Of a stretch of 64,000 bases of DNA, positions 1 through 64,000 are shown piece by piece (positions within the stretch are counted from its first letter, which is position 1; each line of letters begins with the position of its first letter). The stretch covers positions 3,787 through 67,786 of the forward strand of contig JAFGGB010000019.1 in assembly GCA_016930775.1 (NCBI GenBank). The letters run 5' to 3'. The notes below the pieces were generated by a model. That model worked only from the letters and a program-made list of their open reading frames with translations. It did not search any database and had not been told where the DNA came from. This stretch comes from Deltaproteobacteria bacterium (GTDB lineage: Bacteria > Desulfobacterota > Syntrophia > Syntrophales > UBA2210). The translations under genes were made by a program, and so were the position numbers.

Positions 1-472
1 TGATGCTCATAATCCCGCTATAGGCCTGGGCGACCATGTCGTAGGCGGGACGCGCCGCATACTGGGGCAGCGAATCGTGACCAAAACCGCAAATGGAACA
101 ATAAATGGCCCGGGGATTTATTTTCTGTATGTCGGGCCAGTCGAAGCCGAGTTTTTTCATTGTCGTGGGACGGAAGTTCTCCACCACCACATCCGAAACC
201 TTGATGAGTTCTCTGAGAATCTGCCGGCCCTTTTCCTGTTTCAGGTCGAGGACCATGCTTTTCTTGTTCCGGTTGAGGCTGATGAAATAGGCGCTCAGGT
301 TTTTATCGCGCTTGTCGCCCACATAGGGTCCGAACTCCCGTGCATCGTCGCCGTGGGCAGGCTCGATGTGGATAACCTCGGCGCCAAGATCTGCAAGAAA
401 CATCGTGCAGGTCGGGGCCGCCAGAACATGGCTCAGGTCGACAACTCGTATGCCTTCCAAGGATCTGCTCAT
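1..472 (-). CDS. CoA-transferase family III (CaiB/BaiF type), N-terminal ~157 codons; the rest runs off the window
   Basis: Not in the ORF track because there is no stop in the window. My reverse translation from ATG (472-470) gives MSRSLEGIRVVDLSHVLAAPTCTMFLADLGAEVIHIEPAHGDDAREFGPY..., a canonical family III N-terminus. A GGAGGAG RBS lies just upstream. Confidence 0.85.
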   Translation of the reverse strand, partial: MSRSLEGIRVVDLSHVLAAPTCTMFLADLGAEVIHIEPAHGDDAREFGPYVGDKRDKNLSAYFISLNRNKKSMVLDLKQEKGRQILRELIKVSDVVVENFRPTTMKKLGFDWPDIQKINPRAIYCSICGFGHDSLPQYAARPAYDMVAQAYSGIMSI

Positions 473-912
473 TACAACTCCTCCAGATATTTATATGATT
501 AAAAGCTCTCCGCACTGCTTCGCCGCAACGCGGGGAGGGAGGCGTCCCGCCATTGCAGAACATGGCGGGACGCCTTTGGCTAAGGGGCTGCGCCCCGAAG
601 AGACGGTGTTGGAGAGAACGTTACGGCTCCTTATTAATGAACATGGTTCATCTCGTTTCGTGGGGTCGTTCCCTCTTGCAAGAGCCTCCATTTCAATGAA
701 ATAGTTTCCGAAAGGAGCGATTTGTTCTCTCTTGCATATTGCCAAAAAAGCTGTTAAGACAGACCAGTCGGTTTGTATATATATGATTAATTCCGGCGAG
801 TAAACAAAAAAATGCAACAGGTCCAATCGGTTTTCAGAGCATTGTTTTGTAAGGAGAAAAGATCGGAGCAACGAAATCCAAGAGAAAGCAACAATGAAAA
901 AGGAGTAGCGGT

Positions 913-2730
913 ATGTACGGGCATAGTGGCAAATTTCTCAAGGTAAATCTCAGTACGGGCAAAGCAATCATCGAAGAGTATGATGAATCCTTTGCAAGAA
1001 AGTATCTCGGGGGCAACGGATTTGCGGCAAAAATGATCTATGACAATGTGCCGGCGACGGCCGATCCCCTGGGACCTGAAAACGGAATCTGCTTTGCCGT
1101 CGGTCCTCTGACCGATACGCCGGTATGGGGCACGAGCAGAGGGCACATGGCATCCATATCGCCTCAGACCGGTTATTTCGCCGATTCAAACTACGGCGGC
1201 GATTTCGGCATGGCCCAGAAAAGAACCGGTTTCGACGCCATATTCATCAACGGTTCTTCAGGGAAGCCTGTTTACATTCTTGTTACGGAAAATGGCGCTC
1301 AGATTAAGGATGCATCCCATGTCTGGGGGAAGACGACGGAAGAGACCAATGAAATTCTCGAAGCAGAAGCAGGCAAAGGGGCCATCTCGACCTGTATCGG
1401 TCCCGGCGGTGAGAATCTCGTAATATTCGCCAATGTTTGCTGCGGCGGCAAGCGCCCCGGTTCTGCAGGCAGGGCCGGCCTCGGCGCCGTCATGGGCGCG
1501 AAGAAGCTTAAAGCAGTTGTGTGCATGGGCGACAAGAAGACGGCCGTTGCTCATCCTGAAGAACTGAAGGCCTACCTGAAGGAAAAACTTCCCGAGCTCA
1601 GACAGAACAGAGGCGGCATGACAAAGGTCGGCACGTCCGCCCTGCCCAATATGATCAACTCCAAGGGCATGCTGGGCACACGAAACAACCAGCGGGAAAC
1701 CTTTGATCAATGGCAGGAAATATCCGGCGACTTCTTTCTGGAGAAGTACAAGAACAAGGATACGGCCTGTCATGGTTGCGTCTTGGCCTGCGGCAAAGAA
1801 GTAAATGTCACCACCGGCGAGTATAAGGGCAAAAGCGTGAAGATGCCCGAATACGAAACTCTCTATGCAATGGGATCGATGCTCGATAACGCAAATATCG
1901 TATCCATTTTCAATGGCAACCATATGTGCGATCTCATGGGCATGGACACGATTTCCATGGGAGTAACCCTTTCCTTTGTTGCAGAATGCATGGAGCGTGG
2001 ATTGATTACGGAGCAACAACTCGGCGGCGTCGTTAAATTTCAAGACGGCGACGGGATGGTCGACCTTATCAAACAGACCGCCTTCCGAAAGGGCGCTGGC
2101 AATCTTCTGGCCCTGGGTTCTCAGCAACTGGCGAAGAAATTCGGCGGAGATACGTACAAATACCTGTATACCGTTCAAGGTCTCGAATGCGCGGGCCATT
2201 CGGCTCGAGGTCTCCGGGGCATGGGCCTTTCCTACGCCGTATCGACGAGAGGCGGAAGCCACCATGACGGCCGTCCGAACTATGTCGGTCATGCTCATCC
2301 CGATCCGGGATTCGATCCGATTCCCGATTATATAGTTAAAAGCAACTACTTCACCTGCCTCGGAGACTCTCTTGTCGTGTGCCGGTTTATCGAGGAAGGC
2401 ATGATGAAGGCGCCGGCCGTCCACGAGGACATGGCCAAATTCGTCAATCTCGTTACCGACTGGAACATCGATGTGGCGGGTCTTGAAAAGATCGGGGAAC
2501 GGATATACAACCTCGAACGGCTCATCAGCGTAAGTCGGGGCGCAAGCCGCAAGGACGACGTTCTGCCGTACCGGGTCATGAATGAACCAATACCCGATGG
2601 CCCCGCACAGGGCAGGTACGTGTCGCAGGAAGATCTCAACGCTATGATTGAAAAGTACTACGCGATCCGCGGCTGGGATCACAACGGAATTCCGGCTAAG
2701 GAAAAACTGGCAGAACTGGGGTTGCAGTAA
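913..2730 (+). CDS. aor: Tungsten-type aldehyde:ferredoxin oxidoreductase (AOR family), copy 1
   Basis: 605 aa. The N-terminus MYGHSGKFLKVNLSTGK...YLGGNGFAAK and internal CHGCVLACGK and ECAGHSARG segments are typical of the AOR family. AGGAG RBS 7 nt upstream. Confidence 0.94.
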   Translation: MYGHSGKFLKVNLSTGKAIIEEYDESFARKYLGGNGFAAKMIYDNVPATADPLGPENGICFAVGPLTDTPVWGTSRGHMASISPQTGYFADSNYGGDFGMAQKRTGFDAIFINGSSGKPVYILVTENGAQIKDASHVWGKTTEETNEILEAEAGKGAISTCIGPGGENLVIFANVCCGGKRPGSAGRAGLGAVMGAKKLKAVVCMGDKKTAVAHPEELKAYLKEKLPELRQNRGGMTKVGTSALPNMINSKGMLGTRNNQRETFDQWQEISGDFFLEKYKNKDTACHGCVLACGKEVNVTTGEYKGKSVKMPEYETLYAMGSMLDNANIVSIFNGNHMCDLMGMDTISMGVTLSFVAECMERGLITEQQLGGVVKFQDGDGMVDLIKQTAFRKGAGNLLALGSQQLAKKFGGDTYKYLYTVQGLECAGHSARGLRGMGLSYAVSTRGGSHHDGRPNYVGHAHPDPGFDPIPDYIVKSNYFTCLGDSLVVCRFIEEGMMKAPAVHEDMAKFVNLVTDWNIDVAGLEKIGERIYNLERLISVSRGASRKDDVLPYRVMNEPIPDGPAQGRYVSQEDLNAMIEKYYAIRGWDHNGIPAKEKLAELGLQ

Positions 2731-2789
2731 CCCCTTAACTTACAATCGACGCTCGTCGGAGCGCCCGTAACGGTAAAGGAGGTTTTTGA

Positions 2790-3950
2790 ATGGTTTCTCT
2801 ATTTAATGTACCAACAGTGATCATCGTCGGCGGCGGCGCCAGCAACGAAGTCGGCGCCCAGGCAAAAAGACTGAAATCCAAGCATGTCCTGCTTGTGACC
2901 GATACCTTTATGGTCAGTTGCGGCCTGGCGGGAAAAATTTCCGACGCCATTAAAAAAGAGGGCATCAAGGTTACGGTTTTTGACGGCGTTCAGCCCGATC
3001 CGACTGACAAGAACGTACTGCAGGGCCTTGACGTCTGCAAAAAAAACGGGTGCGATCTTATTGTCGGTCTCGGCGGCGGCAGTCCCATGGATTGCGCAAA
3101 GATAATTTCGGTTCTCACGGCCAACGAGCCTCCGCTGAGCAATTATGCGGGCCTGAATAAAGTTCCCAACAAAGGCGTGCCGACGATTATGATTTCAACG
3201 ACGGCCGGCACCGGCGCCGAAGTTACCAAGGCAGCGGTTATTTCCGATACGGAACGGGACGTCAAGATGCTGATCATGGACGTGAACAATACCGCCGATG
3301 TAGCGCTGGTTGATTATGAACTCACCATGAGCTGTCCTGGTTCACTGACGGCGAACGTGGGTGTCGATACACTCGTTCATGCCGTAGAAGGCTATGTTTC
3401 CAAGAAAGCGAATGCCATGACAGATCCCCTGGCGCTTTCGGCCATAAAGCTTGTATCCAAATATCTCTTGAAGGCCTTCAAAGAGCCCTCGAACGCCGAA
3501 GCCCGCGAGGGCATGATGATGGCTTCTCTTCAGGCGGGAATGGCCTTTGCCAACAGCAGTGTGTGCCTTGTTCATGGCATGAGCCGTCCCATAGGCGCAC
3601 TCTATCATGTTCCCCATGGCCTTTCGAATGCTGTTCTGTTCCCCGCGGTTACCGAATTCTCCATTCCCGGCGCGACGGCGCGGTACGCCACGGTGGCCCG
3701 CACCATGGGATATGCAAAGGAGTCGGATGTCGATGCAGATGCCTGCAAGAAACTCGTCGATGGCTTGAAGAAATTGAATGTTGATCTGAAAATTCCTCGC
3801 CTTGGCGATGTCGTCAAGGTAGACAGGGCTGCCTTTGATACAAAGGTTGAAAAGATGGCCAACGACGGCTTGGCTTCGGGAAGTCCGAACAACAATCCGA
3901 TCGTTCCAACGGCTCAGCAGATTATTGAACTCTATCACAAGGCCTGGTAA
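2790..3950 (+). CDS. Iron-containing (group III) alcohol dehydrogenase
   Basis: 386 aa. GLGGGSPMDCAK motif and His-rich metal site (VHAVEGY, CLVHGMSRPIGALYHVPHG). AAGGAGG RBS. 59 nt after the AOR stop. Confidence 0.92.
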   Translation: MVSLFNVPTVIIVGGGASNEVGAQAKRLKSKHVLLVTDTFMVSCGLAGKISDAIKKEGIKVTVFDGVQPDPTDKNVLQGLDVCKKNGCDLIVGLGGGSPMDCAKIISVLTANEPPLSNYAGLNKVPNKGVPTIMISTTAGTGAEVTKAAVISDTERDVKMLIMDVNNTADVALVDYELTMSCPGSLTANVGVDTLVHAVEGYVSKKANAMTDPLALSAIKLVSKYLLKAFKEPSNAEAREGMMMASLQAGMAFANSSVCLVHGMSRPIGALYHVPHGLSNAVLFPAVTEFSIPGATARYATVARTMGYAKESDVDADACKKLVDGLKKLNVDLKIPRLGDVVKVDRAAFDTKVEKMANDGLASGSPNNNPIVPTAQQIIELYHKAW

Positions 3951-4070
3951 CATAGAAGACACAGCACAGGAGCAAACCCTTCCGCTGCAGGGACTTTCTC
4001 TACAGCGGAAGGGTTCTTTCATTGGAGTTCTTCACAGTGTGGCAGCAGTCGCCGCCGGAAAGGTGAAGTT

Positions 4071-4970
4071 ATGAGCATAACTAAAGTAGCGTTTATCGGT
4101 TTGGGCAATATGGGAAAACCGATGGCAAAGAATCTTATCAAGGCGGGATTTTCCCTTACTGTGTTCGATGTGGTCAAGGACGCTGTGGAGGAACTGACGG
4201 CAGCGGGAGCGAAAGGCGCGTCTTCGATTGCCGAGGCAGTCAAGGGTGTCCAAGCCGTTATTACGATGCTTCCTGCGGGCGCCCACGTCAGCAGCGTCTA
4301 CAGGGGCGAGAATGGGGTTATCGCCAATGTTCCGAAAGGGGCTCTCTTTATTGATTCCTCGACGATCGATGTGGCAACGTCGCGGGCAGTGAATGTTGCG
4401 GCTGCAGAGGCGGGGATGGAGATGATCGATGCGCCAGTTTCCGGCGGCGTCGGCGGCGCCGAAGCGGCGACCCTGACCTTCATGGTGGGCGGTGCGGAGT
4501 CAGCCTTCGAGAGATCGAAGCCCCTTCTGGAAAAGATGGGGAAAAATATCGTTCATGCCGGCGGACCGGGCAACGGCCAGGCGGCAAAAATTTGCAATAA
4601 TATGATTTTGGGAATATCGATGATCGCGGTTTCCGAAGCATTCGTCCTGGCGGAAAAACTGGGACTCGAAGCGCAGAAACTCTTCGATATATCGTCCAAG
4701 TCCTCCGGTCAGTGCTGGTCCATGACATCCTATTGTCCTGTTCCCGGACCCGTTCCCGCATCACCGGCGAACCGTGATTACAAAGCGGGTTTTGCGGTGG
4801 CGATGCAGCTGAAGGATCTTCGATTGAGCCAGGAAGCGGCCCAGAAAGCCGGGATTGCGACTCCCTTGGGCGCCGAAGCAACGGCTTTATATGGCTTGTT
4901 CGACGTTGCCGGCCACGGTCATCTCGATTTTTCCGGAATCATCAAAATGATTCGCGGAGACAAGATGTAA
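4071..4970 (+). CDS. mmsB: 3-hydroxyisobutyrate dehydrogenase (beta-hydroxyacid dehydrogenase family)
   Basis: 299 aa. Motifs FIGLGNMGKPMAKNL, MLPAGAHV, DAPVSGGVGGAEAATLTFMVGG and GQAAKICNNM are close to MmsB as I remember it. Confidence 0.88.
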   Translation: MSITKVAFIGLGNMGKPMAKNLIKAGFSLTVFDVVKDAVEELTAAGAKGASSIAEAVKGVQAVITMLPAGAHVSSVYRGENGVIANVPKGALFIDSSTIDVATSRAVNVAAAEAGMEMIDAPVSGGVGGAEAATLTFMVGGAESAFERSKPLLEKMGKNIVHAGGPGNGQAAKICNNMILGISMIAVSEAFVLAEKLGLEAQKLFDISSKSSGQCWSMTSYCPVPGPVPASPANRDYKAGFAVAMQLKDLRLSQEAAQKAGIATPLGAEATALYGLFDVAGHGHLDFSGIIKMIRGDKM

Positions 4971-5000
4971 TTTGTGAGATTAGCTTGTTCTCGTAATTTC

Positions 5001-5027
5001 AAAAAAGGGGCCACTGGCCCCTTTTTT
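5001..5027. terminator. Bidirectional rho-independent terminator
   Basis: AAAAAA-GGGGCC-ACT-GGCCCC-TTTTTT: a perfect GC stem flanked by an A-run and a T-run, between the convergent mmsB and cupin genes. Confidence 0.65.
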
Positions 5028-5154
5028 ATTTTTGATTTTCCATACCATTACAACGATTTTGCCGGCAGGCGCTTAACAAGGTCCAGTAATAATGAAAACG
5101 GCGCCTTCGCCTGACAAAAAACGAAAGCGCCATTCTATTTATGCTTCGTTTTTT

Positions 5155-5508
5155 TTATAGTGCCGGCGCGTTTACTGCAACGAGGGACAGCAGCCCGTCG
5201 CCCGTATTTGAAAGCTTGTGTTTATGTCCCTTGGGGAAGAGAACCATGTCTCCGGGGCCGATGTCCCGGAAGGTTTCTTCGTTGTCCATCCAGACCCTCG
5301 CCGTTCCGGTTATTACATAATAAGCCTGATCGGCGCCGGCATGATCGTGCCAGTCTGCCCAGCCGCCCTTCTTGAAATCGGACCTCAGGACCGAGACGTC
5401 CGCTGAGGGTTCTCCCTTTTTGAAATACCAGCGAGAATCGCAGTCGTAGTGAAGGTTTGGCGTGAAAATGGCGGTTTCTTTTTCCAGTTTAACAAACATG
5501 TTCCCCAT
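5155..5508 (-). CDS. Cupin domain protein
   Basis: 117 aa. Two-motif cupin pattern (GWADWHDHAG ... GDMVLFPKGHKHKLSN). AGGAGG RBS. Confidence 0.8.
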   Translation of the reverse strand: MGNMFVKLEKETAIFTPNLHYDCDSRWYFKKGEPSADVSVLRSDFKKGGWADWHDHAGADQAYYVITGTARVWMDNEETFRDIGPGDMVLFPKGHKHKLSNTGDGLLSLVAVNAPAL

Positions 5509-5858
5509 TAGTGCCTCCTAGTTCTGTCCAGTGATCGGATCGGCAGTGCACCAATCCCAAAAAGCCCCTTCTTTTAGCATGTTGCATGGTGCAATGCAAT
5601 AGCTTTTCGCCTGATTAGATCCGCATCTTCATTAATCCGTCCAGGAAAACAGGATTTATAAAAGTACTGAGTCAGCCTGCGTTTTGACGACGGAAGATGT
5701 TTGCGGATGAGAAATGATGTCCGGGGCGATTGGCCCTGAGTTGACCCGTTCATTTCCCTTGATGCGTGCCTGTCCTTTTTTCTCTGGGGAGATGGATGCT
5801 TGCCATCAGCCGAAATTATCGCATTTTGCTCCAGTACAGCCGCAGCCTAGGCGGCAGT

Positions 5859-7766
5859 CTAGAGATTTTTGAACGTAAGCGACAGTTCCTCCAATAGTTC
5901 CCATCGCGCGTAGGAGGTCTCGAGATCGCGTTCCACTTGATCCAATCTGACCTGGAGGCCCTGAACATTCTCCCCGGCTTTTTTGTAAAGAGCGGGGTCG
6001 GCCATGGCGGCGTAGAGAGTGAGCTTTTCTTCCTCAAGCGTTTCTATGATTTCCGGCAGGAGATCGAGTTCCCGCTGCTCCTTGAAGGTCAGTTTGCGGG
6101 GGGCCGCAGTGGCGTTCTGCGGTTTGGTCTTTTTCCGCTGGAGAAGCGGCTTTGTTCCTTCGTTTTCAGCACTACGCAGCCGCTGCCAATCGTCATAGCC
6201 TCCCACATGCTCGCTCACCCTCCCCTCGCCTTCGAAAACCAAAGTGGAGGAAACGACATTGTTCAGGAATGCGCGGTCGTGGCTCGCAACCAGAACCGTG
6301 CCTCCATAGTCGATCAGCATGGATTCTACCAGTTCGAGAGTTTCGGCATCGAGGTCGTTCGTGGGTTCATCCAGGACCAGCAGATTGGAAGGTTTTGTGA
6401 AGAGCCTTGCCAGGAGCAGCCTGTTCCGTTCCCCTCCCGAAAGGGCGGAGATGGGCGCCCTGGCCTGGGCGGGAGAAAAGAGAAAATCCTTAAGGTAGCC
6501 GATGATATGCCGGTGCTTTCCGTTTATAAAGACGGTTTCGCCTTTATCGGCCACGTTTTCCTGAAGCGTCTTGCTTTCATCGAGCTTCTCCCTCAGCTGA
6601 TCAAAGTAGGCTGCCTCCAGGTGCGTTCCCAGTTTTACGGCGCCGCTGTCCGGTGAAATTTCTCCCAGGAGCATTCGGAGCAATGTCGTTTTGCCGCAGC
6701 CGTTCGGCCCGATGATTCCGATCTTGTCGCCTCGCATGATTGTCGTTGAGAAATGCGACAGAATAGTCTTGCCGTTGAAGGCAAGCGAGATATCGGCAAC
6801 ATCTGCGACAAGCCTGCCTGACCGTTCAGCCTCCTGAACGAGCAGACGAACGTTGCCGCTCCGGGTGCGCCGCCTTCGCACCTCATCGCGCATCTCCATA
6901 AGGATTTTAACTCTGCCCTCATTGCGAGTCCGGCGCGCCTTGACTCCCTGCCTCAGCCATGTCTCTTCGCGCATCAATTTTTTATTAAATTCAGCGCTCG
7001 CACTCTCTTCGTTTCCGATCAACTCCTCCTTGCGGTCGCGATAGGTCTCAATATTGCCCGGAAAGGAGGTCAGCCTGCCCCGGTCGAGCTCAACGATGCG
7101 CGTAGACATTTTGTTTATGAAGATCCTGTCATGACTAACGAAGATCAGAGTTGTTGCGGAACGAAGCAGGAAGTCCTCCATCCAGAGGATTGCATCGATG
7201 TCCAGGTGGTTTGTCGGTTCGTCCAGAAGCAGAATGTCGGGTTTGTTCAGAAGGACCCTCGCCAGGTGGACCCGTCGCCTGTGTCCTGCGGAAAGCAAAC
7301 TGCTTTCCGCCTTCTCATCGAGTCCCATGCGCGAGATGACCGCCTGGATCTGCCGATGAAGCTGCCAGGTAACGCCGGTATCGAGGTCGCGCTGCATGCT
7401 GTTCAGTTTTCTCTGGGAGACCTCGTCGCATTGCCGAGACAGTTTTGGGCTGTTTTTTTGATTCTCTTCTCGAACGGTTCTGTTGTCGCCCGGCTGACCT
7501 GATGCAACAATATCGTACACGGTCCCCTTGGGTTCGCGTGGCGCCTCCTGGGGAAGCAGAGCTGTCTTCAGTCCCTGCGCCCTGGCCACTGTGCCTCTGT
7601 CGGGCGTCAGCTCGCCGTGAAGGACTTTCAAAAGAGTCGATTTGCCGGCGCCGTTTCTGCCGACCAGGCAAATCCTTTCGCCTCTGCAAATCTGCAAATC
7701 CGCCCCATCCAGGAGCTTCGGACCGCCGAAGCCGAGGCTGACATCCTTCAACGATAGCAGGGTCAT
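5859..7766 (-). CDS. uup: ABC-F family ATPase, Uup-like
   Basis: 635 aa. Two ABC cassettes (Walker A GRNGAGKST and GPNGCGKTT; signature LSGGERNRL), no TM domain, and a C-terminal coiled coil. Confidence 0.9.
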   Translation of the reverse strand: MTLLSLKDVSLGFGGPKLLDGADLQICRGERICLVGRNGAGKSTLLKVLHGELTPDRGTVARAQGLKTALLPQEAPREPKGTVYDIVASGQPGDNRTVREENQKNSPKLSRQCDEVSQRKLNSMQRDLDTGVTWQLHRQIQAVISRMGLDEKAESSLLSAGHRRRVHLARVLLNKPDILLLDEPTNHLDIDAILWMEDFLLRSATTLIFVSHDRIFINKMSTRIVELDRGRLTSFPGNIETYRDRKEELIGNEESASAEFNKKLMREETWLRQGVKARRTRNEGRVKILMEMRDEVRRRRTRSGNVRLLVQEAERSGRLVADVADISLAFNGKTILSHFSTTIMRGDKIGIIGPNGCGKTTLLRMLLGEISPDSGAVKLGTHLEAAYFDQLREKLDESKTLQENVADKGETVFINGKHRHIIGYLKDFLFSPAQARAPISALSGGERNRLLLARLFTKPSNLLVLDEPTNDLDAETLELVESMLIDYGGTVLVASHDRAFLNNVVSSTLVFEGEGRVSEHVGGYDDWQRLRSAENEGTKPLLQRKKTKPQNATAAPRKLTFKEQRELDLLPEIIETLEEEKLTLYAAMADPALYKKAGENVQGLQVRLDQVERDLETSYARWELLEELSLTFKNL

Positions 7767-7828
7767 GCTATTTTCTTATCTGTCATTTTTTGTTTCAGCG
7801 TTTCTGCAATGGAGCATGATCGGTACAA

Positions 7829-8578
7829 TCAGCTCTTTTCATCGAAAAGACTGTCGATGCCTCTGGTGCGACCCGCGACATAGGCGCTGTCTTCCTTGAG
7901 ATTAGGGCCTGAAGCTGCTATTGCGGCCAGTTCATCGCAACGCTCGTTTTCCCGATGTCCGGCATGTCCCCGCAGCCAGACGAACTCCACTCTGTGAAAA
8001 GCGCACAGGTCGAGCAGTATCGCCCACAGATCGGCGTTCTCGGCGGCTTGCCGCTGTGTGCGCATCCAATTGTTGGCGCGCCATTTGCAAGCCCACCCCT
8101 GGTTCACGCCGTTGACAACGTAGCGCGAATCGCTGTACAGAAGCACATCGGCCGGCCGCTTCAATGACTCAAGGGCAGAAATGCAGGCCATCATTTCCAT
8201 TCGATTGTTAGTGGTCAGTCGATAGCCCTGAGAGAGCTCAATACGCCGGCAAGCGTCGATAATGACGACGCCGTATCCCCCCGGTCCGGGGTTTCCGAGA
8301 CAGCCTCCGTCGGTGAAGACCGTTATTCTACCGTCAGTCGTCTTGGAGCCAATGATTTCATTCGTTCGATCAGAAATTTTTACTTGAGTATTTCCTGTTG
8401 TTGGGTTCTGAAGCCATCGTTTGGCCTCATCGATAGAGGGGAAGCCCTTGTAAAGAGAGCCGGCATAGCCGCGGATTTGTTCCTCGGCGCCGTCAGCGCC
8501 CGACCATGCGCTATAAATGCCGGGTCTGCGACCCCGCGCGACAGCATAAAATTTTCTTGATTTTCCCATGACATGCAC
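7829..8578 (-). CDS. rnhA: Ribonuclease HI with N-terminal hybrid-binding (Cauli_VI-like) domain
   Basis: The N-terminus KFYAVARGRRPGIYSAWSGADGAEEQIRGYAGSLYKGFPSIDEAKRWL is an HBD. The C-terminal RNase H core has TDGGCLGNPGPGGYG ... NNRMEMMA ... YSDSRY ... VKGHAGHRENERCDELA-like motifs. The ORF opens with GTG at 8578; an ATG at 8569 is an alternative start. Confidence 0.9.
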   Translation of the reverse strand: MHVMGKSRKFYAVARGRRPGIYSAWSGADGAEEQIRGYAGSLYKGFPSIDEAKRWLQNPTTGNTQVKISDRTNEIIGSKTTDGRITVFTDGGCLGNPGPGGYGVVIIDACRRIELSQGYRLTTNNRMEMMACISALESLKRPADVLLYSDSRYVVNGVNQGWACKWRANNWMRTQRQAAENADLWAILLDLCAFHRVEFVWLRGHAGHRENERCDELAAIAASGPNLKEDSAYVAGRTRGIDSLFDEKS

Positions 8579-8825
8579 CGATAGAGGCGAAGTGACGACG
8601 CCTTATGAATTTGCGATGATCATCACGGCTTACTTAGTACAAATATAGATAATTTGCCAGATTAACCTGCGGTCCCGACGCCGTGCCCAGTTGTCCCTTG
8701 TCCATACTATTCCTCTGCTTGGGATGATTATTTTGGCGAGGCGCTCGAACATATCCGGATTTACGCTTATTTTTATGTTGGCTATTGTTATGGTGAAGAA
8801 GGCATGTTGAAAAAGGCATTGACAC

Positions 8826-8871
8826 ATACTACATGTTGTGGTCCTATACCATATTGTTCAATATATTGTGG
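8826..8871 (+). promoter_or_regulatory. Two tandem NrdR-box-like sites overlapping a TTGACA -35 (8819-8824) upstream of nrdJ
   Basis: Box 1 is ATACTACATGTTGTGG (8826-8841, about 12/16 to acaCwAtATaTwGtgt). Box 2 is GTTCAATATATTGTGG (8856-8871, containing the perfect palindrome CAATATATTG). Start-to-start spacing is 30 bp. Confidence 0.45.
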
Positions 8872-8915
8872 TCATTTCGCATGAAATTGATATCCGTTAC
8901 AAGGAGATTTGGTCA

Positions 8916-11147
8916 ATGAAAAAGGGTTCTTCCGTTATGATGGCGCCCGGATTAACCAAGAACGCGATGACAGTTCTTGCTCGGCGCTATCTGAAACGAG
9001 ATAAGGAAGGAAAAGTGTTGGAAACGCCGGCCGAACTGTTCCGGCGAGTGGCGAACGCCATTGCCGCCGCCGACGGCAAATTTGATCCGAAGAACGATAT
9101 CGCCGAATCGGCAATGAAATTCTATTCGATGATGGCCGGTCTTGAGTTTGTGCCAAATTCGCCGACACTGATGAATGCCGGACGGGAACTCGGCCAACTC
9201 TCCGCCTGTTTCGTTCTCCCTGTCGGCGATTCCATGGAAGAAATATTCGATGCCGTGAAGTATACAGCCCTCATTCACAAATCCGGCGGAGGTACGGGAT
9301 TTTCCTTTTCACGGCTCCGTCCCGCCAACGATGTGGTCAAGACAACCACCGGCGTTTCAAGCGGCCCAATTTCTTTTATGAGGGTTTTTGACGTGGCTAC
9401 TGAGACGATAAAGCAGGGCGGAACGCGCCGTGGTGCAAACATGGGCATTTTGCGGGTCGATCATCCGGACATCATGGATTTCATCATGTGCAAGGCAGAC
9501 AAGAAGCAGTTGAATAATTTTAATATTTCCGTTGGGTTGACGGAAGACTTCATGACAGCGCTGAAGAATGACGATAATTACAACCTGATCAATCCACGCA
9601 GCGGCGAGATTCACGGCAACCTGAATGCGCAGAAAGTCTTCAACCGGATTGTGACCCAGGCATGGAAAAACGGGGAGCCGGGCATTGTTTTTCTCGATCG
9701 GCTAAACCGAGACAATCCAACGCCTCAATTAGGAGTGATTGAATCGACCAATCCCTGCGGGGAGCAACCGTTGCTGCCCTACGAGTCGTGCAATCTGGGG
9801 TCGATCAACTTGGCGAAAATGGTAGCAAAGGGCGACATTTCATGGTCGCGTTTACGCGAGGTCGTCCGTCTGGCTGTTCATTTTCTCGATAATGTGGTGG
9901 AGGTTAATCGTTACCCTCTTAAGGAAATCGAGAGGCAAACTCTGGGAAATCGAAAAATAGGTCTTGGAGTTATGGGATGGGCGGACATGCTGATACAGCT
10001 CGGCATCCCCTACGATGCCGATGAAGCCGTCGGCTTGGCTGAAAAAGTGATGAAATTCATTAACGACGAGGGTCATGCCGCATCGAGAGAGCTTGCGCTG
10101 CAACGTGGTCAGTTCCCGAATTTTCCTGGTTCCCTCTTCGATCAAAGGGAAGAGCCGCCGATACGGAATGCCACGATCACGACCATAGCTCCTACCGGGA
10201 CCATTTCAATTATTGCCAACGCTTCATCGGGTGTGGAACCGATATTTGCCGTTTCATATGTTCGACAGGTTATGGATGACGATGTTTTGGTTGAGGTGCA
10301 CTCTCACTTCGAGAGAATCGCAAAGGAGAGAGGTTTTTACTCGCCCAGTTTGATGCAAAGCATTGCCGAGCATGGTTCCATTCGAGGGATGAAAGAGATT
10401 CCTGAAGATATTCAAAGGATTTTTGTTACTGCCCACGACATATCGCCGGAAGTGCATATCAGGATGCAGTCGGCCTTTCAGAAATATACCGACAATGCCG
10501 TCAGCAAAACCGTCAACTTCACGAACGGGGCCACGATCGACGATGTGACGACAGTGTATAGGCTTGCTTACGAACTCTGCTGCAAAGGCGTCACTATTTA
10601 TCGAGACGGTACGCGGGATAAGCAGGTCCTTTCCACGGGAACAAGGGATAAGGAATCTCCGCAGGCCGTTGTCGTAGAGGACCGGGGAGTGATCAAGCGG
10701 GAACGGCCCAAGGTTCTGAAAGGATGGACGTATCAAATGCAAACCGGCTGCGGGCCTCTCTATGTTACCGTTAACGAAGACAAAACCGGTCTCTTCGAGC
10801 TTTTTACCACAATGGGCAAGGCCGGCGGCTGCGCCGCCTCACAGTGCGAAGCGATCGGACGCATGGTATCGCTGGCCTGGCGAAGCGGGATTCAGGCGCG
10901 ACAGATCATAAAGCAGCTTCAGGGAATTTCCTGCCACTCGCCTTCGGGATTTGGTGAAAACAAAATATTATCCTGCGCCGATGCCGTTGCCAAGGCAATC
11001 CAGTCTCACATGGCGGCAAATGGCGATGGCGAAGTTCGGGAGAAGATGGCTTTTGTCAAAGGCGCCTGTCCCGACTGCGGAGGCATCATAGAGCACGAAG
11101 GAGGCTGCGCCGTCTGTCGTCTGTGCGGGTACAGCGAATGCGCGTAA
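8916..11147 (+). CDS. nrdJ: Class II (adenosylcobalamin-dependent) ribonucleotide reductase
   Basis: I place the start at ATG 8916 (AAGGAG RBS), not the ORF-track start at 8838. Supporting motifs: LTKNAMTVLARRYL, NSPTLMNAG, TNPCGEQPL, and a C-terminal Cys-rich tail CPDCGG..CAVCRLCGYSEC. Confidence 0.92.
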   Translation: MKKGSSVMMAPGLTKNAMTVLARRYLKRDKEGKVLETPAELFRRVANAIAAADGKFDPKNDIAESAMKFYSMMAGLEFVPNSPTLMNAGRELGQLSACFVLPVGDSMEEIFDAVKYTALIHKSGGGTGFSFSRLRPANDVVKTTTGVSSGPISFMRVFDVATETIKQGGTRRGANMGILRVDHPDIMDFIMCKADKKQLNNFNISVGLTEDFMTALKNDDNYNLINPRSGEIHGNLNAQKVFNRIVTQAWKNGEPGIVFLDRLNRDNPTPQLGVIESTNPCGEQPLLPYESCNLGSINLAKMVAKGDISWSRLREVVRLAVHFLDNVVEVNRYPLKEIERQTLGNRKIGLGVMGWADMLIQLGIPYDADEAVGLAEKVMKFINDEGHAASRELALQRGQFPNFPGSLFDQREEPPIRNATITTIAPTGTISIIANASSGVEPIFAVSYVRQVMDDDVLVEVHSHFERIAKERGFYSPSLMQSIAEHGSIRGMKEIPEDIQRIFVTAHDISPEVHIRMQSAFQKYTDNAVSKTVNFTNGATIDDVTTVYRLAYELCCKGVTIYRDGTRDKQVLSTGTRDKESPQAVVVEDRGVIKRERPKVLKGWTYQMQTGCGPLYVTVNEDKTGLFELFTTMGKAGGCAASQCEAIGRMVSLAWRSGIQARQIIKQLQGISCHSPSGFGENKILSCADAVAKAIQSHMAANGDGEVREKMAFVKGACPDCGGIIEHEGGCAVCRLCGYSECA

Positions 11148-11414
11148 GATGCATGTATCGGAATGAGAATGAACAACAGGGTGGGGGTTCGAGGACTCTT
11201 TTTATTCACAGTGCCTCTGGGCGGTCCGGGGCCCACGGTTTATGATGTCGCTCTGTTGTTTTTCAACGGCCTCCCATTGCATAATCTTAAAAATTTATGT
11301 AACCCTCCCGGTTCATCGAACGTCTATATAAATGACGACGAGTTGTCGGAAACGCTTCCTTCCGACGCTGAAAGCCGTCGTATGGCATGATATGATTCTA
11401 TGGGAGGTGATGCA

Positions 11415-12068
11415 ATGACGGATACATCAGAGACGATAAAAAGATTTTTTACCATATGCCTTATCGCCGTTTTTACCTTTGGTGTTCTTGCTGCGGGTAA
11501 CAATGCCTGGGCATTTCGCCATCCCGCGCCGTCGAGAAGTCATCATCGCGTATCAATTCACCCTCTACTGCCTTTGGGTTTCATGCTTTTGACTGTTGCA
11601 GGCATTCAATATTATTATCATAAAGGGTTGTACTATCAGCCGATTCCCACGGGTTATACGGTAGTGAGGGCGCCCCTTGGGGCTATTCTCCCGCAGTTGC
11701 CACCGGGATTTGTGACGTTTCAAAAAAACGGGACGGAGTATTTCTATTACGACGGCGTATACTACAATCGCGTTCCTTCGGGCTATATAGTCGTGAAAAG
11801 CCCTGCAGACTATCCAGTCGTTGATTCAACAGCAAGACCTCAGGCTTCTTCGCCAGCGATCGAGCAGGTTACGGTATCGAACTCTCTGTTAAATGTGAGA
11901 TCCGGACCCGGCATGAATCACCCTATCGTATCTCAGGTTTCTCTGGGAACTCTTTTGGAGGTTCACGGAAATGCGACCGACTGGCTCTTTGTCAGGTTGC
12001 CGTCTGGAGAATTCGGATGGGTAATGAAGAAATTTACTGCATCATCAACCGGTCCCGCCGAAGGGTAG
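11415..12068 (+). CDS. Membrane-anchored protein with duplicated Tyr-rich motif and C-terminal bacterial SH3 domain
   Basis: Start at the second ATG (GGAGGTG RBS). One N-terminal TM helix. Two copies of [YF]YY..G.YY...P.GY.VV..P. The C-terminus LNVRSGPGMNHPIVSQVSLGTLLEVHGNATDWLFVRLPSGEFGWV is SH3b-like. Confidence 0.7.
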   Translation: MTDTSETIKRFFTICLIAVFTFGVLAAGNNAWAFRHPAPSRSHHRVSIHPLLPLGFMLLTVAGIQYYYHKGLYYQPIPTGYTVVRAPLGAILPQLPPGFVTFQKNGTEYFYYDGVYYNRVPSGYIVVKSPADYPVVDSTARPQASSPAIEQVTVSNSLLNVRSGPGMNHPIVSQVSLGTLLEVHGNATDWLFVRLPSGEFGWVMKKFTASSTGPAEG

Positions 12069-12339
12069 ACGGAATCTGATATTTCATCGGATAGCATTCA
12101 TACAGTTGACCCCACGGAAAGAATGCTCCGGCACAGAAAACGTTGTCGTTCGCATCGTCGGATCGGAGCGGATCAAGGAAACCCTGACAATATTGAGCGA
12201 CAACCGGGTGAAGATCATGGGCAGAGAGCTCTATCACCATTGAAAGGCATCATCGGGAACCGCGACGGACGAGGGTGGGGGAGATCTGCCGAACAGCATA
12301 CATTGAAAAGACCCCCGGCTTCAGTGCGCGCTACATCCC

Positions 12340-13737
12340 TCACAGGCGGTACATGAACTGACAGATCCTTTGAAACATCGGCTTTTTTATTTTTTTCATC
12401 ATCCATTCCTCTGCGATTCGCTTGTTTAGAAGAGCTACGCTCGGAAAGGCGTGCTGCATGAGCATGATGTCATGGAGACGAATGTTCTTGTGCATGGCGA
12501 GGACATATTCGTGGATGATTTCGCTCGCTGATTCGCCGATCGCGACCACTCCATATATTTTGCCCCAGGAACTTGCGCAGACTTTTACGAATCCCGTCGT
12601 CTTTTCATCGGTAATCGTCCTGCCATAGTCGCCGTAATTCACCTTGATTACTTCGTGCTTGATTCCTTTGCCTTTCAATTCCTCTTCGGACATGCCTACC
12701 TGTGCGACCTCCGGTTCGGTGAATACGGACCAGGGAACGACGTACTTGCTGAATTTTAATTTAAAAGGGAGCATAGAATTCATGAGGGCCAGCATGCCCT
12801 GATGCATCGCCGCATGGCTGAGAAGAAACTTGCCGTTGCAGTCTCCGACCGCCCAGACATGTTTTACATTGGTTCTGCCGTAATCGTCGGCAACAATGCC
12901 GCGTTTGTCGTAGCGTATGCCCGCTGTGTCGAGATCGAGAGATCCTATGGCCGGTTTTCTGCCAGCAGCGACGAGGAGTTTTTCCGCCATGAACTCTCCC
13001 GTGTCCGTTTCTACGGCGATCAGTTTCCCTTTCCGACGGATCGATTTTATGGCGGCTTTGTTGTAAACCTTTATTCCCTCAGCCGTGAGGATTTCCTCCA
13101 GCAGCCTCGCCGCTTCCTCGTCAGCCATGGGAAGAAGATGGGGGTCCATGTGGGCCATCACGATCTTCGTCCCCAGACGACTGAAAGCCTGCGCCATTTC
13201 GCTGCCGATCGCCCCTCCGCCGATTATGAACATCGATTCAGGCATTTCCTCGAGGTTAAAGAGATTTTCGTTGGTGAGATACTCAACAGTGTCGATGCCG
13301 GGAATCGGGGGCACGGCCGGCATGGTTCCCGTGCATATATAGATGTTGCGAGCCCGATAGGCTGCGCCGTCGACCTCAACGGTTCGGGAATCGACGAAAC
13401 GGGCGCCGCCTTTGCCAATAATCAGTTTGACCTTCTCGAACATTTTTACGGTTTTCTCTTCGTTGATATACTTCAGGTGAGACTGCACCCGTTCGAAGGG
13501 CTTGCAGACCTCAGGCACGTCGGTTTTCTGAAGGCCATAGCGCTCCGCTTCCCGAATAGCATTTCTTATATATGCTGATTTCAAAAGAGCCTTGCTGGGT
13601 ATGCAACCGCAATTGAGGCACTCGCCGCCAATCTTCTTTTTTTCGATGGCAAGCACATTAAGACCCATGGCCGAGCCCATTGCTGAAAGAGCCATCCCCG
13701 CCGGTCCCATGCCTATGACGATCATGTCGTGTTCCAT
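12340..13737 (-). CDS. FAD-dependent pyridine nucleotide-disulfide oxidoreductase (dihydrolipoyl dehydrogenase / mercuric reductase-like class I)
   Basis: Start at ATG 13737 (AAGGAGG RBS). Motifs: VIGMGPAGM, redox motif GGECLNCGCIPSK, second Rossmann fold IIGGGAIGSEMAQ, and a C-terminal dimerisation region. Confidence 0.87.
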   Translation of the reverse strand: MEHDMIVIGMGPAGMALSAMGSAMGLNVLAIEKKKIGGECLNCGCIPSKALLKSAYIRNAIREAERYGLQKTDVPEVCKPFERVQSHLKYINEEKTVKMFEKVKLIIGKGGARFVDSRTVEVDGAAYRARNIYICTGTMPAVPPIPGIDTVEYLTNENLFNLEEMPESMFIIGGGAIGSEMAQAFSRLGTKIVMAHMDPHLLPMADEEAARLLEEILTAEGIKVYNKAAIKSIRRKGKLIAVETDTGEFMAEKLLVAAGRKPAIGSLDLDTAGIRYDKRGIVADDYGRTNVKHVWAVGDCNGKFLLSHAAMHQGMLALMNSMLPFKLKFSKYVVPWSVFTEPEVAQVGMSEEELKGKGIKHEVIKVNYGDYGRTITDEKTTGFVKVCASSWGKIYGVVAIGESASEIIHEYVLAMHKNIRLHDIMLMQHAFPSVALLNKRIAEEWMMKKIKKPMFQRICQFMYRL

Positions 13738-14204
13738 GGAAATCCTCCTTGTTCCTGCTTCCCTCGATGAAAAGCCTGTCGGCAGTTCATTGCGGTAAAT
13801 CTGCATATGAATAAACGAATGTCACTATAGAATAAATTCAGGCTGGGCTCAAACAATAAGGTGATGGAGCAATTCCGAATCGTGGTGAATGTTTCTGCAA
13901 TGATATGTCGTTAGATGAGATCTTTCATTTTCCGACGTATGCCTTCTGAAAGCCTGTTGAAACAAATTTCATTGCGACTGGACCGGCGGTGAATTCTTGG
14001 CTATAACTGTTTTGCTGTATATCCGACTGGAAGGGAGAGAGCGCGATGCTCCGGTATGTGGGAGCGGAATTTCTTGAAGGTATTTTTTAGACGTCGCGCC
14101 GGAACAGAAAATTGTAAAATCTGACAATTATCAAGGGCGAGAAGATTGCTGTTTGAAAATCTTGCCTGGATGGAAAGCGACAGAGAAATCAGGAAAGGAC
14201 ATTC

Positions 14205-16073
14205 ATGAGGGAAGACGCATTGTGGGGCTACATGGGGAAAATTCTAAGGGTCGATTTAACGACAGGAACGATCCGGGAAGAACCGTTGGAATCCGGGATG
14301 GCAGAGAAGTATCTCGGCGGCACGGGATTCGGTGCAGAGTTTCTTTACCGCGAGGTTCCGCCGGGCGTGGAATGGGATGACCCGGAAAACCGTATAATCA
14401 TGGCCTCAGGTCCTATGGGGGGTGCAACAGTTGCAGGCGCCGGGGCCTTTTCTCTGGTTACGAAAGGTCCCATGACCAATTTGGCGGTGACGACGCAGGC
14501 CAACGGTTTTTGGGGGGCCTTCATCAAATTTGCCGGATATGACGCAGTGATCATCCAGGGTCGATCGCCCCGGTGGGTCTATCTCCATATCGAAGAAGGA
14601 AAGGTTCAGCTCCGGGATGCCTCTTCAATGATCGGCAGGGACACCTGGGAAATGGAGGATGTCATCCGGGAAGACATTGGAGCGAAGAGGATGATAAGTG
14701 TTTTCGGCATCGGCCCGGCAGGGGAAAATAAAGTCCGCTATGCCGTTGTGGCCGGCGATAAGGGACACGTTTGTTCAAAAAACGGCTGCGGCGCCGTCAT
14801 GGGTTCGAAGCTCCTGAAAGCAGTCTGCGTTGAACGGGGTCGCCGATCGATTCCCATTTACAATAAGGAGTTCCTTCGCGAAAGCGCACAGGCTCTCCTG
14901 AAAGCGGCGAAAGAACACAAAGGAGGGCAGCTTTATAACTGGGGAACGGGGGGCGCTTTTTCCAGCCATGCGAAGGCCGGCAGCCTCCCTGTTCGCAATT
15001 ACACTACAAATGTCTTTCTGGAACACGAAGGCATGAACGGTCAGTATTTCAGGACGCATTTGGAGCATCGGGACAAGCCCTGCTGGGCCTGCGGCATGGT
15101 TCACACGAAATTCATAAAGGTCGCGAAGGGCCCGTATGCAGGCGTTGAAGGAGAGGAGCCCGAGTATGAATGCATGGCCGCCTGGGGTCCGCTCATCGGA
15201 AATACCGATCCCGGCGCCGTGGTGATGCTTACAAACTTGACGGACCGCCTTGGTTTGGATGCCAATGAGGCGGGGTGGGTCGTGGCCTGGGTGATGGAAT
15301 GCTATGAGAGAGGGATATTGACTCGCCACGATCTGGACGGCCTTGACATGCAATGGGGGAATGTGGAGGCCGTCAAAGAGCTCCTTACAAAGATCAGCAT
15401 GAGGCAGGGAATAGGGGATTTGTTGGCCGAAGGAGTGATGCGGGCCTCCGAAAAGATCGGAGGGGAAGCTTCGAAAATGGGAGTCTACGTCCTGAAGGGC
15501 GCCACGCCGAGAGGGCACGATCACCGGGCCATTTGGTCGGAAATGCTCGATACCTGTATCTCGGCGACAGGGACTCTCCAGTCCGGCGCACGCATGATCA
15601 ACCCGGCCCATTTTGGCCTGCCGTCTGTCGACAATCCTTTTTCTCCCTGGGAGGTTGCTGGATTGAACGCCAAGCTGGAAGGGTGGTTCGTTTTCCTCGA
15701 CAGTCTCCCGATCTGTCGTTTAATAACCATTGAGCCGTCTTTGACAATGAAGTGCCTGACCGCAATCACCGGAAAGGACTTTCAGGTGTCCGACGCTTGT
15801 ACGATCGGGCGCAGGATTATCAATTTGCTCCGTGTTTTTAACTTCCGTCACGGATTGAATCCTTCGCTGGAAGCGCCGTCGGTTCGCTACGGTTCCACGC
15901 CCGTCGACGGACCAGCGCAAGGCAAGACCATTGCCCCTCATTTTCAATGGATGAAAAGTTTTTATTTCGAGCTCATGGGGTGGGAACCTTCAACGGGGAA
16001 ACCGCTTTCCCACGTTCTCGCTTCTCTCGGTCTGGAGAAGCTCATCGGCGACCTGGAAGAGCGACAGGAATAG
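14205..16073 (+). CDS. aor: Tungsten-type aldehyde:ferredoxin oxidoreductase (AOR family), copy 2
   Basis: 622 aa. GKILRVDLTTG...YLGGTGFGAEF, with the same family layout as copy 1 but clearly divergent in sequence. Confidence 0.92.
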   Translation: MREDALWGYMGKILRVDLTTGTIREEPLESGMAEKYLGGTGFGAEFLYREVPPGVEWDDPENRIIMASGPMGGATVAGAGAFSLVTKGPMTNLAVTTQANGFWGAFIKFAGYDAVIIQGRSPRWVYLHIEEGKVQLRDASSMIGRDTWEMEDVIREDIGAKRMISVFGIGPAGENKVRYAVVAGDKGHVCSKNGCGAVMGSKLLKAVCVERGRRSIPIYNKEFLRESAQALLKAAKEHKGGQLYNWGTGGAFSSHAKAGSLPVRNYTTNVFLEHEGMNGQYFRTHLEHRDKPCWACGMVHTKFIKVAKGPYAGVEGEEPEYECMAAWGPLIGNTDPGAVVMLTNLTDRLGLDANEAGWVVAWVMECYERGILTRHDLDGLDMQWGNVEAVKELLTKISMRQGIGDLLAEGVMRASEKIGGEASKMGVYVLKGATPRGHDHRAIWSEMLDTCISATGTLQSGARMINPAHFGLPSVDNPFSPWEVAGLNAKLEGWFVFLDSLPICRLITIEPSLTMKCLTAITGKDFQVSDACTIGRRIINLLRVFNFRHGLNPSLEAPSVRYGSTPVDGPAQGKTIAPHFQWMKSFYFELMGWEPSTGKPLSHVLASLGLEKLIGDLEERQE

Positions 16074-16100
16074 TGGTGTATAATCGCATGCGCAATCGCA

Positions 16101-16118
16101 CGGGGCCTTGCGGCCCCG
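16101..16118. terminator. GC-rich hairpin between convergent AOR2 and MaoC genes
   Basis: CGGGGCC-TTGC-GGCCCCG. The flanking U-runs are weak, so terminator function is tentative. Confidence 0.4.
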
Positions 16119-16156
16119 CGCGATTTACGGACATATTGTTTTTTTAGATCATGTCT

Positions 16157-16543
16157 CTAGAGCTTCTTGATTCTCGCCGTTCCCGTAAGCACGGCCTCTT
16201 TATTGATGTTTCTGGCGGTACAGGAGAGCCAGAGGATTCCTTTTTCATCGACCTTTTCAACAATCGCTTCCCACTCGATGGTGTCGCCGATGAATACGGG
16301 TTTTTTGAAGGAGACCTCCTGGCTGAGGTATATGTGGCCTGCGAAATACCGGCCGATTATAGTGGAAAAGAAACCTGCAGTGAGCATGCCGTAAACGAGA
16401 CGCTTCTTGAATACGGTCTCCTTGACGAATTCCTCGTCGATGTGCCATGAACTGGAATCACCGATGATGCCGCCGAAGAGATAGACGTCCGATTCCGAAA
16501 TCGTCTTCCGGATACGGTAGGTCGTTCCTGGTTCGTTGTTCAT
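16157..16543 (-). CDS. MaoC-like (R)-specific enoyl-CoA hydratase / hotdog-fold dehydratase
   Basis: 128 aa. Segments FGGIIGDSSSWHIDEEF ... VYGMLTAGFFSTIIG ... VSFKKPVFIGDT match the family. AGGAGG RBS. Confidence 0.86.
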   Translation of the reverse strand: MNNEPGTTYRIRKTISESDVYLFGGIIGDSSSWHIDEEFVKETVFKKRLVYGMLTAGFFSTIIGRYFAGHIYLSQEVSFKKPVFIGDTIEWEAIVEKVDEKGILWLSCTARNINKEAVLTGTARIKKL

Positions 16544-16596
16544 TCTGAGAAACCTCCTGAGATATTTCGATCGTATATTGAATTAACAATCATTGC

Positions 16597-17961
16597 TCAG
16601 CGGTCGACCTTGATAAGCATGGAATCGCCCTGGGCATGGCCTGAACATATACCGCAAATTCCGATGCCGCCGCCTCTGCGCTTGAGTTCATAGGCGAGCG
16701 TCATGACGATTCTCGCTCCCGTCGCGCCGATAGGATGACCGTAGGCGATGGCGCTTCCATTCACGTTCACCTTTTTGAACATTTCCTCCTTCGACATGCC
16801 GAGGATCGAACGGGCGCTCACCAGGACGACGGCCGCAAAGGCTTCGTTGATCTCGATGAGGTCAACCTGATCGAGGGTCATGCCGTTCTGATCGAGAATC
16901 TTCTTGATAGCCAGTCCCGGAACGGTGGCAATGTCCTTCACGGGCTGAGAAACCTCGGCATAATCCAGTATGGTGAAGAGGGGCTTCAGGCCAAGTTCGT
17001 CGGCCTTTTCTCTGCTCATGACGAGGCAGACGTCGCCGCCGTCGTTCACGCCGGGGGCGTTTCCCGCCGTGACGCTGCCGAGGGCGCCCGTTACGGGGCT
17101 CTTATGATTGAAGACGGGCGCCAGTTTCGCCAGTCCTTCTCGAGTAGTCTCCGGCCGCGGACCTTCGTCCTTGTCCATGACAACATTATTCTTGCCCTGC
17201 CGGCAGAGTACGGGGAATATCTCGTCATCAAGCATTCCCGTTTTCATGGCCTCCACAGCCGCCGTCTGCGACCGGTAGGCCCATTCGTCCTGATCTTCCC
17301 GTGTGAAGCCGAATTCATCGGCCACCTCGGACCCGTGGATCGCCATGTGACGGTTGTAAAAGGCGTCCCAGAGGCCGTCGTAGACCATGAGATCCACAGC
17401 GGGCGACGTGGGTACGCCCATCCGGACGCCCCAGCGCATCCCCGGCAGGCCGTAGGGACAGTTGCTCATGCTTTCTTGACCGCCGGCAATGCAGATTTCA
17501 GCCCGTCCGAGCTGGATCATCTGAACAGCCAGATCAATGGGTTTGATCCCCGATGAGCAGACCTTGTTGATCGTAATTGACGGCGCCGATTCGGGAATGC
17601 CCGCGAGGATCGAAGCCTGACGGCTCGGCACCTGACCGCAGCCTGCCGTAACGACCTGTCCCATGAAGATGTAGTCCACATCCGCCGGCTTGACCTTGCC
17701 GCCGGTCCTTCTCAGCGCTTCCTTTATAGCCATAGCGCCCAGTTCAGGCGCCGTAAAATTCTTCAGCATTCCGCCGAAGCGCCCATAAGGCGTCCTGCAT
17801 GCCTCGACGACCACGACCTCCCGCATAAGTTGAAAGGTGTTGGCAATCTTCCGCCCCATGGTCGAAAAATCGGGCTTCCGCTCTCCGAATTTGGCCACAG
17901 GCGCTTTTGCATAAACCTCAGCCCGCGTCTTCTCCAATGACTGCGCCACTTTTTCCATCAT
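16597..17961 (-). CDS. Acetyl-CoA acetyltransferase (thiolase) with ~45-aa N-terminal extension
   Basis: Motifs NKVCSSG (active-site Cys) and NGSAIAYGHPIGATGARI. The core begins at VVVVEACRTPYG. A GGAG RBS supports the long form; the internal Met at 17826 has no RBS. Confidence 0.9.
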   Translation of the reverse strand: MMEKVAQSLEKTRAEVYAKAPVAKFGERKPDFSTMGRKIANTFQLMREVVVVEACRTPYGRFGGMLKNFTAPELGAMAIKEALRRTGGKVKPADVDYIFMGQVVTAGCGQVPSRQASILAGIPESAPSITINKVCSSGIKPIDLAVQMIQLGRAEICIAGGQESMSNCPYGLPGMRWGVRMGVPTSPAVDLMVYDGLWDAFYNRHMAIHGSEVADEFGFTREDQDEWAYRSQTAAVEAMKTGMLDDEIFPVLCRQGKNNVVMDKDEGPRPETTREGLAKLAPVFNHKSPVTGALGSVTAGNAPGVNDGGDVCLVMSREKADELGLKPLFTILDYAEVSQPVKDIATVPGLAIKKILDQNGMTLDQVDLIEINEAFAAVVLVSARSILGMSKEEMFKKVNVNGSAIAYGHPIGATGARIVMTLAYELKRRGGGIGICGICSGHAQGDSMLIKVDR

Positions 17962-18103
17962 ATCGCTCCATTTGAATTATTTTTCACTTCGTTTGTTGTT
18001 GTTCGGCTTCAAACGCCGGGCAAAAAACAGCCTCGGGATGGGCGGGGCAAGCAAAATATTTCAAAATAACCCGGATTTCTCATTGCCCTGTCCGTCAATA
18101 TGA

Positions 18104-18910
18104 TCAGCCCGCCGAAAAACGCCGAATAATTCCTCCGTCAACAACCAGCTCTGTGCCGGTTATGTATTGCGCTTCGTCGGACGCCAAAAAGAGAGCTGCA
18201 TGGGCTACGTCCCAACCAGTTCCCATTTTGCCCGTTGGGCATATGGCGTTTCGTTTATCGATCATCTTATCGATATCGCCGCCGGCGTAGTGCGCTTTAA
18301 GCGGCTCCTGTATCATCGGCGTATTCATCAGCCCCGGCAGTATGGAGTTCGCCCTGATGTTCTTGCCGGCGTATTCCATGGCTATATCGACGGTCAACGC
18401 AGTTATCGCGGCCTTCGACGCCATGTAGGGAGAACAGGGATATCCCAGGTATCTCACGCTTCCTATGGAAGAAATGTTGATGATGGCGCCTCCGCCCTGT
18501 CGTTCCATGTGAGGCAGAACGTATTTGCAGGTTAAAAACTGACTCTTGAGGTTGACGTTCATCACCTTGTCCCAGGTCTTTTCATCGAGTTCGGCGATTC
18601 CTTTCGCCACGACAATTCCCACATTGTTGTGCAGTATGTCGATTTTTCCAAAGGCCGCCAGGCAGGCGTCAACCATCGCGGCGACTTGCTTCGAATCCGT
18701 CACGTCGGCGTTGAATATTTCACAAGCGCCGCCCTCGTTGTTTATGATGTTTTTAGTCTCAAGCGCCGCCTCTCGATTCATATCGACGGCAAAAACTTTC
18801 GCACCCTCGCGGGCAAACAGAACGGCCGTTGCCTTTCCGTTGCCCCAGCCCGGTCCAACAGATCCGGCCCCGACAATAATGGCGACTTTATCCTGTAATC
18901 TCTTTCCCAT
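18104..18910 (-). CDS. Short-chain dehydrogenase/reductase (3-hydroxyacid/3-hydroxybutyrate dehydrogenase-like)
   Basis: Start moved to ATG 18910 (GGAGG RBS); the ORF-track start at 19078 would overlap the upstream gene. Motifs: VAIIVGAGSVGPGWG and the catalytic Y..ASK. Confidence 0.88.
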   Translation of the reverse strand: MGKRLQDKVAIIVGAGSVGPGWGNGKATAVLFAREGAKVFAVDMNREAALETKNIINNEGGACEIFNADVTDSKQVAAMVDACLAAFGKIDILHNNVGIVVAKGIAELDEKTWDKVMNVNLKSQFLTCKYVLPHMERQGGGAIINISSIGSVRYLGYPCSPYMASKAAITALTVDIAMEYAGKNIRANSILPGLMNTPMIQEPLKAHYAGGDIDKMIDKRNAICPTGKMGTGWDVAHAALFLASDEAQYITGTELVVDGGIIRRFSAG

Positions 18911-19031
18911 GGTAGACCTCCTTGCATATGAAAGGTTTGAGGCGGCGGTACGATTGCCCGGATTCGCCTCGTATTTTTCTATGGAAACGATGCCGATCCT
19001 TGGGGACCGGCATCGCGCCAAACCGATACAA

Positions 19032-19694
19032 TCATAAAGCCATCTGGGGCACCGATTTCGGTACAATGAGAGGAGCATCGGTCAGCCGGACCACTTCTTC
19101 CGCGGAGACGCCCGGACCGGTTTCTCGAAGAACGGCCCCTTCAGGCGTGATCTCCACCAGCGCCAGTTCCGTAACAATGTAATCGACGACCTTGACTCCT
19201 GTCAACGGGAAGGTGCACCGCTTCATTATCTTTGAGCTGCCGTCTTTCGACGAGTGGGTCGTGGCGACCACAACCTTTTTTGCGCCGGTAACGAGATCCA
19301 TGGCGCCCCCCATTCCCGGCAGGGGACCGCCCGGGACCATCCAGTTTGCCAGATTTCCTTCGATGTCCACCTGGAGGGCGCCGAGAACGGTGTAATCGAG
19401 GTGGCCGCCTCGAATGATACCGAAGGAAAGAGTGGTGTCGAAGGTGCAGCCGCCTGGAAGTATCGTGCAGTGAAGCTTGCTGGCATCTACAAAGAAGGGA
19501 TCTTCTTTGCCGGGTTTCGCCGGAGGACCGCTTCCGATTATGCCGTTCTCTGCATGAAGCCATACCGTCACTCCGGCGGGAACATGTTTCGGAACAAGCC
19601 CGGGGATGCCTACGCCCAGATTGACCAAGTCCCCGTCTTTGAACATCAAGGCAATTCGTTTCGTTATTATATCTTTTGGACCAAGTTGACTCAT
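19032..19694 (-). CDS. 3-oxoacid/acetate CoA-transferase subunit B
   Basis: 220 aa. DGDLVNLGVGIPGL and LHAENGIIGSGP (the catalytic Glu motif). Confidence 0.92.
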   Translation of the reverse strand: MSQLGPKDIITKRIALMFKDGDLVNLGVGIPGLVPKHVPAGVTVWLHAENGIIGSGPPAKPGKEDPFFVDASKLHCTILPGGCTFDTTLSFGIIRGGHLDYTVLGALQVDIEGNLANWMVPGGPLPGMGGAMDLVTGAKKVVVATTHSSKDGSSKIMKRCTFPLTGVKVVDYIVTELALVEITPEGAVLRETGPGVSAEEVVRLTDAPLIVPKSVPQMAL

Positions 19695-20362
19695 GAGAGG
19701 GCTCCCTTCTGCTGAACCAGAATATCAACCAAAGGCCCCGGCACGTTGACTGCGTCGGGATGAAGCTCGCCCATTTCGACGATGGGTTTGTAGACGGAAG
19801 CGATAACCATGTCAGCGGCGGTGCACATCACTTCATTGAAATTATTCTGGGTTCTCCTGAAAATAAGATTTCCATTCTTGTCGGCCATATATGCCTCGGT
19901 AAGCGTCACATCAGCTTTCAGCGGGGGATGGTAGAGGCACTCCGTTCCGTTCACCGTGATTCTGGTTCCCAACCCTTTTTCCTCAACGATTGTTCCAAGG
20001 CCCGTACGCGTTAGCACGCCGCCGAGACCGTAACCGGCGGCCCGTATCCTTTCCGCGAGCGTTCCCTGAGGGGTAAGCTCCAATTCGAGCTTGCCTTTTT
20101 GCACAAGTTCCGGAACGATCGGCGTAAGGCCGCACCACGACAAGATCAGCTTCCCGATGCACCCGGCATAGAGAAGCCTCCCGACGCCCTCTTCAGGCGT
20201 TCCGCTGTCGTTGGTCACGACAGTGAGATCCTTAATGCCGTGCCGGATGATCTCGCCGATGAATTCATCGGGCGTGCCAACTCCGTAAAAACCGCCTATG
20301 TGCAAGGTCATACCGCTTTTGACGTGGCCAATGGCTTCTTCCAAAGGTTTGATTTTCGACAT
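19691..20362 (-). CDS. 3-oxoacid/acetate CoA-transferase subunit A
   Basis: Start at ATG 20362 (GAGGTG RBS). MSKIKPLEEAIGHVKSGMTLHIGGFYGVGTP. A 4-bp ATGA overlap with subunit B. Confidence 0.92.
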   Translation of the reverse strand: MSKIKPLEEAIGHVKSGMTLHIGGFYGVGTPDEFIGEIIRHGIKDLTVVTNDSGTPEEGVGRLLYAGCIGKLILSWCGLTPIVPELVQKGKLELELTPQGTLAERIRAAGYGLGGVLTRTGLGTIVEEKGLGTRITVNGTECLYHPPLKADVTLTEAYMADKNGNLIFRRTQNNFNEVMCTAADMVIASVYKPIVEMGELHPDAVNVPGPLVDILVQQKGALS

Positions 20363-20415
20363 GCACGCACCTCGCAAAACTTTTATTGATCCGCTGTCTT
20401 TTGATAAAGCCGTTT

Positions 20416-20431
20416 TGCAATAGGAATGCCA
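20416..20431 (-). promoter_or_regulatory. Sigma-54 (-24/-12) promoter of the CoA-transferase/SDR/thiolase/MaoC operon
   Basis: The minus strand reads TGGCAT-TCCTA-TTGCA, matching the consensus TGGCAC-N5-TTGCA with correct GG/GC spacing. It lies ~55 nt upstream of the ATG at 20362 and faces a divergent sigma-54 activator gene. Confidence 0.78.
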
Positions 20432-20793
20432 TCGGACATGGAAAGACTATTGCAGTCGGGGAGGACGATGAGAAAGCCGATGTTGCGGCAGCAACATCGG
20501 CAATAAAATTAGATATATATGCTTATAACTGCAAGATTTTTCATTGGTTCGTCGTTGCTGCCGTCGTCGACATTTCTATCGGCCATGGAGATGTGTTTGC
20601 AGCAGCGATATAGGCAGCATTGCCTACAAGCGGATTCGAATAAATGTAATATCATGATATTGCTTATTTAATTAGCATAGGCGATGATGCATACAGGAAT
20701 TTATATATGCATAAGTGCCTATAGTGTGATAGGGTCACTGTCCGGTTATGATTTAAGCCGAGGCGATTTTCAGTCCAACGAAAAGGAGAGATT

Positions 20794-22629
20794 GTGAATT
20801 TACTAGATATATTGCTAGGATTTGATACATGCCCTTTTGGTCTCGCTCTGCTGGACAGCTCCAGAAAATTGTTAAAGTTCAATTCCCAATTCGCGTCGAT
20901 GTTCGATATAAAAAAGGATCACGCGTTGGGCCTCGACATAACGACCCTTATGCCTTTCATGAAAAAAATTCATTTTGTTGGCGAGCATGAGAGCGAAGTG
21001 ATTGTCACGAAGGACGACAGGACGTATCTTCTCGATATGTTCAGATACGGCGAGGACGGTAACGAGATATTTTTCCTCAGTTGTCAGGATCATACTGAAT
21101 GGCGCAGGTTTTTGAATCAATACCGGAGCATGAACAAAAAGGCTTTTCTTGCGGAGGAGATGTACAATGCCATGTCGGACGGAATTTTCATTACCGACGG
21201 GCAAGGAATCACCCTCTACGTTAACGATGCCTTCGTCAATTTATCCGGACTCAACCGTGAGAACATCATAGGAAAATCGGTGTACTCCCTCATGGAGCAA
21301 GGCATCGTTCCTAATTCTTGCGCTGCTCATGTCATAGAATCCGGGGGCAAAGAATCGACGATTAACAATTTTTACATGGGGAAAAGCTGCCTTGTCACCG
21401 GAACTCCCGTTTTCGTCGATGAAAAATTGAGGAGAGTTGTCTGCATTGTACGGGACATGACCGAACTGAAATGCCTCCAGGATAAACTGGACAACGCGAC
21501 GGCCCTTTCATTGAGTTACAGGAAACGTCTCAGTGAACTGGAGACCAAGCAGGCGAATGTCAATGTTCGTGAAACGCGCTGTAAAGAAATGAAGGAGATC
21601 TACGACAAGACCATCAAGGTTGCAACCTTTGACACCCCGATTCTGCTGCTTGGAGAAACGGGCGTCGGCAAGGATTTTATGGCTCATTTTATACATGACG
21701 TGGCTAAGAAAGAAAACGATTCTCCATTAATTAAGATAAATTGCGGCGCCATTCCTGAATCGCTGCTCGTTTCCGAACTTTTTGGATATGAACCGGGGGC
21801 TTTTACCGATGCGAGGAAGCAAGGAAAAATCGGTTTATTCGAATTGGCCAACAATGGGACGTTATACCTGGACGAGATAGGAGAAATGCCCCTGTCCTTG
21901 CAGATACAGCTTCTTGGCGTACTCCAGGATAAAGAATTTCAGCGTCTCGGAGGTACGAAAACCGTAAAGCTGAATGCGAGGATTATAGCGGCGACTAACA
22001 AAAACCTGGAGCAGGCGATCGAAAAAGGGGAATTCCGCCGCGATTTGTATTACAGGCTTAATGTTGTCACCATTACCGTTCCTCCCTTGAGAAACAGAAG
22101 GGACGATATAATTCCCCTTGCCATGCTGTTCCTTCAGGAATTCAACGGAAAGTTTCAGAAAGCGAGATTTTTCTTTCCGAAAACGCTTGATGCGTTCAGA
22201 AATTACGGTTGGCCGGGAAATATAAGGGAAATGAGAAACGTGATCGAGAGGATGGTAATCATATCGAACGACGACTGTCTGTATCCCCAACTCTTTAAGG
22301 AGCAGCTCTCAAATCTCGTTGAGAGCGGTATGTCGGAAAGCATCGCGCTCTTCGATGAGAATAGCGATGCCAACGGGGATGTATCCTTTGCGGGGCTATT
22401 CAACAATGATCCAGGCGACGGGCGAAGCTTGAGAGAATTGTTGGATGATTGCGAATCCGCCATTATTCAAAAAGCCCTCGAACGATTTCCAAATTTGCAC
22501 GCCGCCGCCCGGAGCCTTGCAATCGACATATCAACGCTCGTAAGGAAGAAGAAAAGGCACAACATACACTGGCGTTTCAGCCGCAAAGGGTTCAAGGGAC
22601 GGTCCAAGGGACATTCATCGATACTATAA
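20794..22629 (+). CDS. Sigma-54-dependent transcriptional activator (PAS sensor + AAA+ + Fis-type HTH)
   Basis: 611 aa with a GTG start after AAGGAGAG. PAS region (ITDGQGITLYVNDAF..LSGL). AAA+ core: GETGVGKD, the loop variant GAFTDA in place of GAFTGA, LYLDEIGEM, RRDLYYRLNV. C-terminal HTH. Confidence 0.93.
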   Translation: MNLLDILLGFDTCPFGLALLDSSRKLLKFNSQFASMFDIKKDHALGLDITTLMPFMKKIHFVGEHESEVIVTKDDRTYLLDMFRYGEDGNEIFFLSCQDHTEWRRFLNQYRSMNKKAFLAEEMYNAMSDGIFITDGQGITLYVNDAFVNLSGLNRENIIGKSVYSLMEQGIVPNSCAAHVIESGGKESTINNFYMGKSCLVTGTPVFVDEKLRRVVCIVRDMTELKCLQDKLDNATALSLSYRKRLSELETKQANVNVRETRCKEMKEIYDKTIKVATFDTPILLLGETGVGKDFMAHFIHDVAKKENDSPLIKINCGAIPESLLVSELFGYEPGAFTDARKQGKIGLFELANNGTLYLDEIGEMPLSLQIQLLGVLQDKEFQRLGGTKTVKLNARIIAATNKNLEQAIEKGEFRRDLYYRLNVVTITVPPLRNRRDDIIPLAMLFLQEFNGKFQKARFFFPKTLDAFRNYGWPGNIREMRNVIERMVIISNDDCLYPQLFKEQLSNLVESGMSESIALFDENSDANGDVSFAGLFNNDPGDGRSLRELLDDCESAIIQKALERFPNLHAAARSLAIDISTLVRKKKRHNIHWRFSRKGFKGRSKGHSSIL

Positions 22630-22809
22630 ACTTAAAATTTTCTGCCACAATCTTGGGCCATTCCGGATTGCTTTACCGTTATGGATGATTCGGATTGATT
22701 GAGAGTGAGCGAACGTCCTTGACGATGCCCTCCCTCGGTGATAGAAGTCGCCTGACGGAGACGGCGCCCTGCCGGATCGAAGACCGATCTGCCGCCGGAA
22801 AGGATCATT

Positions 22810-23775
22810 GTGAGAGAAAAGACAGCACCAGCGGATTTCGCCGTCTGCCACCGAATAATAGATAATATTTCCCATGTAATCGTCGGCAAGACCGATGTTC
22901 TGGAATTGATTCTTGCAGCTCTCCTGGGAGAAGGCCATGTGCTCCTTCAGGATGTGCCGGGGGTCGGCAAGACATTGCTCGCCAAGTCGCTGGCCCGGAG
23001 CATCGACGGCGTTTTTAAACGCATACAGTTCGCACCGGACCTTCTGCCCGCAGATGTGACGGGGTTTACCGTTTATAACCAAAAAAAAGGCGAGTTCACC
23101 TTCCAGCCTGGCCCCGTGATGACAAATGTGCTGCTTGCCGATGAAATCAACCGAACCGTTCCCCGGACGCAAGCGAGTCTGCTTGAATGTATGGAAGAAC
23201 GACAGATAACTGTCGATGGGACCACAATGGCGCTTCCGTGCCCCTTTTTTGTCATAGCCACACAAAATCCCATCGAACTGGAAGGCACCTTTCCCCTTCC
23301 CGAGGCTCAACTAGACCGATTCCTTGTGAAGGTTAGTCTCGGTTATCCCGATCATGGGGAGGAAATGGCCATTCTTGAACGTTTTCGATTGGAGGACCCT
23401 TTCGGGGAACTGGAACCGGTGATTGCTCCGGAGCAGATCATCAGTCTACAACGCAAGAGACGCCAGATACAGGTGGCGCCGCTTGTTATCGACTATATAG
23501 CCTCGATTGCCGCCGCGACAAGAGGGCATGCTTCTCTCCTCTATGGGGCGAGCCCGCGGGCCTCTCTCGGTCTGATGCGGACGGCCCAGGCGCTTGCGGC
23601 GCTCAGAAACAGAGACTATGTGCTTCCGGACGATGTAAAGCATTTGGTCGTTCCGGTTCTGGCGCACAGGGTGATACTCCAGATGAAAGAGCGCCTCCGG
23701 GGCGCCACTGCCGAGAGCGTTTTGAAGGACATTATCGACAGGACTCCGGTGCCTGCGCCTGTCGATGGGGCGTGA
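22810..23775 (+). CDS. MoxR-family AAA+ ATPase
   Basis: Motifs GHVLLQDVPGVGKTLLAKSLA, LLADEINRTVPRTQASLLECMEE and ATQNPIELEGTFPLPEAQLDRF. Confidence 0.92.
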   Translation: MREKTAPADFAVCHRIIDNISHVIVGKTDVLELILAALLGEGHVLLQDVPGVGKTLLAKSLARSIDGVFKRIQFAPDLLPADVTGFTVYNQKKGEFTFQPGPVMTNVLLADEINRTVPRTQASLLECMEERQITVDGTTMALPCPFFVIATQNPIELEGTFPLPEAQLDRFLVKVSLGYPDHGEEMAILERFRLEDPFGELEPVIAPEQIISLQRKRRQIQVAPLVIDYIASIAAATRGHASLLYGASPRASLGLMRTAQALAALRNRDYVLPDDVKHLVVPVLAHRVILQMKERLRGATAESVLKDIIDRTPVPAPVDGA

Positions 23776-24943
23776 TTCCGTGTCCGAGCGGATTTCTTCA
23801 ATCCTGATCATTCCTCTCATACAGGGACTTCTGATTGTCTGTGCTTTTCTCGCGCTGATCGCCAGAGATCGGCATCTCCTGTTTATTTCGATTCTTGCAC
23901 TTGCCGTCGTTATTCTTGCCAGTTTGTGGGCCCGCAGGGGCATAGGCGGATTAGGAACTTCCGTTGCCGTTGAGAACCGGCGACTTTTCCCCGGTGAAGA
24001 AACGACCCTTCTTGTCAGAATCGAAAATCGCACGAGACTGCCGTTCCGATACCGGGGCTCGATCCTGAATAACGTCACGACAGATGATAACGGTTCTATC
24101 GAAGGCATCGTGATGCCGCGCGCCGCCGAGACAAGGACAGTGCAGATCAGGGTTCGTCGGCGCGGAGTCGTTCGATTGGGATTCGGCAACGTCGAGGCGG
24201 GCGATCTTCTGGGTTTTTACTGGCGGATGGTCAAGACGGAGGCTTTTACAGAGATCATTGTCTATCCTCGAATCCGGCCGGTGGGACCCATTGCGCTTAC
24301 GCGGCTGAACATGATTGGACGTCCAGGCGGCATTCATTGTCTTACCGATCCGCTCTATCCTGTGGGAACTCGAGAATACAGGGGCAACCGGCCGGCCCGT
24401 TTCATTGACTGGAAAGCAACAGCTCGCCATGATTGCCTGCAGGAGAGGATATTCGAGCCTTCTATGAAAGCCAAGGTCCTCTTTCTTCTTGATGCGGAGG
24501 GTTATGATCGCCTTGGCGGCCTGTCGGATTTTGAACAGATGGTTGAAGCGGCGGCATCGATTGCGGCTGATTTCGCGCGACAAGGCGCTGCCGTTGGCAT
24601 AGCAACGAACAGTCATCTCACCGGAATAAATAGCGATTTCGGAATTCTTCCGGCGGCGACAGGCACGGACCATCTTCCACCGCTCCTGGAAATTCTGGCG
24701 CGATGCGAACCTCGCGCCTTTGTCGGATTGGCTGAAATATTGCATGAGCATGTTGTCCTTTCAGGAGACACGACAGTTCTTTATCTGGGCCGGGAGGAGT
24801 CGGAAATCACCCGCGAGATTCAATCTTTCTTTACGGGGAAGAGAAGTTTCTTTGCGATCGTCGATCCTCGGGACATTATCCTTACTGTGGATGAAAATGG
24901 GTATGACGAAAGGGAGCATCCGGCAGAACGCGCTGTTGGATGA
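23765..24943 (+). CDS. DUF58 (vWA-like) protein, MoxR partner
   Basis: 392 aa. Two N-terminal TM helices. REYRGNRPARFIDWKATAR is the DUF58 core. The start overlaps the MoxR stop by 11 nt. Confidence 0.82.
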   Translation: MGRDSVSERISSILIIPLIQGLLIVCAFLALIARDRHLLFISILALAVVILASLWARRGIGGLGTSVAVENRRLFPGEETTLLVRIENRTRLPFRYRGSILNNVTTDDNGSIEGIVMPRAAETRTVQIRVRRRGVVRLGFGNVEAGDLLGFYWRMVKTEAFTEIIVYPRIRPVGPIALTRLNMIGRPGGIHCLTDPLYPVGTREYRGNRPARFIDWKATARHDCLQERIFEPSMKAKVLFLLDAEGYDRLGGLSDFEQMVEAAASIAADFARQGAAVGIATNSHLTGINSDFGILPAATGTDHLPPLLEILARCEPRAFVGLAEILHEHVVLSGDTTVLYLGREESEITREIQSFFTGKRSFFAIVDPRDIILTVDENGYDEREHPAERAVG

Positions 24944-24952
24944 AAAAAAGCC

Positions 24953-26368
24953 GTGACTGCAGCAGCGTTACGAATGTGTTATCTGTGCATAGAGGCTTCT
25001 TGGATTGCCGCCTGGATTGCCTTTATAGGTTATTATACGCTTCAGCGGGAAATTCCCATTGTTGGGATTTTTCTTATCCTTCTTGTTGCGACAACAGCTG
25101 CACGATTCGAGAAATTGTGGCGGCGACGCATTGCAGCAATACTCATCCAGGGATGTGGACTTGCCGTCCTGTCCGTCCTTGCTGTTCGCCTTTTCCTGTT
25201 CTCGGGAGATTCTTCTATTGACGGTGGCCATGAGAACTCCTTCAGGGAGAATCTGAAAATTATAGAAATCGTTCTTGCAGTCATTGTCGTCTGGATCAGG
25301 GGAATCGTTCTGTCGGGTCGCGATTCGGGAAGAGATGCCGTCGCTTCATCTTTCGACATGGGTCTCTTGGCTTTCTTCAGTCTCTTTCTTATCAAGCTCG
25401 GACTTACTGCGAGGCATGGTCTTCTCCTTGCCGATTCAGCAGGTTTGCCGCATTTTGTGACCTTCCTGTTTGCGGCGATCCTTTCGTACGGTCTTTCGGC
25501 GCAAAAATCTCCATCAGGTTTTGTCTCCTCGACATTTTGCAAGAGCGTGCTGTATCTTTTTGCCTTTGGTTGCGCCGTCTGCGCTATTGCAGGCGTTGCC
25601 GCTTTTGTCCTGATGCCTCTTCTCTCCAGCGGCGCCGATGTTGTTCTTGCGGGCATACAGGATGTTGCCGGACCTATCGGGATGGCGGTTGCCCGTGTTC
25701 TGGCCTTCCTAGTTACGGGGGTTGGGCGGTTCCCGGCGACAATCCCCGCACAGAGCCCATCAGCGACCCAGAAATTTCCTTCAGCAAACCTTGCCCACCA
25801 TGACAGCGGCTTCCTGGAGACGGCGGTCTTCTGGATATTCCTTGCCGTTGCCTTCATCGGGTTGGCCCTCGCGCTGGTTATTCTGCTGTGGCAGCTCTTT
25901 CGGTGGCTCATATCTGAAAGGACTGGGTGCGGGAATGAGCAGGCTGGATTGCTGCATTTCTATGTTGTATTCTACAAGATAAGGAACTTGATCAGGCATT
26001 GCATTGGTTGGATGCGGAGTGAGAAGGCGATGGAGGATGGCCCCCGCGCCGGCTTCCGATTTCTTCTTCACTGGGGAAAGATCAGGGGAGTGTCCAGAAA
26101 CCATTCGGAAACACCCGCAGAATACGGGAGGCGCCTGGCTGCTCATTGCTCCGATGCCGTCAATTCTATCGGGGCGATTATAGAAGCATACAACGGCTTT
26201 ACGTACGGCGGGTTAATTGCCGATGACAAGGAAACGACATCCCTCCATAAAGCCGTGAGCCGATTGGAAAAATCCTCAGGGAAGCTGTTGCCCGGGTTGA
26301 CGGACTATCAAGGCAGGCTTCGAATAACATCCTATTTCAACCCGTCCGGCCTGGAGCCCATCGAATAA
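24953..26368 (+). CDS. Polytopic membrane protein with C-terminal DUF4129-like domain (third member of the MoxR/DUF58 triad)
   Basis: 471 aa. Multiple hydrophobic helices in the first ~330 aa. The C-terminal soluble region (..SETPAEYGRRLA..IIEAYNGFTYGG) resembles DUF4129. I see no Cys-His-Asp transglutaminase core. Confidence 0.65.
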   Translation: MTAAALRMCYLCIEASWIAAWIAFIGYYTLQREIPIVGIFLILLVATTAARFEKLWRRRIAAILIQGCGLAVLSVLAVRLFLFSGDSSIDGGHENSFRENLKIIEIVLAVIVVWIRGIVLSGRDSGRDAVASSFDMGLLAFFSLFLIKLGLTARHGLLLADSAGLPHFVTFLFAAILSYGLSAQKSPSGFVSSTFCKSVLYLFAFGCAVCAIAGVAAFVLMPLLSSGADVVLAGIQDVAGPIGMAVARVLAFLVTGVGRFPATIPAQSPSATQKFPSANLAHHDSGFLETAVFWIFLAVAFIGLALALVILLWQLFRWLISERTGCGNEQAGLLHFYVVFYKIRNLIRHCIGWMRSEKAMEDGPRAGFRFLLHWGKIRGVSRNHSETPAEYGRRLAAHCSDAVNSIGAIIEAYNGFTYGGLIADDKETTSLHKAVSRLEKSSGKLLPGLTDYQGRLRITSYFNPSGLEPIE

Positions 26369-26740
26369 CTTCTGTGTTGCGTTTCTGGGAGCAGGCGGCA
26401 GCTGTTCTTATTGTGATAGAACGGTTCGGGAAGGAGATATGTATCCCGGCAGGACGTATGTCCGTCACGAGGGTCTCTATCGGGAGGGCTGTCATACAGG
26501 ACCGCTGACAACAGCAGTCGTCTTTGCTCTAAAGGTCGGAGATGCTGCATTTTTCGGCGAGTTGATTCGGCGGTTACAAGATATTGCACCGCCGCAAGTT
26601 CAGTCCCGACCTCATAAACCACTGAGTGTTTACCAATATATGCCGCGACTCGCCTCTCATTCCGTGCCATTCAACTTTCTTCAAAAATAAAAGCTTGATT
26701 TTGATGAACAAAATTCTTATTGACAGCTCCATCCTTCGGT

Positions 26741-26760
26741 AGTATGAAATATTTCATACT
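26741..26760. promoter_or_regulatory. Perfect 20-bp palindrome (candidate operator) overlapping a possible promoter
   Basis: AGTATGAAAT|ATTTCATACT. TTGACA at 26720-26725 plus a 17-nt spacer plus TATGAA at 26743-26748. A degenerate second copy (AGTATTTGAAA...TTATTTCATTCT) follows at 26762-26790. Confidence 0.4.
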
Positions 26761-27029
26761 TAGTATTTGAAAATAGAATTATTTCATTCTTGGCAACTTC
26801 AGATTTATACTCGCGGCGTCATGTATTAAGCGACGCCTTCTGTCTTCGATGTGACTGCCATGCACACGAGAGTTTATTCGGGGCTTTCCCGACGAATATT
26901 CTTTGCGAATCGTTGAAGGGCTCGAATGTTCCAGGAGGTTCTCCAAAGATTATGCCCGAGAAAGGAAGTGAATGATACGCAGGGTGTGGATTGAAATAAT
27001 CCTTAACGGTACAAATGGAGGGTAATGAG

Positions 27030-28460
27030 ATGAGAACAATAAGGAATATTTTTGTGTGCATGGTTGTTATTGCTTTAAGTCTGCCGGCTGCTTCCATTGC
27101 CTGCACGACGATTCTCGTTGGAAAAAATCTCACCGCTGACGGCGCCGTGCTCCACGGACACAACGAGGACATGGGCTTCACTGCCGTAGGCCGCATCGTT
27201 CCGATGAAAGGCGCCTCGTACGGCGAAAAGGACACCCTCGCGGTGCCCTATGTTACTATCCCTCAGCCGAAGGAAACGTATAACTACTGGGGCTGCGGAA
27301 ATGCCTTGGGCGCATCGGGACTCGGCACCGTTAAGGAATCGAGGCCCTACGACTGGGTTCTTGTGGGCATGAATCAGTGGGGCGTCACAATGAGCTGCAA
27401 CTGGATGTACTCAAAGGAAGACAGTTTCTCGGGGAAGGGCATCAGGCGTTATGCCATCAGGCAGCTTATTCTTGAGCGATGCAAAACGGCACGCGAGGCG
27501 GTTGATCTTATCGCCGGCTTTATAGACAAATACGGGAAGGCCGATTGGAGCGGTCTAGACTACTGTCTGGCAGATCCAAAGGAAGCTTGGGTGGTCGAGA
27601 CAACCTCGAAGAACTGGGTTGCCAAGAGGATAAAGGATAAAGAATTTATCGTCGTAGCGAATCGATTCGTCGTCGGTGATGATTATGATCTGGCCAGCAA
27701 GGGCCTTATCGACTATGCCGTGAAGATGGGCTGGTACGATGCCAAGAAAGACGGCAAATTCAGCTTTAAAAAAGCCTATGGTCGCCCGGATCGAATGAAT
27801 TCTCCCTACGATGTGGATCGTGAAAACCGTTCATATGAGATGCTTGAGGGGAAACAGGGCGTTATGGCTCCAGAGGATCTTTTCCAGGTCCTGATGGATC
27901 GCTATGAGGGCACCGATAAATTCAGGAAGCCAATTTCCGAGATGGAACATTGGGAAGATGTAACCGACAAGCTCCTGGTACCCCGTCCGATTAATACAAA
28001 TCTCTGCCAATCTTCAACAGTGGCCCAGCTTAGAAGCGACCTTCCCGTGGAAGTCGGTTCAGTCATGTGGTACGCTATGGCTACGCCCGGTTACTCGGGA
28101 TACTTCCCCGTGTATGCAGGCGCAACCATTATTCCTGATGAATTTCAGAATATGAACAGCGCCTATAGCGCTTCGTCGGCCTGGTGGACTTTCCGTCTCC
28201 TTCAGAAGACAGCCGACGTGAAATACGATCAGTTATATCCGCAGCTCAAGGCGTACTGGTCAGGCCGTCACGGTTCCGTCATCGCTCGAACCGGCGAGAT
28301 CGAGGCGAGGATCAAAGATCTTATGGCAGCGGGGAAAAAGGCTGAGGCTGTGGAACTTCTTAACAAATTAACCTATTCCCAGGCGAAAAGCACACTTCAG
28401 GAAGCGCGTTTCCAGTTGACTACGTTGCAGCAACAGACGGGGAACATTTCTGTCTGGTAA
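27030..28460 (+). CDS. Secreted C69-family dipeptidase
   Basis: Start at ATG 27030 (GGAGGG RBS). The signal peptide ends ..AASIA|CTTILVGKNLTADGAVLHGHNED, exposing the N-terminal nucleophile Cys typical of C69. Confidence 0.88.
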   Translation: MRTIRNIFVCMVVIALSLPAASIACTTILVGKNLTADGAVLHGHNEDMGFTAVGRIVPMKGASYGEKDTLAVPYVTIPQPKETYNYWGCGNALGASGLGTVKESRPYDWVLVGMNQWGVTMSCNWMYSKEDSFSGKGIRRYAIRQLILERCKTAREAVDLIAGFIDKYGKADWSGLDYCLADPKEAWVVETTSKNWVAKRIKDKEFIVVANRFVVGDDYDLASKGLIDYAVKMGWYDAKKDGKFSFKKAYGRPDRMNSPYDVDRENRSYEMLEGKQGVMAPEDLFQVLMDRYEGTDKFRKPISEMEHWEDVTDKLLVPRPINTNLCQSSTVAQLRSDLPVEVGSVMWYAMATPGYSGYFPVYAGATIIPDEFQNMNSAYSASSAWWTFRLLQKTADVKYDQLYPQLKAYWSGRHGSVIARTGEIEARIKDLMAAGKKAEAVELLNKLTYSQAKSTLQEARFQLTTLQQQTGNISVW

Positions 28461-28796
28461 TCATTTTCACCTCAACCGGCATAGTGCGGCAGGCCCTCGG
28501 TTTGTTTTTTACCGGGGGCCTGCTGACAGAACAGGCATGAGCGTCAATGTCGGATAATTTAATCAATACATAATCAACACTGCTTTTTGTCCCCCATAAG
28601 CCGTCTTTAAAAAACCACGGAAAAAAACGGACCGGAAGTAAAAGATTCGGCAAACCGGACGCGAGATATTGCCTGATGCATATCTCTCTGCCGCACTATA
28701 AAAAAAGAACAAAAGTTATTTTATTTATTATTTCTTCCAAATATTTATCTGGCTGCCTCCATTTGTTAGGACTACAGAAAAAACCAGGAGGCTCCT

Positions 28797-29792
28797 ATGA
28801 AATTGTTCATAAAGTCCGTCTTTGTAATTTTCGTGATGATTTGCATGGCGACGACAACCACAGGACCAGCCGCTGCGGTAGAAAAGGCTATATTGAAGTG
28901 CGGTCATATTGCGGAACCAAGCCATCCATACGCCATGGGCGCCGAACAGCTGGCGAAGCTTGTCAAGGAAAAATCGGGCGGTAATATCGATGTCCGTGTT
29001 TTCCCTTCGTCCCAGCTCGGCGGTCAGAAGGAATTGATTGAAGGGCTCATCTTCGGCACGATTGATATGGCGCTGGTCGGAACGGCCGTTCTCGGTCAGT
29101 TTCAGCCCGCCATATCGCTTTTCGATCTTCCCTTTCTTTTCGATGATCGAGCGCACACCTACAAGTCGCTCGATACGGTTGGCATGGAGCTCGGAAAAGC
29201 CCTGGAACCCAAAGGAATAAAACTGCTCGGATATATGGAAAACGGCATCAGGCATCTCACGAACAACAAGAGAGAAGTCAGAACCCCCGAGGACATGAAG
29301 GGCCTGAAGATACGAGTCATGACGAATAAAATCTATATCGGCATGATGAAAGCCCTCGGCGCTTCGCCCGTTCCCATGGCGTTCGATGAACTCTATTCGG
29401 CGATGCAGCAGGGCGTGGTCGACGGCCAGGAAAACCCAAGCGCCCATATATGGACAAAGCGGTTTTTCGAGGTGAACAAATACGCCTCGATCACGGGTCA
29501 TGCCTATGCGCCGGAGCCCGTGCTGATTTCCATGGTCCGGTGGAATGCGCTGTCGCCCGAGGCGAAGGGAATAATTGTCAGCGCCGCAAAAGAGGCTATT
29601 GCATGGCAGCGAGACCTTTCCACGAAGGAAGACGATGAGTTTTGGGCGAAGATTAAGGCAACGGGGAAAATGAAGGTTATAGAAGTCGACAAGAAGCCCT
29701 TCAGAGAAGCGACGAAAAAAGTCTATGATGAGTTCGCTCCCGTCGTCGGTCAGAACAATATCGACAAAGTGCGCGCACTTTCTGGAAAATAA
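28797..29792 (+). CDS. dctP: TRAP transporter substrate-binding protein
   Basis: 331 aa. Signal peptide, then the DctP pattern (VFPSSQLGGQKELIEGLIFGTIDMA, FDLPFLF, IRHLTNN). Confidence 0.92.
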   Translation: MKLFIKSVFVIFVMICMATTTTGPAAAVEKAILKCGHIAEPSHPYAMGAEQLAKLVKEKSGGNIDVRVFPSSQLGGQKELIEGLIFGTIDMALVGTAVLGQFQPAISLFDLPFLFDDRAHTYKSLDTVGMELGKALEPKGIKLLGYMENGIRHLTNNKREVRTPEDMKGLKIRVMTNKIYIGMMKALGASPVPMAFDELYSAMQQGVVDGQENPSAHIWTKRFFEVNKYASITGHAYAPEPVLISMVRWNALSPEAKGIIVSAAKEAIAWQRDLSTKEDDEFWAKIKATGKMKVIEVDKKPFREATKKVYDEFAPVVGQNNIDKVRALSGK

Positions 29793-29811
29793 ACAAACAG
29801 CGGCAGGACAC

Positions 29812-29868
29812 GGGACGGAATCGGACCCCCCTCTTCTCTCTATTCTTCTCCTCAGCCGGTTCCGTCCC
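29812..29868 (+). other. Intercistronic stem-loop between dctP and dctQ
   Basis: GGGACGGAATCGG (29812-29824) pairs with CCGGTTCCGTCCC (29856-29868): 13 bp including one G-U pair. The 31-nt loop is almost pure pyrimidine (ACCCCCCTCTTCTCTCTATTCTTCTCCTCAG). Confidence 0.5.
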
Positions 29869-29945
29869 AATTCAGTCGTCTCAAGCAACAGCGGCTGCAG
29901 CATCCAATTGATGAGTTTTATAATACCGCGTGGGGATGGTTTTCT

Positions 29946-30455
29946 ATGAAGGTGCATGACAGATTATTTCAAGGATTGAGAAAACTTCTGTTCGTCATAT
30001 CGGTAACCGGCATGGGTCTCATGTTGGCGCTGATTTTCATGCAAGTAATCAATCGCTACGTCCTCGGGTTTGTCTTTTCGTGGACGGAAGAACTGGCGCG
30101 CTTTCTCTTCGTATGGGTGGTCTTTATCGGCGGCGCACTCATTATGGGTGAGGACGGCCATATGGCGGTGAAGCTGCTGCCCGAGATTCTCAAAAAAACA
30201 AAGGCGGGATTGATTCTCGATATTGTCATTTCGATCGCAAGCGCCGCGTTCGTGCTCATAATGATTTTCTATGGGACCAGGATGTCCAAGATGATGATGT
30301 TTCAAACGGCCCCTGGCTTGGGGATTCCCATGGGAATAGTCTACGCGATAATACCGGTGAGCGGCCTGCTGATGCTCTTTTATTTGATTCAGAATGTATT
30401 TGTCGCCATCAGGAAACGGAGCAAGGAAACAGCCGATCAGCAGGGCAAGGAGTAG
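29946..30455 (+). CDS. dctQ: TRAP transporter small permease
   Basis: 169 aa with four hydrophobic helices, positioned between dctP and dctM. Confidence 0.85.
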   Translation: MKVHDRLFQGLRKLLFVISVTGMGLMLALIFMQVINRYVLGFVFSWTEELARFLFVWVVFIGGALIMGEDGHMAVKLLPEILKKTKAGLILDIVISIASAAFVLIMIFYGTRMSKMMMFQTAPGLGIPMGIVYAIIPVSGLLMLFYLIQNVFVAIRKRSKETADQQGKE

Positions 30456-30462
30456 TCTCGTC

Positions 30463-31737
30463 ATGGAAACAGTCTTTTTGTTGTCGTTTCTTGTTTTGGT
30501 TGCGCTCGGCGTCCCAATCGCCTTTTCGCTGTGTTTGTCCGTTTCCGTAATACTTTTTTACTTCATGCATATGCCGCAGATCCTTGTGCCCCAGATAATG
30601 TATACGGGAATAGATTCCTTTTCCTTCATGGCGGTGCCGTTTTTCATGCTTGCGGGTTCGTTTATGTCTCAAGGAGGCGTTGCTAGGCGACTCGTTGATT
30701 TTGCATCGTCGCTTGTGGGATCGCTTCCCGGTGGACTGGCGCAGGTCGTGGCGGTTTCCGGCATGTTTTTCGCGGCAATATCGGGTTCCTCGGCTGCGAC
30801 GACGGCTGCCATCGGCGTCATCATGATCGATGAGATGGAGAAGAGGGGCTATGATCGGGTCTTCTCAACGGGGGTAGTCGCTGCCGGAGGGACCGTGGGC
30901 ATCGTTATTCCGCCCTCCATTACCATGGTTGTCTATGGCGCCATTGCGGGTGTTTCCGTCGGCGAACTTTTTATGGGCGGTTTCGCTCCGGGAATCCTCA
31001 TGGGGATTTCTATGTGCGTTCTTAGCTACATCATCTGCAGCAGACGCGGCTGGAAAGGCGTCGGCGCCTTTTCGATGAAAAGAGTTATTGTCAGTTTTAA
31101 GAGTTCCTTTTTCGCGCTTCTTACTCCATTGATAATTATCGGCGGCATTTACGGCGGCATATTCACCCCGACGGAATCCGCGGCCGTGGCTGCCGTATAT
31201 GCTATCTTTGTAGGCCTGTTCATCTATAAGGAACTTAAACTCCGTGATTTCCCGAAAATAATTTTCAGCGCCGTCATCAGTACAACCATGATCATGTTCA
31301 TCGTCGGCGGCGCCAAGGTTTTCGGCTGGCTGCTGACTAATTTGGAGATTCCCCACAGAATCGGCATGGCCTTTGTCAATTTTACATCGTCCCCCATTGT
31401 CTTTCTCCTCATGATGAATGTTCTTCTCCTCATTCTGGGGACGCTTGTCAATGCATCGGCGGCAGTCATCATTCTGACGCCGATTTTCCTGCCCGTGGCC
31501 GAAAAAATGGGCATTGACCCGCTGTTTTTCGGTGTGCTCATGGTCGTGAACCTTGCCATCGGCTGCATTACGCCGCCGGTGGGACTCGATCTTTTCGTGG
31601 CGAGCGCCATCACCAAGATACCCATAGAAAAGGTAATGAAAGCAGTTACCCCCTATTTATTGGTTCTTATCGCCGATTTGCTGATTCTCACGTTTTTCCC
31701 CAGCATCATAACCTTCGTGCCGCACATTTTAAGGTAA
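30463..31737 (+). CDS. dctM: TRAP transporter large permease
   Basis: Start at ATG 30463 (AAGGAG RBS); the ORF-track start at 30394 overlaps dctQ. A polytopic protein of ~424 aa with typical DctM segments (FMLAGSFMSQGG, GIVIPPSI). Confidence 0.92.
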   Translation: METVFLLSFLVLVALGVPIAFSLCLSVSVILFYFMHMPQILVPQIMYTGIDSFSFMAVPFFMLAGSFMSQGGVARRLVDFASSLVGSLPGGLAQVVAVSGMFFAAISGSSAATTAAIGVIMIDEMEKRGYDRVFSTGVVAAGGTVGIVIPPSITMVVYGAIAGVSVGELFMGGFAPGILMGISMCVLSYIICSRRGWKGVGAFSMKRVIVSFKSSFFALLTPLIIIGGIYGGIFTPTESAAVAAVYAIFVGLFIYKELKLRDFPKIIFSAVISTTMIMFIVGGAKVFGWLLTNLEIPHRIGMAFVNFTSSPIVFLLMMNVLLLILGTLVNASAAVIILTPIFLPVAEKMGIDPLFFGVLMVVNLAIGCITPPVGLDLFVASAITKIPIEKVMKAVTPYLLVLIADLLILTFFPSIITFVPHILR

Positions 31738-32071
31738 TCGACGGAACGATGAACGTTCTTTTACAGACTTTAAGGACCGGCCGGTCATCTGCCTCCACAC
31801 GGCGTCTGGTTACAGTCAATTCCTGTATCCTGTTTCGCTCTTCACCGGTCCCGGTCCTTCCCGTGTCCGAGAACCATGCCTGGAAGTTCGGTTCTCGGAC
31901 ATACCCCCCATTCTCCGCATTATTGCGGCGCCGGGAGGCGTCGATGATGCAATGGAAGTTGAACGCTCCGTTCGCCGATACAATGGAAACGTCCAGTCAT
32001 GCCGGCACTGCGGCATGCTGTAAGTGAATTAAATGTCCAATCAAGTGCTCAAAAAATGACTGCTCTGCATA

Positions 32072-33268
32072 ATGGAGAAAGGAGATGGAACGGTGGATGT
32101 AAATGAAAAAGCATTAGAGCTGCATCGGATATACAGGGGGAAAATCGAAGTAACGAGCAAAACGCCTGTAACGAATATGGCGGAACTCTCTGTCGTCTAT
32201 ACGCCGGGGGTTGCCGCGCCCTGCAAGAAAATTCAGGAGAATCGCGATCTCGTTTACGAATATACGACTAAAGGAAATATGGTAGCAGTCGTTACCGATG
32301 GAACGGCCGTGCTCGGCCTTGGGGACATCGGTCCGGAGGCGGGTCTCCCCGTTATGGAAGGAAAGGCCGTCCTTTTCAAGGAACTCGCCGGGGTGGATGC
32401 ATTCCCAATCTGCATCAACAGCAAAGATCCCGACAAGATCGTTGAAACGGTCCAAATGATAGCGCCTGGGTTCGGAGGCATCAATCTGGAAGATATCAGC
32501 GCCCCCCGGTGTTTCGAAATCGAAGACCGATTGAAGGCAAGTCTGGATATCCCCGTCATGCATGACGATCAGCACGGCACAGCCGTTGTAACACTGGCAG
32601 CGCTGATCAATGCTCTCAAAATCGTCGGCAAAAACATGAATGAGATAAAAGTTGCGATGAACGGCGCTGGGGCGTCCGGAACGGCCATAGCATATATGTT
32701 GATGAATGCAGGAGTTTCGGACATTGTCTGTTGCAATTCGAAGGGCATTATTTACAAAGGACGGGAAGGCAACAACGCAGCCGTTGAGAAACTGGCTCAA
32801 AGAACAAACAAAGAAGGAATGAAGGGGCTTCTCGCAGATGCGATGAAAGGAAGAGACGTCTTTATCGGCGTATCGAAGGCGGACCTTGTGACCAAGGAAA
32901 TGGTGCGGTCGATGAATCCTGGTTCGATAGTTATGGCCATGGCAAATCCTGTTCCGGAGATCTTGCCTGCTTTTGCGAAAGAAGGAGGGGCGAGAATCGT
33001 CGCAACGGGGCGGTCGGATTTTCCCAACCAGGTAAATAATTGCCTGGGATTTCCGGGAATTTTCAAGGGAGCGCTCATGGTTCGGGCCAGTGACATCAAC
33101 GAGGAGATGAAACTCGCGGCAGCCCATGCAATTGCATCGCTGGTTGATGACACGGAACTCGGACCGGAGTTTATCATACCCGGTTCCTTTGACCCGCGCG
33201 TGGTTCCAAGAGTGGCGGAAGCTGTCGCCGCCGCCGCCAGGGCTACCGGCGTTGCGCGGCTGAAGTAG
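32072..33268 (+). CDS. NAD(P)-dependent malic enzyme (short form, no PTA domain)
   Basis: Motifs LSVVYTPGVAAPC, VVTDGTAVLGLGDIGPEAGLPVMEGKAVLFK, FGGINLEDI and MNGAGASG. A GTG at 32093 with an AAGGAG RBS is an alternative start. Confidence 0.92.
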   Translation: MEKGDGTVDVNEKALELHRIYRGKIEVTSKTPVTNMAELSVVYTPGVAAPCKKIQENRDLVYEYTTKGNMVAVVTDGTAVLGLGDIGPEAGLPVMEGKAVLFKELAGVDAFPICINSKDPDKIVETVQMIAPGFGGINLEDISAPRCFEIEDRLKASLDIPVMHDDQHGTAVVTLAALINALKIVGKNMNEIKVAMNGAGASGTAIAYMLMNAGVSDIVCCNSKGIIYKGREGNNAAVEKLAQRTNKEGMKGLLADAMKGRDVFIGVSKADLVTKEMVRSMNPGSIVMAMANPVPEILPAFAKEGGARIVATGRSDFPNQVNNCLGFPGIFKGALMVRASDINEEMKLAAAHAIASLVDDTELGPEFIIPGSFDPRVVPRVAEAVAAAARATGVARLK

Positions 33269-33301
33269 AACCATTGTATTATCGAAGCTTGGAACGCCTA
33301 G

Positions 33302-33334
33302 AAAAGGGGCCGTCGCCGAACTATGGCCCCTTTC
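33302..33334 (+). terminator. Putative terminator after the malic enzyme gene
   Basis: AAAAGGGGCC ... 13-nt loop ... GGCCCCTTTC, followed by a short T-rich stretch. Confidence 0.45.
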
Positions 33335-33762
33335 TCGGCGACTTTGTATCGAATATATATTTAGCCTTTTCAGCGGGAAGCTTATCGAAAAATATGATTG
33401 CTATGTTTCCTTCTGCTCTGGGACCGACATTTAAAAAAATCTCTTTGAAAATCTGTTCCTCTGCTCATCTGTAGCCTCTTTTCAAACGATGTATCCTCTG
33501 CTGCAGCGCAGCGTTCTTCGATGCTTGAAGCTATTGTCTTCAATATTGAAATACAAGATATAAATATTTGTCGACGTTGAAGTAATTTCTAGTATACCAC
33601 AGGAAGCGGTGATTAGAGTGTAATTATGCGTTGCACAAAAGTTGATTTGGAAGTTAAAAAATAGACGGGCATCATATCGTCTTCTGGACTTTTCGAGGGA
33701 GGAAGATCGACCGGAAGCAGCGGACCGAAGCAGCCGGATCGCAAACAAAAGGATCAAGAGCC

Positions 33763-35346
33763 GTGCGGCGCTATATCAGTCTTCAAACAAGGATATTTAC
33801 ACTGGTTATTGTCACGATCATCGTTTCAATCATCTTTGAGACGATGTGTGTAGAAAAGTATCTCGAAAATTTCATTATCAAGAATGAAGGCAAACGAATC
33901 CTGTCAATTGCGGAAATTACCGCAAAGGATCCTCGTATCATCGACGCCTTTAACCTTCCCGATCCCTCGCTTGCAGTTCAGCCGATTGCCGAAGAGATGC
34001 GACGGATAACCAACACCAGCTTTGTAGTCATATTCAATATGGATACGATACGCTACTCTCATCCGAAACCTGACAGATTGGGCAAGCATTTTGTGGGCGG
34101 AGACGAAAAAGATTCCTTGAAGGGGAAGCAGTATATTTCTCAGGCGAAAGGAACCCTGGGGATATCCCAACGAGCCTTTGTTCCGATTTTTGGTCCTGAC
34201 AACAGGCAACTGGGCGTTGTTTCCGTGGGTCTTCTCATGACGGAGTTGAAAGATCAGAAAGAACGGATCAGCTTCATATTATACTTCGTCGCGCTGATTT
34301 CGGTTCTTGTGGGATTTTCCGGGGCGGCGTTTCTTGCTTCGAATATCAAAAAGACGATCCTTGGCCTTGAACCTCACGAGATTGCTGCGCTCTTGGAGCA
34401 GAGAAGCGTCATCATATCTTCGATAAAAGAGGGAGTTGTCGCCATCGATGCCGATAAGCGAGTGATCTTGCTTAACGAAACGGCAAAGAAGCTCCTCTCG
34501 ATCGGCGACTTGTCTCCGGGTACATTGATAACGGATGTCGTTCCTGCATCGAAGCTTCCTCTCGTTGTGGAGACAGGCGAGCCGATAATCGACGAGGAGC
34601 AAAGGATCAATTCCAATGTAATCCTAACTAACAGGATACCTCTCAGGTCCCGGGGCAAAATAATAGGCGCTGTGGCGACGTTCAGAGACATGAGTGAAAT
34701 CCGCAATCTTGCCGAAGAATTGACGGAGGTTAAATCCTATATAAATGCACTGAGAGCGCAACATCATGAATATTTGAATAAACTTCATGTCATTTCCGGA
34801 TTGCTGCAGTTGAGAAAATACAAGCAAGCCGTTGAATTTATAGTTAGAACGGTTTCGAAGACACAGGAGATCGCAGATTTTCTTCGACGGAATATCAAGA
34901 GTCCGGCCGTATCGGGACTGCTGCTCGCAAAATTGAATGAAGCCCTGGAATACGATATCGATCTCGTAATTCTACCCGAGAGTTATTTCCCCGTCATTCG
35001 GGAAAGTTGCGTCGGAACTGTGACTTCCATAATTGGGAATATTCTTCAGAATTCCATAGAGTCTTTGAGAGACTCTTCACAGGAGAAGAAAAAAATAGTT
35101 GTATTTTTGAGGGAGTATGGGAATTATCTGGAGATAGTCATCAAGGATAACGGCAAGGGGTTTTCAAAGGATCTCTGCGAAAAGGTGTTCGAGCGGGGCT
35201 ATACGACAAAAAAATCATCAAAGAACAAAGGCATAGGACTTTCTTTGGTTAAAGAATACATAGAGCACTTTGGCGGGACGATAGAAGTTCGCGTCGATGG
35301 CGGAGTTGAATTCAGGGTAACAGTGCCGAAATCAAACATAACATAA
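33763..35346 (+). CDS. Sensor histidine kinase, CitA/DcuS family
   Basis: 527 aa, GTG start. TM, ~150-aa periplasmic sensor, TM, cytoplasmic PAS. H-box LRAQHHEYLNKLHVISGLLQL. HATPase_c (DNGKGF, GIGLSLV). Confidence 0.88.
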   Translation: MRRYISLQTRIFTLVIVTIIVSIIFETMCVEKYLENFIIKNEGKRILSIAEITAKDPRIIDAFNLPDPSLAVQPIAEEMRRITNTSFVVIFNMDTIRYSHPKPDRLGKHFVGGDEKDSLKGKQYISQAKGTLGISQRAFVPIFGPDNRQLGVVSVGLLMTELKDQKERISFILYFVALISVLVGFSGAAFLASNIKKTILGLEPHEIAALLEQRSVIISSIKEGVVAIDADKRVILLNETAKKLLSIGDLSPGTLITDVVPASKLPLVVETGEPIIDEEQRINSNVILTNRIPLRSRGKIIGAVATFRDMSEIRNLAEELTEVKSYINALRAQHHEYLNKLHVISGLLQLRKYKQAVEFIVRTVSKTQEIADFLRRNIKSPAVSGLLLAKLNEALEYDIDLVILPESYFPVIRESCVGTVTSIIGNILQNSIESLRDSSQEKKKIVVFLREYGNYLEIVIKDNGKGFSKDLCEKVFERGYTTKKSSKNKGIGLSLVKEYIEHFGGTIEVRVDGGVEFRVTVPKSNIT

Positions 35347-35359
35347 GGGAGTTTTCTTT

Positions 35360-36040
35360 ATGCCGCCGATTAAAGTGATGATTGTGGAAGATGATTTCAT
35401 GGTTGCCGATATCAATAAAGGACTGACGGAGAAGGTGGAGGGGTACAAGGTCGTAAGGATCGCGAAAAACGGCAGAGAAGCCTTATCATATCTCAGGAAA
35501 AAAGAAGTCGATCTCATTATCCTCGATATCTATCTCCCTGACATGCACGGCATCGATATTGTCAAAGAAGTCAGAAAAAAGGAATATACTGTAGATTTCA
35601 TTTTGATTACCGCTGCTCATGACGTTAAGACGATCGAGGATTCAATAAGGTTCGGCGCTTTCGATTATATCGTTAAGCCCTTTGATGCCGGTCGGTATCT
35701 CGATTCTCTCGTCAACTACAAACATCTCAAGAGATCGATCGTGGAAAACAAAGTGCTGAACCAGGACAAGGTTGATTCCTTGTATCTTATTAATAATAAG
35801 AAAAAAGATGCGCTGCCGAAAGGGATCGCCGAATATACCCTCGACAAAGTCAGGAAGGCGATTGCCTCTTGTGACGGTCCTTTCACAATCGATGAAATAC
35901 GGATTGAATTGGCGCTGTCGAGAATTACGATAAGGCGCTATCTCGAATTCATCGCCGAGACAGGCAGTCTTAAAAAATCCTTCCAGTACAAGAAGAAGGG
36001 ACGACCGACCATATTTTTTATCAAGAAAGGCTCCTCCTAG
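35360..36040 (+). CDS. Response regulator, CitB/DcuR family
   Basis: 226 aa. Receiver domain (VMIVEDD...LIILDIYLPDMHG...ITAAHD...KPF) and a C-terminal HTH. Confidence 0.9.
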   Translation: MPPIKVMIVEDDFMVADINKGLTEKVEGYKVVRIAKNGREALSYLRKKEVDLIILDIYLPDMHGIDIVKEVRKKEYTVDFILITAAHDVKTIEDSIRFGAFDYIVKPFDAGRYLDSLVNYKHLKRSIVENKVLNQDKVDSLYLINNKKKDALPKGIAEYTLDKVRKAIASCDGPFTIDEIRIELALSRITIRRYLEFIAETGSLKKSFQYKKKGRPTIFFIKKGSS

Positions 36041-36099
36041 CAATGATTAGCTTGTGAGCCGTTGCCCCCCTTGTTTTTCGAGATTCCTGAGAGCAAATA

Positions 36100-36124
36100 A
36101 AAAAGGGGCCCGGGGGCCCCTTTG
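36100..36124. terminator. Bidirectional terminator between the response regulator and CpxP-like genes
   Basis: AAAAA-GGGGCC-CGGG-GGCCCC-TTTG. A T-run is present on the minus-strand side (CTTTTTTATTTG). Confidence 0.6.
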
Positions 36125-36142
36125 CGTTATTATGAAACGCTT

Positions 36143-36718
36143 TCAGCGACAGCAGGAACCGGACCCGCCTCCAAGATTGCTGCGAAAGTCGCCGCGGCGC
36201 TCGCCGCCGGAACATCCGCTTGAGGATCCCTCGCCGTTGCCCCCTCCGCAATTATTCCTGGAACCGCCCCGGCAATCGCGGCCTCTGGAATCGCATTCCG
36301 TGCGGCGGTTTCCCGGGCCAAAGCCGCCCGCCGAGGGATCGATCTTTTTCAGGGCGATTATATGATCCAGGCGTTTCTGTTCCAGCTGAGTCCGGAGATC
36401 GGAAATCTCCTTCTGCAGGCCCGAAGCCATTGTCTGGTCAGGGGCTTCTTTGGCGAGTTCTTTCTTGAGATCGAGACGTTTGTCGTTGATATTCGTTCTC
36501 AAGTCTTTCGTTGCTTCGATAAAGGCCTTCTGCTCATCGGCAAGGACCTTCGTCTGTTCGTCCGTCAGGGTATTTCCATACAAACAGTTACCGCTGCCGA
36601 AGCCTCGATCACAACCTTCGGAACCTCTGCCCCACCGTGCGAAGGCGCTGGTTCCGAATCCTACAAGGGCGGTTACAATCAACACCGCCATAATCCTGTT
36701 AATATGTGAACGTTTCAT
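36143..36718 (-). CDS. Periplasmic Spy/CpxP/ZraP-family protein with Cys/Gly-rich termini
   Basis: Start at ATG 36718 (AAGGAG RBS). Signal peptide, an LTDEQ (LTxxQ) motif and a helical core. Cys/Gly-rich N-terminal segment (GSEGCDRGFGSGNC) and 50-aa C-terminal tail (CDSRGRDCRGGSRNNCGGGNGEGSSSGCSGG...GSGSCCR). Confidence 0.8.
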   Translation of the reverse strand: MKRSHINRIMAVLIVTALVGFGTSAFARWGRGSEGCDRGFGSGNCLYGNTLTDEQTKVLADEQKAFIEATKDLRTNINDKRLDLKKELAKEAPDQTMASGLQKEISDLRTQLEQKRLDHIIALKKIDPSAGGFGPGNRRTECDSRGRDCRGGSRNNCGGGNGEGSSSGCSGGERRGDFRSNLGGGSGSCCR

Positions 36719-36767
36719 GAAAGTATCTCCTTTCTTCAAGTGCATTTGATTCTCTTATGTATCCTTG

Positions 36768-36783
36768 AGCAATCAATGTGCCA
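36768..36783 (-). promoter_or_regulatory. Sigma-54 promoter of the CpxP/ZraP-like gene
   Basis: The minus strand reads TGGCAC-ATTGA-TTGCT, ~50 nt upstream of the ATG at 36718. Confidence 0.72.
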
Positions 36784-37011
36784 GCGAAGAATATTAATGA
36801 GATTGCATAACTAAGTATCAGTATTTTTTGATTATTAATAAATGAGAGGTCGTTATGGTTCTGAGACTGCAGGATGCGTTCTGGATAGTAAGTATCCGGT
36901 GCTGTATCAAAGAGATACAGCAGGGATTGTCCTGGCTTGGTTATAAATAATTCGTTCCGTGACGTATCTTTCTGTGGTATGTTTTTACGATCGAAGGAGG
37001 AGGTAAGGAGA

Positions 37012-37908
37012 ATGTTGCAATTTCTGCCGGCGCCGTTTCGTGGCGTTGCAGCTATCGTCTACGTAGCCCTTGATACCATTATTTGCGCAATTCCAATACA
37101 TCTGCTGGCATTCACGAAAACGCTTGTCCCCGTCCGAGCATGGAAACAGCGTTGCGCCCGGAACATAACGACCATCGTCAAAGGCTGGATGTGGGGCATT
37201 GTCCTGGGATTGAAGCTTCTTGCGAAAATAGAATGGGATGTTAAAGGTCTTGAAGGGCTCAGGCGCGACCAGTGGTATTTCGTGATCAGCAACCACAGAT
37301 CCTGGACGGACATAGTTGTTCTTTTGAAAATTTTTGCTAACAAAATACCCTTTCCAAAGTTTTTTCTGAAAAAAGAACTCATCTGGATTCCCGTCATCGG
37401 CACGTGCTGGTGGGCTCTCGACTACCCCTTTATGAAACGATACTCCCGAGCATATCTGGAAAGGCATCCGGAGAAGCGCGGCGCGGACCTGGAGACGACG
37501 AGGAAGGCCTGCGAGCGCTATAAAGATATGCCTGTTTCAATACTGAATTTTGTGGAAGGCACCCGTTTTACCGAGAAGAAACATGAAAAACAGCAGTCGC
37601 CATATAGAAATCTTCTCAAGCCGCGAGCCGGGGGCTTTGCCTTCGCCCTTTCGGCAATGGAAGGGAAGATAACTCATCTCCTGGACGTAACGATCGTGTA
37701 CCCGCAAGGTCCCATCAAGTTCTGGAATTTCCTCTGCGGTCGCGTTTCGCGTCTCACCGTTCACGTGAAAGAACACTTGATTCCTCCAGAATTTCTTCGT
37801 GGCGATTACCTGGAAGATCATGCATTCCGGGAGCGGTTTCAAGCATGGCTTGGTGATTTATGGCATCAGAAAGATTCGCTTATAGAGGAACTTCGTCAGG
37901 AAGGTTGA
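37012..37908 (+). CDS. yihG: Lysophospholipid acyltransferase, YihG-like
   Basis: Start at ATG 37012 (GGAGGAGGTAAGGAG RBS). NHRSWTDIVVL (HX4D), FFLKKELIWIPVIGTCWWALDYPFMKRYSRAYLERHPEKRG and NFVEGTRFT closely track E. coli YihG as I remember it. Confidence 0.85.
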   Translation: MLQFLPAPFRGVAAIVYVALDTIICAIPIHLLAFTKTLVPVRAWKQRCARNITTIVKGWMWGIVLGLKLLAKIEWDVKGLEGLRRDQWYFVISNHRSWTDIVVLLKIFANKIPFPKFFLKKELIWIPVIGTCWWALDYPFMKRYSRAYLERHPEKRGADLETTRKACERYKDMPVSILNFVEGTRFTEKKHEKQQSPYRNLLKPRAGGFAFALSAMEGKITHLLDVTIVYPQGPIKFWNFLCGRVSRLTVHVKEHLIPPEFLRGDYLEDHAFRERFQAWLGDLWHQKDSLIEELRQEG

Positions 37909-38086
37909 GGTGCCCAACTATTGAGCGTCGAAAAGAGCGATAAGACGCAATGCAACAGCATGCCTGTTTTTTTGCAGTAAGAAACTTTTTTTAAAATTTC
38001 AAGGGATTTTAGATGTTACAGGCAATACGGGGAAATTAGTATATCAATATTATCCCGGAGTCGTCGCTCGATTACAAAGGAGGTGT

Positions 38087-39193
38087 ATGATGATTATTAA
38101 TTTAAGAAAAATTTTCGTATTGATTGTCGCGACGCTCTGCGTAGGGGCCTTGTTTCTTTTGCCTTCTGCAGGAGCTGCTACATATGACGCCACAGGGTTT
38201 TGGAGTTTCACCATTACGGGTGCATGGAGCAGCCCGGCCGACGCGGACATGCTTGAAAACGTTTCAGGTTGGCTGCAGATTAACCAGACAGGCGATTCTT
38301 TTACAGGCGCCATTAACGGTGATTTAGAGATCTCCGGCGTCATTGACGGCAGTGATTATACCTGCAGCGGCACGATTGAGGAAGATGGCGAGACGATTAC
38401 CGTGAATATTTCTTTGACGCTTTCGTCGCCCGGGACGAGCGGTTCCGGCACAGTAACGGTTAGTTCCACCGATGGGGGGCGCGGCGGTGGGAATATTGCG
38501 ATTGCCAAGTTCACCGATCCCGTCGGGCTTTACCGGGTCTATATTTCCCACATAACGCGTGATACAAGCCAGGCTGCGCAGTATCCGGAATGGGTCGACA
38601 TTCTTCAGGTTGATAATACGAGCAACGCCGCTACGGTCTTTACGATAATTTTATATAACGATGCCGGGGTGAAGGTTTTCGAGCAAACCTATCCCATTGA
38701 TCAACTGGGATATGACGCGATTGACATAAAGACGCTTAATGCTTCGGCTGAAACGGGAGAAATTCTTTATGACAGCCCAAGCCTCAATTTCAGGCTTTTT
38801 TATGAATACGAAGATGGCGGCGTTGCCGAGTTCAACCTAATGGAGTCAAAGGCTTCTACGGTGGCTTTTTATTTTGCCAATGCAGCGGCATGGGTCCAGT
38901 ACAAAGGGCTTGCCTTGATGAATGCAGGGGCGATGTCCACGACGGTTACTTTGTACGCGATCGGAGAGGGTGAAATCCGTTCAACTTCGCTGCCAATAAC
39001 AATACCGGCGAAAACACGTATATTTGGGTTGCATAGCGAATATTTTCCCTATGAACCCGTCAATCAGATCAACAAAATTATAGCCGTTTCGTCCAATGGC
39101 CAGCATCTTGCGGGGATAACCAAGTCGACAAAGTTTCCTATTACTAATATATTATTCACGTCGGCTCTGCCGGCGCAGTTCACGGCGCCCTAG
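38087..39193 (+). CDS. Secreted hypothetical protein
   Basis: 368 aa. AAGGAGG RBS and a clear signal peptide (..LLPSAGA|ATYD). The composition is Thr/Ser/Gly-rich and looks beta-rich. I recognise no family. Confidence 0.65.
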   Translation: MMIINLRKIFVLIVATLCVGALFLLPSAGAATYDATGFWSFTITGAWSSPADADMLENVSGWLQINQTGDSFTGAINGDLEISGVIDGSDYTCSGTIEEDGETITVNISLTLSSPGTSGSGTVTVSSTDGGRGGGNIAIAKFTDPVGLYRVYISHITRDTSQAAQYPEWVDILQVDNTSNAATVFTIILYNDAGVKVFEQTYPIDQLGYDAIDIKTLNASAETGEILYDSPSLNFRLFYEYEDGGVAEFNLMESKASTVAFYFANAAAWVQYKGLALMNAGAMSTTVTLYAIGEGEIRSTSLPITIPAKTRIFGLHSEYFPYEPVNQINKIIAVSSNGQHLAGITKSTKFPITNILFTSALPAQFTAP

Positions 39194-39596
39194 CGCCGAT
39201 TGCATTCTGCTGGGATGTAATTATCAAGAAGGGGAGATGATCGTTGGGGAGTGTGGCAAAAGTCTTTAATTGTTAAGAGTTGGGTTGGGTTGAACGATTC
39301 GGATAGAGTGTTGTTTTATTTCTCTCGGCGCCTTGTTGATGTGGGATTACTGAAGACAAGGAGGCCGTTGTTGAGGCCCTCTGCCCCGGCCTGCTTCTTA
39401 AAGACTAACAAGTTATCGTTAAAGACGATATCGAGATTGGCGGCTGTCTATCATAGCCCGTCAAAGTTTATGTCATTGAACTTCAGATGGTTGACGTAGC
39501 ATTTCACGAAAGCTTCTGCTAACCTTTTTTTTTAAATGATTGGCTTTCTGCCAGCCTAATAATTGTCAGAAAAGATCGATCTTCAGGAGCTATGAT

Positions 39597-40022
39597 ATGA
39601 TAACAAAAGTGTCGTTGATCAAGGAACTGACGCTCCGACTGGAACACAAAGTCGGCATTCTTGAAAAAGTATCGGCTCTTTTGGCGGAGAGAGGCATTAA
39701 CATCGAGGCTTGTGCGGGTTACGGGATGCCCGGCGGCGCTACGGCCGAAATAAGGATTGTTGTCGACGACACCCGCCGAGCCTTCGATGCACTGGCTGCC
39801 TCCAGCCTCGGCAGTATCGTTGAAAAAGATGTTATAGCGGTAGAGGTGGAGAACAAACCAGGCGCGCTGAGGATCCTTTCAAAGGCTGTCGCGGACAAAT
39901 TAATCAATATCAATTATCTCTACGTCACAGCAAATGCTGGAACCGCGCCGGTCCGGATCGTTTTTTCTACGGACGACAATGAGCGGGCTTTTGTGGCTCT
40001 CAAGAAGACTATGGGATTTTGA
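39597..40022 (+). CDS. Tandem ACT-domain protein
   Basis: Start at ATG 39597 (AGGAG RBS). Two ACT-like units (LEHKVGILEKVSALLAERGINIEA... and VENKPGALRILSKAVADKLININYL...). Confidence 0.78.
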   Translation: MITKVSLIKELTLRLEHKVGILEKVSALLAERGINIEACAGYGMPGGATAEIRIVVDDTRRAFDALAASSLGSIVEKDVIAVEVENKPGALRILSKAVADKLININYLYVTANAGTAPVRIVFSTDDNERAFVALKKTMGF

Positions 40023-40033
40023 TTCCCTGTTGA

Positions 40034-41353
40034 TCAAAAGTGCTTCGCGAGCATTCCCCTGGCCGCCAGGATGCCTGTGACGGCGGCGCCGACGATTCCG
40101 CGGCTTTTCCCGGCGCCGTCGCCGGCGACGAATATGTGTCCTATGTTTGTTTCGAGCTGTTCATCCGTAGGGTAATTCGTGTCGAAAAATTTAATCTCCG
40201 GTGCGTACAAGAGTGTCGAAGGATGGAGGATGCCCGGGACGATTTTGTCAAGGGTTTTTAACGATTCCCATAGGTTGTCAACGATACGGGCGGGCATTCC
40301 CAGGGTGATGTCTCCCGGCACGGCCGTACAGCTCGGCTCGCAGACGTGGAAATGATGCCGTTCACTCAGGAAGGTTTCCTTCCGGCTCCGTTTGCCTTCC
40401 CGGAAATCTCCGACCCGCTGGACGATAGGGGCGCCGTCGCCGAGAAGGTGAAACTGCTTGGCGATCATCTGACCGAACATCGTTGTATCGGAAAAAGGTT
40501 CGGTAAGTCGAATGGTGTTCAGCAGGGCAAAGTTGGTGTTGCTTGTTTTCTGTCCCGCCAGGGCGTCGCCGTTCATGATTTTGAATTCACCGTAATGTTC
40601 GAACCGCACCCTGCCTCCCGGGTTCGTGCAAAAGGTGCGAACCCGGTCGCGATGACGGTTCGTTCGTATGAGAAACTTCGGGTCGTATACGGTGTCCGTA
40701 AGGGTGTCGAAGAATTTTCTGTTAAGCTCGACTCGGATTCCCACATCTATGGGGCCGAAGGCCGTGTCAATGTCGATGCGGCGAGCCTCGCTTCTGAACC
40801 AGTATGCTCCTTTTCGTCCCGGCGCTGCGAGAAGAACCGAGCATTCCAAGGGGCAGGAATCCTTTTCCCGGCCGCATTCCAGGATGATGCTGTCCGGTCC
40901 TATCTGAATTGAATGAACCTCACGACCCAGAAGGAATGCCGTCGATTTGAGTCTGTTTCTCAGATGGTCGACAACCCTCCTGCCGTTATCGGTTCCCCAG
41001 TGCCACTGCTCGGGGGCGATGAAGTCCACGTTTCTCTCCCAGGCGATGCGCTCCCATGCCAGGATCATGTCCGTTCCGGGGAACGTAACCTGCCTGCAGC
41101 CAGGAACGGCCGTAAGAATTTCTTTAACCTCGCCGATAAGAGCATCGGCTCGTGTGTCATCGAGACCGAGTTCGGCAGTATCGATTCCGATTCGACGGTG
41201 AAAATTAAGTTTACCGTCGTTGAGCAGCCCGCCTGCGGGATACGTCTCACGATCAATAATGCCGATCCTTTTGAGCCCTCTTCTTTCAAGTTCCATGGCG
41301 GCAAAAAGACCGGCTGGGCCGGAGCCGATAATGAGGACGTCGTATTTTTCCAT
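40034..41353 (-). CDS. FAD-dependent oxidoreductase (COG2509-like uncharacterised dehydrogenase)
   Basis: MEKYDVLIIGSGPAGLFAAMELERRG (GxGxxG) and a C-terminal FVAGDGAGKSRGIVGAAVTG. The ORF extends to 41389 but the upstream Mets have no RBS. Confidence 0.83.
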   Translation of the reverse strand: MEKYDVLIIGSGPAGLFAAMELERRGLKRIGIIDRETYPAGGLLNDGKLNFHRRIGIDTAELGLDDTRADALIGEVKEILTAVPGCRQVTFPGTDMILAWERIAWERNVDFIAPEQWHWGTDNGRRVVDHLRNRLKSTAFLLGREVHSIQIGPDSIILECGREKDSCPLECSVLLAAPGRKGAYWFRSEARRIDIDTAFGPIDVGIRVELNRKFFDTLTDTVYDPKFLIRTNRHRDRVRTFCTNPGGRVRFEHYGEFKIMNGDALAGQKTSNTNFALLNTIRLTEPFSDTTMFGQMIAKQFHLLGDGAPIVQRVGDFREGKRSRKETFLSERHHFHVCEPSCTAVPGDITLGMPARIVDNLWESLKTLDKIVPGILHPSTLLYAPEIKFFDTNYPTDEQLETNIGHIFVAGDGAGKSRGIVGAAVTGILAARGMLAKHF

Positions 41354-42052
41354 GGGTTTTTTCCAACCGGTCATAGCGTTTTTTATCATATGGTGTTTTG
41401 CTCAGAGAAGGATTGCTGAAGATCCTTTCTATTCTATGCTGCTGGATCTCTCAGGAGTCACCTTTCCTTCCGTCCTTTTTCCCTGCGGTAATCTTTAAGA
41501 AGACAATCCGTGTCTTCCTCGTTTATTGCCTTCCCGGTCTCCGGGAGGGGTTGCCGGCGAAAGCGGAGGAGGATTCTGTCGTCAGCCTCCGCCTAGCGGC
41601 TTCTCCACTTGATGCTCTTGTTCCCCTACGGGACAACAGTGAGATCCTGCTCGATCGGACTACTATCAATTGTCCGCGAAACACATGGATGGTTTCGACA
41701 GGACATTGCGCATTATCATTGGAATGCAAAACCATTTGATTCTGCGCCTCGGTAAAAGCGCAAGCAGCGTCCGGCGACCGTCAAATAACTGGGAAATCTT
41801 GCTTACAAAACAAATGAACGAACCGCCGGCACTGCCAAGTTTCGTTTTTTACAGTACGAACTTTTTTCTCACATGTCAGGGCGTAATTCAATGATTCATT
41901 TGCCGAAGGACGCCTTTGGGGCATATCGATCTTGCCTCGTTCAATTGGAAAAGAATTGTTATTCAACGCCTGGCCGCCACAGAAGCGCCGAGAGCCGCGT
42001 TGATTGGCTCTGCTCTTATTTCCCGTGAGACGCTCTTTCTGCAGGAGTTTTT

Positions 42053-42820
42053 CTAGTGCGCCATTTGGCAGCAGGCGCGGTCAGTGTCTTCCATCATTTT
42101 TCCCTGCCGGCTGATGGTCACTTTCCGGAGAGGGATCTTTTTGCCTGACTGTTCAAGTGCCCGTTCTACGATTTTCGGCAGGCCTTGGCAGCAGGGAACC
42201 TCCATGACGACGACAGTGATGGAGCGGACGGAAGCCTGTTCGAATATGGAGGTCAGTGCGTTCACGCAGGTCTGCACATCGTCGAACTTGGGACATCCCA
42301 CGAGGACTGCTGTTCCCTTGAGGAAATCCTCATGAAAGGACCCGTAAGCGAAGGGCACGCAATCGGCCGTCACGAGAAGATCGGCGTTTCGGAGGAAGGG
42401 AGCGGTCGGCGGAACGAGCCGTATCTGGACAGGCCAGTGTGAAAGGGCTGATGGGCTTTCTGCGGGCAGTTTTTTGCCGCCCGTATTTTGCGGATAATCC
42501 GGCCTGTCAAAGATTTCGATCATTGACGAGGGGCATCCGCACGGCATAGCCGATGTTTCAACCATTCCGTTCCCAAGGTGGGCGGCAGCACGGTGCGCCG
42601 ACTTTTCGTCGAAAGCCTCAGCCTCCCTTTCGATCATGGAAATCGCTCCGCGGGGACAATCTCCAAGGCAGGCCCCCAGACCGTCGCAGAATGTATCGTT
42701 CACAAGCCTTGCCTTGCCATTTACGATGCGAAGGGCCCCTTCGGCGCAGGCGGGAACGCAGTGGCCGCAGCCATCGCATTTCTCTTCATCTATGGTTATG
42801 ATTTTTCTCGCGACCTTCAT
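42053..42820 (-). CDS. Ferredoxin-like 2x[4Fe-4S] protein with uncharacterised Cys-containing C-terminal domain
   Basis: 255 aa. CDGCGHCVPAC and CDGLGACLGDCP cluster motifs. The C-terminal ~170 aa contains further Cys (CGCP, CVPF, GCPKF, PCCQG). AAAGGA RBS. Confidence 0.83.
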   Translation of the reverse strand: MKVARKIITIDEEKCDGCGHCVPACAEGALRIVNGKARLVNDTFCDGLGACLGDCPRGAISMIEREAEAFDEKSAHRAAAHLGNGMVETSAMPCGCPSSMIEIFDRPDYPQNTGGKKLPAESPSALSHWPVQIRLVPPTAPFLRNADLLVTADCVPFAYGSFHEDFLKGTAVLVGCPKFDDVQTCVNALTSIFEQASVRSITVVVMEVPCCQGLPKIVERALEQSGKKIPLRKVTISRQGKMMEDTDRACCQMAH

Positions 42821-42880
42821 GTCAGATTTCCTTTCGTGATTTTATGGAACGCTATTATAATGCCTCACTGGGAAAGTGCA

Positions 42881-42894
42881 TTGATCTGGGTCAA
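42881..42894. promoter_or_regulatory. FNR/CRP-type binding site in the divergent ferredoxin / Crp-Fnr intergenic region
   Basis: TTGAT-CTGG-GTCAA (9/10 to TTGAT-N4-ATCAA). On the minus strand a perfect TATAAT lies at 42859-42854. This puts the site centre ~41 bp upstream of the inferred TSS, which is class II geometry. Confidence 0.6.
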
Positions 42895-42926
42895 GAAAAC
42901 CGTTGCCGAAGAAGGAAGGAACGTCC

Positions 42927-43613
42927 ATGATGGCCATCGAAATACTCAGCAGGGTCCCGATTTTTTCCGGGCTTGATCCCGGAGAGTTGAAAAAGATCGA
43001 TCGGCTCGCCCTTCACCGGAGCTATCGCAGGGGACAGACTCTCTTCAGCGAGGGAGACGGGGCAAACGGTTTCTTCATTGTCCTTTCCGGTCGAGTGAAG
43101 GTCTTCAAGATCTCTCCGAACGGCAAGGAACAGATTCTTCATGTTTTCGGTCCTGGCGAACCTTTCGGCGAAGCCGCCCTGTTCGCTGAAAGGACATTTC
43201 CTGCGTCGGCCGTCGCCCAGTCGGCCTGCCGCGTTTTCTTTTTCCCCCGGAGTGATTTTTTGGATCTCATTCGAAATGAACCGGCTCTCGCCCTCGCCAT
43301 GATGGGAGTCATGGCCCGCCGTCTCATGCTTTTGACAAACCTGGTCGAGGGATTGTCGCTGAAAGATGTGCCCTCGAGGGTTGCCTCGTACTTTCTGGCA
43401 ATGGGGAATGCCTCGGGTTCCGACAGTCGTCTCAATCTTGATATTGCCAAGGGAGAACTGGCCAGCCTGCTGGGAACGGCGCCCGAGACGCTCTCGCGAA
43501 TTCTTGCCAGAATGATCGGCGAGAGCCTCATTGCCGTGGAGGGAAGCTGCATTACCATACTGGACAGGCACGGTTTGGAAGCTGTCGCCGGGGGAGAGCG
43601 AAAACTTTCATAG
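42927..43613 (+). CDS. Crp/Fnr-family transcriptional regulator
   Basis: Start at ATG 42927 (AGGAAGGA RBS). cNMP-binding-like barrel (FSEGDGANGFFIVLSGRVKVF...FGEAALF) and a C-terminal HTH (ELASLLGTAPETLSRILARM). No N-terminal Cys cluster, so it is not an Fnr-type O2 sensor. Confidence 0.92.
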   Translation: MMAIEILSRVPIFSGLDPGELKKIDRLALHRSYRRGQTLFSEGDGANGFFIVLSGRVKVFKISPNGKEQILHVFGPGEPFGEAALFAERTFPASAVAQSACRVFFFPRSDFLDLIRNEPALALAMMGVMARRLMLLTNLVEGLSLKDVPSRVASYFLAMGNASGSDSRLNLDIAKGELASLLGTAPETLSRILARMIGESLIAVEGSCITILDRHGLEAVAGGERKLS

Positions 43614-43663
43614 AAAGGGCCGACATTTCGGAAAGAAGCAATGTGCCCGTGAGTATTAGAAAA

Positions 43664-43679
43664 TGGTCTGTCTTTTGCA
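43664..43679 (+). promoter_or_regulatory. Sigma-54-like promoter upstream of the SPFH gene
   Basis: TGGTCT-GTCTT-TTGCA. GG and GC are correctly spaced and the -12 element is perfect, but the -24 element is imperfect (T in place of C). It lies 73 nt upstream of the ATG at 43752. Confidence 0.4.
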
Positions 43680-43751
43680 TGGGGATGTCGCGACACACGC
43701 AGAGAGCCGTATCTACAGGAACTCAGCGCGACCTACGGGCGAGGTGAGGCA

Positions 43752-44873
43752 ATGGGAACGAATAACACTGTTTTTCTTGAAATATTGGAGTGGTTCGACG
43801 AGACGGGGCAGGAACTGGTCCATCGCCTTCCCGAGGAAGGTTCCGGCGAGATCAAATTCGGCGCCCAGCTTATCGTCAGAGGGAGCCAGGCAGCTGTCTT
43901 TTTTTACAAGGGCAAGTCTTACGAAGCCTTTGGTCCCGGGCGTCATACTCTAACTACGGCGAACATTCCCGTTTTGACGAAGATCCTTTCCGCACCCTGG
44001 GCTCTCACCAGTCCCCTGAGAGCTGAAGTCTACTTCGTGAATATGAAGGTCTTTACAAATTTAAAGTGGGGAACCCGAGACCCCGTTGCCTTTAAGGACG
44101 GAGAGTTAGGTCTCGTGCGTATCAGGGCGCATGGCGTGTTTAATATCCAGGTGGTGCAGCCGCTCCTGTTCATCAACACGCTTGTGGGAACCAGAGGATT
44201 TTACATTACGGGCGATATCGAGGAATACCTTAGGAGGGTTATCGTCTCGAGGTTCAACGATTATCTGGGAGAACACCTCGACAGCCTGGTCAATCTCCCC
44301 GGTCGGTATGATGAAATTTCCCGGGGACTCCAAGAGAGGCTCCATGACGATTTCGCTCATTATGGACTCCTGCTGGAGAATCTGTATATCGGTTCCGTTA
44401 CTCCTCCCCCCGATGTTCAACAGGCTATCGACGATAAGAGTCGTCTCGGCGTGCTCGGCGATCTGGATCGTTTTGTGAAAATGAAGGCGGCCATGGCTAT
44501 GGAGAAAGCTGCATCGTCGCAGAATAGCGAGGCGGGACAAGGCATAGGTCTGGGTTTCGGTTTCATGATGCCGGCGCTTTTCGCCGACGCGATCAAACGA
44601 GGGGAAGGGGAATCGGGGCCTGCAACCCCCCCCTGCCCGGACTGCGGCAAGACTGTTTCTCGGGATGCTCGATTCTGCCCTTTCTGCGGTCATCAGCAAC
44701 TCGTTTTCGACCAATGCTCGCAGTGCGGCAAGAATCTTCCTCCCCGCGCGCTCTTTTGCCCGAGGTGCGGTCATGCCACGGGCGAGAAACCGCCAGTGCC
44801 GGTCTGCCGACATTGCAAAAAGGACAACCTCGACGGTTCCGTTTTCTGCAACCATTGCGGCGAAAGATTGTGA
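43752..44873 (+). CDS. SPFH/band-7-like protein (YdjI / COG4260 type) with three C-terminal zinc ribbons
   Basis: The N-terminal ~290 aa (FLEILEWFDETGQELVHR...GAQLIVRGSQAAVFFYKGK...FVNMKVFTNLKWGT) matches the YdjI-type SPFH fold family. The C-terminus has CPDCG..CPFCG, CSQCG..CPRCG and CRHC..CNHCG. Confidence 0.86.
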   Translation: MGTNNTVFLEILEWFDETGQELVHRLPEEGSGEIKFGAQLIVRGSQAAVFFYKGKSYEAFGPGRHTLTTANIPVLTKILSAPWALTSPLRAEVYFVNMKVFTNLKWGTRDPVAFKDGELGLVRIRAHGVFNIQVVQPLLFINTLVGTRGFYITGDIEEYLRRVIVSRFNDYLGEHLDSLVNLPGRYDEISRGLQERLHDDFAHYGLLLENLYIGSVTPPPDVQQAIDDKSRLGVLGDLDRFVKMKAAMAMEKAASSQNSEAGQGIGLGFGFMMPALFADAIKRGEGESGPATPPCPDCGKTVSRDARFCPFCGHQQLVFDQCSQCGKNLPPRALFCPRCGHATGEKPPVPVCRHCKKDNLDGSVFCNHCGERL

Positions 44874-46097
44874 TTGATGTTCTGGGATGTCCGTTACGAA
44901 TGCCCTCAGTGCGGCGCCCCGCAGGATCTCGACGAAGCGACGCGTCTTGTCCTTTGTCATTACTGCGGTGTAAGGAGTTTTCTCTCGGCCTCCGATCTCT
45001 TTCGTTTCGCTCTGCCTCATAAAGGCGCGGTTGATGCACCCTATTACGTTCCTTATCTGCGTTTCAAGGGGTTCGTTTTCAGATGTGAAGGCCTGTCGAT
45101 ACACCATGGACTTGTGGATATCACTCGTCGCGCCGTCGATGTTCCCGTCCTTCCCGTCAGCCTCGGCTACCGTCCCCAGACGCTGGTTTTGAGGCATCTC
45201 AATGTCGGCGCGAAGGGCATAATCTTTGACAATACTCTCCATCGCGAGGATGCTTCTTCGCTGGCGGCCCGCTATACCGATAATGCCGATAAGGGGGAAG
45301 TCTTTCATCGCTCCTTCATCGGGGAATCGACGAGTCTTATTTATCTGCCGCTGTTGCGCCATGAAAGCCAATGGCTTGAAGGCGTTACGATGACTCCCCT
45401 GGAAAGTCTCGACGACGAAAGCATAGCCGGTCTCAGTCAATCGGGACCCCTGTCGCCGCTGATTTTTCTGTCGACTCTCTGCCCCTGCTGCGGCTGGAAC
45501 CTCCAGGGAGAGAAAACAAGCATCGTGCTCTTTTGTCCAAACTGTCAATCAGCCTGGGAAGCCGTTGGGGGGGGCTGGGAAAAAGTCCCGGCCGTATCGG
45601 TCGTTCACGCCGCACAAGAGGATCTCTTTCTTCCCTTCTGGAGGATAACCGCCGAAAGCAGTGACGGCCTTATCACATCACAGGCCGACCTCATCAGGAT
45701 AACGGGGCAACCGGCTCTTTACCCCGCAGAACGGGAGGGCCGACCGCTCTCGTTCATCGTTCCCGCTTTCAAGATGCGGCCGGATCTTTTCCTGAGGTTA
45801 TCGCGCGATTTTACACTAATGAAGAAGCCTTTTGATTTGTGCGAGGGGGCGCCGCGAAACGTCTTTAGTCCTGTTACGCTGAACGCCTCCGATGCCTTGG
45901 AAAGCCTGCCCGCCGTTTGCGCCACGGCCTCCGCCGTCAGGCATCTGACCTTTCCCATTCTCAAGGGACTCCGTTTCATCTGCAAGGAGCAGGCTCTCCT
46001 GTTTCTCCCCTTCAGCGAAACGGTAAACGAATTGATTCAAAGGGATGCGAGTATAGCAATTCTTCGGCAGGCAGTCCTCATGGGGAAAGCGCTCTGA
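44874..46097 (+). CDS. Soluble protein with two zinc-ribbon modules (internal duplication), function unknown
   Basis: 407 aa. It starts at TTG 44874 or ATG 44877, directly abutting the SPFH stop. CPQCG..CHYCG at the N-terminus and CPCCG..CPNCQ at ~aa 205. Each ribbon is followed by an aromatic motif (YVPYLRF / LPFWRI). No TM segment. Confidence 0.65.
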   Translation: MMFWDVRYECPQCGAPQDLDEATRLVLCHYCGVRSFLSASDLFRFALPHKGAVDAPYYVPYLRFKGFVFRCEGLSIHHGLVDITRRAVDVPVLPVSLGYRPQTLVLRHLNVGAKGIIFDNTLHREDASSLAARYTDNADKGEVFHRSFIGESTSLIYLPLLRHESQWLEGVTMTPLESLDDESIAGLSQSGPLSPLIFLSTLCPCCGWNLQGEKTSIVLFCPNCQSAWEAVGGGWEKVPAVSVVHAAQEDLFLPFWRITAESSDGLITSQADLIRITGQPALYPAEREGRPLSFIVPAFKMRPDLFLRLSRDFTLMKKPFDLCEGAPRNVFSPVTLNASDALESLPAVCATASAVRHLTFPILKGLRFICKEQALLFLPFSETVNELIQRDASIAILRQAVLMGKAL

Positions 46098-46169
46098 GGC
46101 ATTTATTAGCGGGGATTCCCTCGCGCGGTTGTTCCTCGTCGGAAGTCCTGCCGGAAAAAGACAGGGCGA

Positions 46170-47522
46170 TCAGGTCAAATAAGTTCCGGACCCGAACCAG
46201 CACTGGTCGTCCAGGCGCACTGTATATCCCAGCTTCTTGTCCATCTTTTTTGTCACGGGGTTCTGAAAGTCATAAACGACCCAATCGCCTCCGCGTACCG
46301 CCGCGCCCTGCAGTTGCTTGATGTGATCGAGATGGCCGAGATTCTTTCCCGCAAGTTGCGGTTTTGCCCCGTGGGCAAGACATTTCCCCGTAAAGTCATA
46401 GGCATATATGTAGAGTTCCCCTTGGATGAAAGGGCCCTTTCTGTTCACGACCTCCTTGAGGAAGGCTTCTTTCCCATGCTTGCGGGCGAAGGAAAGGGCC
46501 TGCTCGATGAAAGCCACAACTTCTTCCTGGGAGGGATGTTCGATATCGATCAACTCTGAAACGACGGCTCTCATCTGCTCGGCCTGGGTGTTCATTGACT
46601 CCGATGATTCGGCGAGTTCCGAGGCGCTTGCCGCCATCTGTTGGGTTATTGCATCGATGTCCGTAATTGCTTTGCTTATCTGATCGACGCCCTGCGCCTG
46701 TTCCTGCGAGGCCTCATTGATCTCGTCGATGAGAGAGTTGATCTCGTTGATGCTTTCAGCGACCTTCGATATCGCCGCCGCGGTTTTCGTAACGAACTGA
46801 AGGCCGTTGTCAACCCGTTTGATGGTGTTCTCAATCAGTTCCGATGTCTCTCCCGCAGCCTTGGCCGAATTGATGGCCAATGTCCGCACCTCATCGGCGA
46901 CGACGGCGAATCCTGCGCCTGTCTCGCCGGCCCGGGCTGCCTCAACGGCGGCGTTGAGCGCAAGAAGATTGGTATTGAAAGCTATCTCATCGATTGTTTT
47001 AATAATCCTGGCGGTGTCGTTCCCCGCTTGTGAGATTTCATTCATGGATGCCGTCAAATCCTTCATTACGCCGGTTACTTCTTTGACCAGCTTGGACTCT
47101 TCGCGGGCGAGGACCGCAGCCTTGTCGGTATGGCCGGCGTTCAGCTTGATTGTGGTGCTGAGTTCTTCCAGGGCAGAGCTTGTTTCTTCCAGGGAGCCGG
47201 CGGAATTGGTTGCCCCGTTGGCTAAAGATTCGCTGGCCGCGAAAATATTGACCGCCGATGTCGCCACCTCTTCGGAATTGGCATTCAGCTTTTTTATCGC
47301 TTCAAAGACCGGTCCGAAGATCCGTTTTCCCAATACGAAAGAACTGATAAACGATAGACATGCGGCAATGCATCCGGAAACAACAAGAAGATATTTCATC
47401 GTTCCGACATTGAAACCTTCATTGCCGAGACGGGATGCTCCCCAATAGGCCACGGCTGACAGTCCGAGTATGATGGCGACTGAAACCGCCGTCAGCAGAT
47501 AATGATAACGGTAAATCTTCAT
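46170..47522 (-). CDS. Methyl-accepting chemotaxis protein with C-terminal single-Cache (sCache_2-like) domain
   Basis: 450 aa. Two TM helices separated by a ~14-aa loop. MA signalling domain ([37 protein letters not shown]). C-terminal ~120 aa: [47 protein letters not shown]...[17 protein letters not shown]...WFGSGTY. Confidence 0.9.
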
Positions 47523-47606
47523 GTGCTTCTCCCCCTTGCAAACGGTTCATTCTTGCCGTCAATTGTTTAGTGCTGGAGTTCAACAGAAGAATTTCCTGTC
47601 GACAAT

Positions 47607-47634
47607 TTATCGGCATTGTCTTCGCAGAACTTTA
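47607..47634 (-). promoter_or_regulatory. Sigma-28 (FliA)-type promoter of the MCP gene
   Basis: The minus strand reads TAAAGTTC-N12-GCCGATAA, against the consensus TAAAGTTT-N11-GCCGATAA. It lies ~85 nt upstream of the ATG at 47522. Confidence 0.6.
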
Positions 47635-47783
47635 AGAAAAATAGAATTATCCGGCGATTGAGAGGAAATGGCGCTTTTTGTAGAGTTTCTTTGCCGATCT
47701 GCCAGAACGTTCTTTCGATTGAGAGCCCCATATGATAAATCTTTGAAAATTTCATCATCGGTGAAGAAAAGAGAGGCCCTGTC

Positions 47784-48695
47784 ATGAACGCTGGAACCAC
47801 TGTTCCATTTATCGACATCGAGCGATGCACCGGTTGTGGGCGCTGTGTGTCCTGCTGCCCTGTGGAGACCCTGTCGCTCATTGACGGCAAGGCTGTCGTC
47901 ACGGGCATCTGTTCTCTCGGTTGCGGCCATTGTTCCGCTGCCTGCCCGGAAGATGCTATTTTCGTACCGGACCTCGAAGTCAAAAACCTGCTTTTTGAAA
48001 CGCTGCAGGTTGACCGATCCTGGATTCCGCCCGGCAAAGCCGAAGCGGGAGAACTGGTCAGGCTCATGGCCTCGCGGCGCTCCTGCCGCAGTTTTTTACC
48101 CCGGCCCGTCGGCCTTTCCACGCTTCGCGATCTTGTCCGGGCCGGAATCACGGCCCCCTCAGGCACAAACAGCCAACGCTGGGTCTTCACCGTGCTTGCC
48201 TCGCGGAAGGCCGTGGAGAGGTTGGGCGACGGCATCGCGGCATTTTTTAAGCGGCTGAACCGGTTGGCAGGTAGGACGGTTGTGCGCCGTGTACTGAAGT
48301 TACTCGGTAAAAAGGAGCTTGACAGGTATTACCGGGAACACTACGAATCCGTCCGGGAAGCCTTGCGGGACTGGGATGGGCGCCGTCGCGACAGGCTCTT
48401 CCACGGGGCGCCGGCAGTAATAATAATAGGTTCGCACCCGGGAGGAAGCTGTCCATCGGAAGATGCGCTCCTGGCCGCGCAGAATATTCTCCTTGCCGCC
48501 CACGCCATGGGGTTGGGAACATGCCTGATCGGCTTCGCTGTAAAGGCTATGAAACGGGACCGGCGCATAGCTCGGCAAATCGGCATCCTCGATTGCGAGG
48601 GCATTTATGCCGTTATAGCCTTGGGCTATACGGAGGAACGGTACGAACGGACAGCCGGACGGCGGAGTCCCGCCGTCCGGTTTGTCGAAGCTTAA
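47784..48695 (+). CDS. Nitroreductase-family protein with N-terminal 2x[4Fe-4S] ferredoxin domain
   Basis: CTGCGRCVSCCP and CGHCSAACP motifs, then a nitroreductase core (RRSCRSF, APSGTNSQRW, LAAHAMGLGTC). Confidence 0.87.
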   Translation: MNAGTTVPFIDIERCTGCGRCVSCCPVETLSLIDGKAVVTGICSLGCGHCSAACPEDAIFVPDLEVKNLLFETLQVDRSWIPPGKAEAGELVRLMASRRSCRSFLPRPVGLSTLRDLVRAGITAPSGTNSQRWVFTVLASRKAVERLGDGIAAFFKRLNRLAGRTVVRRVLKLLGKKELDRYYREHYESVREALRDWDGRRRDRLFHGAPAVIIIGSHPGGSCPSEDALLAAQNILLAAHAMGLGTCLIGFAVKAMKRDRRIARQIGILDCEGIYAVIALGYTEERYERTAGRRSPAVRFVEA

Positions 48696-48717
48696 TCGAT
48701 TTTCGGCGCTCCTGACT

Positions 48718-50805
48718 TCAGAAGGGGAAGGAATTCGCTCTGATATGCGTGATTGCCGATGTTTCCGCTCCGTCATTATCTCTGGCGGTCAGCGTTACCT
48801 GGTAAGTTCCCGCGTTGGTGTACGTATGAGTTACCGATTGTCCGGCGGCTGTCGTCCCGTCGCCGAAATCCCATCGGTATTCTACGATGCTGCCATCGGG
48901 GTCGTAGCCGTTGCCGGTGAAGCGGACAATGACCGGGAGAAACACTTTTTGAAAGGCGGTCTCAATGACAACCTGCGGCCGCAGGTTTGCCACGGTTATC
49001 ACGATGCTTTCCGTTGTGGCGCCGCCGTCGTTGTCCGTTACCGTCATCTCAACAAGGTAGGATCCCTCGGTCGTGAAGGTATGGCTCACTGTCTGTCCTT
49101 CGGCAGTTGATCCGTCGCCGAACTTCCAATGATAACTTTGAACCGTTCCGTCGGGATCCGTAGCGGCGCCGCTGAAGATCACTGCAAGAGGCGCCGGGCC
49201 TTTCACCGCCGATGCGGAAATGGATGCCAGGGGGAGAGTGTTGACCGCCGCTTCGAGAATTGAAGTCCTCTTTTTCAACTCGTAAGAGACCGACGGAATT
49301 TGCATGGGCCGAAGCTTGCAGGACAAATCGGCCGAAGGACGCCACCGTCCCAATTCTATTCCTGCGATAACCGTCACATTGTCCCTGTCGGCGCCGATGA
49401 AACCGCCGTTGAAATCGCATCGGATAAAAAGGTCGAGGTTTTTCTCGGGAAGAATAGAGTATCCGGCCTTGAAGCGGCCCGCCACGTCGGCCTCATCGGC
49501 GTCGATGAAGCCTAGATTCCCCTCGACGAACAAACCCTTTTCAAAAGAGTAATCAAAGAATATGCCGTAGCTGTCCCGGACCTTCAGATATGTTTCCGTT
49601 GTCATGAGATCGGCGAGCTTGTAGCTCTGCTCTACGGCGATGACGTCCTCCGACTTGATAGGCTGCGTTGCAAAAAGTCCGATGCTTCCGCGGGGCAGAA
49701 GGTATGACAGAGACAGGCTTGCCTGGCTTAACGTCGCCGTTGAATCGAAACCGTCAAGATCGGTCGCAAGGGCCGATGCAAAGAGACCGATTTGGATGCG
49801 GTCGATACGACCCACGGCGCCGCCATCGAACTGGTATTCCTTAATGTCTCTATTGATGTTGCCTGTGAGACCGCCCTGAAGGGTAAACTGATCGTTAAGG
49901 GGTATGAAAAACTTTCCCTCAATGCCTCCCGTAAGTTCGCCGTCATCGGAACCAAGGGCTGCCGAAATGGATGCCCTGTTACTGCAATAAAGAGGAATAA
50001 CAGTCTGATACGGCGCAGCCGACGGCGCCGAAGAGGCAGTTGCCTCTTGAGGGGGTTGCTCGCGAAGAGCCATCGCTGTTTTTGCGCTGGCCGCTTCGAT
50101 GGCGGACTCTGTAGTTGCGGCAGCGGCGGCAGGTGTCGCGCCCGCCTGGCGAACAGGTTGTTCTAGGATCTTGTCCGATGCCTGTTGCGACGCCGCAGGG
50201 ACCGCCTCCGTCGATTCTGATATTCCGGCCGCGACTGGCGCCGTCAGTGAAGGTTTCTCGCCTTCACGTTCGGTCTGTTCTTTCGATTCCGCAACAGTTA
50301 TCGCGGCAGCGGACTGTTTCAGCGGCGCCGCTTCGCCGGCCTTCTCATCGATATCGCGAAGAATGGAGTTATCCTTGTAGTAATATACGCGCTCTCCCTT
50401 TTCCAAAGCGTAGATGTTGAAGACGACGCGCCTGTTGATAAAACGGCCTTCGATAGTTGCGTTTGATTCCTTAGGCTGCGATTCGCCGAATCCCTTAATT
50501 TCAATTCGCCCGCCGGCAACGCCCCGTTTCAGAAGGTGTTCTTTAACTGCATAAGCCCGATTTACGGAAAGGTTTTGGTTGTAAGCTCCTTGGCCGATCC
50601 AATCGGCGTGACCGTTGATCTCCAGATACAGCTCGGGATGCCTGACCAGGAAAGCAGTCAGACGGTCCAGTTGTTTGATGTCGTCTATGACGGCCCGTGA
50701 ATCGAATGCAAAGTTAATATCGTCCAGATTAAGGTCTTCCGAGAATGCCACGCCCTGTAAAAGAACAATAACTAAGGCGAAGCAAAGAATCCTTCGGATG
50801 GCCAT
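48718..50805 (-). CDS. Outer-membrane protein: N-terminal OmpA-like peptidoglycan-binding domain, Ala/Pro-rich linker, predicted beta-barrel, two C-terminal PKD domains
   Basis: 695 aa. AAGGAG RBS and a signal peptide. OmpA_C-like region (INFAFDSRAV...NGHADWIGQGAYNQNLSVNRAYAVKEHL). About 12 amphipathic beta-strand segments at aa ~270-525. Two PKD units (DPDG..Y.W.FGDG...). Terminal Phe. Confidence 0.86.
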   Translation of the reverse strand: MAIRRILCFALVIVLLQGVAFSEDLNLDDINFAFDSRAVIDDIKQLDRLTAFLVRHPELYLEINGHADWIGQGAYNQNLSVNRAYAVKEHLLKRGVAGGRIEIKGFGESQPKESNATIEGRFINRRVVFNIYALEKGERVYYYKDNSILRDIDEKAGEAAPLKQSAAAITVAESKEQTEREGEKPSLTAPVAAGISESTEAVPAASQQASDKILEQPVRQAGATPAAAAATTESAIEAASAKTAMALREQPPQEATASSAPSAAPYQTVIPLYCSNRASISAALGSDDGELTGGIEGKFFIPLNDQFTLQGGLTGNINRDIKEYQFDGGAVGRIDRIQIGLFASALATDLDGFDSTATLSQASLSLSYLLPRGSIGLFATQPIKSEDVIAVEQSYKLADLMTTETYLKVRDSYGIFFDYSFEKGLFVEGNLGFIDADEADVAGRFKAGYSILPEKNLDLFIRCDFNGGFIGADRDNVTVIAGIELGRWRPSADLSCKLRPMQIPSVSYELKKRTSILEAAVNTLPLASISASAVKGPAPLAVIFSGAATDPDGTVQSYHWKFGDGSTAEGQTVSHTFTTEGSYLVEMTVTDNDGGATTESIVITVANLRPQVVIETAFQKVFLPVIVRFTGNGYDPDGSIVEYRWDFGDGTTAAGQSVTHTYTNAGTYQVTLTARDNDGAETSAITHIRANSFPF

Positions 50806-51180
50806 GACATGCTCCTTTCCTCTGCAGCTAATTTGGTTTTAGAGACTACCGCCTGTGCGTCTCGTTTGAACGGAGAAGAACCAATGTCTCTACCTGGATT
50901 CATAGTAAAGGTGACGATAAAAGACAAGTAAATTAATCGGAAATTATGCAAAAGAAATTACCGGAGAGAGCGAGACCGGTATAACGAACGAGTTTCTTTC
51001 TTCCGGCCGTTTCTCAGGCAGTGCATTCTTAGGCAGGCTTAAAATATCAAATTATCAAGATAGTCATCAGGGCATAAGAACCTGTTGATTTGTTTCCCGT
51101 GCAAGAAGGCGAAAATAATTGTTTGTATGTGTCATGAAAAATATATGATCCGCAATTCAAATATCATCCGAATACCTTGA

Positions 51181-53094
51181 TCATGTTGCACTGCCGCTGT
51201 TTGTTAATGTTGCTGGATTATTTTCGGAGGTTGCCGGGGCGATAGAAGGGTTCTGTATGGTCGGCGATTTGCCTTTATTCAGTTCCGCAATCAGGCGTTT
51301 CAGGTAACTTTTGAGCCATGTGTCCAGGCTGATTAATCGCCAGAGCTGCCAGTCATTTTTATTTCCTTCATCCCAGTTCTGAAAAAAAGCTTCCAGTTCT
51401 TTTCTGCTCATCAACTGGCTGATTCCGGGTTCGTCGGACAAGATGCGCGATCTGATGTCCTCTTTCAGAATTCCATCGGCCCATATCCTGAAAGGTGTGG
51501 GAAAACCTTTTTTGTCCTTTCGCCAGGTGATGCCGTGCGGCAAGGTCCCGTTGATTGCCTGCCGGAGAAGATATTTCGACCAACCCGGTCCTACTTTCAA
51601 TTGTTCATCTATAGAGAAGGCAAACTCAATGAGGCGGTAATCGAGAAGAGGCACCCTGGATTCCAATGAAAAGGCCATGGACAGACGGTCCTCGTATCGG
51701 AGCAAGGCAGGCAAGCGCGAGAACGTCAGTTCGTGATAGAGAAAATTATCGAGATAGCCGGGGAAATGGTTCTGGATCTTCCCCGCAGAGTTTGTCAGAT
51801 ATAATTGCTTGACCTCTTGTCCAAGATCATTGACGCGGCCGATGCCGTAGTTGTCGTAAAAACCGTTCAAGGTGGTTCGGTATGATTGATAATTCCCGCT
51901 TGTCAGTGCGCTGTAGAGGCGTCTCGACGCATAAAAATCATATCCTGCGAATATCTCGTCTCCGCCTTGACCGTCCATCACCACGGTGACCTCGCGCGAG
52001 GCCGCCTCCATGACATGCCATTGGGGATAAATGCCCATGGCGAGTGTCGGCTCATCGAGGTGCCAGAGGATGTTTCCCAATTTATCAAATAATTCTAATC
52101 CATTAACTTTAACTTTAAAGGACGAGATATCGAAACGTTTGTTTATCTGATCGGCATAGGTCAGCTCGTTCCATTCATCGCCCTCCGGGAACCAGGACGT
52201 GAAACTCTTAAAGTTCTCGATGTGAGGGCGAGCGAAGGCGGACACGCAACTGGAGTCGAGGCCTCCGGACAGACAGACCCCGACGGGAACATCAGATCGA
52301 GCGTGAATTGCAACGGCGTTTTTTAAAATAGACGACAGCTCTTCTGCGAGATCGTTTTCATTTCTGTTTCTATTGTCGCGCCTCATTTCCAATGCCCGGG
52401 CCGGCAGGTCCCAGTAGGAGTCGTATGAGCGTGTTCCGTCAGCATTGAGAACCATCATATGCCCTGGCTTGAATCGCTTTATTCCTGCGATAAAAGTGTC
52501 TTCGAGACCGTCAACTATGCCTGTCTGAATATAGGTCTGCAGCGATCGAGGATTAAGCTGAAGGGATTGGTTCTTCAGGTGGCGGTACGCGGCAATTCCT
52601 TTTATCTCCGATGCGAAGACGAAGCCACTGCCTTCGGTTGAGTAATACAATGGCTTGATGCCCACGCGATCGCGACTAAGGACAATACGCCGCGCCCGTT
52701 TATCCCATATGGCGAGCGCCCACATGCCGTTGAAACGGGAGAAACAATCAAGTCCCCAGTGCTCATATGCTCTGAGCACTACCTCTGTATCGGAGTCGCT
52801 TACGAAGGTTTCCCCTTCGAATTCCAGTTCTTTTCTCAATTCAAGGTAATTGTAGACTTCGCCGTTGTAGGTAATCCAGCAATCGTTGCTTCGATTGGAC
52901 ATGGGCTGATGTCCCCGTTCGGAGAGATCGAGAACGGATAAGCGAAGGTGTCCCAAGGTTATTCCGTCATGAAAAAGAAGACCTCGATCGTCGGGACCCC
53001 GATGATCCATGATATCGAGCATGCGCTCCATCACAGAACGATCTTCGGGATCTTCAGCGCTGTTCCATCTCAAAATGCCGGCTATGCCACACAT
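51181..53094 (-). CDS. asnB: Asparagine synthase (glutamine-hydrolysing)
   Basis: 637 aa. MCGIAGIL provides the N-terminal nucleophile Cys. Synthetase-domain motif SGGLDSS. Confidence 0.92.
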   Translation of the reverse strand: MCGIAGILRWNSAEDPEDRSVMERMLDIMDHRGPDDRGLLFHDGITLGHLRLSVLDLSERGHQPMSNRSNDCWITYNGEVYNYLELRKELEFEGETFVSDSDTEVVLRAYEHWGLDCFSRFNGMWALAIWDKRARRIVLSRDRVGIKPLYYSTEGSGFVFASEIKGIAAYRHLKNQSLQLNPRSLQTYIQTGIVDGLEDTFIAGIKRFKPGHMMVLNADGTRSYDSYWDLPARALEMRRDNRNRNENDLAEELSSILKNAVAIHARSDVPVGVCLSGGLDSSCVSAFARPHIENFKSFTSWFPEGDEWNELTYADQINKRFDISSFKVKVNGLELFDKLGNILWHLDEPTLAMGIYPQWHVMEAASREVTVVMDGQGGDEIFAGYDFYASRRLYSALTSGNYQSYRTTLNGFYDNYGIGRVNDLGQEVKQLYLTNSAGKIQNHFPGYLDNFLYHELTFSRLPALLRYEDRLSMAFSLESRVPLLDYRLIEFAFSIDEQLKVGPGWSKYLLRQAINGTLPHGITWRKDKKGFPTPFRIWADGILKEDIRSRILSDEPGISQLMSRKELEAFFQNWDEGNKNDWQLWRLISLDTWLKSYLKRLIAELNKGKSPTIQNPSIAPATSENNPATLTNSGSAT

Positions 53095-53172
53095 GTGTAT
53101 TCAAAACCCTCGCAATCGTCGTTACAGTCTTTTCTCGTCCATTCCATGACCATGGTTGCCGGTGCCGTTGTT

Positions 53173-55983
53173 TTACAGGGACATATATGCGGTCGTTAAA
53201 CCACGGAATGCCCATGCTTGACCCCACCGCAGAAAGGGAAACATGTTTTTATCTTGTTTGCCCTTTGAATTGGTTATTTCAAAACCGAAACTACCGTCGC
53301 CATTGCGAAAATTATTCAGGAGCCAGGGAAGAAACCGCATGAGGATGTCTTTGGAGGCCGGGTAATCGACGGCTGTTTCACCAAGGATGTAGGCCGCTTC
53401 GGCAGCCGCGTGGATGTTGATGGGATACAGTCTGGCGGGATGGATTTTCGGTACTGTTCCCTCATGGAAGAAGTGTTGATGATAGAAAGAAAGATATCGC
53501 TCGAATAGGGTCCGGAGCTTCGTATGGTCCGGCAATGCATTCATCAAGCGGTACAGACACCTCAGTTCGGCGGCGCTGTGATAATGATCGATCTGGCCGA
53601 TATTTTGAGGAGATGGTTCGTATCCCCGAGCCCAATACGTGAGAAATCCTTGATCCTGCAAATCTCGAAAGGCAAAACGAAGTCCCTTCATTCCCAGTTC
53701 GACAAGATCATCGGATGCAGTTTCCTTGCCCAGGCGGATAAGAAATTCGGAAACACTCAGATTGGCATTGTGGACATGGTAGAAGTCTAGAGGAGTGTAG
53801 CTGAAGCACGTTTCGTTATCGCTAATTATGTCTCGGTTGAGAGACTTCGTGAAGAAGTCGGCAATGTTGAGGCAAATAGAAAGCCATTTCCCGTCGTCGG
53901 TTGACGTATGCAACTTCCAAAAGCCGTCGCCGATATGGTAGGAATTTACGGACGTGGGGACGCCCTTTGGAATCATGACGACGGATTCCCAGTCAAAGGG
54001 GTATCCCCATCCCAACCCCTCGATGTTTTTGGACGGATTTTCGAGAAGCCATGTCAGGCACTCTTCGATCGGTTTATGAAATTCTTTCGTTGCGCAATAG
54101 CGGGAAAGATCAGCGTAGGAACTGAGGAAGAGGCCCATGGCCTTTGCGTTTACCTGTGGCTCGATGCCCAGGGCTTTTCTACCGCCTTCCGGGTCGCGGC
54201 GAATGCATTCCTGAATTTCCTGGATTTCGACTTCCGTTATGACGCCCTGCAGTTTTCTTCCAAGAATATACGACGGTATGTCGTAGGGATCGTACCCTCT
54301 CCAGCCGTTCGACAGGATCCAATGGTGGAGTTTCAAAAGAGCGTCTTTTGTCATGTCTTTCAGGTCCGCCGTTGCAATGATCTTCTTTCCGGCGCGACCC
54401 AAGCTCTTGTAGGAGATTTCTGAGGATTCCGCCTCATAAGTTTGTCGAGGGAACGGCGTTTCGATATGTGCATGCAGGATTTGGCGGTAAAAGCGTTCAA
54501 GCCGGTGTATTTCGTTTTCATAGGTGAATATCTGCCGGGCAAAGTCGATTTTTTCTCTCATTTCTGTGAGTCTGGAAATGTTTCCGATGATTTCCTCGGC
54601 GGTATTGAAAATCAGGCCCACGGGATTTGTCTCGAAATAGTCGATATAGGTTGCAAGGGGCGATGTAAGTACCGGCAGCCCGGCGGCAAGGTACTCGAAG
54701 AGCTTGTTGGCGATGGTGGAATCCAGGAACCGCTTATTTCCTTTTTCGAGATTGAAGGGAATGATGCCGAAATCATACTGGGTCATGGCCCGCATAATTT
54801 CCTTGGGAGACAGGGGCTCATAGTAGTGGATTGTTCCATAACCGGCGAACAGGCCGCCGAGTTGCTGGCTGAAAGCCGTCGGGTAAATATGGATATGAAC
54901 CCCATGGTCGGCCAGGGTCGTGAAGAGATCGATGAAGTTCCGGTGGCTGTTGCCGCCGATTCCTCCCTCATAGACGATATGAATCCCCCCATCCCGGTCC
55001 GATAATTTCGGCAGATATTCGTCGGGAAGATCTCCCCGTGAAACATAGTTATACATGACCAGCGAAGGGCCTTCGATACCGTAAAGGCGTCTCGCCTCCT
55101 CCATCTGGTAGGGCGTCGTGTAGACTCGGCCCGATGCGCCGCGGTTTGCGATGCCTTCGAAGAAAGATAAATTGAGATCGCCGTTCGCCCGGAGCGAGAT
55201 GAGATCGTGGGTGTCGTGAACGACGGGCCTCTGACAGGCCAGAGCCGCTACAGTCAGAGTATCGGGTTCGTTGTGACAGTGAATGATGTCGTAGTGCCGG
55301 GAAATATCCCAGAGGTGACGATAGTCCTTGAGTTTTATGCATGCACTATAGACGTCGTCGGAGAGGCCGGGATACATCTTGCTGAGCGGCGCCTTCGTAT
55401 AGGCCAGCGTGACGGAATGTCCCCGCGCCCTCAGTGCCGTTGCCATCTTGTAATTGCGAATGCAGGGGGCTTCCTGGACGAAGAGTATCTTTAATGATTG
55501 TTCTTTCGGCCTTTCTCCCGTCGAAATGCCGGTGGAACTGAGAGTCTGAAGAGTTTTTCTTGCTTCTTCTTGATGGGGATGCAATTCGAGCGATTGACTG
55601 AGAGCCTTCGCGGCGCCTTCGGTGTCTTTCATCTCCAGGCAGACCAATGCCAGGTGATTGAAGAGTTCATGATTCGTTCCGTCGATTGACAGGGCCTTTA
55701 CAATCAGGCGCCGGGCCTCGCTCCATCGGTCTTCGCCAATCGCCAGCGTCGCAAGATTGACGAGAGCGTCAAGAAAGTTGCCGTCGCTGCAGAGGGTTTT
55801 TTCGAAAAAATAACGAGCTTCCGAAGACTTCCCCTTGGCCTGGCAGAGGACCCCGAGATTATTCAATGCTTCTGCGTTGGAAGGATCTTCTTCAAGAACC
55901 GATCGGAATGAGGCTTCTGCATCGTCCAGCTTGCCTTCAGCAAAAAATTTCTCGCCGTCTGAGATTGCCTTCATCGCATCCAT
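53173..55983 (-). CDS. Three-module protein: N-terminal TPR repeats, central glycosyltransferase-like Rossmann domain, C-terminal ~400-aa uncharacterised domain
   Basis: The ORF opens at TTG 56001; an ATG at 55983 is more likely. TPR region (AEALNNLGVLCQAKGKSSEARYFFEKTL...). GT-like region (KILFVQEAP...DIIHCHNEPD...; ANKLFEYLAAGLPVL). The C-terminal region has WRGYDPYD and GWGYPFDW motifs, possibly an alpha/alpha toroid. Confidence 0.82.
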   Translation of the reverse strand: MDAMKAISDGEKFFAEGKLDDAEASFRSVLEEDPSNAEALNNLGVLCQAKGKSSEARYFFEKTLCSDGNFLDALVNLATLAIGEDRWSEARRLIVKALSIDGTNHELFNHLALVCLEMKDTEGAAKALSQSLELHPHQEEARKTLQTLSSTGISTGERPKEQSLKILFVQEAPCIRNYKMATALRARGHSVTLAYTKAPLSKMYPGLSDDVYSACIKLKDYRHLWDISRHYDIIHCHNEPDTLTVAALACQRPVVHDTHDLISLRANGDLNLSFFEGIANRGASGRVYTTPYQMEEARRLYGIEGPSLVMYNYVSRGDLPDEYLPKLSDRDGGIHIVYEGGIGGNSHRNFIDLFTTLADHGVHIHIYPTAFSQQLGGLFAGYGTIHYYEPLSPKEIMRAMTQYDFGIIPFNLEKGNKRFLDSTIANKLFEYLAAGLPVLTSPLATYIDYFETNPVGLIFNTAEEIIGNISRLTEMREKIDFARQIFTYENEIHRLERFYRQILHAHIETPFPRQTYEAESSEISYKSLGRAGKKIIATADLKDMTKDALLKLHHWILSNGWRGYDPYDIPSYILGRKLQGVITEVEIQEIQECIRRDPEGGRKALGIEPQVNAKAMGLFLSSYADLSRYCATKEFHKPIEECLTWLLENPSKNIEGLGWGYPFDWESVVMIPKGVPTSVNSYHIGDGFWKLHTSTDDGKWLSICLNIADFFTKSLNRDIISDNETCFSYTPLDFYHVHNANLSVSEFLIRLGKETASDDLVELGMKGLRFAFRDLQDQGFLTYWARGYEPSPQNIGQIDHYHSAAELRCLYRLMNALPDHTKLRTLFERYLSFYHQHFFHEGTVPKIHPARLYPINIHAAAEAAYILGETAVDYPASKDILMRFLPWLLNNFRNGDGSFGFEITNSKGKQDKNMFPFLRWGQAWAFRGLTTAYMSL

Positions 55984-56046
55984 GAAATTCAGCCTTTGCA
56001 ATCAAGGAAATTGAGCGCTGCCCGTACTGTGATCGCTGGTGTTCAC

Positions 56047-56062
56047 TGCAAGGGGTATGCCA
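56047..56062 (-). promoter_or_regulatory. Sigma-54 promoter of the TPR-glycosyltransferase / asnB transcription unit
   Basis: The minus strand reads TGGCAT-ACCCC-TTGCA, 64 nt upstream of ATG 55983. Confidence 0.68.
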
Positions 56063-56170
56063 CTGCAGGAACTAGCGCTGTACGCCTCTGTAGAGGTTCA
56101 TCAATAGTTGCAAAGTCGGCGGATCGCCTATACAACAGTTGCGCTCAGCTGCGTCACGGAGGTTTTCAGC

Positions 56171-56674
56171 ATGATCGACAGGATGGATGGATCGAAGAAA
56201 GGCGGAACATATTGCGACAGAACAGGGATTTCCTTCGATATCGTCGAGTGCCGGGAGGAATATTTTCCTCCATTGATGGATATGTATGAAACCTTTTATC
56301 CTCGACCGGCCTCTCAGGGACTGCCTCCGGTAAATGAAGAGACCTGCCTCTTGTGGGTCAAAACGCTTATAGGCCAGGGGCTGAATGTTCTGGCCCTCAG
56401 AGAAGGGAGAGTGATCGGCCATGCCGCACTGTCCCCTGAATCGAAGAGGAACGAGGCCGAATTTGTCATCTTTGTGCACCAGGACGTAAGAAGTAAAGGC
56501 ATCGGCTCGCTTATCACGGAATCGATCATTCGTCGGGCTCGTGAAGCGGGACTGGCGGCTCTATGGCTGAGCGTCGATATGCGGAATGTTAGGGCAGTTC
56601 GCCTCTACCGCAAGCATGGCTTCGCATATTGCGATGACGACCCCTCGGAACGGGTCATGAGACTGCCCCTGTGA
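56171..56674 (+). CDS. GNAT-family N-acetyltransferase
   Basis: Start at ATG 56171 (GGAGG RBS). Acetyl-CoA motif VHQDVRSKGIGSLI and NVRAVRLYRKHGF. Confidence 0.85.
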   Translation: MIDRMDGSKKGGTYCDRTGISFDIVECREEYFPPLMDMYETFYPRPASQGLPPVNEETCLLWVKTLIGQGLNVLALREGRVIGHAALSPESKRNEAEFVIFVHQDVRSKGIGSLITESIIRRAREAGLAALWLSVDMRNVRAVRLYRKHGFAYCDDDPSERVMRLPL

Positions 56675-56924
56675 CGCCCGCTCGTGCAAGGTCCGGGAGA
56701 GATTGCGGATTGACGAGGGATAGTTTGTGAAAGCCTATGCGCATCCCTATCGATGGTGCAATTGATCGAATAGTTTGCTATAGGATATATCATTGCCCGT
56801 CGCTCTCTCTGTAATGATAAGGGGACCGGCAGTTCTGGACCGGAGATGCAAGCCGGGGAATGTCGACCTGTCCCGTCCTTTATTCACAATCCGGGCGAGC
56901 AGTAAAAAATGAGGATGACGACCA

Positions 56925-57197
56925 ATGAGCGTGAAGCTGTTTTTGACGGTATTTACCACGGTTTTTCTGGCGGAGATGGCCGACAAGACGCAACTGGCTA
57001 CCTTTCTGTATGCTGCCGAAAGCGGAAATAATAAAATGACCGTATTCATCGGATCGGCGGCTGCTCTTGTATGCGCCTCGGCGCTGGCGGTTTTTCTGGG
57101 AAGCGTTCTGTCGTCATTCCTCAATGAAAAAATTATGGGCCGTGTCGCCGGCGCCGCCTTTATACTGGTGGGGATCTGGACCATTGCCCGCTCCTGA
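56925..57197 (+). CDS. Single-domain UPF0016 (GDT1/TMEM165/MneA-type) membrane protein
   Basis: 90 aa with three TM helices. The signature is E-M-A-D-K-T-Q (family motif E-x-G-D-K-T). Confidence 0.83.
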   Translation: MSVKLFLTVFTTVFLAEMADKTQLATFLYAAESGNNKMTVFIGSAAALVCASALAVFLGSVLSSFLNEKIMGRVAGAAFILVGIWTIARS

Positions 57198-57432
57198 GAT
57201 CTTTCGATTGGCAGATACAAAGAGAGTTCGTTGGCAATAATCGATCAAAGGATCCCATTGAGCAACGATCTTAGAGATTTTCAGCATGCAATGATGTGCG
57301 GCTGTGGACAGCTATGGAGACCGCACCTATTAGACCCTGACTGAAACAGGAGAGTCCCACGGAAGCGGTTCGATGGATGACCGCTTCCGTGGGACTCTTG
57401 TGCCATTGCATCGACGGGCGTGTTCGTGACTA

Positions 57433-58254
57433 TTAACGGCCCAGGCCTATTGTGGAAATGAAGCACTGGGAACTGTCGGAACCGGCGCCTCCCGACACGG
57501 GAACATCCGTTGCGACCCCTACCGTCGTTGTCTGAAGATACTGGGTGTAGGGGAAGAAGATATGGCGCCGCCCTTCGTGAAGGAAACCCACGTTGCCTAT
57601 GTCCGCCAGGGGATGTTCGAATTTTGAGAACTCCACCAGTTCGGCGAAGGTGTTCGTGCCGTTCCAATCGAACCAGAGGGTCGATTCGCAGTTATAGACC
57701 TGTTCGTAGGTCTTTCCTCCCGCTCCTCCCTGGTAATAGCCGTTCGGAGTAATGTCGAATTCCACCTGTTCGAAGACGTATTCAACAAATCCCACGCAGG
57801 TGAATTCTCCGGAAGCCGTGCCCTTCTGGTGGCGGAATTGAAAGTCGTAGCCCTTGCCCAGCTGTTCCCGGGCAATCACGATGAGTTGATCTTTCCTTTC
57901 CGGAGGCCAGACTGCGCCGCTGCCGTAGTCGACGGGAACCTTCGCGCCCATGTACTGGCACCCGCGATCAACATCGTCCGCGGTTATGAAATTGTTCGAC
58001 TCTTCCTCGACGACGCCGAAGCGGATGGCATGAATAATCCGTCCGTTGCCTATATAGAGACCCGCGTGCCCGGAACCCAGTTCACCGTTTGTCGCCTCGA
58101 TGACAGAGCAGGGAAGGATGAGCTGGTTTGTCTGACCGTATATTAGTCCCTCTTGGCTTGCATGGTATAGAATCGCCCCTCGTTCAAGGGCAAAAAGGGG
58201 CGGCGCGGCTATGAAGAGGATGCTTAAAAAAACTGCAATCAACAGGCGCTTCAT
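57433..58254 (-). CDS. Exported permuted papain-fold (YiiX/YaeF, C92-like) hydrolase
   Basis: Signal peptide. His region GSGHAGLYIGNGRIIHA precedes the Cys region GKGYDFQFRHQKGTASGEFTCVGFVEYVF (compare E. coli YiiX KPYDFSFSW..YCSEVVWKVY). ATGA overlap with the upstream gene. Confidence 0.72.
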   Translation of the reverse strand: MKRLLIAVFLSILFIAAPPLFALERGAILYHASQEGLIYGQTNQLILPCSVIEATNGELGSGHAGLYIGNGRIIHAIRFGVVEEESNNFITADDVDRGCQYMGAKVPVDYGSGAVWPPERKDQLIVIAREQLGKGYDFQFRHQKGTASGEFTCVGFVEYVFEQVEFDITPNGYYQGGAGGKTYEQVYNCESTLWFDWNGTNTFAELVEFSKFEHPLADIGNVGFLHEGRRHIFFPYTQYLQTTTVGVATDVPVSGGAGSDSSQCFISTIGLGR

Positions 58255-59009
58255 GGTGCAACTCCTTTCGCCGCAGCGCGGACCATGGGGGAGGCATCAG
58301 TAAGAGCTCCGGCAAGGGCGGACCGCGCCTCGCTGGTTATCGTTTTCTTTCCCTTCAGAAGTACGGCGGCGTTATATCGCACGACTGCCGATGAATCCCC
58401 CGCAAGAACCCCGGCAAGGATGTCCTGAGCTGCGGGACCGTCAAAGGCGCCGAGTGCACGGACAATCTCCGCCCGGACGAAGCGGTCGTCATCGGAGCGG
58501 AGCCGGTCTTTCAGCAGCCGAAAGGCTTCGGGAGTGCCGATCTCGCCGAGAGCCTGCGCCGCCTTGAAACGGATTGCGTCATCGGCCGATTCGATGGCAT
58601 CAGCGAGGAGTGGGAAGGATTCCTGCGCCTTCAGTCTTCCCATGCTGAAGATGAGTGTGTACAAAAGGTTGTTTCCTGAGGCAGGGTCCCGGTAGATCTC
58701 CTCGAAAGCCGCCAGGATCTCAGCCCTCGGCCGGGCAAGTTCCGATAGCGCCCGAACGGCCGCCGATCTGATGCCATCGTTTTCCTGCCGGTTTCGGGCG
58801 ATCCTCAGCAACGGTTCCGACGATGCATCCGTTCCCGCAGTTCCGAGCTCGGCAATTGCCCTGACGCGGACCGTTTCATCGGCGCCGCCGTTCAGCGCCC
58901 GTGAGGTCGATTCATCGATGCTGTTGGCCGAGACACTCAATGCCGTGGACAACAGGATGGCGATGCCGGCAGCGCCGGCTCTAACGATTGATGGCACTTT
59001 CACAGTCAT
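58251..59009 (-). CDS. Exported HEAT-repeat (PBS-lyase-type) protein
   Basis: 252 aa. Signal peptide (..LSVSANS). About five repeats of the type D..VR..A..ALG......A...L. ATGA overlaps at both ends. Confidence 0.8.
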   Translation of the reverse strand: MTVKVPSIVRAGAAGIAILLSTALSVSANSIDESTSRALNGGADETVRVRAIAELGTAGTDASSEPLLRIARNRQENDGIRSAAVRALSELARPRAEILAAFEEIYRDPASGNNLLYTLIFSMGRLKAQESFPLLADAIESADDAIRFKAAQALGEIGTPEAFRLLKDRLRSDDDRFVRAEIVRALGAFDGPAAQDILAGVLAGDSSAVVRYNAAVLLKGKKTITSEARSALAGALTDASPMVRAAAKGVAP

Positions 59010-61465
59010 TTTTCCTCCTTTGCTTCCGTTGCGTCCTCCGACGATCGGCCGTATTTTTTGAGGCCTTCGGCCAGTCGATGAAGGTTTCTGTCAACCAGAT
59101 AATTCACCGTTTCAACGGGGTAGATTCCGTCCGGTCCTTTCTCGCCGGCTGTTTTGCCGGAGAGTATTTCAATGCCTTGATCTATTGTTTTTACAGCGTA
59201 GAGGTGAAATTTTCCCTTCCGGATCTCTTCCACAACGTCCTTCCGGAGCATCAGATCTCTTACGTTGCTTTCAGGAATCATCACTCCCTGGGAACCGGTC
59301 AATCCAATCTGCCGGCAGCAGTCATAGAACCCCTCTATCTTCTCGTTGACTCCTCCTATGGGTTGAATCTCGCCCTTCTGATTCACCGATCCCGTTACGG
59401 CTATATCCTGCCTCAGGGGAATTCCTGCGAGGCTTGAAAGGAGAGCGTAAATCTCCGTGGAAGAGGCGCTGTCGCCATCGACGCCGCTGTATGATTGTTC
59501 AAAGGCTATGCTGGCGCTCATGGTCAACGGCATATTCTGGGCATACTTTTCTCTCAGATAGCCGCCGAGGATGAGAACGCCTTTGTTGTGGGTTTTTCCT
59601 GAAAGGTCCGCCTCGCGTTCAATATTGATGATTCCCGCCCGGCCCATGGAGGTCGTAGCAGTGATGCGGGAAGGTTTGCCAAAAGCGTAGTCCCCGAGGG
59701 AATATACGGCCAGGCCGTTAACTTGACCGACCTTGAGACCGGCCACATCAATCATCAGCGACCCTCGATTAATCATCTCCTGGATATGTTCCTCGATTTT
59801 GCTTGAGCGATAAATCCGGGCGTCGATTGCCCTGTCGATGTGTCTATCCCGGACGACATTTTCTTTTTCTTGTGTTGCAATGAAATGAGCCTCGCGGATC
59901 AAATCTGTGACGGTGGGAAAACTGGTGGAGATTTTTTCCTGTCGTCCCGCCATTCGAACGGCATGCTCCGTCAGGGCCGCAACGGCCGTCCTGTCAAAGG
60001 GGTTGAGATTATCCTCGTCAACCTTCATTTTGATGAATCGGCTGAATTGATTAACTGTTTCGTCGGTTCGGTCCATGACGGCGTCGAAGTCGGCGCGCAC
60101 CTTGAATATTTTCTTTACGTCCTCGTCGTACAAAAGGAGGAGGTGGTAGAGGTGGTCGTCCGCAATGACCACCACTTTAATGTCCATCTCAATGGGTTCT
60201 GGTTTCAGGCCGGCGGCGGTGAAGAGGTAGAAGGGATCGTATGTTTGAATTTCCATTCTTTTTGTTTTAAGAGCCCGCTTGAGGGCGGGCCAGACTCCCG
60301 GTTCAACGAGAATGTCCAAGAGATTGAGGACCAGGTAGCCGCCGTTTGCCTTTATGAGAGAGCCGGTCCTTATCTTGCTGAAGTCTGTTTTCCAGACGCC
60401 CGTGCGATCGACGACCCGTTCTATGCTTCCGAAGAGATTTCTGTAGGTGGGGTAGGATTCTACGATTACCGGTGAATGGCCTATCTCGCTGTTGTCCACG
60501 AGCAGGTTCACCTGGTAAGGCTGGAAAAGGTCGCCCTGGGGCATCATGAAGGGGAGCCCCGGAATAGCCTGCTGCTGGGGCATGAAAATCTTCATGTTAT
60601 CCGTCATATCCGCGATCATCGCCGACAAGAAAGCTCCGATTTTGTCCGATGCATATTTCACTTTCAGCGGAGAAACCACATCTTCGGCCACCTGGGCGAA
60701 ATTGAGGCGGTCCATTTTTTCGATATTTTCCTGAATCTCCTTCTGGAGATCTCTGATTTCGAACGTAATCTGGTTGATATCCTCCTTGAGCCTCGCCTGC
60801 TTCTTCTGGAGCTCTTCGAGTTCGGCCCGGGGAAAACGCCCCTTCTCGGCCATTTCCTCCAACTGTTCCAGGGAGACGGGTTTGCCGTCTACCAGGGGCA
60901 CGACATCGGGCCGCTGGAGTTGGCCGATCTGAACATCTACAAGGCCAAAGCCCTCCTCGCGAACCTTTTTGTCCAGTTCCTTGAAGAAGTTTTTGCCTTT
61001 CTTTTCATATTCCTCCATGACCTCCTTCTTGCGCAGAAGATAGTCCTGACTCTCAAAGAGTTGGGGGATCTGCTTCTTCAGATTTTCCACGATTTCATGA
61101 ACATCTTTCTTGAATTCAGAGCCGGCCCCTGCAGAGAACCGTAGAAGGATAGGGGCCTCGGGATCTTTAAAATTGCTTACGTAACAAAGATCGTCCGGCG
61201 CCTTGCCGTTTTCCCGAGCCATTTCCTCCAGTAGTTTTTTAACTGTTGCTAGCCTTCCTGAACCGGCCGTGCCGGTGACAAAGACATTGTAGCCTTCTCT
61301 TTTGATGCCCATACCGAAACGGAAGGCCTCGACGCCCCGTTTCTGGCCGATAATTTCCATGAGAGGCTCGAGGTCGTTTGTGGTTTCGAAGGGGAGTGCC
61401 GCGGGATCAAGACGCCACCTCATCTGTTCGACGGGGACCTTGAATTTTATTGTTCCTGCAGTCAT
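59006..61465 (-). CDS. Lon-like protease, LonC-type (degenerate AAA+ module with coiled-coil insertion plus Ser-Lys Lon protease domain)
   Basis: 819 aa. IGQKRGVEAFRFGMGI..GYNVFVTGTAGSGRL (Walker A Lys replaced by Arg). GGYLVLNLLDIL occupies the place of the hhhhDE Walker B. Long charged helical insertion. Protease domain with GVDGDSASS and GGVNEKIEGF. GAGGAG RBS. Confidence 0.88.
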   Translation of the reverse strand: MTAGTIKFKVPVEQMRWRLDPAALPFETTNDLEPLMEIIGQKRGVEAFRFGMGIKREGYNVFVTGTAGSGRLATVKKLLEEMARENGKAPDDLCYVSNFKDPEAPILLRFSAGAGSEFKKDVHEIVENLKKQIPQLFESQDYLLRKKEVMEEYEKKGKNFFKELDKKVREEGFGLVDVQIGQLQRPDVVPLVDGKPVSLEQLEEMAEKGRFPRAELEELQKKQARLKEDINQITFEIRDLQKEIQENIEKMDRLNFAQVAEDVVSPLKVKYASDKIGAFLSAMIADMTDNMKIFMPQQQAIPGLPFMMPQGDLFQPYQVNLLVDNSEIGHSPVIVESYPTYRNLFGSIERVVDRTGVWKTDFSKIRTGSLIKANGGYLVLNLLDILVEPGVWPALKRALKTKRMEIQTYDPFYLFTAAGLKPEPIEMDIKVVVIADDHLYHLLLLYDEDVKKIFKVRADFDAVMDRTDETVNQFSRFIKMKVDEDNLNPFDRTAVAALTEHAVRMAGRQEKISTSFPTVTDLIREAHFIATQEKENVVRDRHIDRAIDARIYRSSKIEEHIQEMINRGSLMIDVAGLKVGQVNGLAVYSLGDYAFGKPSRITATTSMGRAGIINIEREADLSGKTHNKGVLILGGYLREKYAQNMPLTMSASIAFEQSYSGVDGDSASSTEIYALLSSLAGIPLRQDIAVTGSVNQKGEIQPIGGVNEKIEGFYDCCRQIGLTGSQGVMIPESNVRDLMLRKDVVEEIRKGKFHLYAVKTIDQGIEILSGKTAGEKGPDGIYPVETVNYLVDRNLHRLAEGLKKYGRSSEDATEAKEEK

Positions 61466-61529
61466 CGGTATCTCCTCGTCCTTCTATTTGTGATATGTCG
61501 TTCCTGATCGAGTGCTGTATTTGCGGAAC

Positions 61530-61979
61530 TTAGTCTACTGTTCTAATGGGGATTTCCCTGATCTCCTCGGGACCGCATTTGGGCATGACTACCTGGAGGA
61601 GGCCGTTCTTATGAAGGGCCTCTGTCCGGCTGACATCGACCCGGCAGGGAAGCCGAAAGGTGCGGATGAATGCGCTCCGCCGCGTCTCTCTGCGCCTGAA
61701 AGAATTTTCGTCGCTGCAGAACTCAAATTTCTGCTGGCCCCTGACCGTCAAAACCTCGCCGTTGATGAAGACGTGAATATCCTCTGGGTCCACATCGGGA
61801 AGGTAGGCCCTCAGTATGAGACGGTCTTCCCGTTCGGAAAACTGAAAGGAAAGCGTTCGCCTGGCGATGGCCGGGAACAGGCATTTGTCCATGTCCGTCC
61901 TGAGCCGGGACATGAGACGCTCCATGTCCCTTTTCATTTTCGTGATCTCCTCGTCTTTCCAGATAATCAATCCCGGCAT
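61530..61979 (-). CDS. Hsp20/alpha-crystallin small heat-shock protein
   Basis: Start at ATG 61979 (AGGAGG RBS); the ORF-track start at 62093 has none. Alpha-crystallin core LILRAYLPDVDPEDIHVFINGEVLTVRG...FIRTFRLPCRVDVSRTEALHKNGLLQVVMPK. Confidence 0.87.
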   Translation of the reverse strand: MPGLIIWKDEEITKMKRDMERLMSRLRTDMDKCLFPAIARRTLSFQFSEREDRLILRAYLPDVDPEDIHVFINGEVLTVRGQQKFEFCSDENSFRRRETRRSAFIRTFRLPCRVDVSRTEALHKNGLLQVVMPKCGPEEIREIPIRTVD

Positions 61980-62041
61980 GGCTTCTCCTCCTGGCAATAA
62001 AACGGCCCGGTCGATCGGACCGCAACGCTTGCGAGTATATG

Positions 62042-62070
62042 ATATTAAGAAGCATGAAGAATAATGGCAA
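62042..62070 (-). promoter_or_regulatory. Sigma-70-type promoter of hsp20
   Basis: The minus strand reads TTGCCA-17 nt-TAATAT, ~60 nt upstream of ATG 61979. Confidence 0.5.
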
Positions 62071-62140
62071 GGAAAATATAAATCACCCTCCAAAAGAATC
62101 GAATCTTAAATATTTGAAGGAGTCTTTGCTAAGGTTGATT

Positions 62141-63220
62141 TTATTCAGGGAACAGCGGTTCGACGAGGTCGGCAATCCTGCCCGACCGGACGGCCTCAAG
62201 GAAGGCGTCGCGAAGCCGCCCCCCTTCTTCGATAACGATGGACCACAATCGGCGCCGTTCGTCGTCGCGGTCCCGAAACAGGGTAAAATCCTGCCGGTCC
62301 GGCACTCGCTTCAGAGGAAGTCTTTCAAGGAATATCCTTGAGGGCGCCGCCAGCAGGACTTGTTCCATATGCTCGCGCCGTGGTTTCCTGGCTGGGATAT
62401 TCTTGTCGAACCATCCGGGCGTTATAATGTGGGTGTAATGAGGGAACAAAACGATCGTGCCCTTCGGGGGAGAGAAGGGGAGGTCCAGATGATAATCGAT
62501 TATTCCGCCGTCGCGGTAGGTTCCTCGGGGAGCTCCATTAATGGAGGCGACGCCCGACATTATCAGAGGTATGGATCCCGAGGCCAACAGAACATCCATA
62601 AAATTCTCTTCCGTCAGAGATGAGGAAAGTGAGGGGAAGTCGGTCATGTTGAAAAAGGGCGGCAGGTCCCGGGGATCGTGGAAGAGAGCCCGATCGAAAA
62701 GAATCCTCAGGCACTTCCGGTTGATCCGGTTCATCAACGCTGCCAGAACAAGGCTTCCCGTCTGAACGATGCGATTGTCGAAGGCGGCTATTCCGCGGCA
62801 TCGCGCAGCTATGATGCTGGTCCGGAAGATAGGATGCCGGAGAATCTCCCCGGGTGCGTTTTTTTCGATGTAACCTCTCTGAATGTTAAAACTTGCGGCG
62901 GTGACTTCTTGAGGGAAGGGATGTCGATCGTATCGCTGGCCGATATAGAGTTCCCTGAATCGCCGAAGAGCCTTTCCCGGTTGCTGTTGCGCCATGGCGG
63001 CGAAGCGCCAGGCGCCGATGGAAGAGCCTATCAGAAAAAGAGGCGCGCGCCGGCCGGCGAACCACTCCGTCGCCAGCGATTCGTCAAGAGCGCTGAGCGC
63101 CAGTGCCTTCGGTCCGCCCGCCGCACCTGCCACAATAGATACGGTCGACGGTTCGAGGCCCTCCTGCCTGATAGTTCGGTAAGCCTTGGGGCCGGCGAGA
63201 AATCGTATGTTCTCAAACAT
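62141..63220 (-). CDS. Patatin-like phospholipase
   Basis: 359 aa. Oxyanion GAAGGPKA, nucleophile elbow GSSIG, and Asp motif YRDGGIIDY. Confidence 0.86.
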   Translation of the reverse strand: MFENIRFLAGPKAYRTIRQEGLEPSTVSIVAGAAGGPKALALSALDESLATEWFAGRRAPLFLIGSSIGAWRFAAMAQQQPGKALRRFRELYIGQRYDRHPFPQEVTAASFNIQRGYIEKNAPGEILRHPIFRTSIIAARCRGIAAFDNRIVQTGSLVLAALMNRINRKCLRILFDRALFHDPRDLPPFFNMTDFPSLSSSLTEENFMDVLLASGSIPLIMSGVASINGAPRGTYRDGGIIDYHLDLPFSPPKGTIVLFPHYTHIITPGWFDKNIPARKPRREHMEQVLLAAPSRIFLERLPLKRVPDRQDFTLFRDRDDERRRLWSIVIEEGGRLRDAFLEAVRSGRIADLVEPLFPE

Positions 63221-63330
63221 CGACTCGGTTCCGGTTCAATTTTCGATTTTCACGGGACCCGGCTTCGGTTGTCAAACAGAGCCTCCAGCGCCGAGGATAG
63301 TCCTTGCCGCTATAGCTGACGGAGCTTTTT

Positions 63331-63714
63331 TTATGAGCAGATGGCAATCGCTTCAATCTCCAGCGGAACCCCCTTGGGCAGACGGCTCACCTCCACGCAG
63401 GCTCTCGCCGGTCTGGAGTCTCCGAAGTATTCATCGTAAATTGCGTTGAACTCGGCAAATTTTTCCATATCCGTGAGAAAGACCGTTACCTTGACAACAT
63501 TTTCGAGAGAGCTTCCCGCCGCTATTGCTATTGCCGTGAGACTGTCGAGGACCGCCTTGACCTGCCGGTCGAAGGGACCGGCGACCAGCTCGTTCGTCGT
63601 CGGATCAAGAGGGATCTGCCCTGATATGTAGAGAGTTGATCCCGCCTTGATCGCCTGAGAGTAGGGACCTACGGGAGCGGGAGCTCGATTCGTGAAGATG
63701 ATTTTTCTGTCCAT
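63331..63714 (-). CDS. ridA: RidA/YjgF-family reactive-intermediate deaminase
   Basis: Start at ATG 63714 (GAAGGAGG RBS). [28 protein letters not shown] ... [22 protein letters not shown]. Confidence 0.92.
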
Positions 63715-63917
63715 CGTTGCCTCCTTCAGACTGTTGCCTTGTCTCGGAATATGGTTGTATGCATCCCGCGACACTATGTCAATAGATTTGTCCGTGTCGT
63801 CGTTTCATTGAAAGCTTCCGGAAACGTTCTTGAGAACAATGATTAAAGAGTTGCAGAAGCCTCGCACCTCTGTTAAGTGTAATTTCTTCGGGCCGCTGAA
63901 TGGTTCGGCTGACAGTC

Positions 63918-64000
63918 ATGGAAAAGATTTTAACCGTAACTGAACTTACGGCAAATATTAAGGTTCTCCTTGAAACGAGTTTTGGGATTCTCTGGGTCGC
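63918..64000 (+). CDS. xseA: Exodeoxyribonuclease VII large subunit, first 27 codons (runs off window)
   Basis: My translation is MEKILTVTELTANIKVLLETSFGILWV. This matches the XseA N-terminal pattern (TVSELn..ik.lLE..f..vWV), but only 27 aa are visible. Confidence 0.65.
   Translation, partial: MEKILTVTELTANIKVLLETSFGILWV

Follow-up and report, generated by a model that had tools for sequence, protein, structure and literature searches.

The protein encoded by ORF 48718..50805 (-) of the window analyzed here (a 64,000-nucleotide stretch of contig JAFGGB010000019.1 from the Deltaproteobacteria assembly GCA_016930775.1) is probably an outer-membrane surface protein that acts like a type Ve, or inverse, autotransporter while being built on an unrelated and undescribed barrel family. 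Its domains run from a Sec signal peptide through an OmpA_C-like domain, a linker, a beta-barrel and a conserved ~30-aa tail to two PKD domains. An initial annotation, made from the sequence alone, had read this order as that of a type Ve-like adhesin. The domain order and the barrel stand, while sequence kinship to IAT_beta, the barrel family of intimin and invasin, does not. A search for homologues, as that annotation had suggested, revealed that the inverse-autotransporter domain order is conserved across a diverse family. The initial annotation was also aware of no description of such a variant, and we found none of the OmpA-barrel-PKD order in the literature searched; an NCBI entry 99% identical to the protein is named only 'PKD domain-containing protein'.

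Gene and domain organization

The 695-aa reading frame begins at an ATG codon, and a putative ribosome-binding site read from the sequence, GGAAAGGAG (50812..50820, (-)), ends 6 nt upstream of the start codon. The N-terminus, MAIRRILCFALVIVLLQGVAFS followed by EDL, displays the n-, h- and c-regions of a Sec signal and aligns with the N-termini of homologues. We assign aa 1-22 (50740..50805, (-)) as a signal peptide of the Sec/SPase I pattern with no lipobox; its cleavage site, between MAIRRILCFALVIVLLQGVAFS and ED, was inferred from the A-x-S pattern by reading rather than by a predictor.

The OmpA_C-like peptidoglycan-binding domain that follows (aa ~25-135; 50401..50733, (-)) is matched by Pfam PF00691 (OmpA) over aa 41-125 with 56.2 bits against a cut-off of 27.2 (E=4.7e-15). 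Among solved structures, the C-terminal domain of OprF (5u1h) is closest (7.5e-19), with 5wtp also matched, and the residues of the peptidoglycan-binding motif (D68, G71, N76, L79, S80, R83, A84 and V87) are invariant in an alignment of 13 relatives. NCBIfam OmpA-type models matched aa ~13-137 only, all below their cut-offs. A Pfam and NCBIfam search of the protein for LysM gave no match; the periplasmic domain is OmpA_C-like instead, a different domain that is the functional analogue of LysM. Next comes a low-complexity periplasmic linker recognized by its composition (aa 150-265; 50011..50358, (-)), 116 aa long with 28% Ala, 12% Glu, 10% Ser and 9% Pro. The residues A/P/E/S/T/Q make up 73% of it versus 41% of the whole protein, and neither its sequence nor its length is kept among relatives.

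At the C-terminal end, PKD domain 1 (aa ~526-607; 48985..49230, (-)) is matched by the Pfam models PKD_4, PKD and K319L-like_PKD, and PKD domain 2 (aa ~612-690; 48736..48972, (-)) by PKD_4, with its best stretch at 619-684, and by PKD at 627-686. The PKD_4 match reaches E=1.2e-42 over 2 stretches. In Foldseek, PKD1 superposes on the ColG PKD domain 4aqo with a TM-score of 0.91 normalized to the target and an rmsd of 1.3 A. Both copies carry the W-[KD]-FGDG motif, and the protein ends in ...RANSFPF. The signal peptide, OmpA_C-like domain, Ala/Pro/Glu-rich linker and two PKD domains listed in the initial annotation are therefore all present, as judged from Pfam and composition.

The barrel domain

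The middle region (aa 277-488, ~210 aa; 49342..49977, (-)) is predicted with high confidence to be an outer-membrane beta-barrel, on the evidence of AlphaFold2 (AF2), Foldseek, amphipathic strands and covariation. AF2 of aa 262-612 with a 50-sequence alignment gave a pLDDT of 93.4 and a pTM of 0.75; single-sequence AF2 of the whole protein gave a pLDDT of 34 and was not usable. A Foldseek search of the barrel model against the PDB returned outer-membrane barrels with a probability of 1.0, and in 116 family members the transmembrane strands are amphipathic, with a hydrophobic side and a polar side. An exhaustive search with the barrel region identified 133 cluster representatives at E<=1e-3, 82 of them at E<=1e-10, and a conserved family of this size means that the strand pattern is not due to chance. 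Word-index searches returned 1 match (P0001) with the barrel alone and 13 with a 53-sequence profile, too few for coevolution analysis. Searched against Pfam, NCBIfam and PDB sequences, the barrel matched no known family.

DSSP divides the AF2 model into 14 strand segments, two of which we read as kinked continuations, leaving 12. The low-rmsd Foldseek matches (intimin, invasin, NanC, FapF and EstA) are all 12-stranded. Target-normalized TM-scores were 0.60 for NanC, the best, 0.56 for intimin (4e1s and 5g26) and invasin (4e1t) at an rmsd of 6.5-6.8 A, and 0.49 for FapF; NanC, FapF and EstA together span rmsd values of 6.5-7.8 A, with EstA at 7.7-7.8 A. The 14-stranded OmpG and larger porins fit more poorly, with rmsd values of 14-17 A. 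The modeled barrel thus most likely has 12 transmembrane strands. This agrees with the ~12 strands counted in the initial annotation, whose eight example strands all correspond to AF2 strands (beta2, 3, 5, 6, 8, 9, 11 and 12), and its proposal of a 12-strand membrane barrel is likewise supported as the best fit (AF2 pLDDT 93, Foldseek and amphipathic strands).

In the model the barrel has standard topology. Connections on the N-terminal side comprise 2-4 residues and those on the other side up to 6-11 residues plus a strand 7/8 hairpin, and insertions within the family, located by reading homologue sequences by eye, fall in loops 3 and 4. Loop 4 is a long polar beta-hairpin that extends strands 7 and 8 (aa ~385-411; 49573..49653, (-)), delineated by DSSP and covariation; DSSP strands 386-396 and 399-409 continue beta7 and beta8. 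Beyond its membrane part, the barrel domain has no extended beta structure other than this hairpin, which is not membrane-amphipathic and lies on the face opposite the barrel termini.

A conserved tail after the barrel

A variable turn (aa 489-497) and a conserved linker (aa 498-507, L-R-P-M-Q-I-P-S-V-S), together at 49285..49341 (-) and defined by AF2 and conservation, lead from the barrel into a tail beta-strand (aa 508-517, YELKKRTSIL; 49255..49284, (-)) defined by DSSP and conservation. The model shows the turn and linker as ordered coil, with a mean pLDDT of 79-97 per 10-residue block over aa 482-511, and the blocks of the tail strand average 89 and 97. The tail motif, P-x3-P-x3-Y-E-x3-R, is carried by P500 (104/110 sequences), P504 (99/109), Y508 (102/109), E509 (88/109) and R513 (96/104). 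No stretch of the domain is better conserved, with 2.4-3.95 bits/column over most of aa 498-513 (mean 2.05). The tail is retained in members without PKD domains, which end directly after it, and it is therefore part of the barrel domain rather than of the PKD domains. Only ~8 residues separate it from PKD1, and aa 525-560, which the initial annotation had offered as the pore-threading segment, already form the first strands of PKD1; the candidate segment is instead aa ~489-517. In intimin, a helical turn is followed by an 11-residue linker (434-444) and a short strand that carries the conserved Y448 and is paired with loops 4 and 5 (PMC13078405). By analogy, the predicted geometry of the tail parallels that of intimin.

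In a covariation analysis by MI-APC with a reduced alphabet, most hairpins between neighboring strands were recovered, among them the strand 7/8 extension (b7x-b8x). Tail residues covary more with the loop-4 hairpin than with lipid-facing residues (p=0.013), a weak signal that is confounded by the two-clade phylogeny of the family. The strongest pair of the whole domain joins linker residue S505 to the lumen-facing T314. Many of the top pairs link non-adjacent strands, a sign of the two-clade phylogenetic confound, and we did not count covariation as contact evidence. Mean-field DCA on 116 sequences was discarded since artefacts of conserved columns dominated its output.

Distribution and architecture of the family

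Genome matches of the barrel family come from Desulfobacterales, Nitrospirota and Acidobacteriota. Members typically consist of OmpA, barrel and tail in this order, followed by 0-12 Ig-like domains. Among 94 full-barrel representatives, the part after the barrel is at least 50 aa long in 76 and longer than 300 aa in 49, with a maximum of 1185 aa, and 12 carry no C-terminal domains at all. Of the 17 homologues with a C-terminal extension that were scanned, 16 have a PKD-type Ig-like domain directly after the tail, and the arrays of homologues are composed of PKD, K319L-like PKD and Big_9 domains. A tail followed by Ig-like domains is the pattern of a fibrillar adhesin. In three representatives (P0099, P0107 and P0109), large Ig-like arrays precede the barrel, and the tail forms the C-terminus. 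Standard topology would place these arrays in the periplasm, so that Ig arrays attached to this barrel are not necessarily extracellular. Given this arrangement, one barrel family may serve both passenger orientations (P0107 type), mirroring the split between type Va and type Ve.

We identified no conserved neighbor gene across the 17 related loci fetched. The gene stands alone, which fits the expectation for an autotransporter-type system. At two loci (L006 and L007), passenger-less homologues adjoin a ZnuA/ABC/ABC-3 metal-uptake operon. The neighbors at L007 are znuABC, LpxR and glutamine cyclotransferase; no Ig-rich substrate gene is among them, and the idea that passenger-less members work as two-partner systems was rejected for these loci.

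Proposed mechanism and alternatives

We hypothesize that, after Sec export, the OmpA_C-like domain would remain in the periplasm and bind peptidoglycan, joined by the disordered 116-aa tether to the 12-stranded barrel, which the BAM machinery would presumably insert into the outer membrane. The chain would exit strand 12 on the periplasmic side and make the short variable turn of aa 489-497, and aa 498-507 may then cross the lumen of the barrel in an extended conformation punctuated by prolines. The strand of aa 508-517, with its invariant Tyr, would pair with what is probably its partner, the extracellular strand 7/8 hairpin. This would place the two PKD domains on the cell surface, where they would probably act as an adhesin or ligand-binding module, while the OmpA-like domain would couple the surface load to the cell wall. 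The strand count, lumen threading, tail partner and surface exposure are deduced from the model and from conservation, not seen directly.

An arrangement in which nothing is exported seems to us rather unlikely, yet it is the strongest competitor. Here the barrel would be an outer-membrane anchor plugged or capped by the tail, with both the OmpA-like and the PKD domains in the periplasm, and the protein would staple the outer membrane to peptidoglycan or serve as a scaffold for periplasmic partners. The existence of PKD-less members as complete genes, the full peptidoglycan-binding motif of the OmpA-like domain and the N-terminal Ig arrays of three representatives, periplasmic by standard topology, all suit such a tether. 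However, the tail is an ordered, highly conserved strand, the one element of the barrel domain with which it could pair is on the extracellular side, and PKD1 begins just past the tail. Further, we estimate that a 1185-aa array amounts to ~12 Ig domains and tens of nm, more than the width of the periplasm. That PKD domains usually occur in secreted and surface proteins also argues against a periplasmic location.

A peptidoglycan-anchored porin or channel, in which an open 12-stranded pore like NanC/KdgM or the open form of OprF would have the PKD domains as an accessory substrate-binding module, is very unlikely. NanC does give the highest target-normalized TM-score, and the passenger-less homologues next to the ZnuA/ABC/ABC-3 operon speak for it, but that adjacency occurs in one syntenic pair of loci only and the sequence is unrelated to any porin family. 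Moreover, conservation is highest in a peptide after the barrel that has no counterpart in KdgM-type porins, and the invariant polar lumen-facing residues Q310, E323, Q325, D327, Q338 and Q361 are easier to reconcile with a packed than with an open lumen.

Sequence comparison did not place the barrel in the intimin/invasin family. IAT_beta (PF11924) did not match the protein, and the barrels of 53 members had no Pfam match at E<=10, whereas YeeJ, the positive control for the IAT_beta search, scores 9.5e-114. In hhalign the barrel reached a probability of 0.2% against YeeJ and 0.1% against a 36-sequence IAT_beta alignment, and the Foldseek fit to intimin and invasin was no better than that to NanC. 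The relation to IAT_beta raised in the initial annotation is not supported by these searches, and the resemblance to intimin and invasin is one of architecture only. Least probable of all is a true IAT_beta member that has diverged beyond sequence detection, since the shared domain order and inferred strand number, the similar linker metrics and the conserved Tyr-containing strand after the linker, as in intimin (PMC13078405), are outweighed by the hhalign result with reasonably deep profiles on both sides, the missing Pfam matches and an intimin fit not above that of unrelated 12-stranded barrels.

Returning to surface display by the barrel and tail, it is possible, and we put this forward tentatively, that the family represents an independently evolved form of inverse autotransport: a type V-like subclass by which Desulfobacterales, Nitrospirota and Acidobacteriota would export PKD/Ig arrays, with an IAT_beta-unrelated barrel, its own pore-threading tail and an OmpA-like peptidoglycan anchor. 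Export of the PKD domains, if real, would mean that inverse autotransport is not a peculiarity of the intimin/invasin lineage but has been reached with another barrel family in environmental phyla. A comparison of both systems could then show which type Ve features matter, such as linker length, the extracellular beta-sheet with its conserved Tyr and peptidoglycan anchoring. Proteins of sulfate reducers and Acidobacteria, groups for which adhesion and aggregation matter ecologically, could receive more precise names than their present annotation as 'PKD domain-containing' or 'OmpA family'. No anchor has been recognized in about half of the predicted fibrillar adhesins (PMC8286594), and this barrel could be the anchor for some of them. 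The barrel and tail might also serve as a surface-display scaffold.

Comparison with known systems

OmpA/OprF-type proteins likewise combine an outer-membrane barrel and an OmpA_C-like domain with the D...NxxLSxxRAxxV motif in one polypeptide. However, their order is an 8-stranded barrel followed by OmpA_C, whereas here the order is reversed and the barrel has ~210 aa and ~12 strands; the conserved tail and C-terminal PKD domains occur only in the present protein, in which OmpA_membrane found no match. The monomeric outer-membrane proteins NanC/KdgM, FapF and EstA (type Va) have barrels of similar size and fold according to Foldseek but are unrelated in sequence, and none of them combines an N-terminal OmpA domain, a conserved C-terminal tail and Ig repeats. 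Classical (type Va) autotransporters have a C-terminal barrel (PF03797) and an N-terminal passenger. PF03797 matched neither the protein nor the 53 members, and its absence, along with a barrel that is N-terminal to the Ig domains, speaks against a type Va identity.

Peptidoglycan-binding modules have precedents on type V adhesins, namely LysM in YeeJ and intimin, OmpA or SLH domains on trimeric autotransporters and the OmpA-domain helper TpgA (bioRxiv 10.64898/2026.01.22.700529; PMC5595812). Trimeric autotransporters (with OmpA in Streptobacillus and SLH in Negativicutes) and the AtaA-TpgA pair also couple an adhesin to peptidoglycan via an OmpA-type domain, for which shear resistance or an aid to secretion has been proposed (bioRxiv 10.64898/2026.01.22.700529; PMC12523085). 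They differ in that their barrels have 4 strands per chain, their passenger is N-terminal and the peptidoglycan module follows the barrel or is a separate protein.

The inverse autotransporters come closest. Membership of barrel and linker in IAT_beta is their diagnostic criterion (Heinz et al. 2016, PMC4943183), and their barrel is recognized by that model, unlike the present one, for which threading and export are proposals. Their periplasmic domain is in many members a LysM or a coiled coil rather than OmpA_C-like, their passengers are Big_1/Big_2 domains with a lectin domain rather than PKD or K319L-like PKD, and they occur mainly in Proteobacteria, Chlamydiae and Cyanobacteria as opposed to Desulfobacterales, Nitrospirota and Acidobacteriota. 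Both systems nevertheless share a signal peptide, a periplasmic peptidoglycan-binding domain and a 12-stranded barrel N-terminal to the passenger. In both, a turn and linker of ~20 residues lead from strand 12 to a short strand bearing a conserved Tyr; an Ig-fold domain comes right after this strand, and the number of Ig-like repeats beyond it varies. In both, too, the gene stands alone, and each family includes barrel-only members, as described for IAT_beta by Heinz et al. 2016 (PMC4943183).

Domain composition of the window protein

The gene at 48718-50805 (minus strand) is an ORF with an ATG start that encodes 695 aa, and a ribosome-binding site, GGAAAGGAG, can be read on the same strand with its 3' end 6 nt ahead of the start codon. 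The protein begins with MAIRRILCFALVIVLLQGVAFS followed by ED, which looks like a Sec/SPase I signal. The domains that the initial annotation had proposed around the middle region were recovered: Pfam placed an OmpA domain (PF00691) at aa 41-125 (E = 4.7e-15) and two PKD domains at the C-terminus (PKD_4, 1.2e-42; PKD, 3.3e-34), and the Ala/Pro/Glu-rich linker, put at ~110 aa, covers 116 aa (aa 150-265) that are 73% A/P/E/S/T/Q. Among PDB sequences, the relatives of the OmpA domain include the OprF C-terminal domain (5u1h, 7.5e-19) and the PKD region matches collagenase ColH (4.1e-24); NCBIfam models matched aa ~13-137 alone, every score being under the cut-off. For aa ~270-520, Pfam, NCBIfam and PDB sequences gave no significant match. 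In the OmpA-like domain the canonical motif is preserved (D68, G71, N76, L79, S80, R83, A84 and V87 are invariant), and judged from its sequence the domain is probably a working peptidoglycan binder. A Deltaproteobacteria MAG protein (MBN1827854.1) that is 99% identical is named merely "PKD domain-containing protein".

A fairly widespread family of barrels

The middle region belongs to a fairly widespread and uncharacterised family of barrels with a layout like that of inverse autotransporters. A word-index search returned one relative, P0001, a 449-aa protein with the OmpA domain and middle region and without PKD. When 1.84 billion cluster representatives were searched exhaustively with a profile, 133 proteins scored E<=1e-3, 82 of them E<=1e-10; genome loci of homologues lie in Desulfamplus magnetovallimortis and other Desulfobacterales, in Nitrospirota and in Acidobacteriota (Holophagae and others, such as Acanthopleuribacter pedis and Sulfidibacter corallicola). 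We ran Pfam scans on 18 homologues, 10 plus a further 8 picked as missed by the OmpA HMM. In the first 10, an OmpA domain precedes the unannotated ~230-aa region in 8 and PKD, K319L-like PKD or Big_9 directly follows it in all. The other set yielded no OmpA domain (0/8); in 6 of these a PKD-type domain begins a few residues past the barrel end, P0048 has just a weak Sde0182_C match after the barrel, and P0107 has Ig-like domains ahead of it. Among the 94 representatives whose middle region is complete, an OmpA-like domain is detectable ahead of the barrel in 51, at least 50 aa lie past the barrel in 76, more than 300 aa in 49 (maximum 1185 aa), and 15 aa or fewer in 12. Among the commonest endings is Pro-Phe (5/94), which closes the window protein after its last PKD domain (...RANSFPF, 48718-48738) as well as its close relatives P0004, P0009 and P0048, with ...PFIP in P0010; it could be a terminal motif.

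Predicted fold of the barrel

An AF2 model of aa 262-612, built from a 50-sequence alignment, has a mean pLDDT of 93.4 and a pTM of 0.75. In Foldseek searches against the PDB, its C-terminal part goes to PKD domains and the remainder to outer-membrane barrels, with TM scores (normalised to the target) of 0.60 for NanC (rmsd 6.5 A), 0.56 for intimin (4e1s/5g26, 6.8 A) and invasin (4e1t, 6.5 A), 0.49 for FapF (6.6 A) and 0.22-0.23 for EstA (7.7-7.8 A), all with 12 strands; 14-stranded OmpG scores 0.42-0.51 (15-16 A) and the larger, 16-stranded porins 0.21-0.29 (14-18 A). On this evidence the middle region forms an outer-membrane barrel. Within aa 277-486, DSSP assigns 14 strand segments, with a gap of one residue between 373-384 and 386-396 and of two between 399-409 and 412-420; in each of these two pairs the inner half is membrane-amphipathic and the outer half polar, and 386-396 and 399-409 show hairpin-type covariation. 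For these reasons we infer 12 transmembrane strands, of which strands 7 and 8 are each read as ~10 residues longer and forming a protruding hairpin (loop 4), and the 12-strand barrel of the initial annotation is upheld as a reading of those 14 segments. Topology looks standard in the model, with strand connections of 2-4 residues on the N-terminal side and longer ones on the other, and by our reading of homologue sequences insertions are located in loops 3 and 4.

A conserved tail and its possible path

Strand 12 ends at ...VTVIAGIELGRW488, after which aa 489-497 are variable and lead into L-R-P-M-Q-I-P-S-V-S-Y-E-L-K-K-R-T-S-I-L. The model has aa 487-507 as coil, in a stretch that is ordered (block pLDDT 79-97), and a 10-residue strand at aa 508-517. 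This tail is the best-conserved part of the barrel domain in 116 family members (P500 104/110, P504 99/109, Y508 102/109, E509 88/109, R513 96/104), most of its columns holding 2.4-3.95 bits where the domain averages 2.05. Because proteins that end just after the tail retain it (P0001, P0007, P0013, P0015 and P0019, and likewise complete genes in loci L001 and L007), and because the PKD1 sandwich is complete from aa 526 onward, the tail strand is part of the barrel domain and not of PKD1. The same boundary displaces the pore-threading segment first placed at aa 525-560; the candidate is aa 489-517.

In the model the tail could find extended beta structure to pair with only in the strand 7/8 hairpin, which, the number of strands being even, lies on the side of the barrel away from its termini. 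Pairing with this hairpin would require residues 489-507 to cross the membrane via the lumen. The tail covaries more strongly with the hairpin than it does with lipid-facing positions (p = 0.013), and linker S505 and lumen-facing T314 form the strongest pair of the whole domain; both results come from a matrix confounded by a two-clade phylogeny and are weak support, not proof. We lean towards an inverse-autotransporter-like mechanism, in which aa 489-507 would cross the membrane inside the barrel lumen and aa 508-517 would pair with the loop-4 hairpin. The main rival, a barrel tethered to peptidoglycan with periplasmic PKD domains, is rather unlikely but draws on three homologues, P0107 (1036 aa), P0109 (928 aa) and P0099 (490 aa), which carry barrel and tail at the extreme C-terminus and, in the N-terminal 230-800 aa, Ig-like arrays of HYDIN/ASH/DUF1573 type. 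Under standard topology these arrays would be periplasmic, so Ig arrays on this barrel are not automatically external; their order, the reverse of that in the window protein, resembles a classical autotransporter.

Gene context

Directly upstream on the same strand, across a 375-bp gap, lie genes (51181-56001) for a 637-aa AsnB-like glutamine amidotransferase and a 942-aa protein that combines a TPR region with a GT4 glycosyltransferase domain and has no annotation in its C-terminal half (~450 aa), a pair that may form a surface-glycan modification module. The window gene is convergent with a ferredoxin-nitroreductase gene, and none of its neighbours is conserved beside homologues in 17 related loci; a stand-alone gene fits a self-contained, autotransporter-type system. 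At 48655-48680, 38 nt downstream of the window-gene stop and within the last nitroreductase codons, lies a GC-rich inverted repeat whose 11-bp arms match perfectly around a 4-nt loop, CCGGACGGCGG-GACT-CCGCCGTCCGG. It has no T-run after it and may terminate transcription in both directions or stabilise mRNA as a hairpin.

Homologues lacking a passenger (OmpA, barrel and tail only) occur in two syntenic loci, L006 (7914-13159) and L007 (8001-13277), each followed by a metal-uptake operon (ZnuA, ABC ATPase, ABC-3 permease) and then LpxR, with no Ig-rich partner gene beside them. This adjacency may reflect a channel role of barrel-only members, or coincidence; that the window protein itself is an open porin seems improbable.

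Elsewhere in the window, 46170-47522 (minus strand) encodes a methyl-accepting chemotaxis protein of unusual layout, with two N-terminal hydrophobic helices, a short MCPsignal domain (aa 143-293) and a C-terminal Cache-like domain (aa ~267-448), the usual layout having a periplasmic Cache sensor at the N-terminus. At 43752-46097 (plus strand), the gene for an SPFH/Band-7 protein bearing three zinc ribbons at its C-terminus runs stop to start into that for a 407-aa protein whose sole match is a weak one to a zinc ribbon; the two look like a coupled gene pair. At 57433-61465 (minus strand) lies an apparent operon for a LonB/LonC-like AAA protease of 819 aa, a 252-aa protein with HEAT repeats and a 273-aa papain-fold protein like NlpC/P60 or C92; a patatin-like phospholipase gene (62141-63220) is nearby.

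Comparison with known type V adhesins

The initial annotation had suggested that the protein may be a type Ve-like adhesin and had asked whether its barrel is related to IAT_beta; this is partly supported, in that the architecture and the 12-strand barrel stand and homology to IAT_beta does not. Pfam gave no match to any family for the window barrel and 52 relatives even at E<=10 (the positive control YeeJ scores 9.5e-114 on IAT_beta), hhalign of the family profile gave probabilities of 0.2% against YeeJ and 0.1% against a 36-sequence non-redundant IAT_beta alignment, and against all PDB sequences the profile matched through its PKD part only. Cryptic true IAT membership is thus the least probable reading. 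Heinz et al. 2016 defined inverse autotransporters by a sequence criterion (PMC4943183), and with no IAT_beta relation in Pfam or hhalign the window protein falls outside that definition.

A literature search did not find this architecture described. In intimin, a helical turn and an 11-residue linker (434-444) lead to a short strand, which carries a conserved Y448, joins loops 4 and 5 in a sheet and is indispensable for stability and secretion (PMC13078405); the tail metrics of the window protein match this turn, linker and Tyr strand. Precedents also exist for type V adhesins with periplasmic peptidoglycan-binding modules, namely LysM in intimin and YeeJ, OmpA or SLH in some trimeric autotransporters, and the helper TpgA with OmpA (bioRxiv 10.64898/2026.01.22.700529; PMC5595812; PMC12523085).

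Follow-up and report, generated by a model that had tools for sequence, protein, structure and literature searches.

Two separately conserved gene pairs, hsp20-lonC and HEAT-papain, joined in a probable single transcription unit of a Syntrophales metagenome-assembled genome

[quoted passage not shown] The LonC family comprises ATP-independent heat-shock proteins that are both chaperone and protease, and Meiothermus taiwanensis LonC (MtaLonC) shows both activities alone in vitro (PMC3391209, PMC13069640). MtaLonC carries a Walker A-like motif, GPPSLGKH (PMC3391209), and an insertion that acts as a substrate-binding and chaperone element (PMC13069640). The E. coli sHsps IbpA and IbpB are described in a preprint as Lon substrates (bioRxiv 10.1101/2020.06.17.157248). 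For permuted NlpC/P60 enzymes, lipid or lipoprotein substrates, not peptidoglycan, are indicated, and one member, LnsA, is exported and partner-dependent (PMC3142127, PMC7387801).

The window analyzed here is the whole 64,000-nt stretch of contig JAFGGB010000019.1, from the metagenome-assembled genome (MAG) of an uncultured sulfate-reducer-type bacterium. The four minus-strand genes named in the original prediction for this locus were all present, and Pfam searches upheld their identities. The layout of the locus is as follows:

62042 to 62071, minus strand: operon promoter CTTGCC(-35)-N17-TAATAT(-10), found by consensus scan, sequence verified
61530 to 61979, minus strand: hsp20, 149 aa, with Shine-Dalgarno (SD) sequence AGGAGG at 61992-61987
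59006 to 61465, minus strand: lonC, 819 aa, ATP-independent Lon-like chaperone-protease
59006 to 59009, minus strand: ATGA in which the lonC stop and HEAT start codons overlap, read directly from the sequence
58251 to 59009, minus strand: HEAT-repeat gene, 252 aa, predicted to be exported, signal peptide residues 1-28
58251 to 58254, minus strand: ATGA in which the HEAT stop and papain-like start codons overlap, read directly from the sequence
57433 to 58254, minus strand: papain-like gene, 273 aa, permuted NlpC/P60 (YaeF/YiiX-like/LRAT-like) cysteine enzyme, predicted export, signal peptide residues 1-22
57457 to 57465, minus strand: CFI-box, Cys264-Phe265-Ile266, 8 residues from the C-terminus of the papain-like protein, translation verified
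57351 to 57398, minus strand: terminator-like hairpin, a perfect 19-bp stem followed by CCTGTTTCAG

Judging from this arrangement, the four genes are probably co-transcribed in this genome. A sequence scan from hsp20 to the papain-like gene found no internal terminator and no internal consensus promoter. Both ATGA overlaps, by which the last three genes had been described as linked, are in place, and each (AAGGAGGaaaaATGA and AAAGGAGttgcaccATGA) is preceded at 5-8 nt by a good SD sequence. At the lonC/HEAT overlap this is AAGGAGG, 5 nt upstream and within the tail of lonC. The sigma-70-like promoter proposed originally, TTGCCA-17-TAATAT, is present at 62070-62042; judged by the consensus alone, such a match is no commoner than chance predicts (2 sites found vs. 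2.6 expected). The motif CTTG[AC][ACT]-N17-TAnnAT, a post hoc pattern derived after the sequences had been seen, preceded hsp20 at 17 of 51 loci where that gene is linked to LonC, vs. 0.2 in shuffled sequences, and the promoter in the window is its positional equivalent, with a 30-nt architecture. It resembles sigma-70 promoters and also the delta-proteobacterial sigma-32 consensus, CTTGAAA-N11/16-CCCCAT (PMC545781).

By its sequence, the Lon-like protein is a member of the described LonC subfamily. It matched Pfam LonC_helical, AAA_32, LonB_AAA-LID, and Lon_C, and in the PDB it matched MtaLonC (4fwd) at E = 1.5e-90. Four features of the protein bear on this comparison:

61250 to 61273, minus strand: degenerate Walker A-like motif GTAGSGRL, Arg71 replacing Lys, from alignment, translation verified
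60518 to 61093, minus strand: helical-hairpin insertion specific to LonC, at about residues 125-316, lying between the Walker A-like and B-like motifs, boundaries approximate
60314 to 60337, minus strand: degenerate Walker B-like motif YLVLNLLD, Asn381-Leu382 at the D-E place, translation verified
59339 to 59470, minus strand: Lon catalytic dyad Ser666/Lys709, from alignment with MtaLonC, translation verified

The Ser-Lys dyad is retained, as had been noted, in GDSASS (S666) and NEKIEG (K709). Their aligned counterparts in Meiothermus LonC are S582 and K625, and a PDB chain carrying the S582A mutation falls in the same column. Alignment with MtaLonC also confirmed the predicted Walker loss, with GTAGSGRL opposite GPPSLGKH and the Walker B-like GYLVLNL opposite GYLILDA (PMC3391209). 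The description "ATPase-dead Lon-like protease" thus stands as far as the degenerate ATPase motifs go, but these define the subfamily and are no peculiarity of this gene. G65, G68, G70, and R71 of the Walker A-like motif and N381 of the Walker B-like motif were invariant in 21 clade members. The LonC_helical match covers residues 92-124 and AAA_32 resumes at 331, flanking the insertion, which is equivalent to the one in MtaLonC. The insertion segment also gave weak coiled-coil-like matches to ATG16 and LmuB. The highest 19-aa hydropathy window of LonC was 1.34, and the protein therefore has no transmembrane segment. Hsp20 matched Pfam HSP20 at 47.7 bits (cutoff 20.8) through its alpha-crystallin domain and ends in REIPIRTVD, which holds an I-P-I (IXI) motif. 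In agreement with the original prediction, a hydrophobicity/charge heuristic found no signal-peptide-like segment in either Hsp20 or LonC.

The same heuristic marked the N-termini of both downstream proteins as predicted signal peptides, MTVKVPSIVRAGAAGIAILLSTALSVSA|NS in the HEAT protein (Pfam HEAT_2, 100 bits) and MKRLLIAVFLSILFIAAPPLFA|LE in the papain-like protein. The feature was kept in 47 of 50 HEAT homologues and 25 of 26 papain-like homologues, which supports the proposed export of both. The papain-like protein matched NLPC_P60 at 27.3 bits, while its Peptidase_C92 score of 20.6 lies under the family cutoff of 27. In a 26-sequence alignment, the catalytic candidates H63, H75, and C153 were invariant, and their His-before-Cys order confirmed the permuted papain fold that had been suggested. 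The best PDB fold match of its AF2 model (pLDDT 77) was YiiX 2if6 (probability 1.0, E = 3e-3), followed by AdPLA, H-REV107, and PLAAT4. The protein shares the His...Cys permuted papain core common to YiiX, PLAAT, and LnsA. Its earlier designation as a YiiX-type amidase/hydrolase holds as a superfamily-level resemblance but not as orthology. Near its C-terminus, the CFI-box showed no variation across the family at C264 and F265 and almost none at I266. The box is a putative C-terminal sorting motif; in the window it scored 12.0 bits against NCBIfam sort_motif_CFI, under the 15.9 cutoff. Long-form orthologues matched CFI_box_CTERM at 1e-23 to 1e-30, and the window protein is a short C-terminal form.

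Gene neighborhoods were compared across 81 LonC loci (49-74% identity), about the best 80 of at least 592 confirmed loci. This sample excludes Deinococcota, including the characterized MtaLonC, and consists of species representatives and metagenome contigs that are phylogenetically related rather than independent, some of them too short to assess. Among these roughly best 80 of at least 592, hsp20 lay directly upstream of lonC on the same strand in 52/81 loci, and in 51 of the 53 with LonC identity of at least 57%, with a median intergenic gap of 52 nt. The flanks varied, no other neighbor family exceeding 15 of 78 loci. Reciprocally, three of three independently chosen nearest hsp20 homologues (44-48% identity) were followed by lonC, and several further homologues lie on contigs equal in length to contigs that gave LonC matches. 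More distant LonC genes lie between dnaJ and rsmE, and LonC, beside hsp20 or dnaJ, has thus been repeatedly embedded in chaperone operons. On this gene-order evidence, hsp20-lonC is a heat-shock-type operon behind a conserved promoter, widespread in Desulfobacterota. No published description of the hsp20-LonC linkage was found in the literature searched, and the linkage is of modest interest.

The downstream genes formed a conserved pair of their own. The HEAT gene was directly upstream in 68 of the 69 papain-like homologue loci that could be assessed for it (83 examined), and the 4-nt overlap seen in the window recurred in at least 55 homologous loci. Like the LonC loci, these come from phylogenetically related species representatives and metagenome contigs. 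Three unrelated genomic contexts were inspected directly, and across the loci the pair had no third conserved neighbor, the next best reaching 11 of 74. As judged from these loci, HEAT-papain stands alone as a translationally coupled pair that recurs across Syntrophales and other Desulfobacterota in many genomic surroundings unrelated to one another. This uncharacterized HEAT/CFI-box hydrolase pair is likewise of modest interest.

We consider that the single transcription unit in this MAG consists of two independently conserved bicistronic modules joined end to end, with a probability of roughly 0.8. Elsewhere, the HEAT gene follows a non-coding stretch of 100-300 nt that contains CTTTGCA-N17-TATAT[GA], whereas here lonC coding sequence fills that space. 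Module 2 would have landed directly after lonC, and it lacks a promoter-like region of its own, so it is probably expressed by read-through transcription that starts at the hsp20 promoter. In module 1, a conserved CTTGCA-N17-TAnnAT promoter would drive the heat-shock-type operon. LonC proteases are Ser-Lys enzymes that assemble into a ring, break down unfolded polypeptides, and at high temperature can also serve as holdases. The sHsp and LonC may act on a common set of cytoplasmic proteins as these unfold; clients bound by the sHsp may be degraded by LonC, or the sHsp may itself be a LonC substrate, and their action would then make an ATP-free triage route. In module 2, both products bear predicted Sec-type signal peptides. 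The papain-like enzyme could be a periplasmic/envelope acyl-hydrolase or acyl-transferase whose substrate is a lipid or a lipidated molecule, with the HEAT protein as a stoichiometric partner in the role of scaffold, specificity factor, or inhibitor.

Within the first module, hsp20 and lonC may be merely co-regulated for timing and work independently, with no hand-over or adaptor relation, the sHsp delivering its clients to DnaK/ClpB and LonC degrading unfolded chains that are free. We give this somewhat less than an even chance. The activity of MtaLonC on its own in vitro is consistent with it, as are the ordinary features of the sHsp and the position of distant-lineage LonC beside dnaJ rather than hsp20, as if any heat-shock operon would do. 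However, the linkage at 57% identity and above is tight and has a short gap while other neighbors change. The nearest sHsp homologues checked were all LonC-linked, which suggests a dedicated rather than generic sHsp lineage, and the preprint's report on IbpA and IbpB also argues against full independence.

The original prediction had instead read the four genes as one functional system, in which a cytoplasmic holdase/protease pair that needs no energy input is connected to two envelope proteins and which would link cytoplasmic proteostasis to envelope remodeling under stress. The single promoter, uninterrupted unit, two ATGA overlaps with good SD sequences, and strong final hairpin fit this reading, and the locus of heat resistance offers a precedent. 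The exported pair, lacking its usual promoter-like region, is also probably induced together with hsp20-lonC in this organism. The 4-nt overlap and good SD at the lonC/HEAT junction look like a selected arrangement, which makes functional coupling in this lineage possible. However, a HEAT or papain-like homologue was found within about 8 kb in 0/81 LonC loci (about the best 80 of at least 592), and LonC or hsp20 within 6 kb in 0/83 HEAT/papain loci. The closest LonC relative among the matches listed (74% identity) has bioB downstream, the LonC locus sharing the upstream RidA-patatin genes with the window has a C25 peptidase there, and neither has a HEAT or papain-like gene. Each pair is conserved by itself in varied contexts, and the products are predicted in different compartments with no bridging membrane component encoded. 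A single system is therefore improbable. The proposed conserved unit and uncharacterized module dissolve into two separately conserved pairs, joined only in this MAG among the loci examined, and a new four-part system was rejected on that ground. The juxtaposition is lineage-specific and is best read as an operon fusion, without evidence of shared function.

That the contig is a chimera produced by assembly or binning is very improbable: the window does come from a MAG, two of its predicted proteins matching an NCBI MAG at 100%, and its lonC/HEAT junction occurred in no other LonC locus examined (about the best 80 of at least 592, plus the hsp20-homologue loci), but patatin, hsp20, lonC, and HEAT follow one another, with an identical 4-nt overlap at that junction, in a Logan assembly made separately from run SRR13394437, both ORFs are intact with the SD and start codon correctly placed, and GC3 is alike over all genes (0.62-0.71) with no shift across the junction.

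The hairpin at the end of the unit separates the papain-like gene from GDT1, which converges on it. The 133-nt segment that includes it (57300-57432) folds at -56.4 kcal/mol (z -5.35), and 0 of 200 shuffles were as stable. Its stem also produced spurious sub-threshold Rfam matches on both strands.

Four open reading frames in the window, encoding Hsp20, LonC, a HEAT-repeat protein and a papain-like (permuted NlpC/P60) enzyme, follow one another in the same orientation on the minus strand. They and their flanking features were located as follows:

63331-63774, minus strand: RidA/L-PSP gene, upstream of the patatin-like gene
62141-63220, minus strand: patatin-like gene, upstream of hsp20
61530-61979, minus strand: hsp20, 149 aa, with an ATG start at 61979 behind an AGGAGG Shine-Dalgarno (SD) sequence
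59006-61465, minus strand: lonC, 819 aa, Lon-like
58251-59009, minus strand: HEAT-repeat gene, 252 aa
57433-58254, minus strand: papain-like gene, 273 aa
57351-57398, minus strand: hairpin with a 19-bp perfect stem, after the last gene, where the papain-like gene and the GDT1 gene converge
56925-57197: GDT1-family gene, downstream of the papain-like gene and convergent with it

A longer, TTG-started frame from the mechanical ORF list was rejected as the hsp20 gene in favor of the ATG at 61979. The sequence details behind the original prediction, which took the four genes for one coupled unit, were recovered: TTGCCA-17-TAATAT is present at 62070-62042, both ATGA overlaps are present with an SD sequence ahead of each, and the LonC translation contains GDSASS, NEKIEG, GTAGSGRL and YLVLNLLD. 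A consensus scan of the coding strand found no promoter or terminator inside the four-gene unit except one terminator-like stem within the leader of hsp20 (62023-62002), which was discarded, as the total count of the scan was at chance level. The 133-nt stretch around the hairpin at 57351-57398 folded at −56.4 kcal/mol (z −5.35), and the hairpin is probably a bidirectional terminator, though its T-tract is weak. The same stem gave spurious sub-threshold Rfam matches (mir-2076, Sso133) on both strands.

Gene neighborhoods were surveyed from both ends of the unit. For LonC, a 21-sequence profile was used to collect 80 species-representative loci (49–72% identity), the best of at least 592 confirmed LonC loci, one complete-MAG locus was added, and six-frame ORFs of these 81 loci were searched with the four window proteins. 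[quoted passage not shown] The HEAT/papain survey comprised 83 loci, 75 of them from a metagenome scan. The six-frame search found no HEAT or papain-like homolog near lonC (0/81 loci, the best 80 of at least 592 plus one), and neither LonC nor hsp20 was found by the HEAT/papain pair (0/83). Accordingly, the conserved four-gene module was absent from both sets, as was any locus with three or more of the four genes adjacent; the loci within each set are phylogenetically related, so these and the following counts represent non-independent events. Judged from its sequence, the region is two conserved gene pairs fused in a single lineage and probably read as one transcript. Nothing beyond position in this MAG ties the two pairs functionally. 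Had the four-gene reading held, it would have described a previously unseen stress module that connects the cytoplasm with the envelope, and its rejection keeps a false "system" out of catalogs. The locus of heat resistance (LHR/tLST) of Enterobacteria also combines sHsps, a protease or chaperone and periplasmic/envelope proteins in one operon, and it forms a mobile island of many genes that is conserved and includes the ATP-dependent ClpK. The likeness lies in operon make-up, not in any demonstrated homology of the four proteins to specific LHR components, and unlike the LHR, the four-gene arrangement was seen nowhere else among the loci examined.

The first of the two pairs was hsp20-lonC. 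Hsp20 matched PF00011 at 47.7 bits (cutoff 20.8) over residues 49-145 of its 149 aa (the Pfam scan was run on a 187-aa ORF, where the match spans positions 87-183), and its C-terminus carries an I/V-X-I/V oligomerization motif (...REIPIRTVD). An hsp20 gene lay directly upstream of lonC on the same strand in 52/81 loci (the best 80 of at least 592, plus one), and in 51 of the 53 where LonC was at least 57% identical. These hsp20-linked loci came from Desulfobacterales, Desulfatiglandales, Desulfovibrionales and some others, with a median intergenic gap of 52 nt (<200 nt in 50/52). As a reciprocal check, lonC followed hsp20 in 3/3 independently picked hsp20 homologs. The closest homologs of the window hsp20 were only 40–50% identical, yet several lie on contigs whose lengths equal those of LonC matches. 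ORF clustering revealed no other neighbor family of lonC beyond 15/78 loci; what flanks the pair varies from locus to locus, and the pair itself persists. In the nearest LonC relative found (74% identity), hsp20-lonC is followed by a 500-nt gap and then bioB. One of the three loci of the reciprocal check, the metagenome contig L169, carries RidA and patatin genes upstream as in the window (L169:474-2184), with a C25 peptidase gene, not a HEAT gene, downstream of lonC. The upstream RidA-patatin arrangement (window 62141-63774 and L169) marks the ancestral local synteny, which the HEAT/papain pair then joined on the downstream side.

More distant LonC loci, from Syntrophales and related groups, had dnaJ directly upstream of lonC, itself preceded by an AAA_2 (Clp-like) ATPase gene, and rsmE downstream (L051-L065 and L080; e.g., L080:6747-7808, L059:3856-5895, L055:10393-11241). 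This places LonC again within a chaperone operon, and it seems to have been inserted into differing chaperone operons across lineages. Immediately after lonC, 15 of the hsp20-lonC loci had a gene for a small Cys-rich protein with CCxxC..CC motifs (L013:10345-10989, L030:6185-6958 and about 13 others), often preceding a protein of ~250 aa; neither had a Pfam match. In four loci (L007, L009, L020 and L053) conserved coding sequence reached the hsp20 SD without an intergenic promoter region, the upstream coding DNA ending ...GGCCAGGGCTCTGAAGCCGCC...CCATACTGGAAAAAGGAGG, and hsp20-lonC appears to have been appended to another operon there. The literature searched gave no link of LonC with Hsp20 in one operon. 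The tight hsp20-lonC pairing and the dnaJ-lonC-rsmE alternative are undescribed in that literature, LonC and sHsp themselves being known kinds, and hsp20-lonC is a modest variant of the heat-shock chaperone-protease operon.

The region upstream of hsp20 was compared across the LonC-linked loci. As a bare consensus match, TTGCCA-17-TAATAT was not above chance in the consensus scan. The pattern CTTG[AC][ACT]-N17-TAnnAT was found upstream of hsp20 in 17/51 LonC-linked loci, including the window, vs. 0.2 expected from shuffling, a statistic that is no more than indicative, because the pattern was derived once the sequences had been inspected. The delta-proteobacterial sigma-32 consensus is CTTGAAA-N11/16-CCCCAT (PMC545781), which is resembled by the leading C and, in some loci, by a CTCCAT or CTCCTA just ahead of the TA. 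A sigma-70 reading of the hsp20-lonC promoter would fit equally as well as a sigma-32 reading. Strict and loose CIRCE patterns, an E. coli-type sigma-32 expression and sigma-54 patterns gave no conserved match upstream of hsp20 in the 51 loci. A sigma-54-like GG-N10-GC (GGGCCGTTTTATTGCC) was present in the window at 61994-62009, just before the hsp20 SD, and absent from the 50 related loci; since it abuts the SD and was seen in the window alone, it is probably a chance match. An RNA thermometer in the hsp20 leader was also considered and rejected, as the fold of 61965-62036 was not more stable than those of shuffled sequences (z 0.22) and left the SD open. Rfam found no ROSE or fourU element in the window, the sole matches being sub-threshold and at the terminator hairpin.

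The 819-aa protein matched the Pfam families LonC_helical (49.3 bits, cutoff 24), AAA_32, LonB_AAA-LID and Lon_C (46 bits, cutoff 21), with ~190 residues separating LonC_helical and AAA_32. Its closest solved relative was MtaLonC (PDB 4fwd, 7euy, 8k8v; MEROPS S16 subfamily C), which aligned across residues 317-772 at E = 1.5e-90. In both proteins the domains run from a Walker A-like motif through the helical-hairpin insertion and the AAA-like alpha/beta domain with lid to the Lon S16 protease. Both keep the Ser-Lys dyad (S666/K709 aligned with S582/K625 of MtaLonC), and both lack the Walker B glutamate. Also like MtaLonC, the window protein has neither the LonA N-domain (no Pfam match) nor the LonB membrane anchor; no transmembrane segment was found, the top 19-aa Kyte-Doolittle window reaching 1.34. 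The original prediction had described an ATPase-dead Lon-like protease. Alignment to MtaLonC confirmed degenerate Walker motifs, GTAGSGRL vs. GPPSLGKH (A-like) and GYLVLNL vs. GYLILDA (B-like); however, the protein is not peculiar in this, as GPPSLGKH and GYLILDA are the degenerate motifs of LonC by definition (PMC3391209) and it belongs to that described subfamily. The window clade differs from MtaLonC in carrying Arg for the Lys of GPPSLGKH and Asn for the Asp of GYLILDA. Arg71 and Asn381 were invariant across 21 homologs, whereas MtaLonC keeps Lys and Asp, so the clade is more degenerate. The N-terminal third of the window LonC also aligns only weakly with MtaLonC (13.6 bits), and the window gene has a dedicated hsp20 upstream, a neighbor unmentioned for MtaLonC in PMC3391209 and PMC13069640. 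Anti-phage defense with a Lon-like protease (e.g., BREX BrxL) was dismissed, as PADLOC models matched no better than through a weak coiled-coil similarity to LmuB (~17 bits) and generic HEAT repeats.

MtaLonC is ATP-independent and heat-induced and acts as both protease and holdase (PMC3391209, PMC13069640). From the loss of motifs and the MtaLonC biochemistry (PMC3391209), we infer that the window LonC may degrade unfolded substrates without ATP hydrolysis. A broader reading is that the sHsp and LonC of Desulfobacterota constitute an ATP-free holdase-to-protease triage machine, and that its heat-shock promoter has here also captured an exported lipid-modifying HEAT/papain pair; we consider this doubtful, with a probability of about 0.2. 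The sHsp would hand clients to the LonC helical basket or be co-degraded there, and energy-starved anaerobes would thereby clear heat-damaged proteins without ATP cost. Envelope lipid/lipoprotein remodeling would be co-induced with sHsp-LonC in this one lineage. In E. coli, an sHsp and a Lon-family protease likewise share a cytoplasmic quality-control pathway, IbpA and IbpB being Lon substrates according to a preprint (bioRxiv 10.1101/2020.06.17.157248). E. coli LonA is ATP-dependent and the window LonC is predicted to be ATP-independent, and ibpAB and lon lie in separate operons vs. adjacent hsp20 and lonC in 52/81 loci. LonC has been characterized biochemically, but most work on its physiological role comes from a single thermophile. 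In sulfate reducers and their relatives, its tightly conserved sHsp partner provides a testable hypothesis of ATP-independent quality control, and hsp20-lonC is present in cultivable, genetically accessible Desulfovibrio-type organisms (e.g., L044, L045).

The second pair comprised the HEAT-repeat and papain-like genes. The papain-like protein had 110 homologs in a large protein collection, one of them 100% identical (JW884_01770, an NCBI MAG protein of a "Deltaproteobacteria bacterium"). Three homologs on long contigs, in three unrelated contexts, each had a 251-aa HEAT gene ahead with a 4-nt overlap. Across the survey, a HEAT gene was directly upstream of the papain-like gene in 68/69 assessable loci, the two genes overlapping by exactly 4 nt in no fewer than 55, and no third gene was conserved with the pair among the HEAT/papain loci. 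In other genomes, 100–300 nt that do not code for protein lie ahead of the HEAT gene, and this stretch often contains CTTTGCA-N17-TATAT[GA]; the window has the 3' end of lonC at this position. In many Syntrophales-type contigs (L085, L091, L096, L123, etc.) this conserved promoter-like motif sits ~90 nt before the HEAT gene begins. A scan of the lonC 3' end and comparison with this motif found no internal HEAT promoter. The lonC/HEAT junction was reproduced in a separate Logan assembly, which makes a chimeric contig unlikely. The idea that the HEAT/papain pair was recently acquired from a foreign source was rejected, its GC3 being indistinguishable from that of its neighbors.

At the N-termini of both proteins, and of nearly all their homologs, a basic n-region is followed by a hydrophobic core and then by a cleavage motif of small residues, in agreement with the signal peptides originally predicted. 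In the 26-sequence alignment of the papain-like family, G62-H63 and F151-T-C153-V-G were invariant and I74-H75 about invariant (H75 nearly so), and His precedes Cys, which is a circular permutation of the papain fold. An AF2 model (pLDDT 77) had YiiX (2if6) as its top PDB match (probability 1.0, TM 0.41/0.59) with a weak E-value of 3e-3, followed by the LRAT-family phospholipase/acyltransferases AdPLA, H-REV107 and PLAAT4, E-values again being weak. The protein scored 20.6 bits against Peptidase_C92, under the cutoff of 27, and 27.3 bits against NLPC_P60 (cutoff 23), where no single stretch passes. The NCBIfam YiiX equivalog did not match the window protein and scored homolog P0122 at 25.5 bits (cutoff 216). 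As neither of the curated thresholds, C92 or YiiX, was reached, the protein was filed at superfamily level only. Of the predicted YiiX-type amidase/hydrolase, membership in the permuted superfamily stood, but YiiX orthology did not. Like E. coli YiiX and Bacillus cereus BcPPNE (Peptidase_C92; PMC3142127), the enzyme has a permuted papain-like core with His before Cys; it is ~100 residues longer than these, and the third residue of its triad is probably His75, where YaeF/YiiX enzymes conserve a Glu.

Permuted NlpC/P60 enzymes have been argued to act on lipid-linked substrates (PMC3142127), and the one characterized exported bacterial example, LnsA of S. aureus, N-acylates lipoproteins and requires a partner protein (PMC7387801). 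On these grounds an acyl-hydrolase or acyl-transferase was preferred over an amidase acting in envelope remodeling. By this analogy, we favor the papain-like enzyme as a putative lipid/lipoprotein acyl-hydrolase or acyl-transferase, with the HEAT protein as its likely obligate partner. LnsA, which acts with LnsB (PMC7387801), is likewise an exported permuted NlpC/P60 protein of the YiiX/LRAT-like kind that needs a second protein for an envelope lipid-modified substrate, a likeness of enzyme kind and not of demonstrated sequence-level orthology. The window partner is a soluble exported HEAT-repeat protein vs. a CPBP-family membrane protein for LnsA, and the window genes are adjacent and overlapping vs. 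non-contiguous in S. aureus. Compared with LnsA, the window enzyme carries an additional beta-rich subdomain at its C-terminus as well as a CFI-box. As an envelope module, the HEAT/permuted-papain/CFI pair is uncharacterized and narrowly distributed. It could help explain the role of bacterial YiiX-like enzymes and may help reveal what the CFI-box does.

The CFI-box is a Cys-Phe-Ile near the enzyme C-terminus (57457-57465), with C264 and F265 invariant and I266 nearly so in the family alignment; an invariant C-F-I is shared with CFI-box-CTERM proteins (NF041770/NF041763), where it is a putative sorting signal. The window protein scored 12.0 bits against NF041763, under the cutoff of 15.9, and stops 7 residues past the motif, with no transmembrane helix or basic tail. 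Long forms of the enzyme (~370–390 aa) have the full CFI_box_CTERM domain, a transmembrane helix and an Arg-rich tail, the long orthologs P0218 and P0122 matching NF041770 at 1e-23 to 1e-30. Intermediate forms (~302 aa) have the helix and basic tail only, and short forms (~272 aa), including the window protein, end 6–9 residues past the motif. A simple sorting-signal role does not explain why the motif is kept in anchorless forms. When 1.84 billion cluster representatives were searched with the family profile, 8,177 matched at E ≤ 1e-10. Most of the best matches listed, proteins of many lengths, aligned at the CFI-box-CTERM positions alone, and the enzyme family proper shrank to some three clusters at 50% identity, along with fragments; on both counts the papain-like enzyme was rejected as the general CFI-box sorting enzyme. 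No further CFI-box proteins were found in the window. The literature searched did not mention the CFI-box, which is curated in NCBIfam. Many proteins of 1,000–1,700 aa (P0260, P0264, P0267-P0309; E 1e-38 to 1e-25) likewise start with the first ~260 aa of the enzyme, which span its signal peptide, the permuted NlpC/P60 core and the beta-rich subdomain; the module is thus reused in large proteins that are presumably located at the surface.
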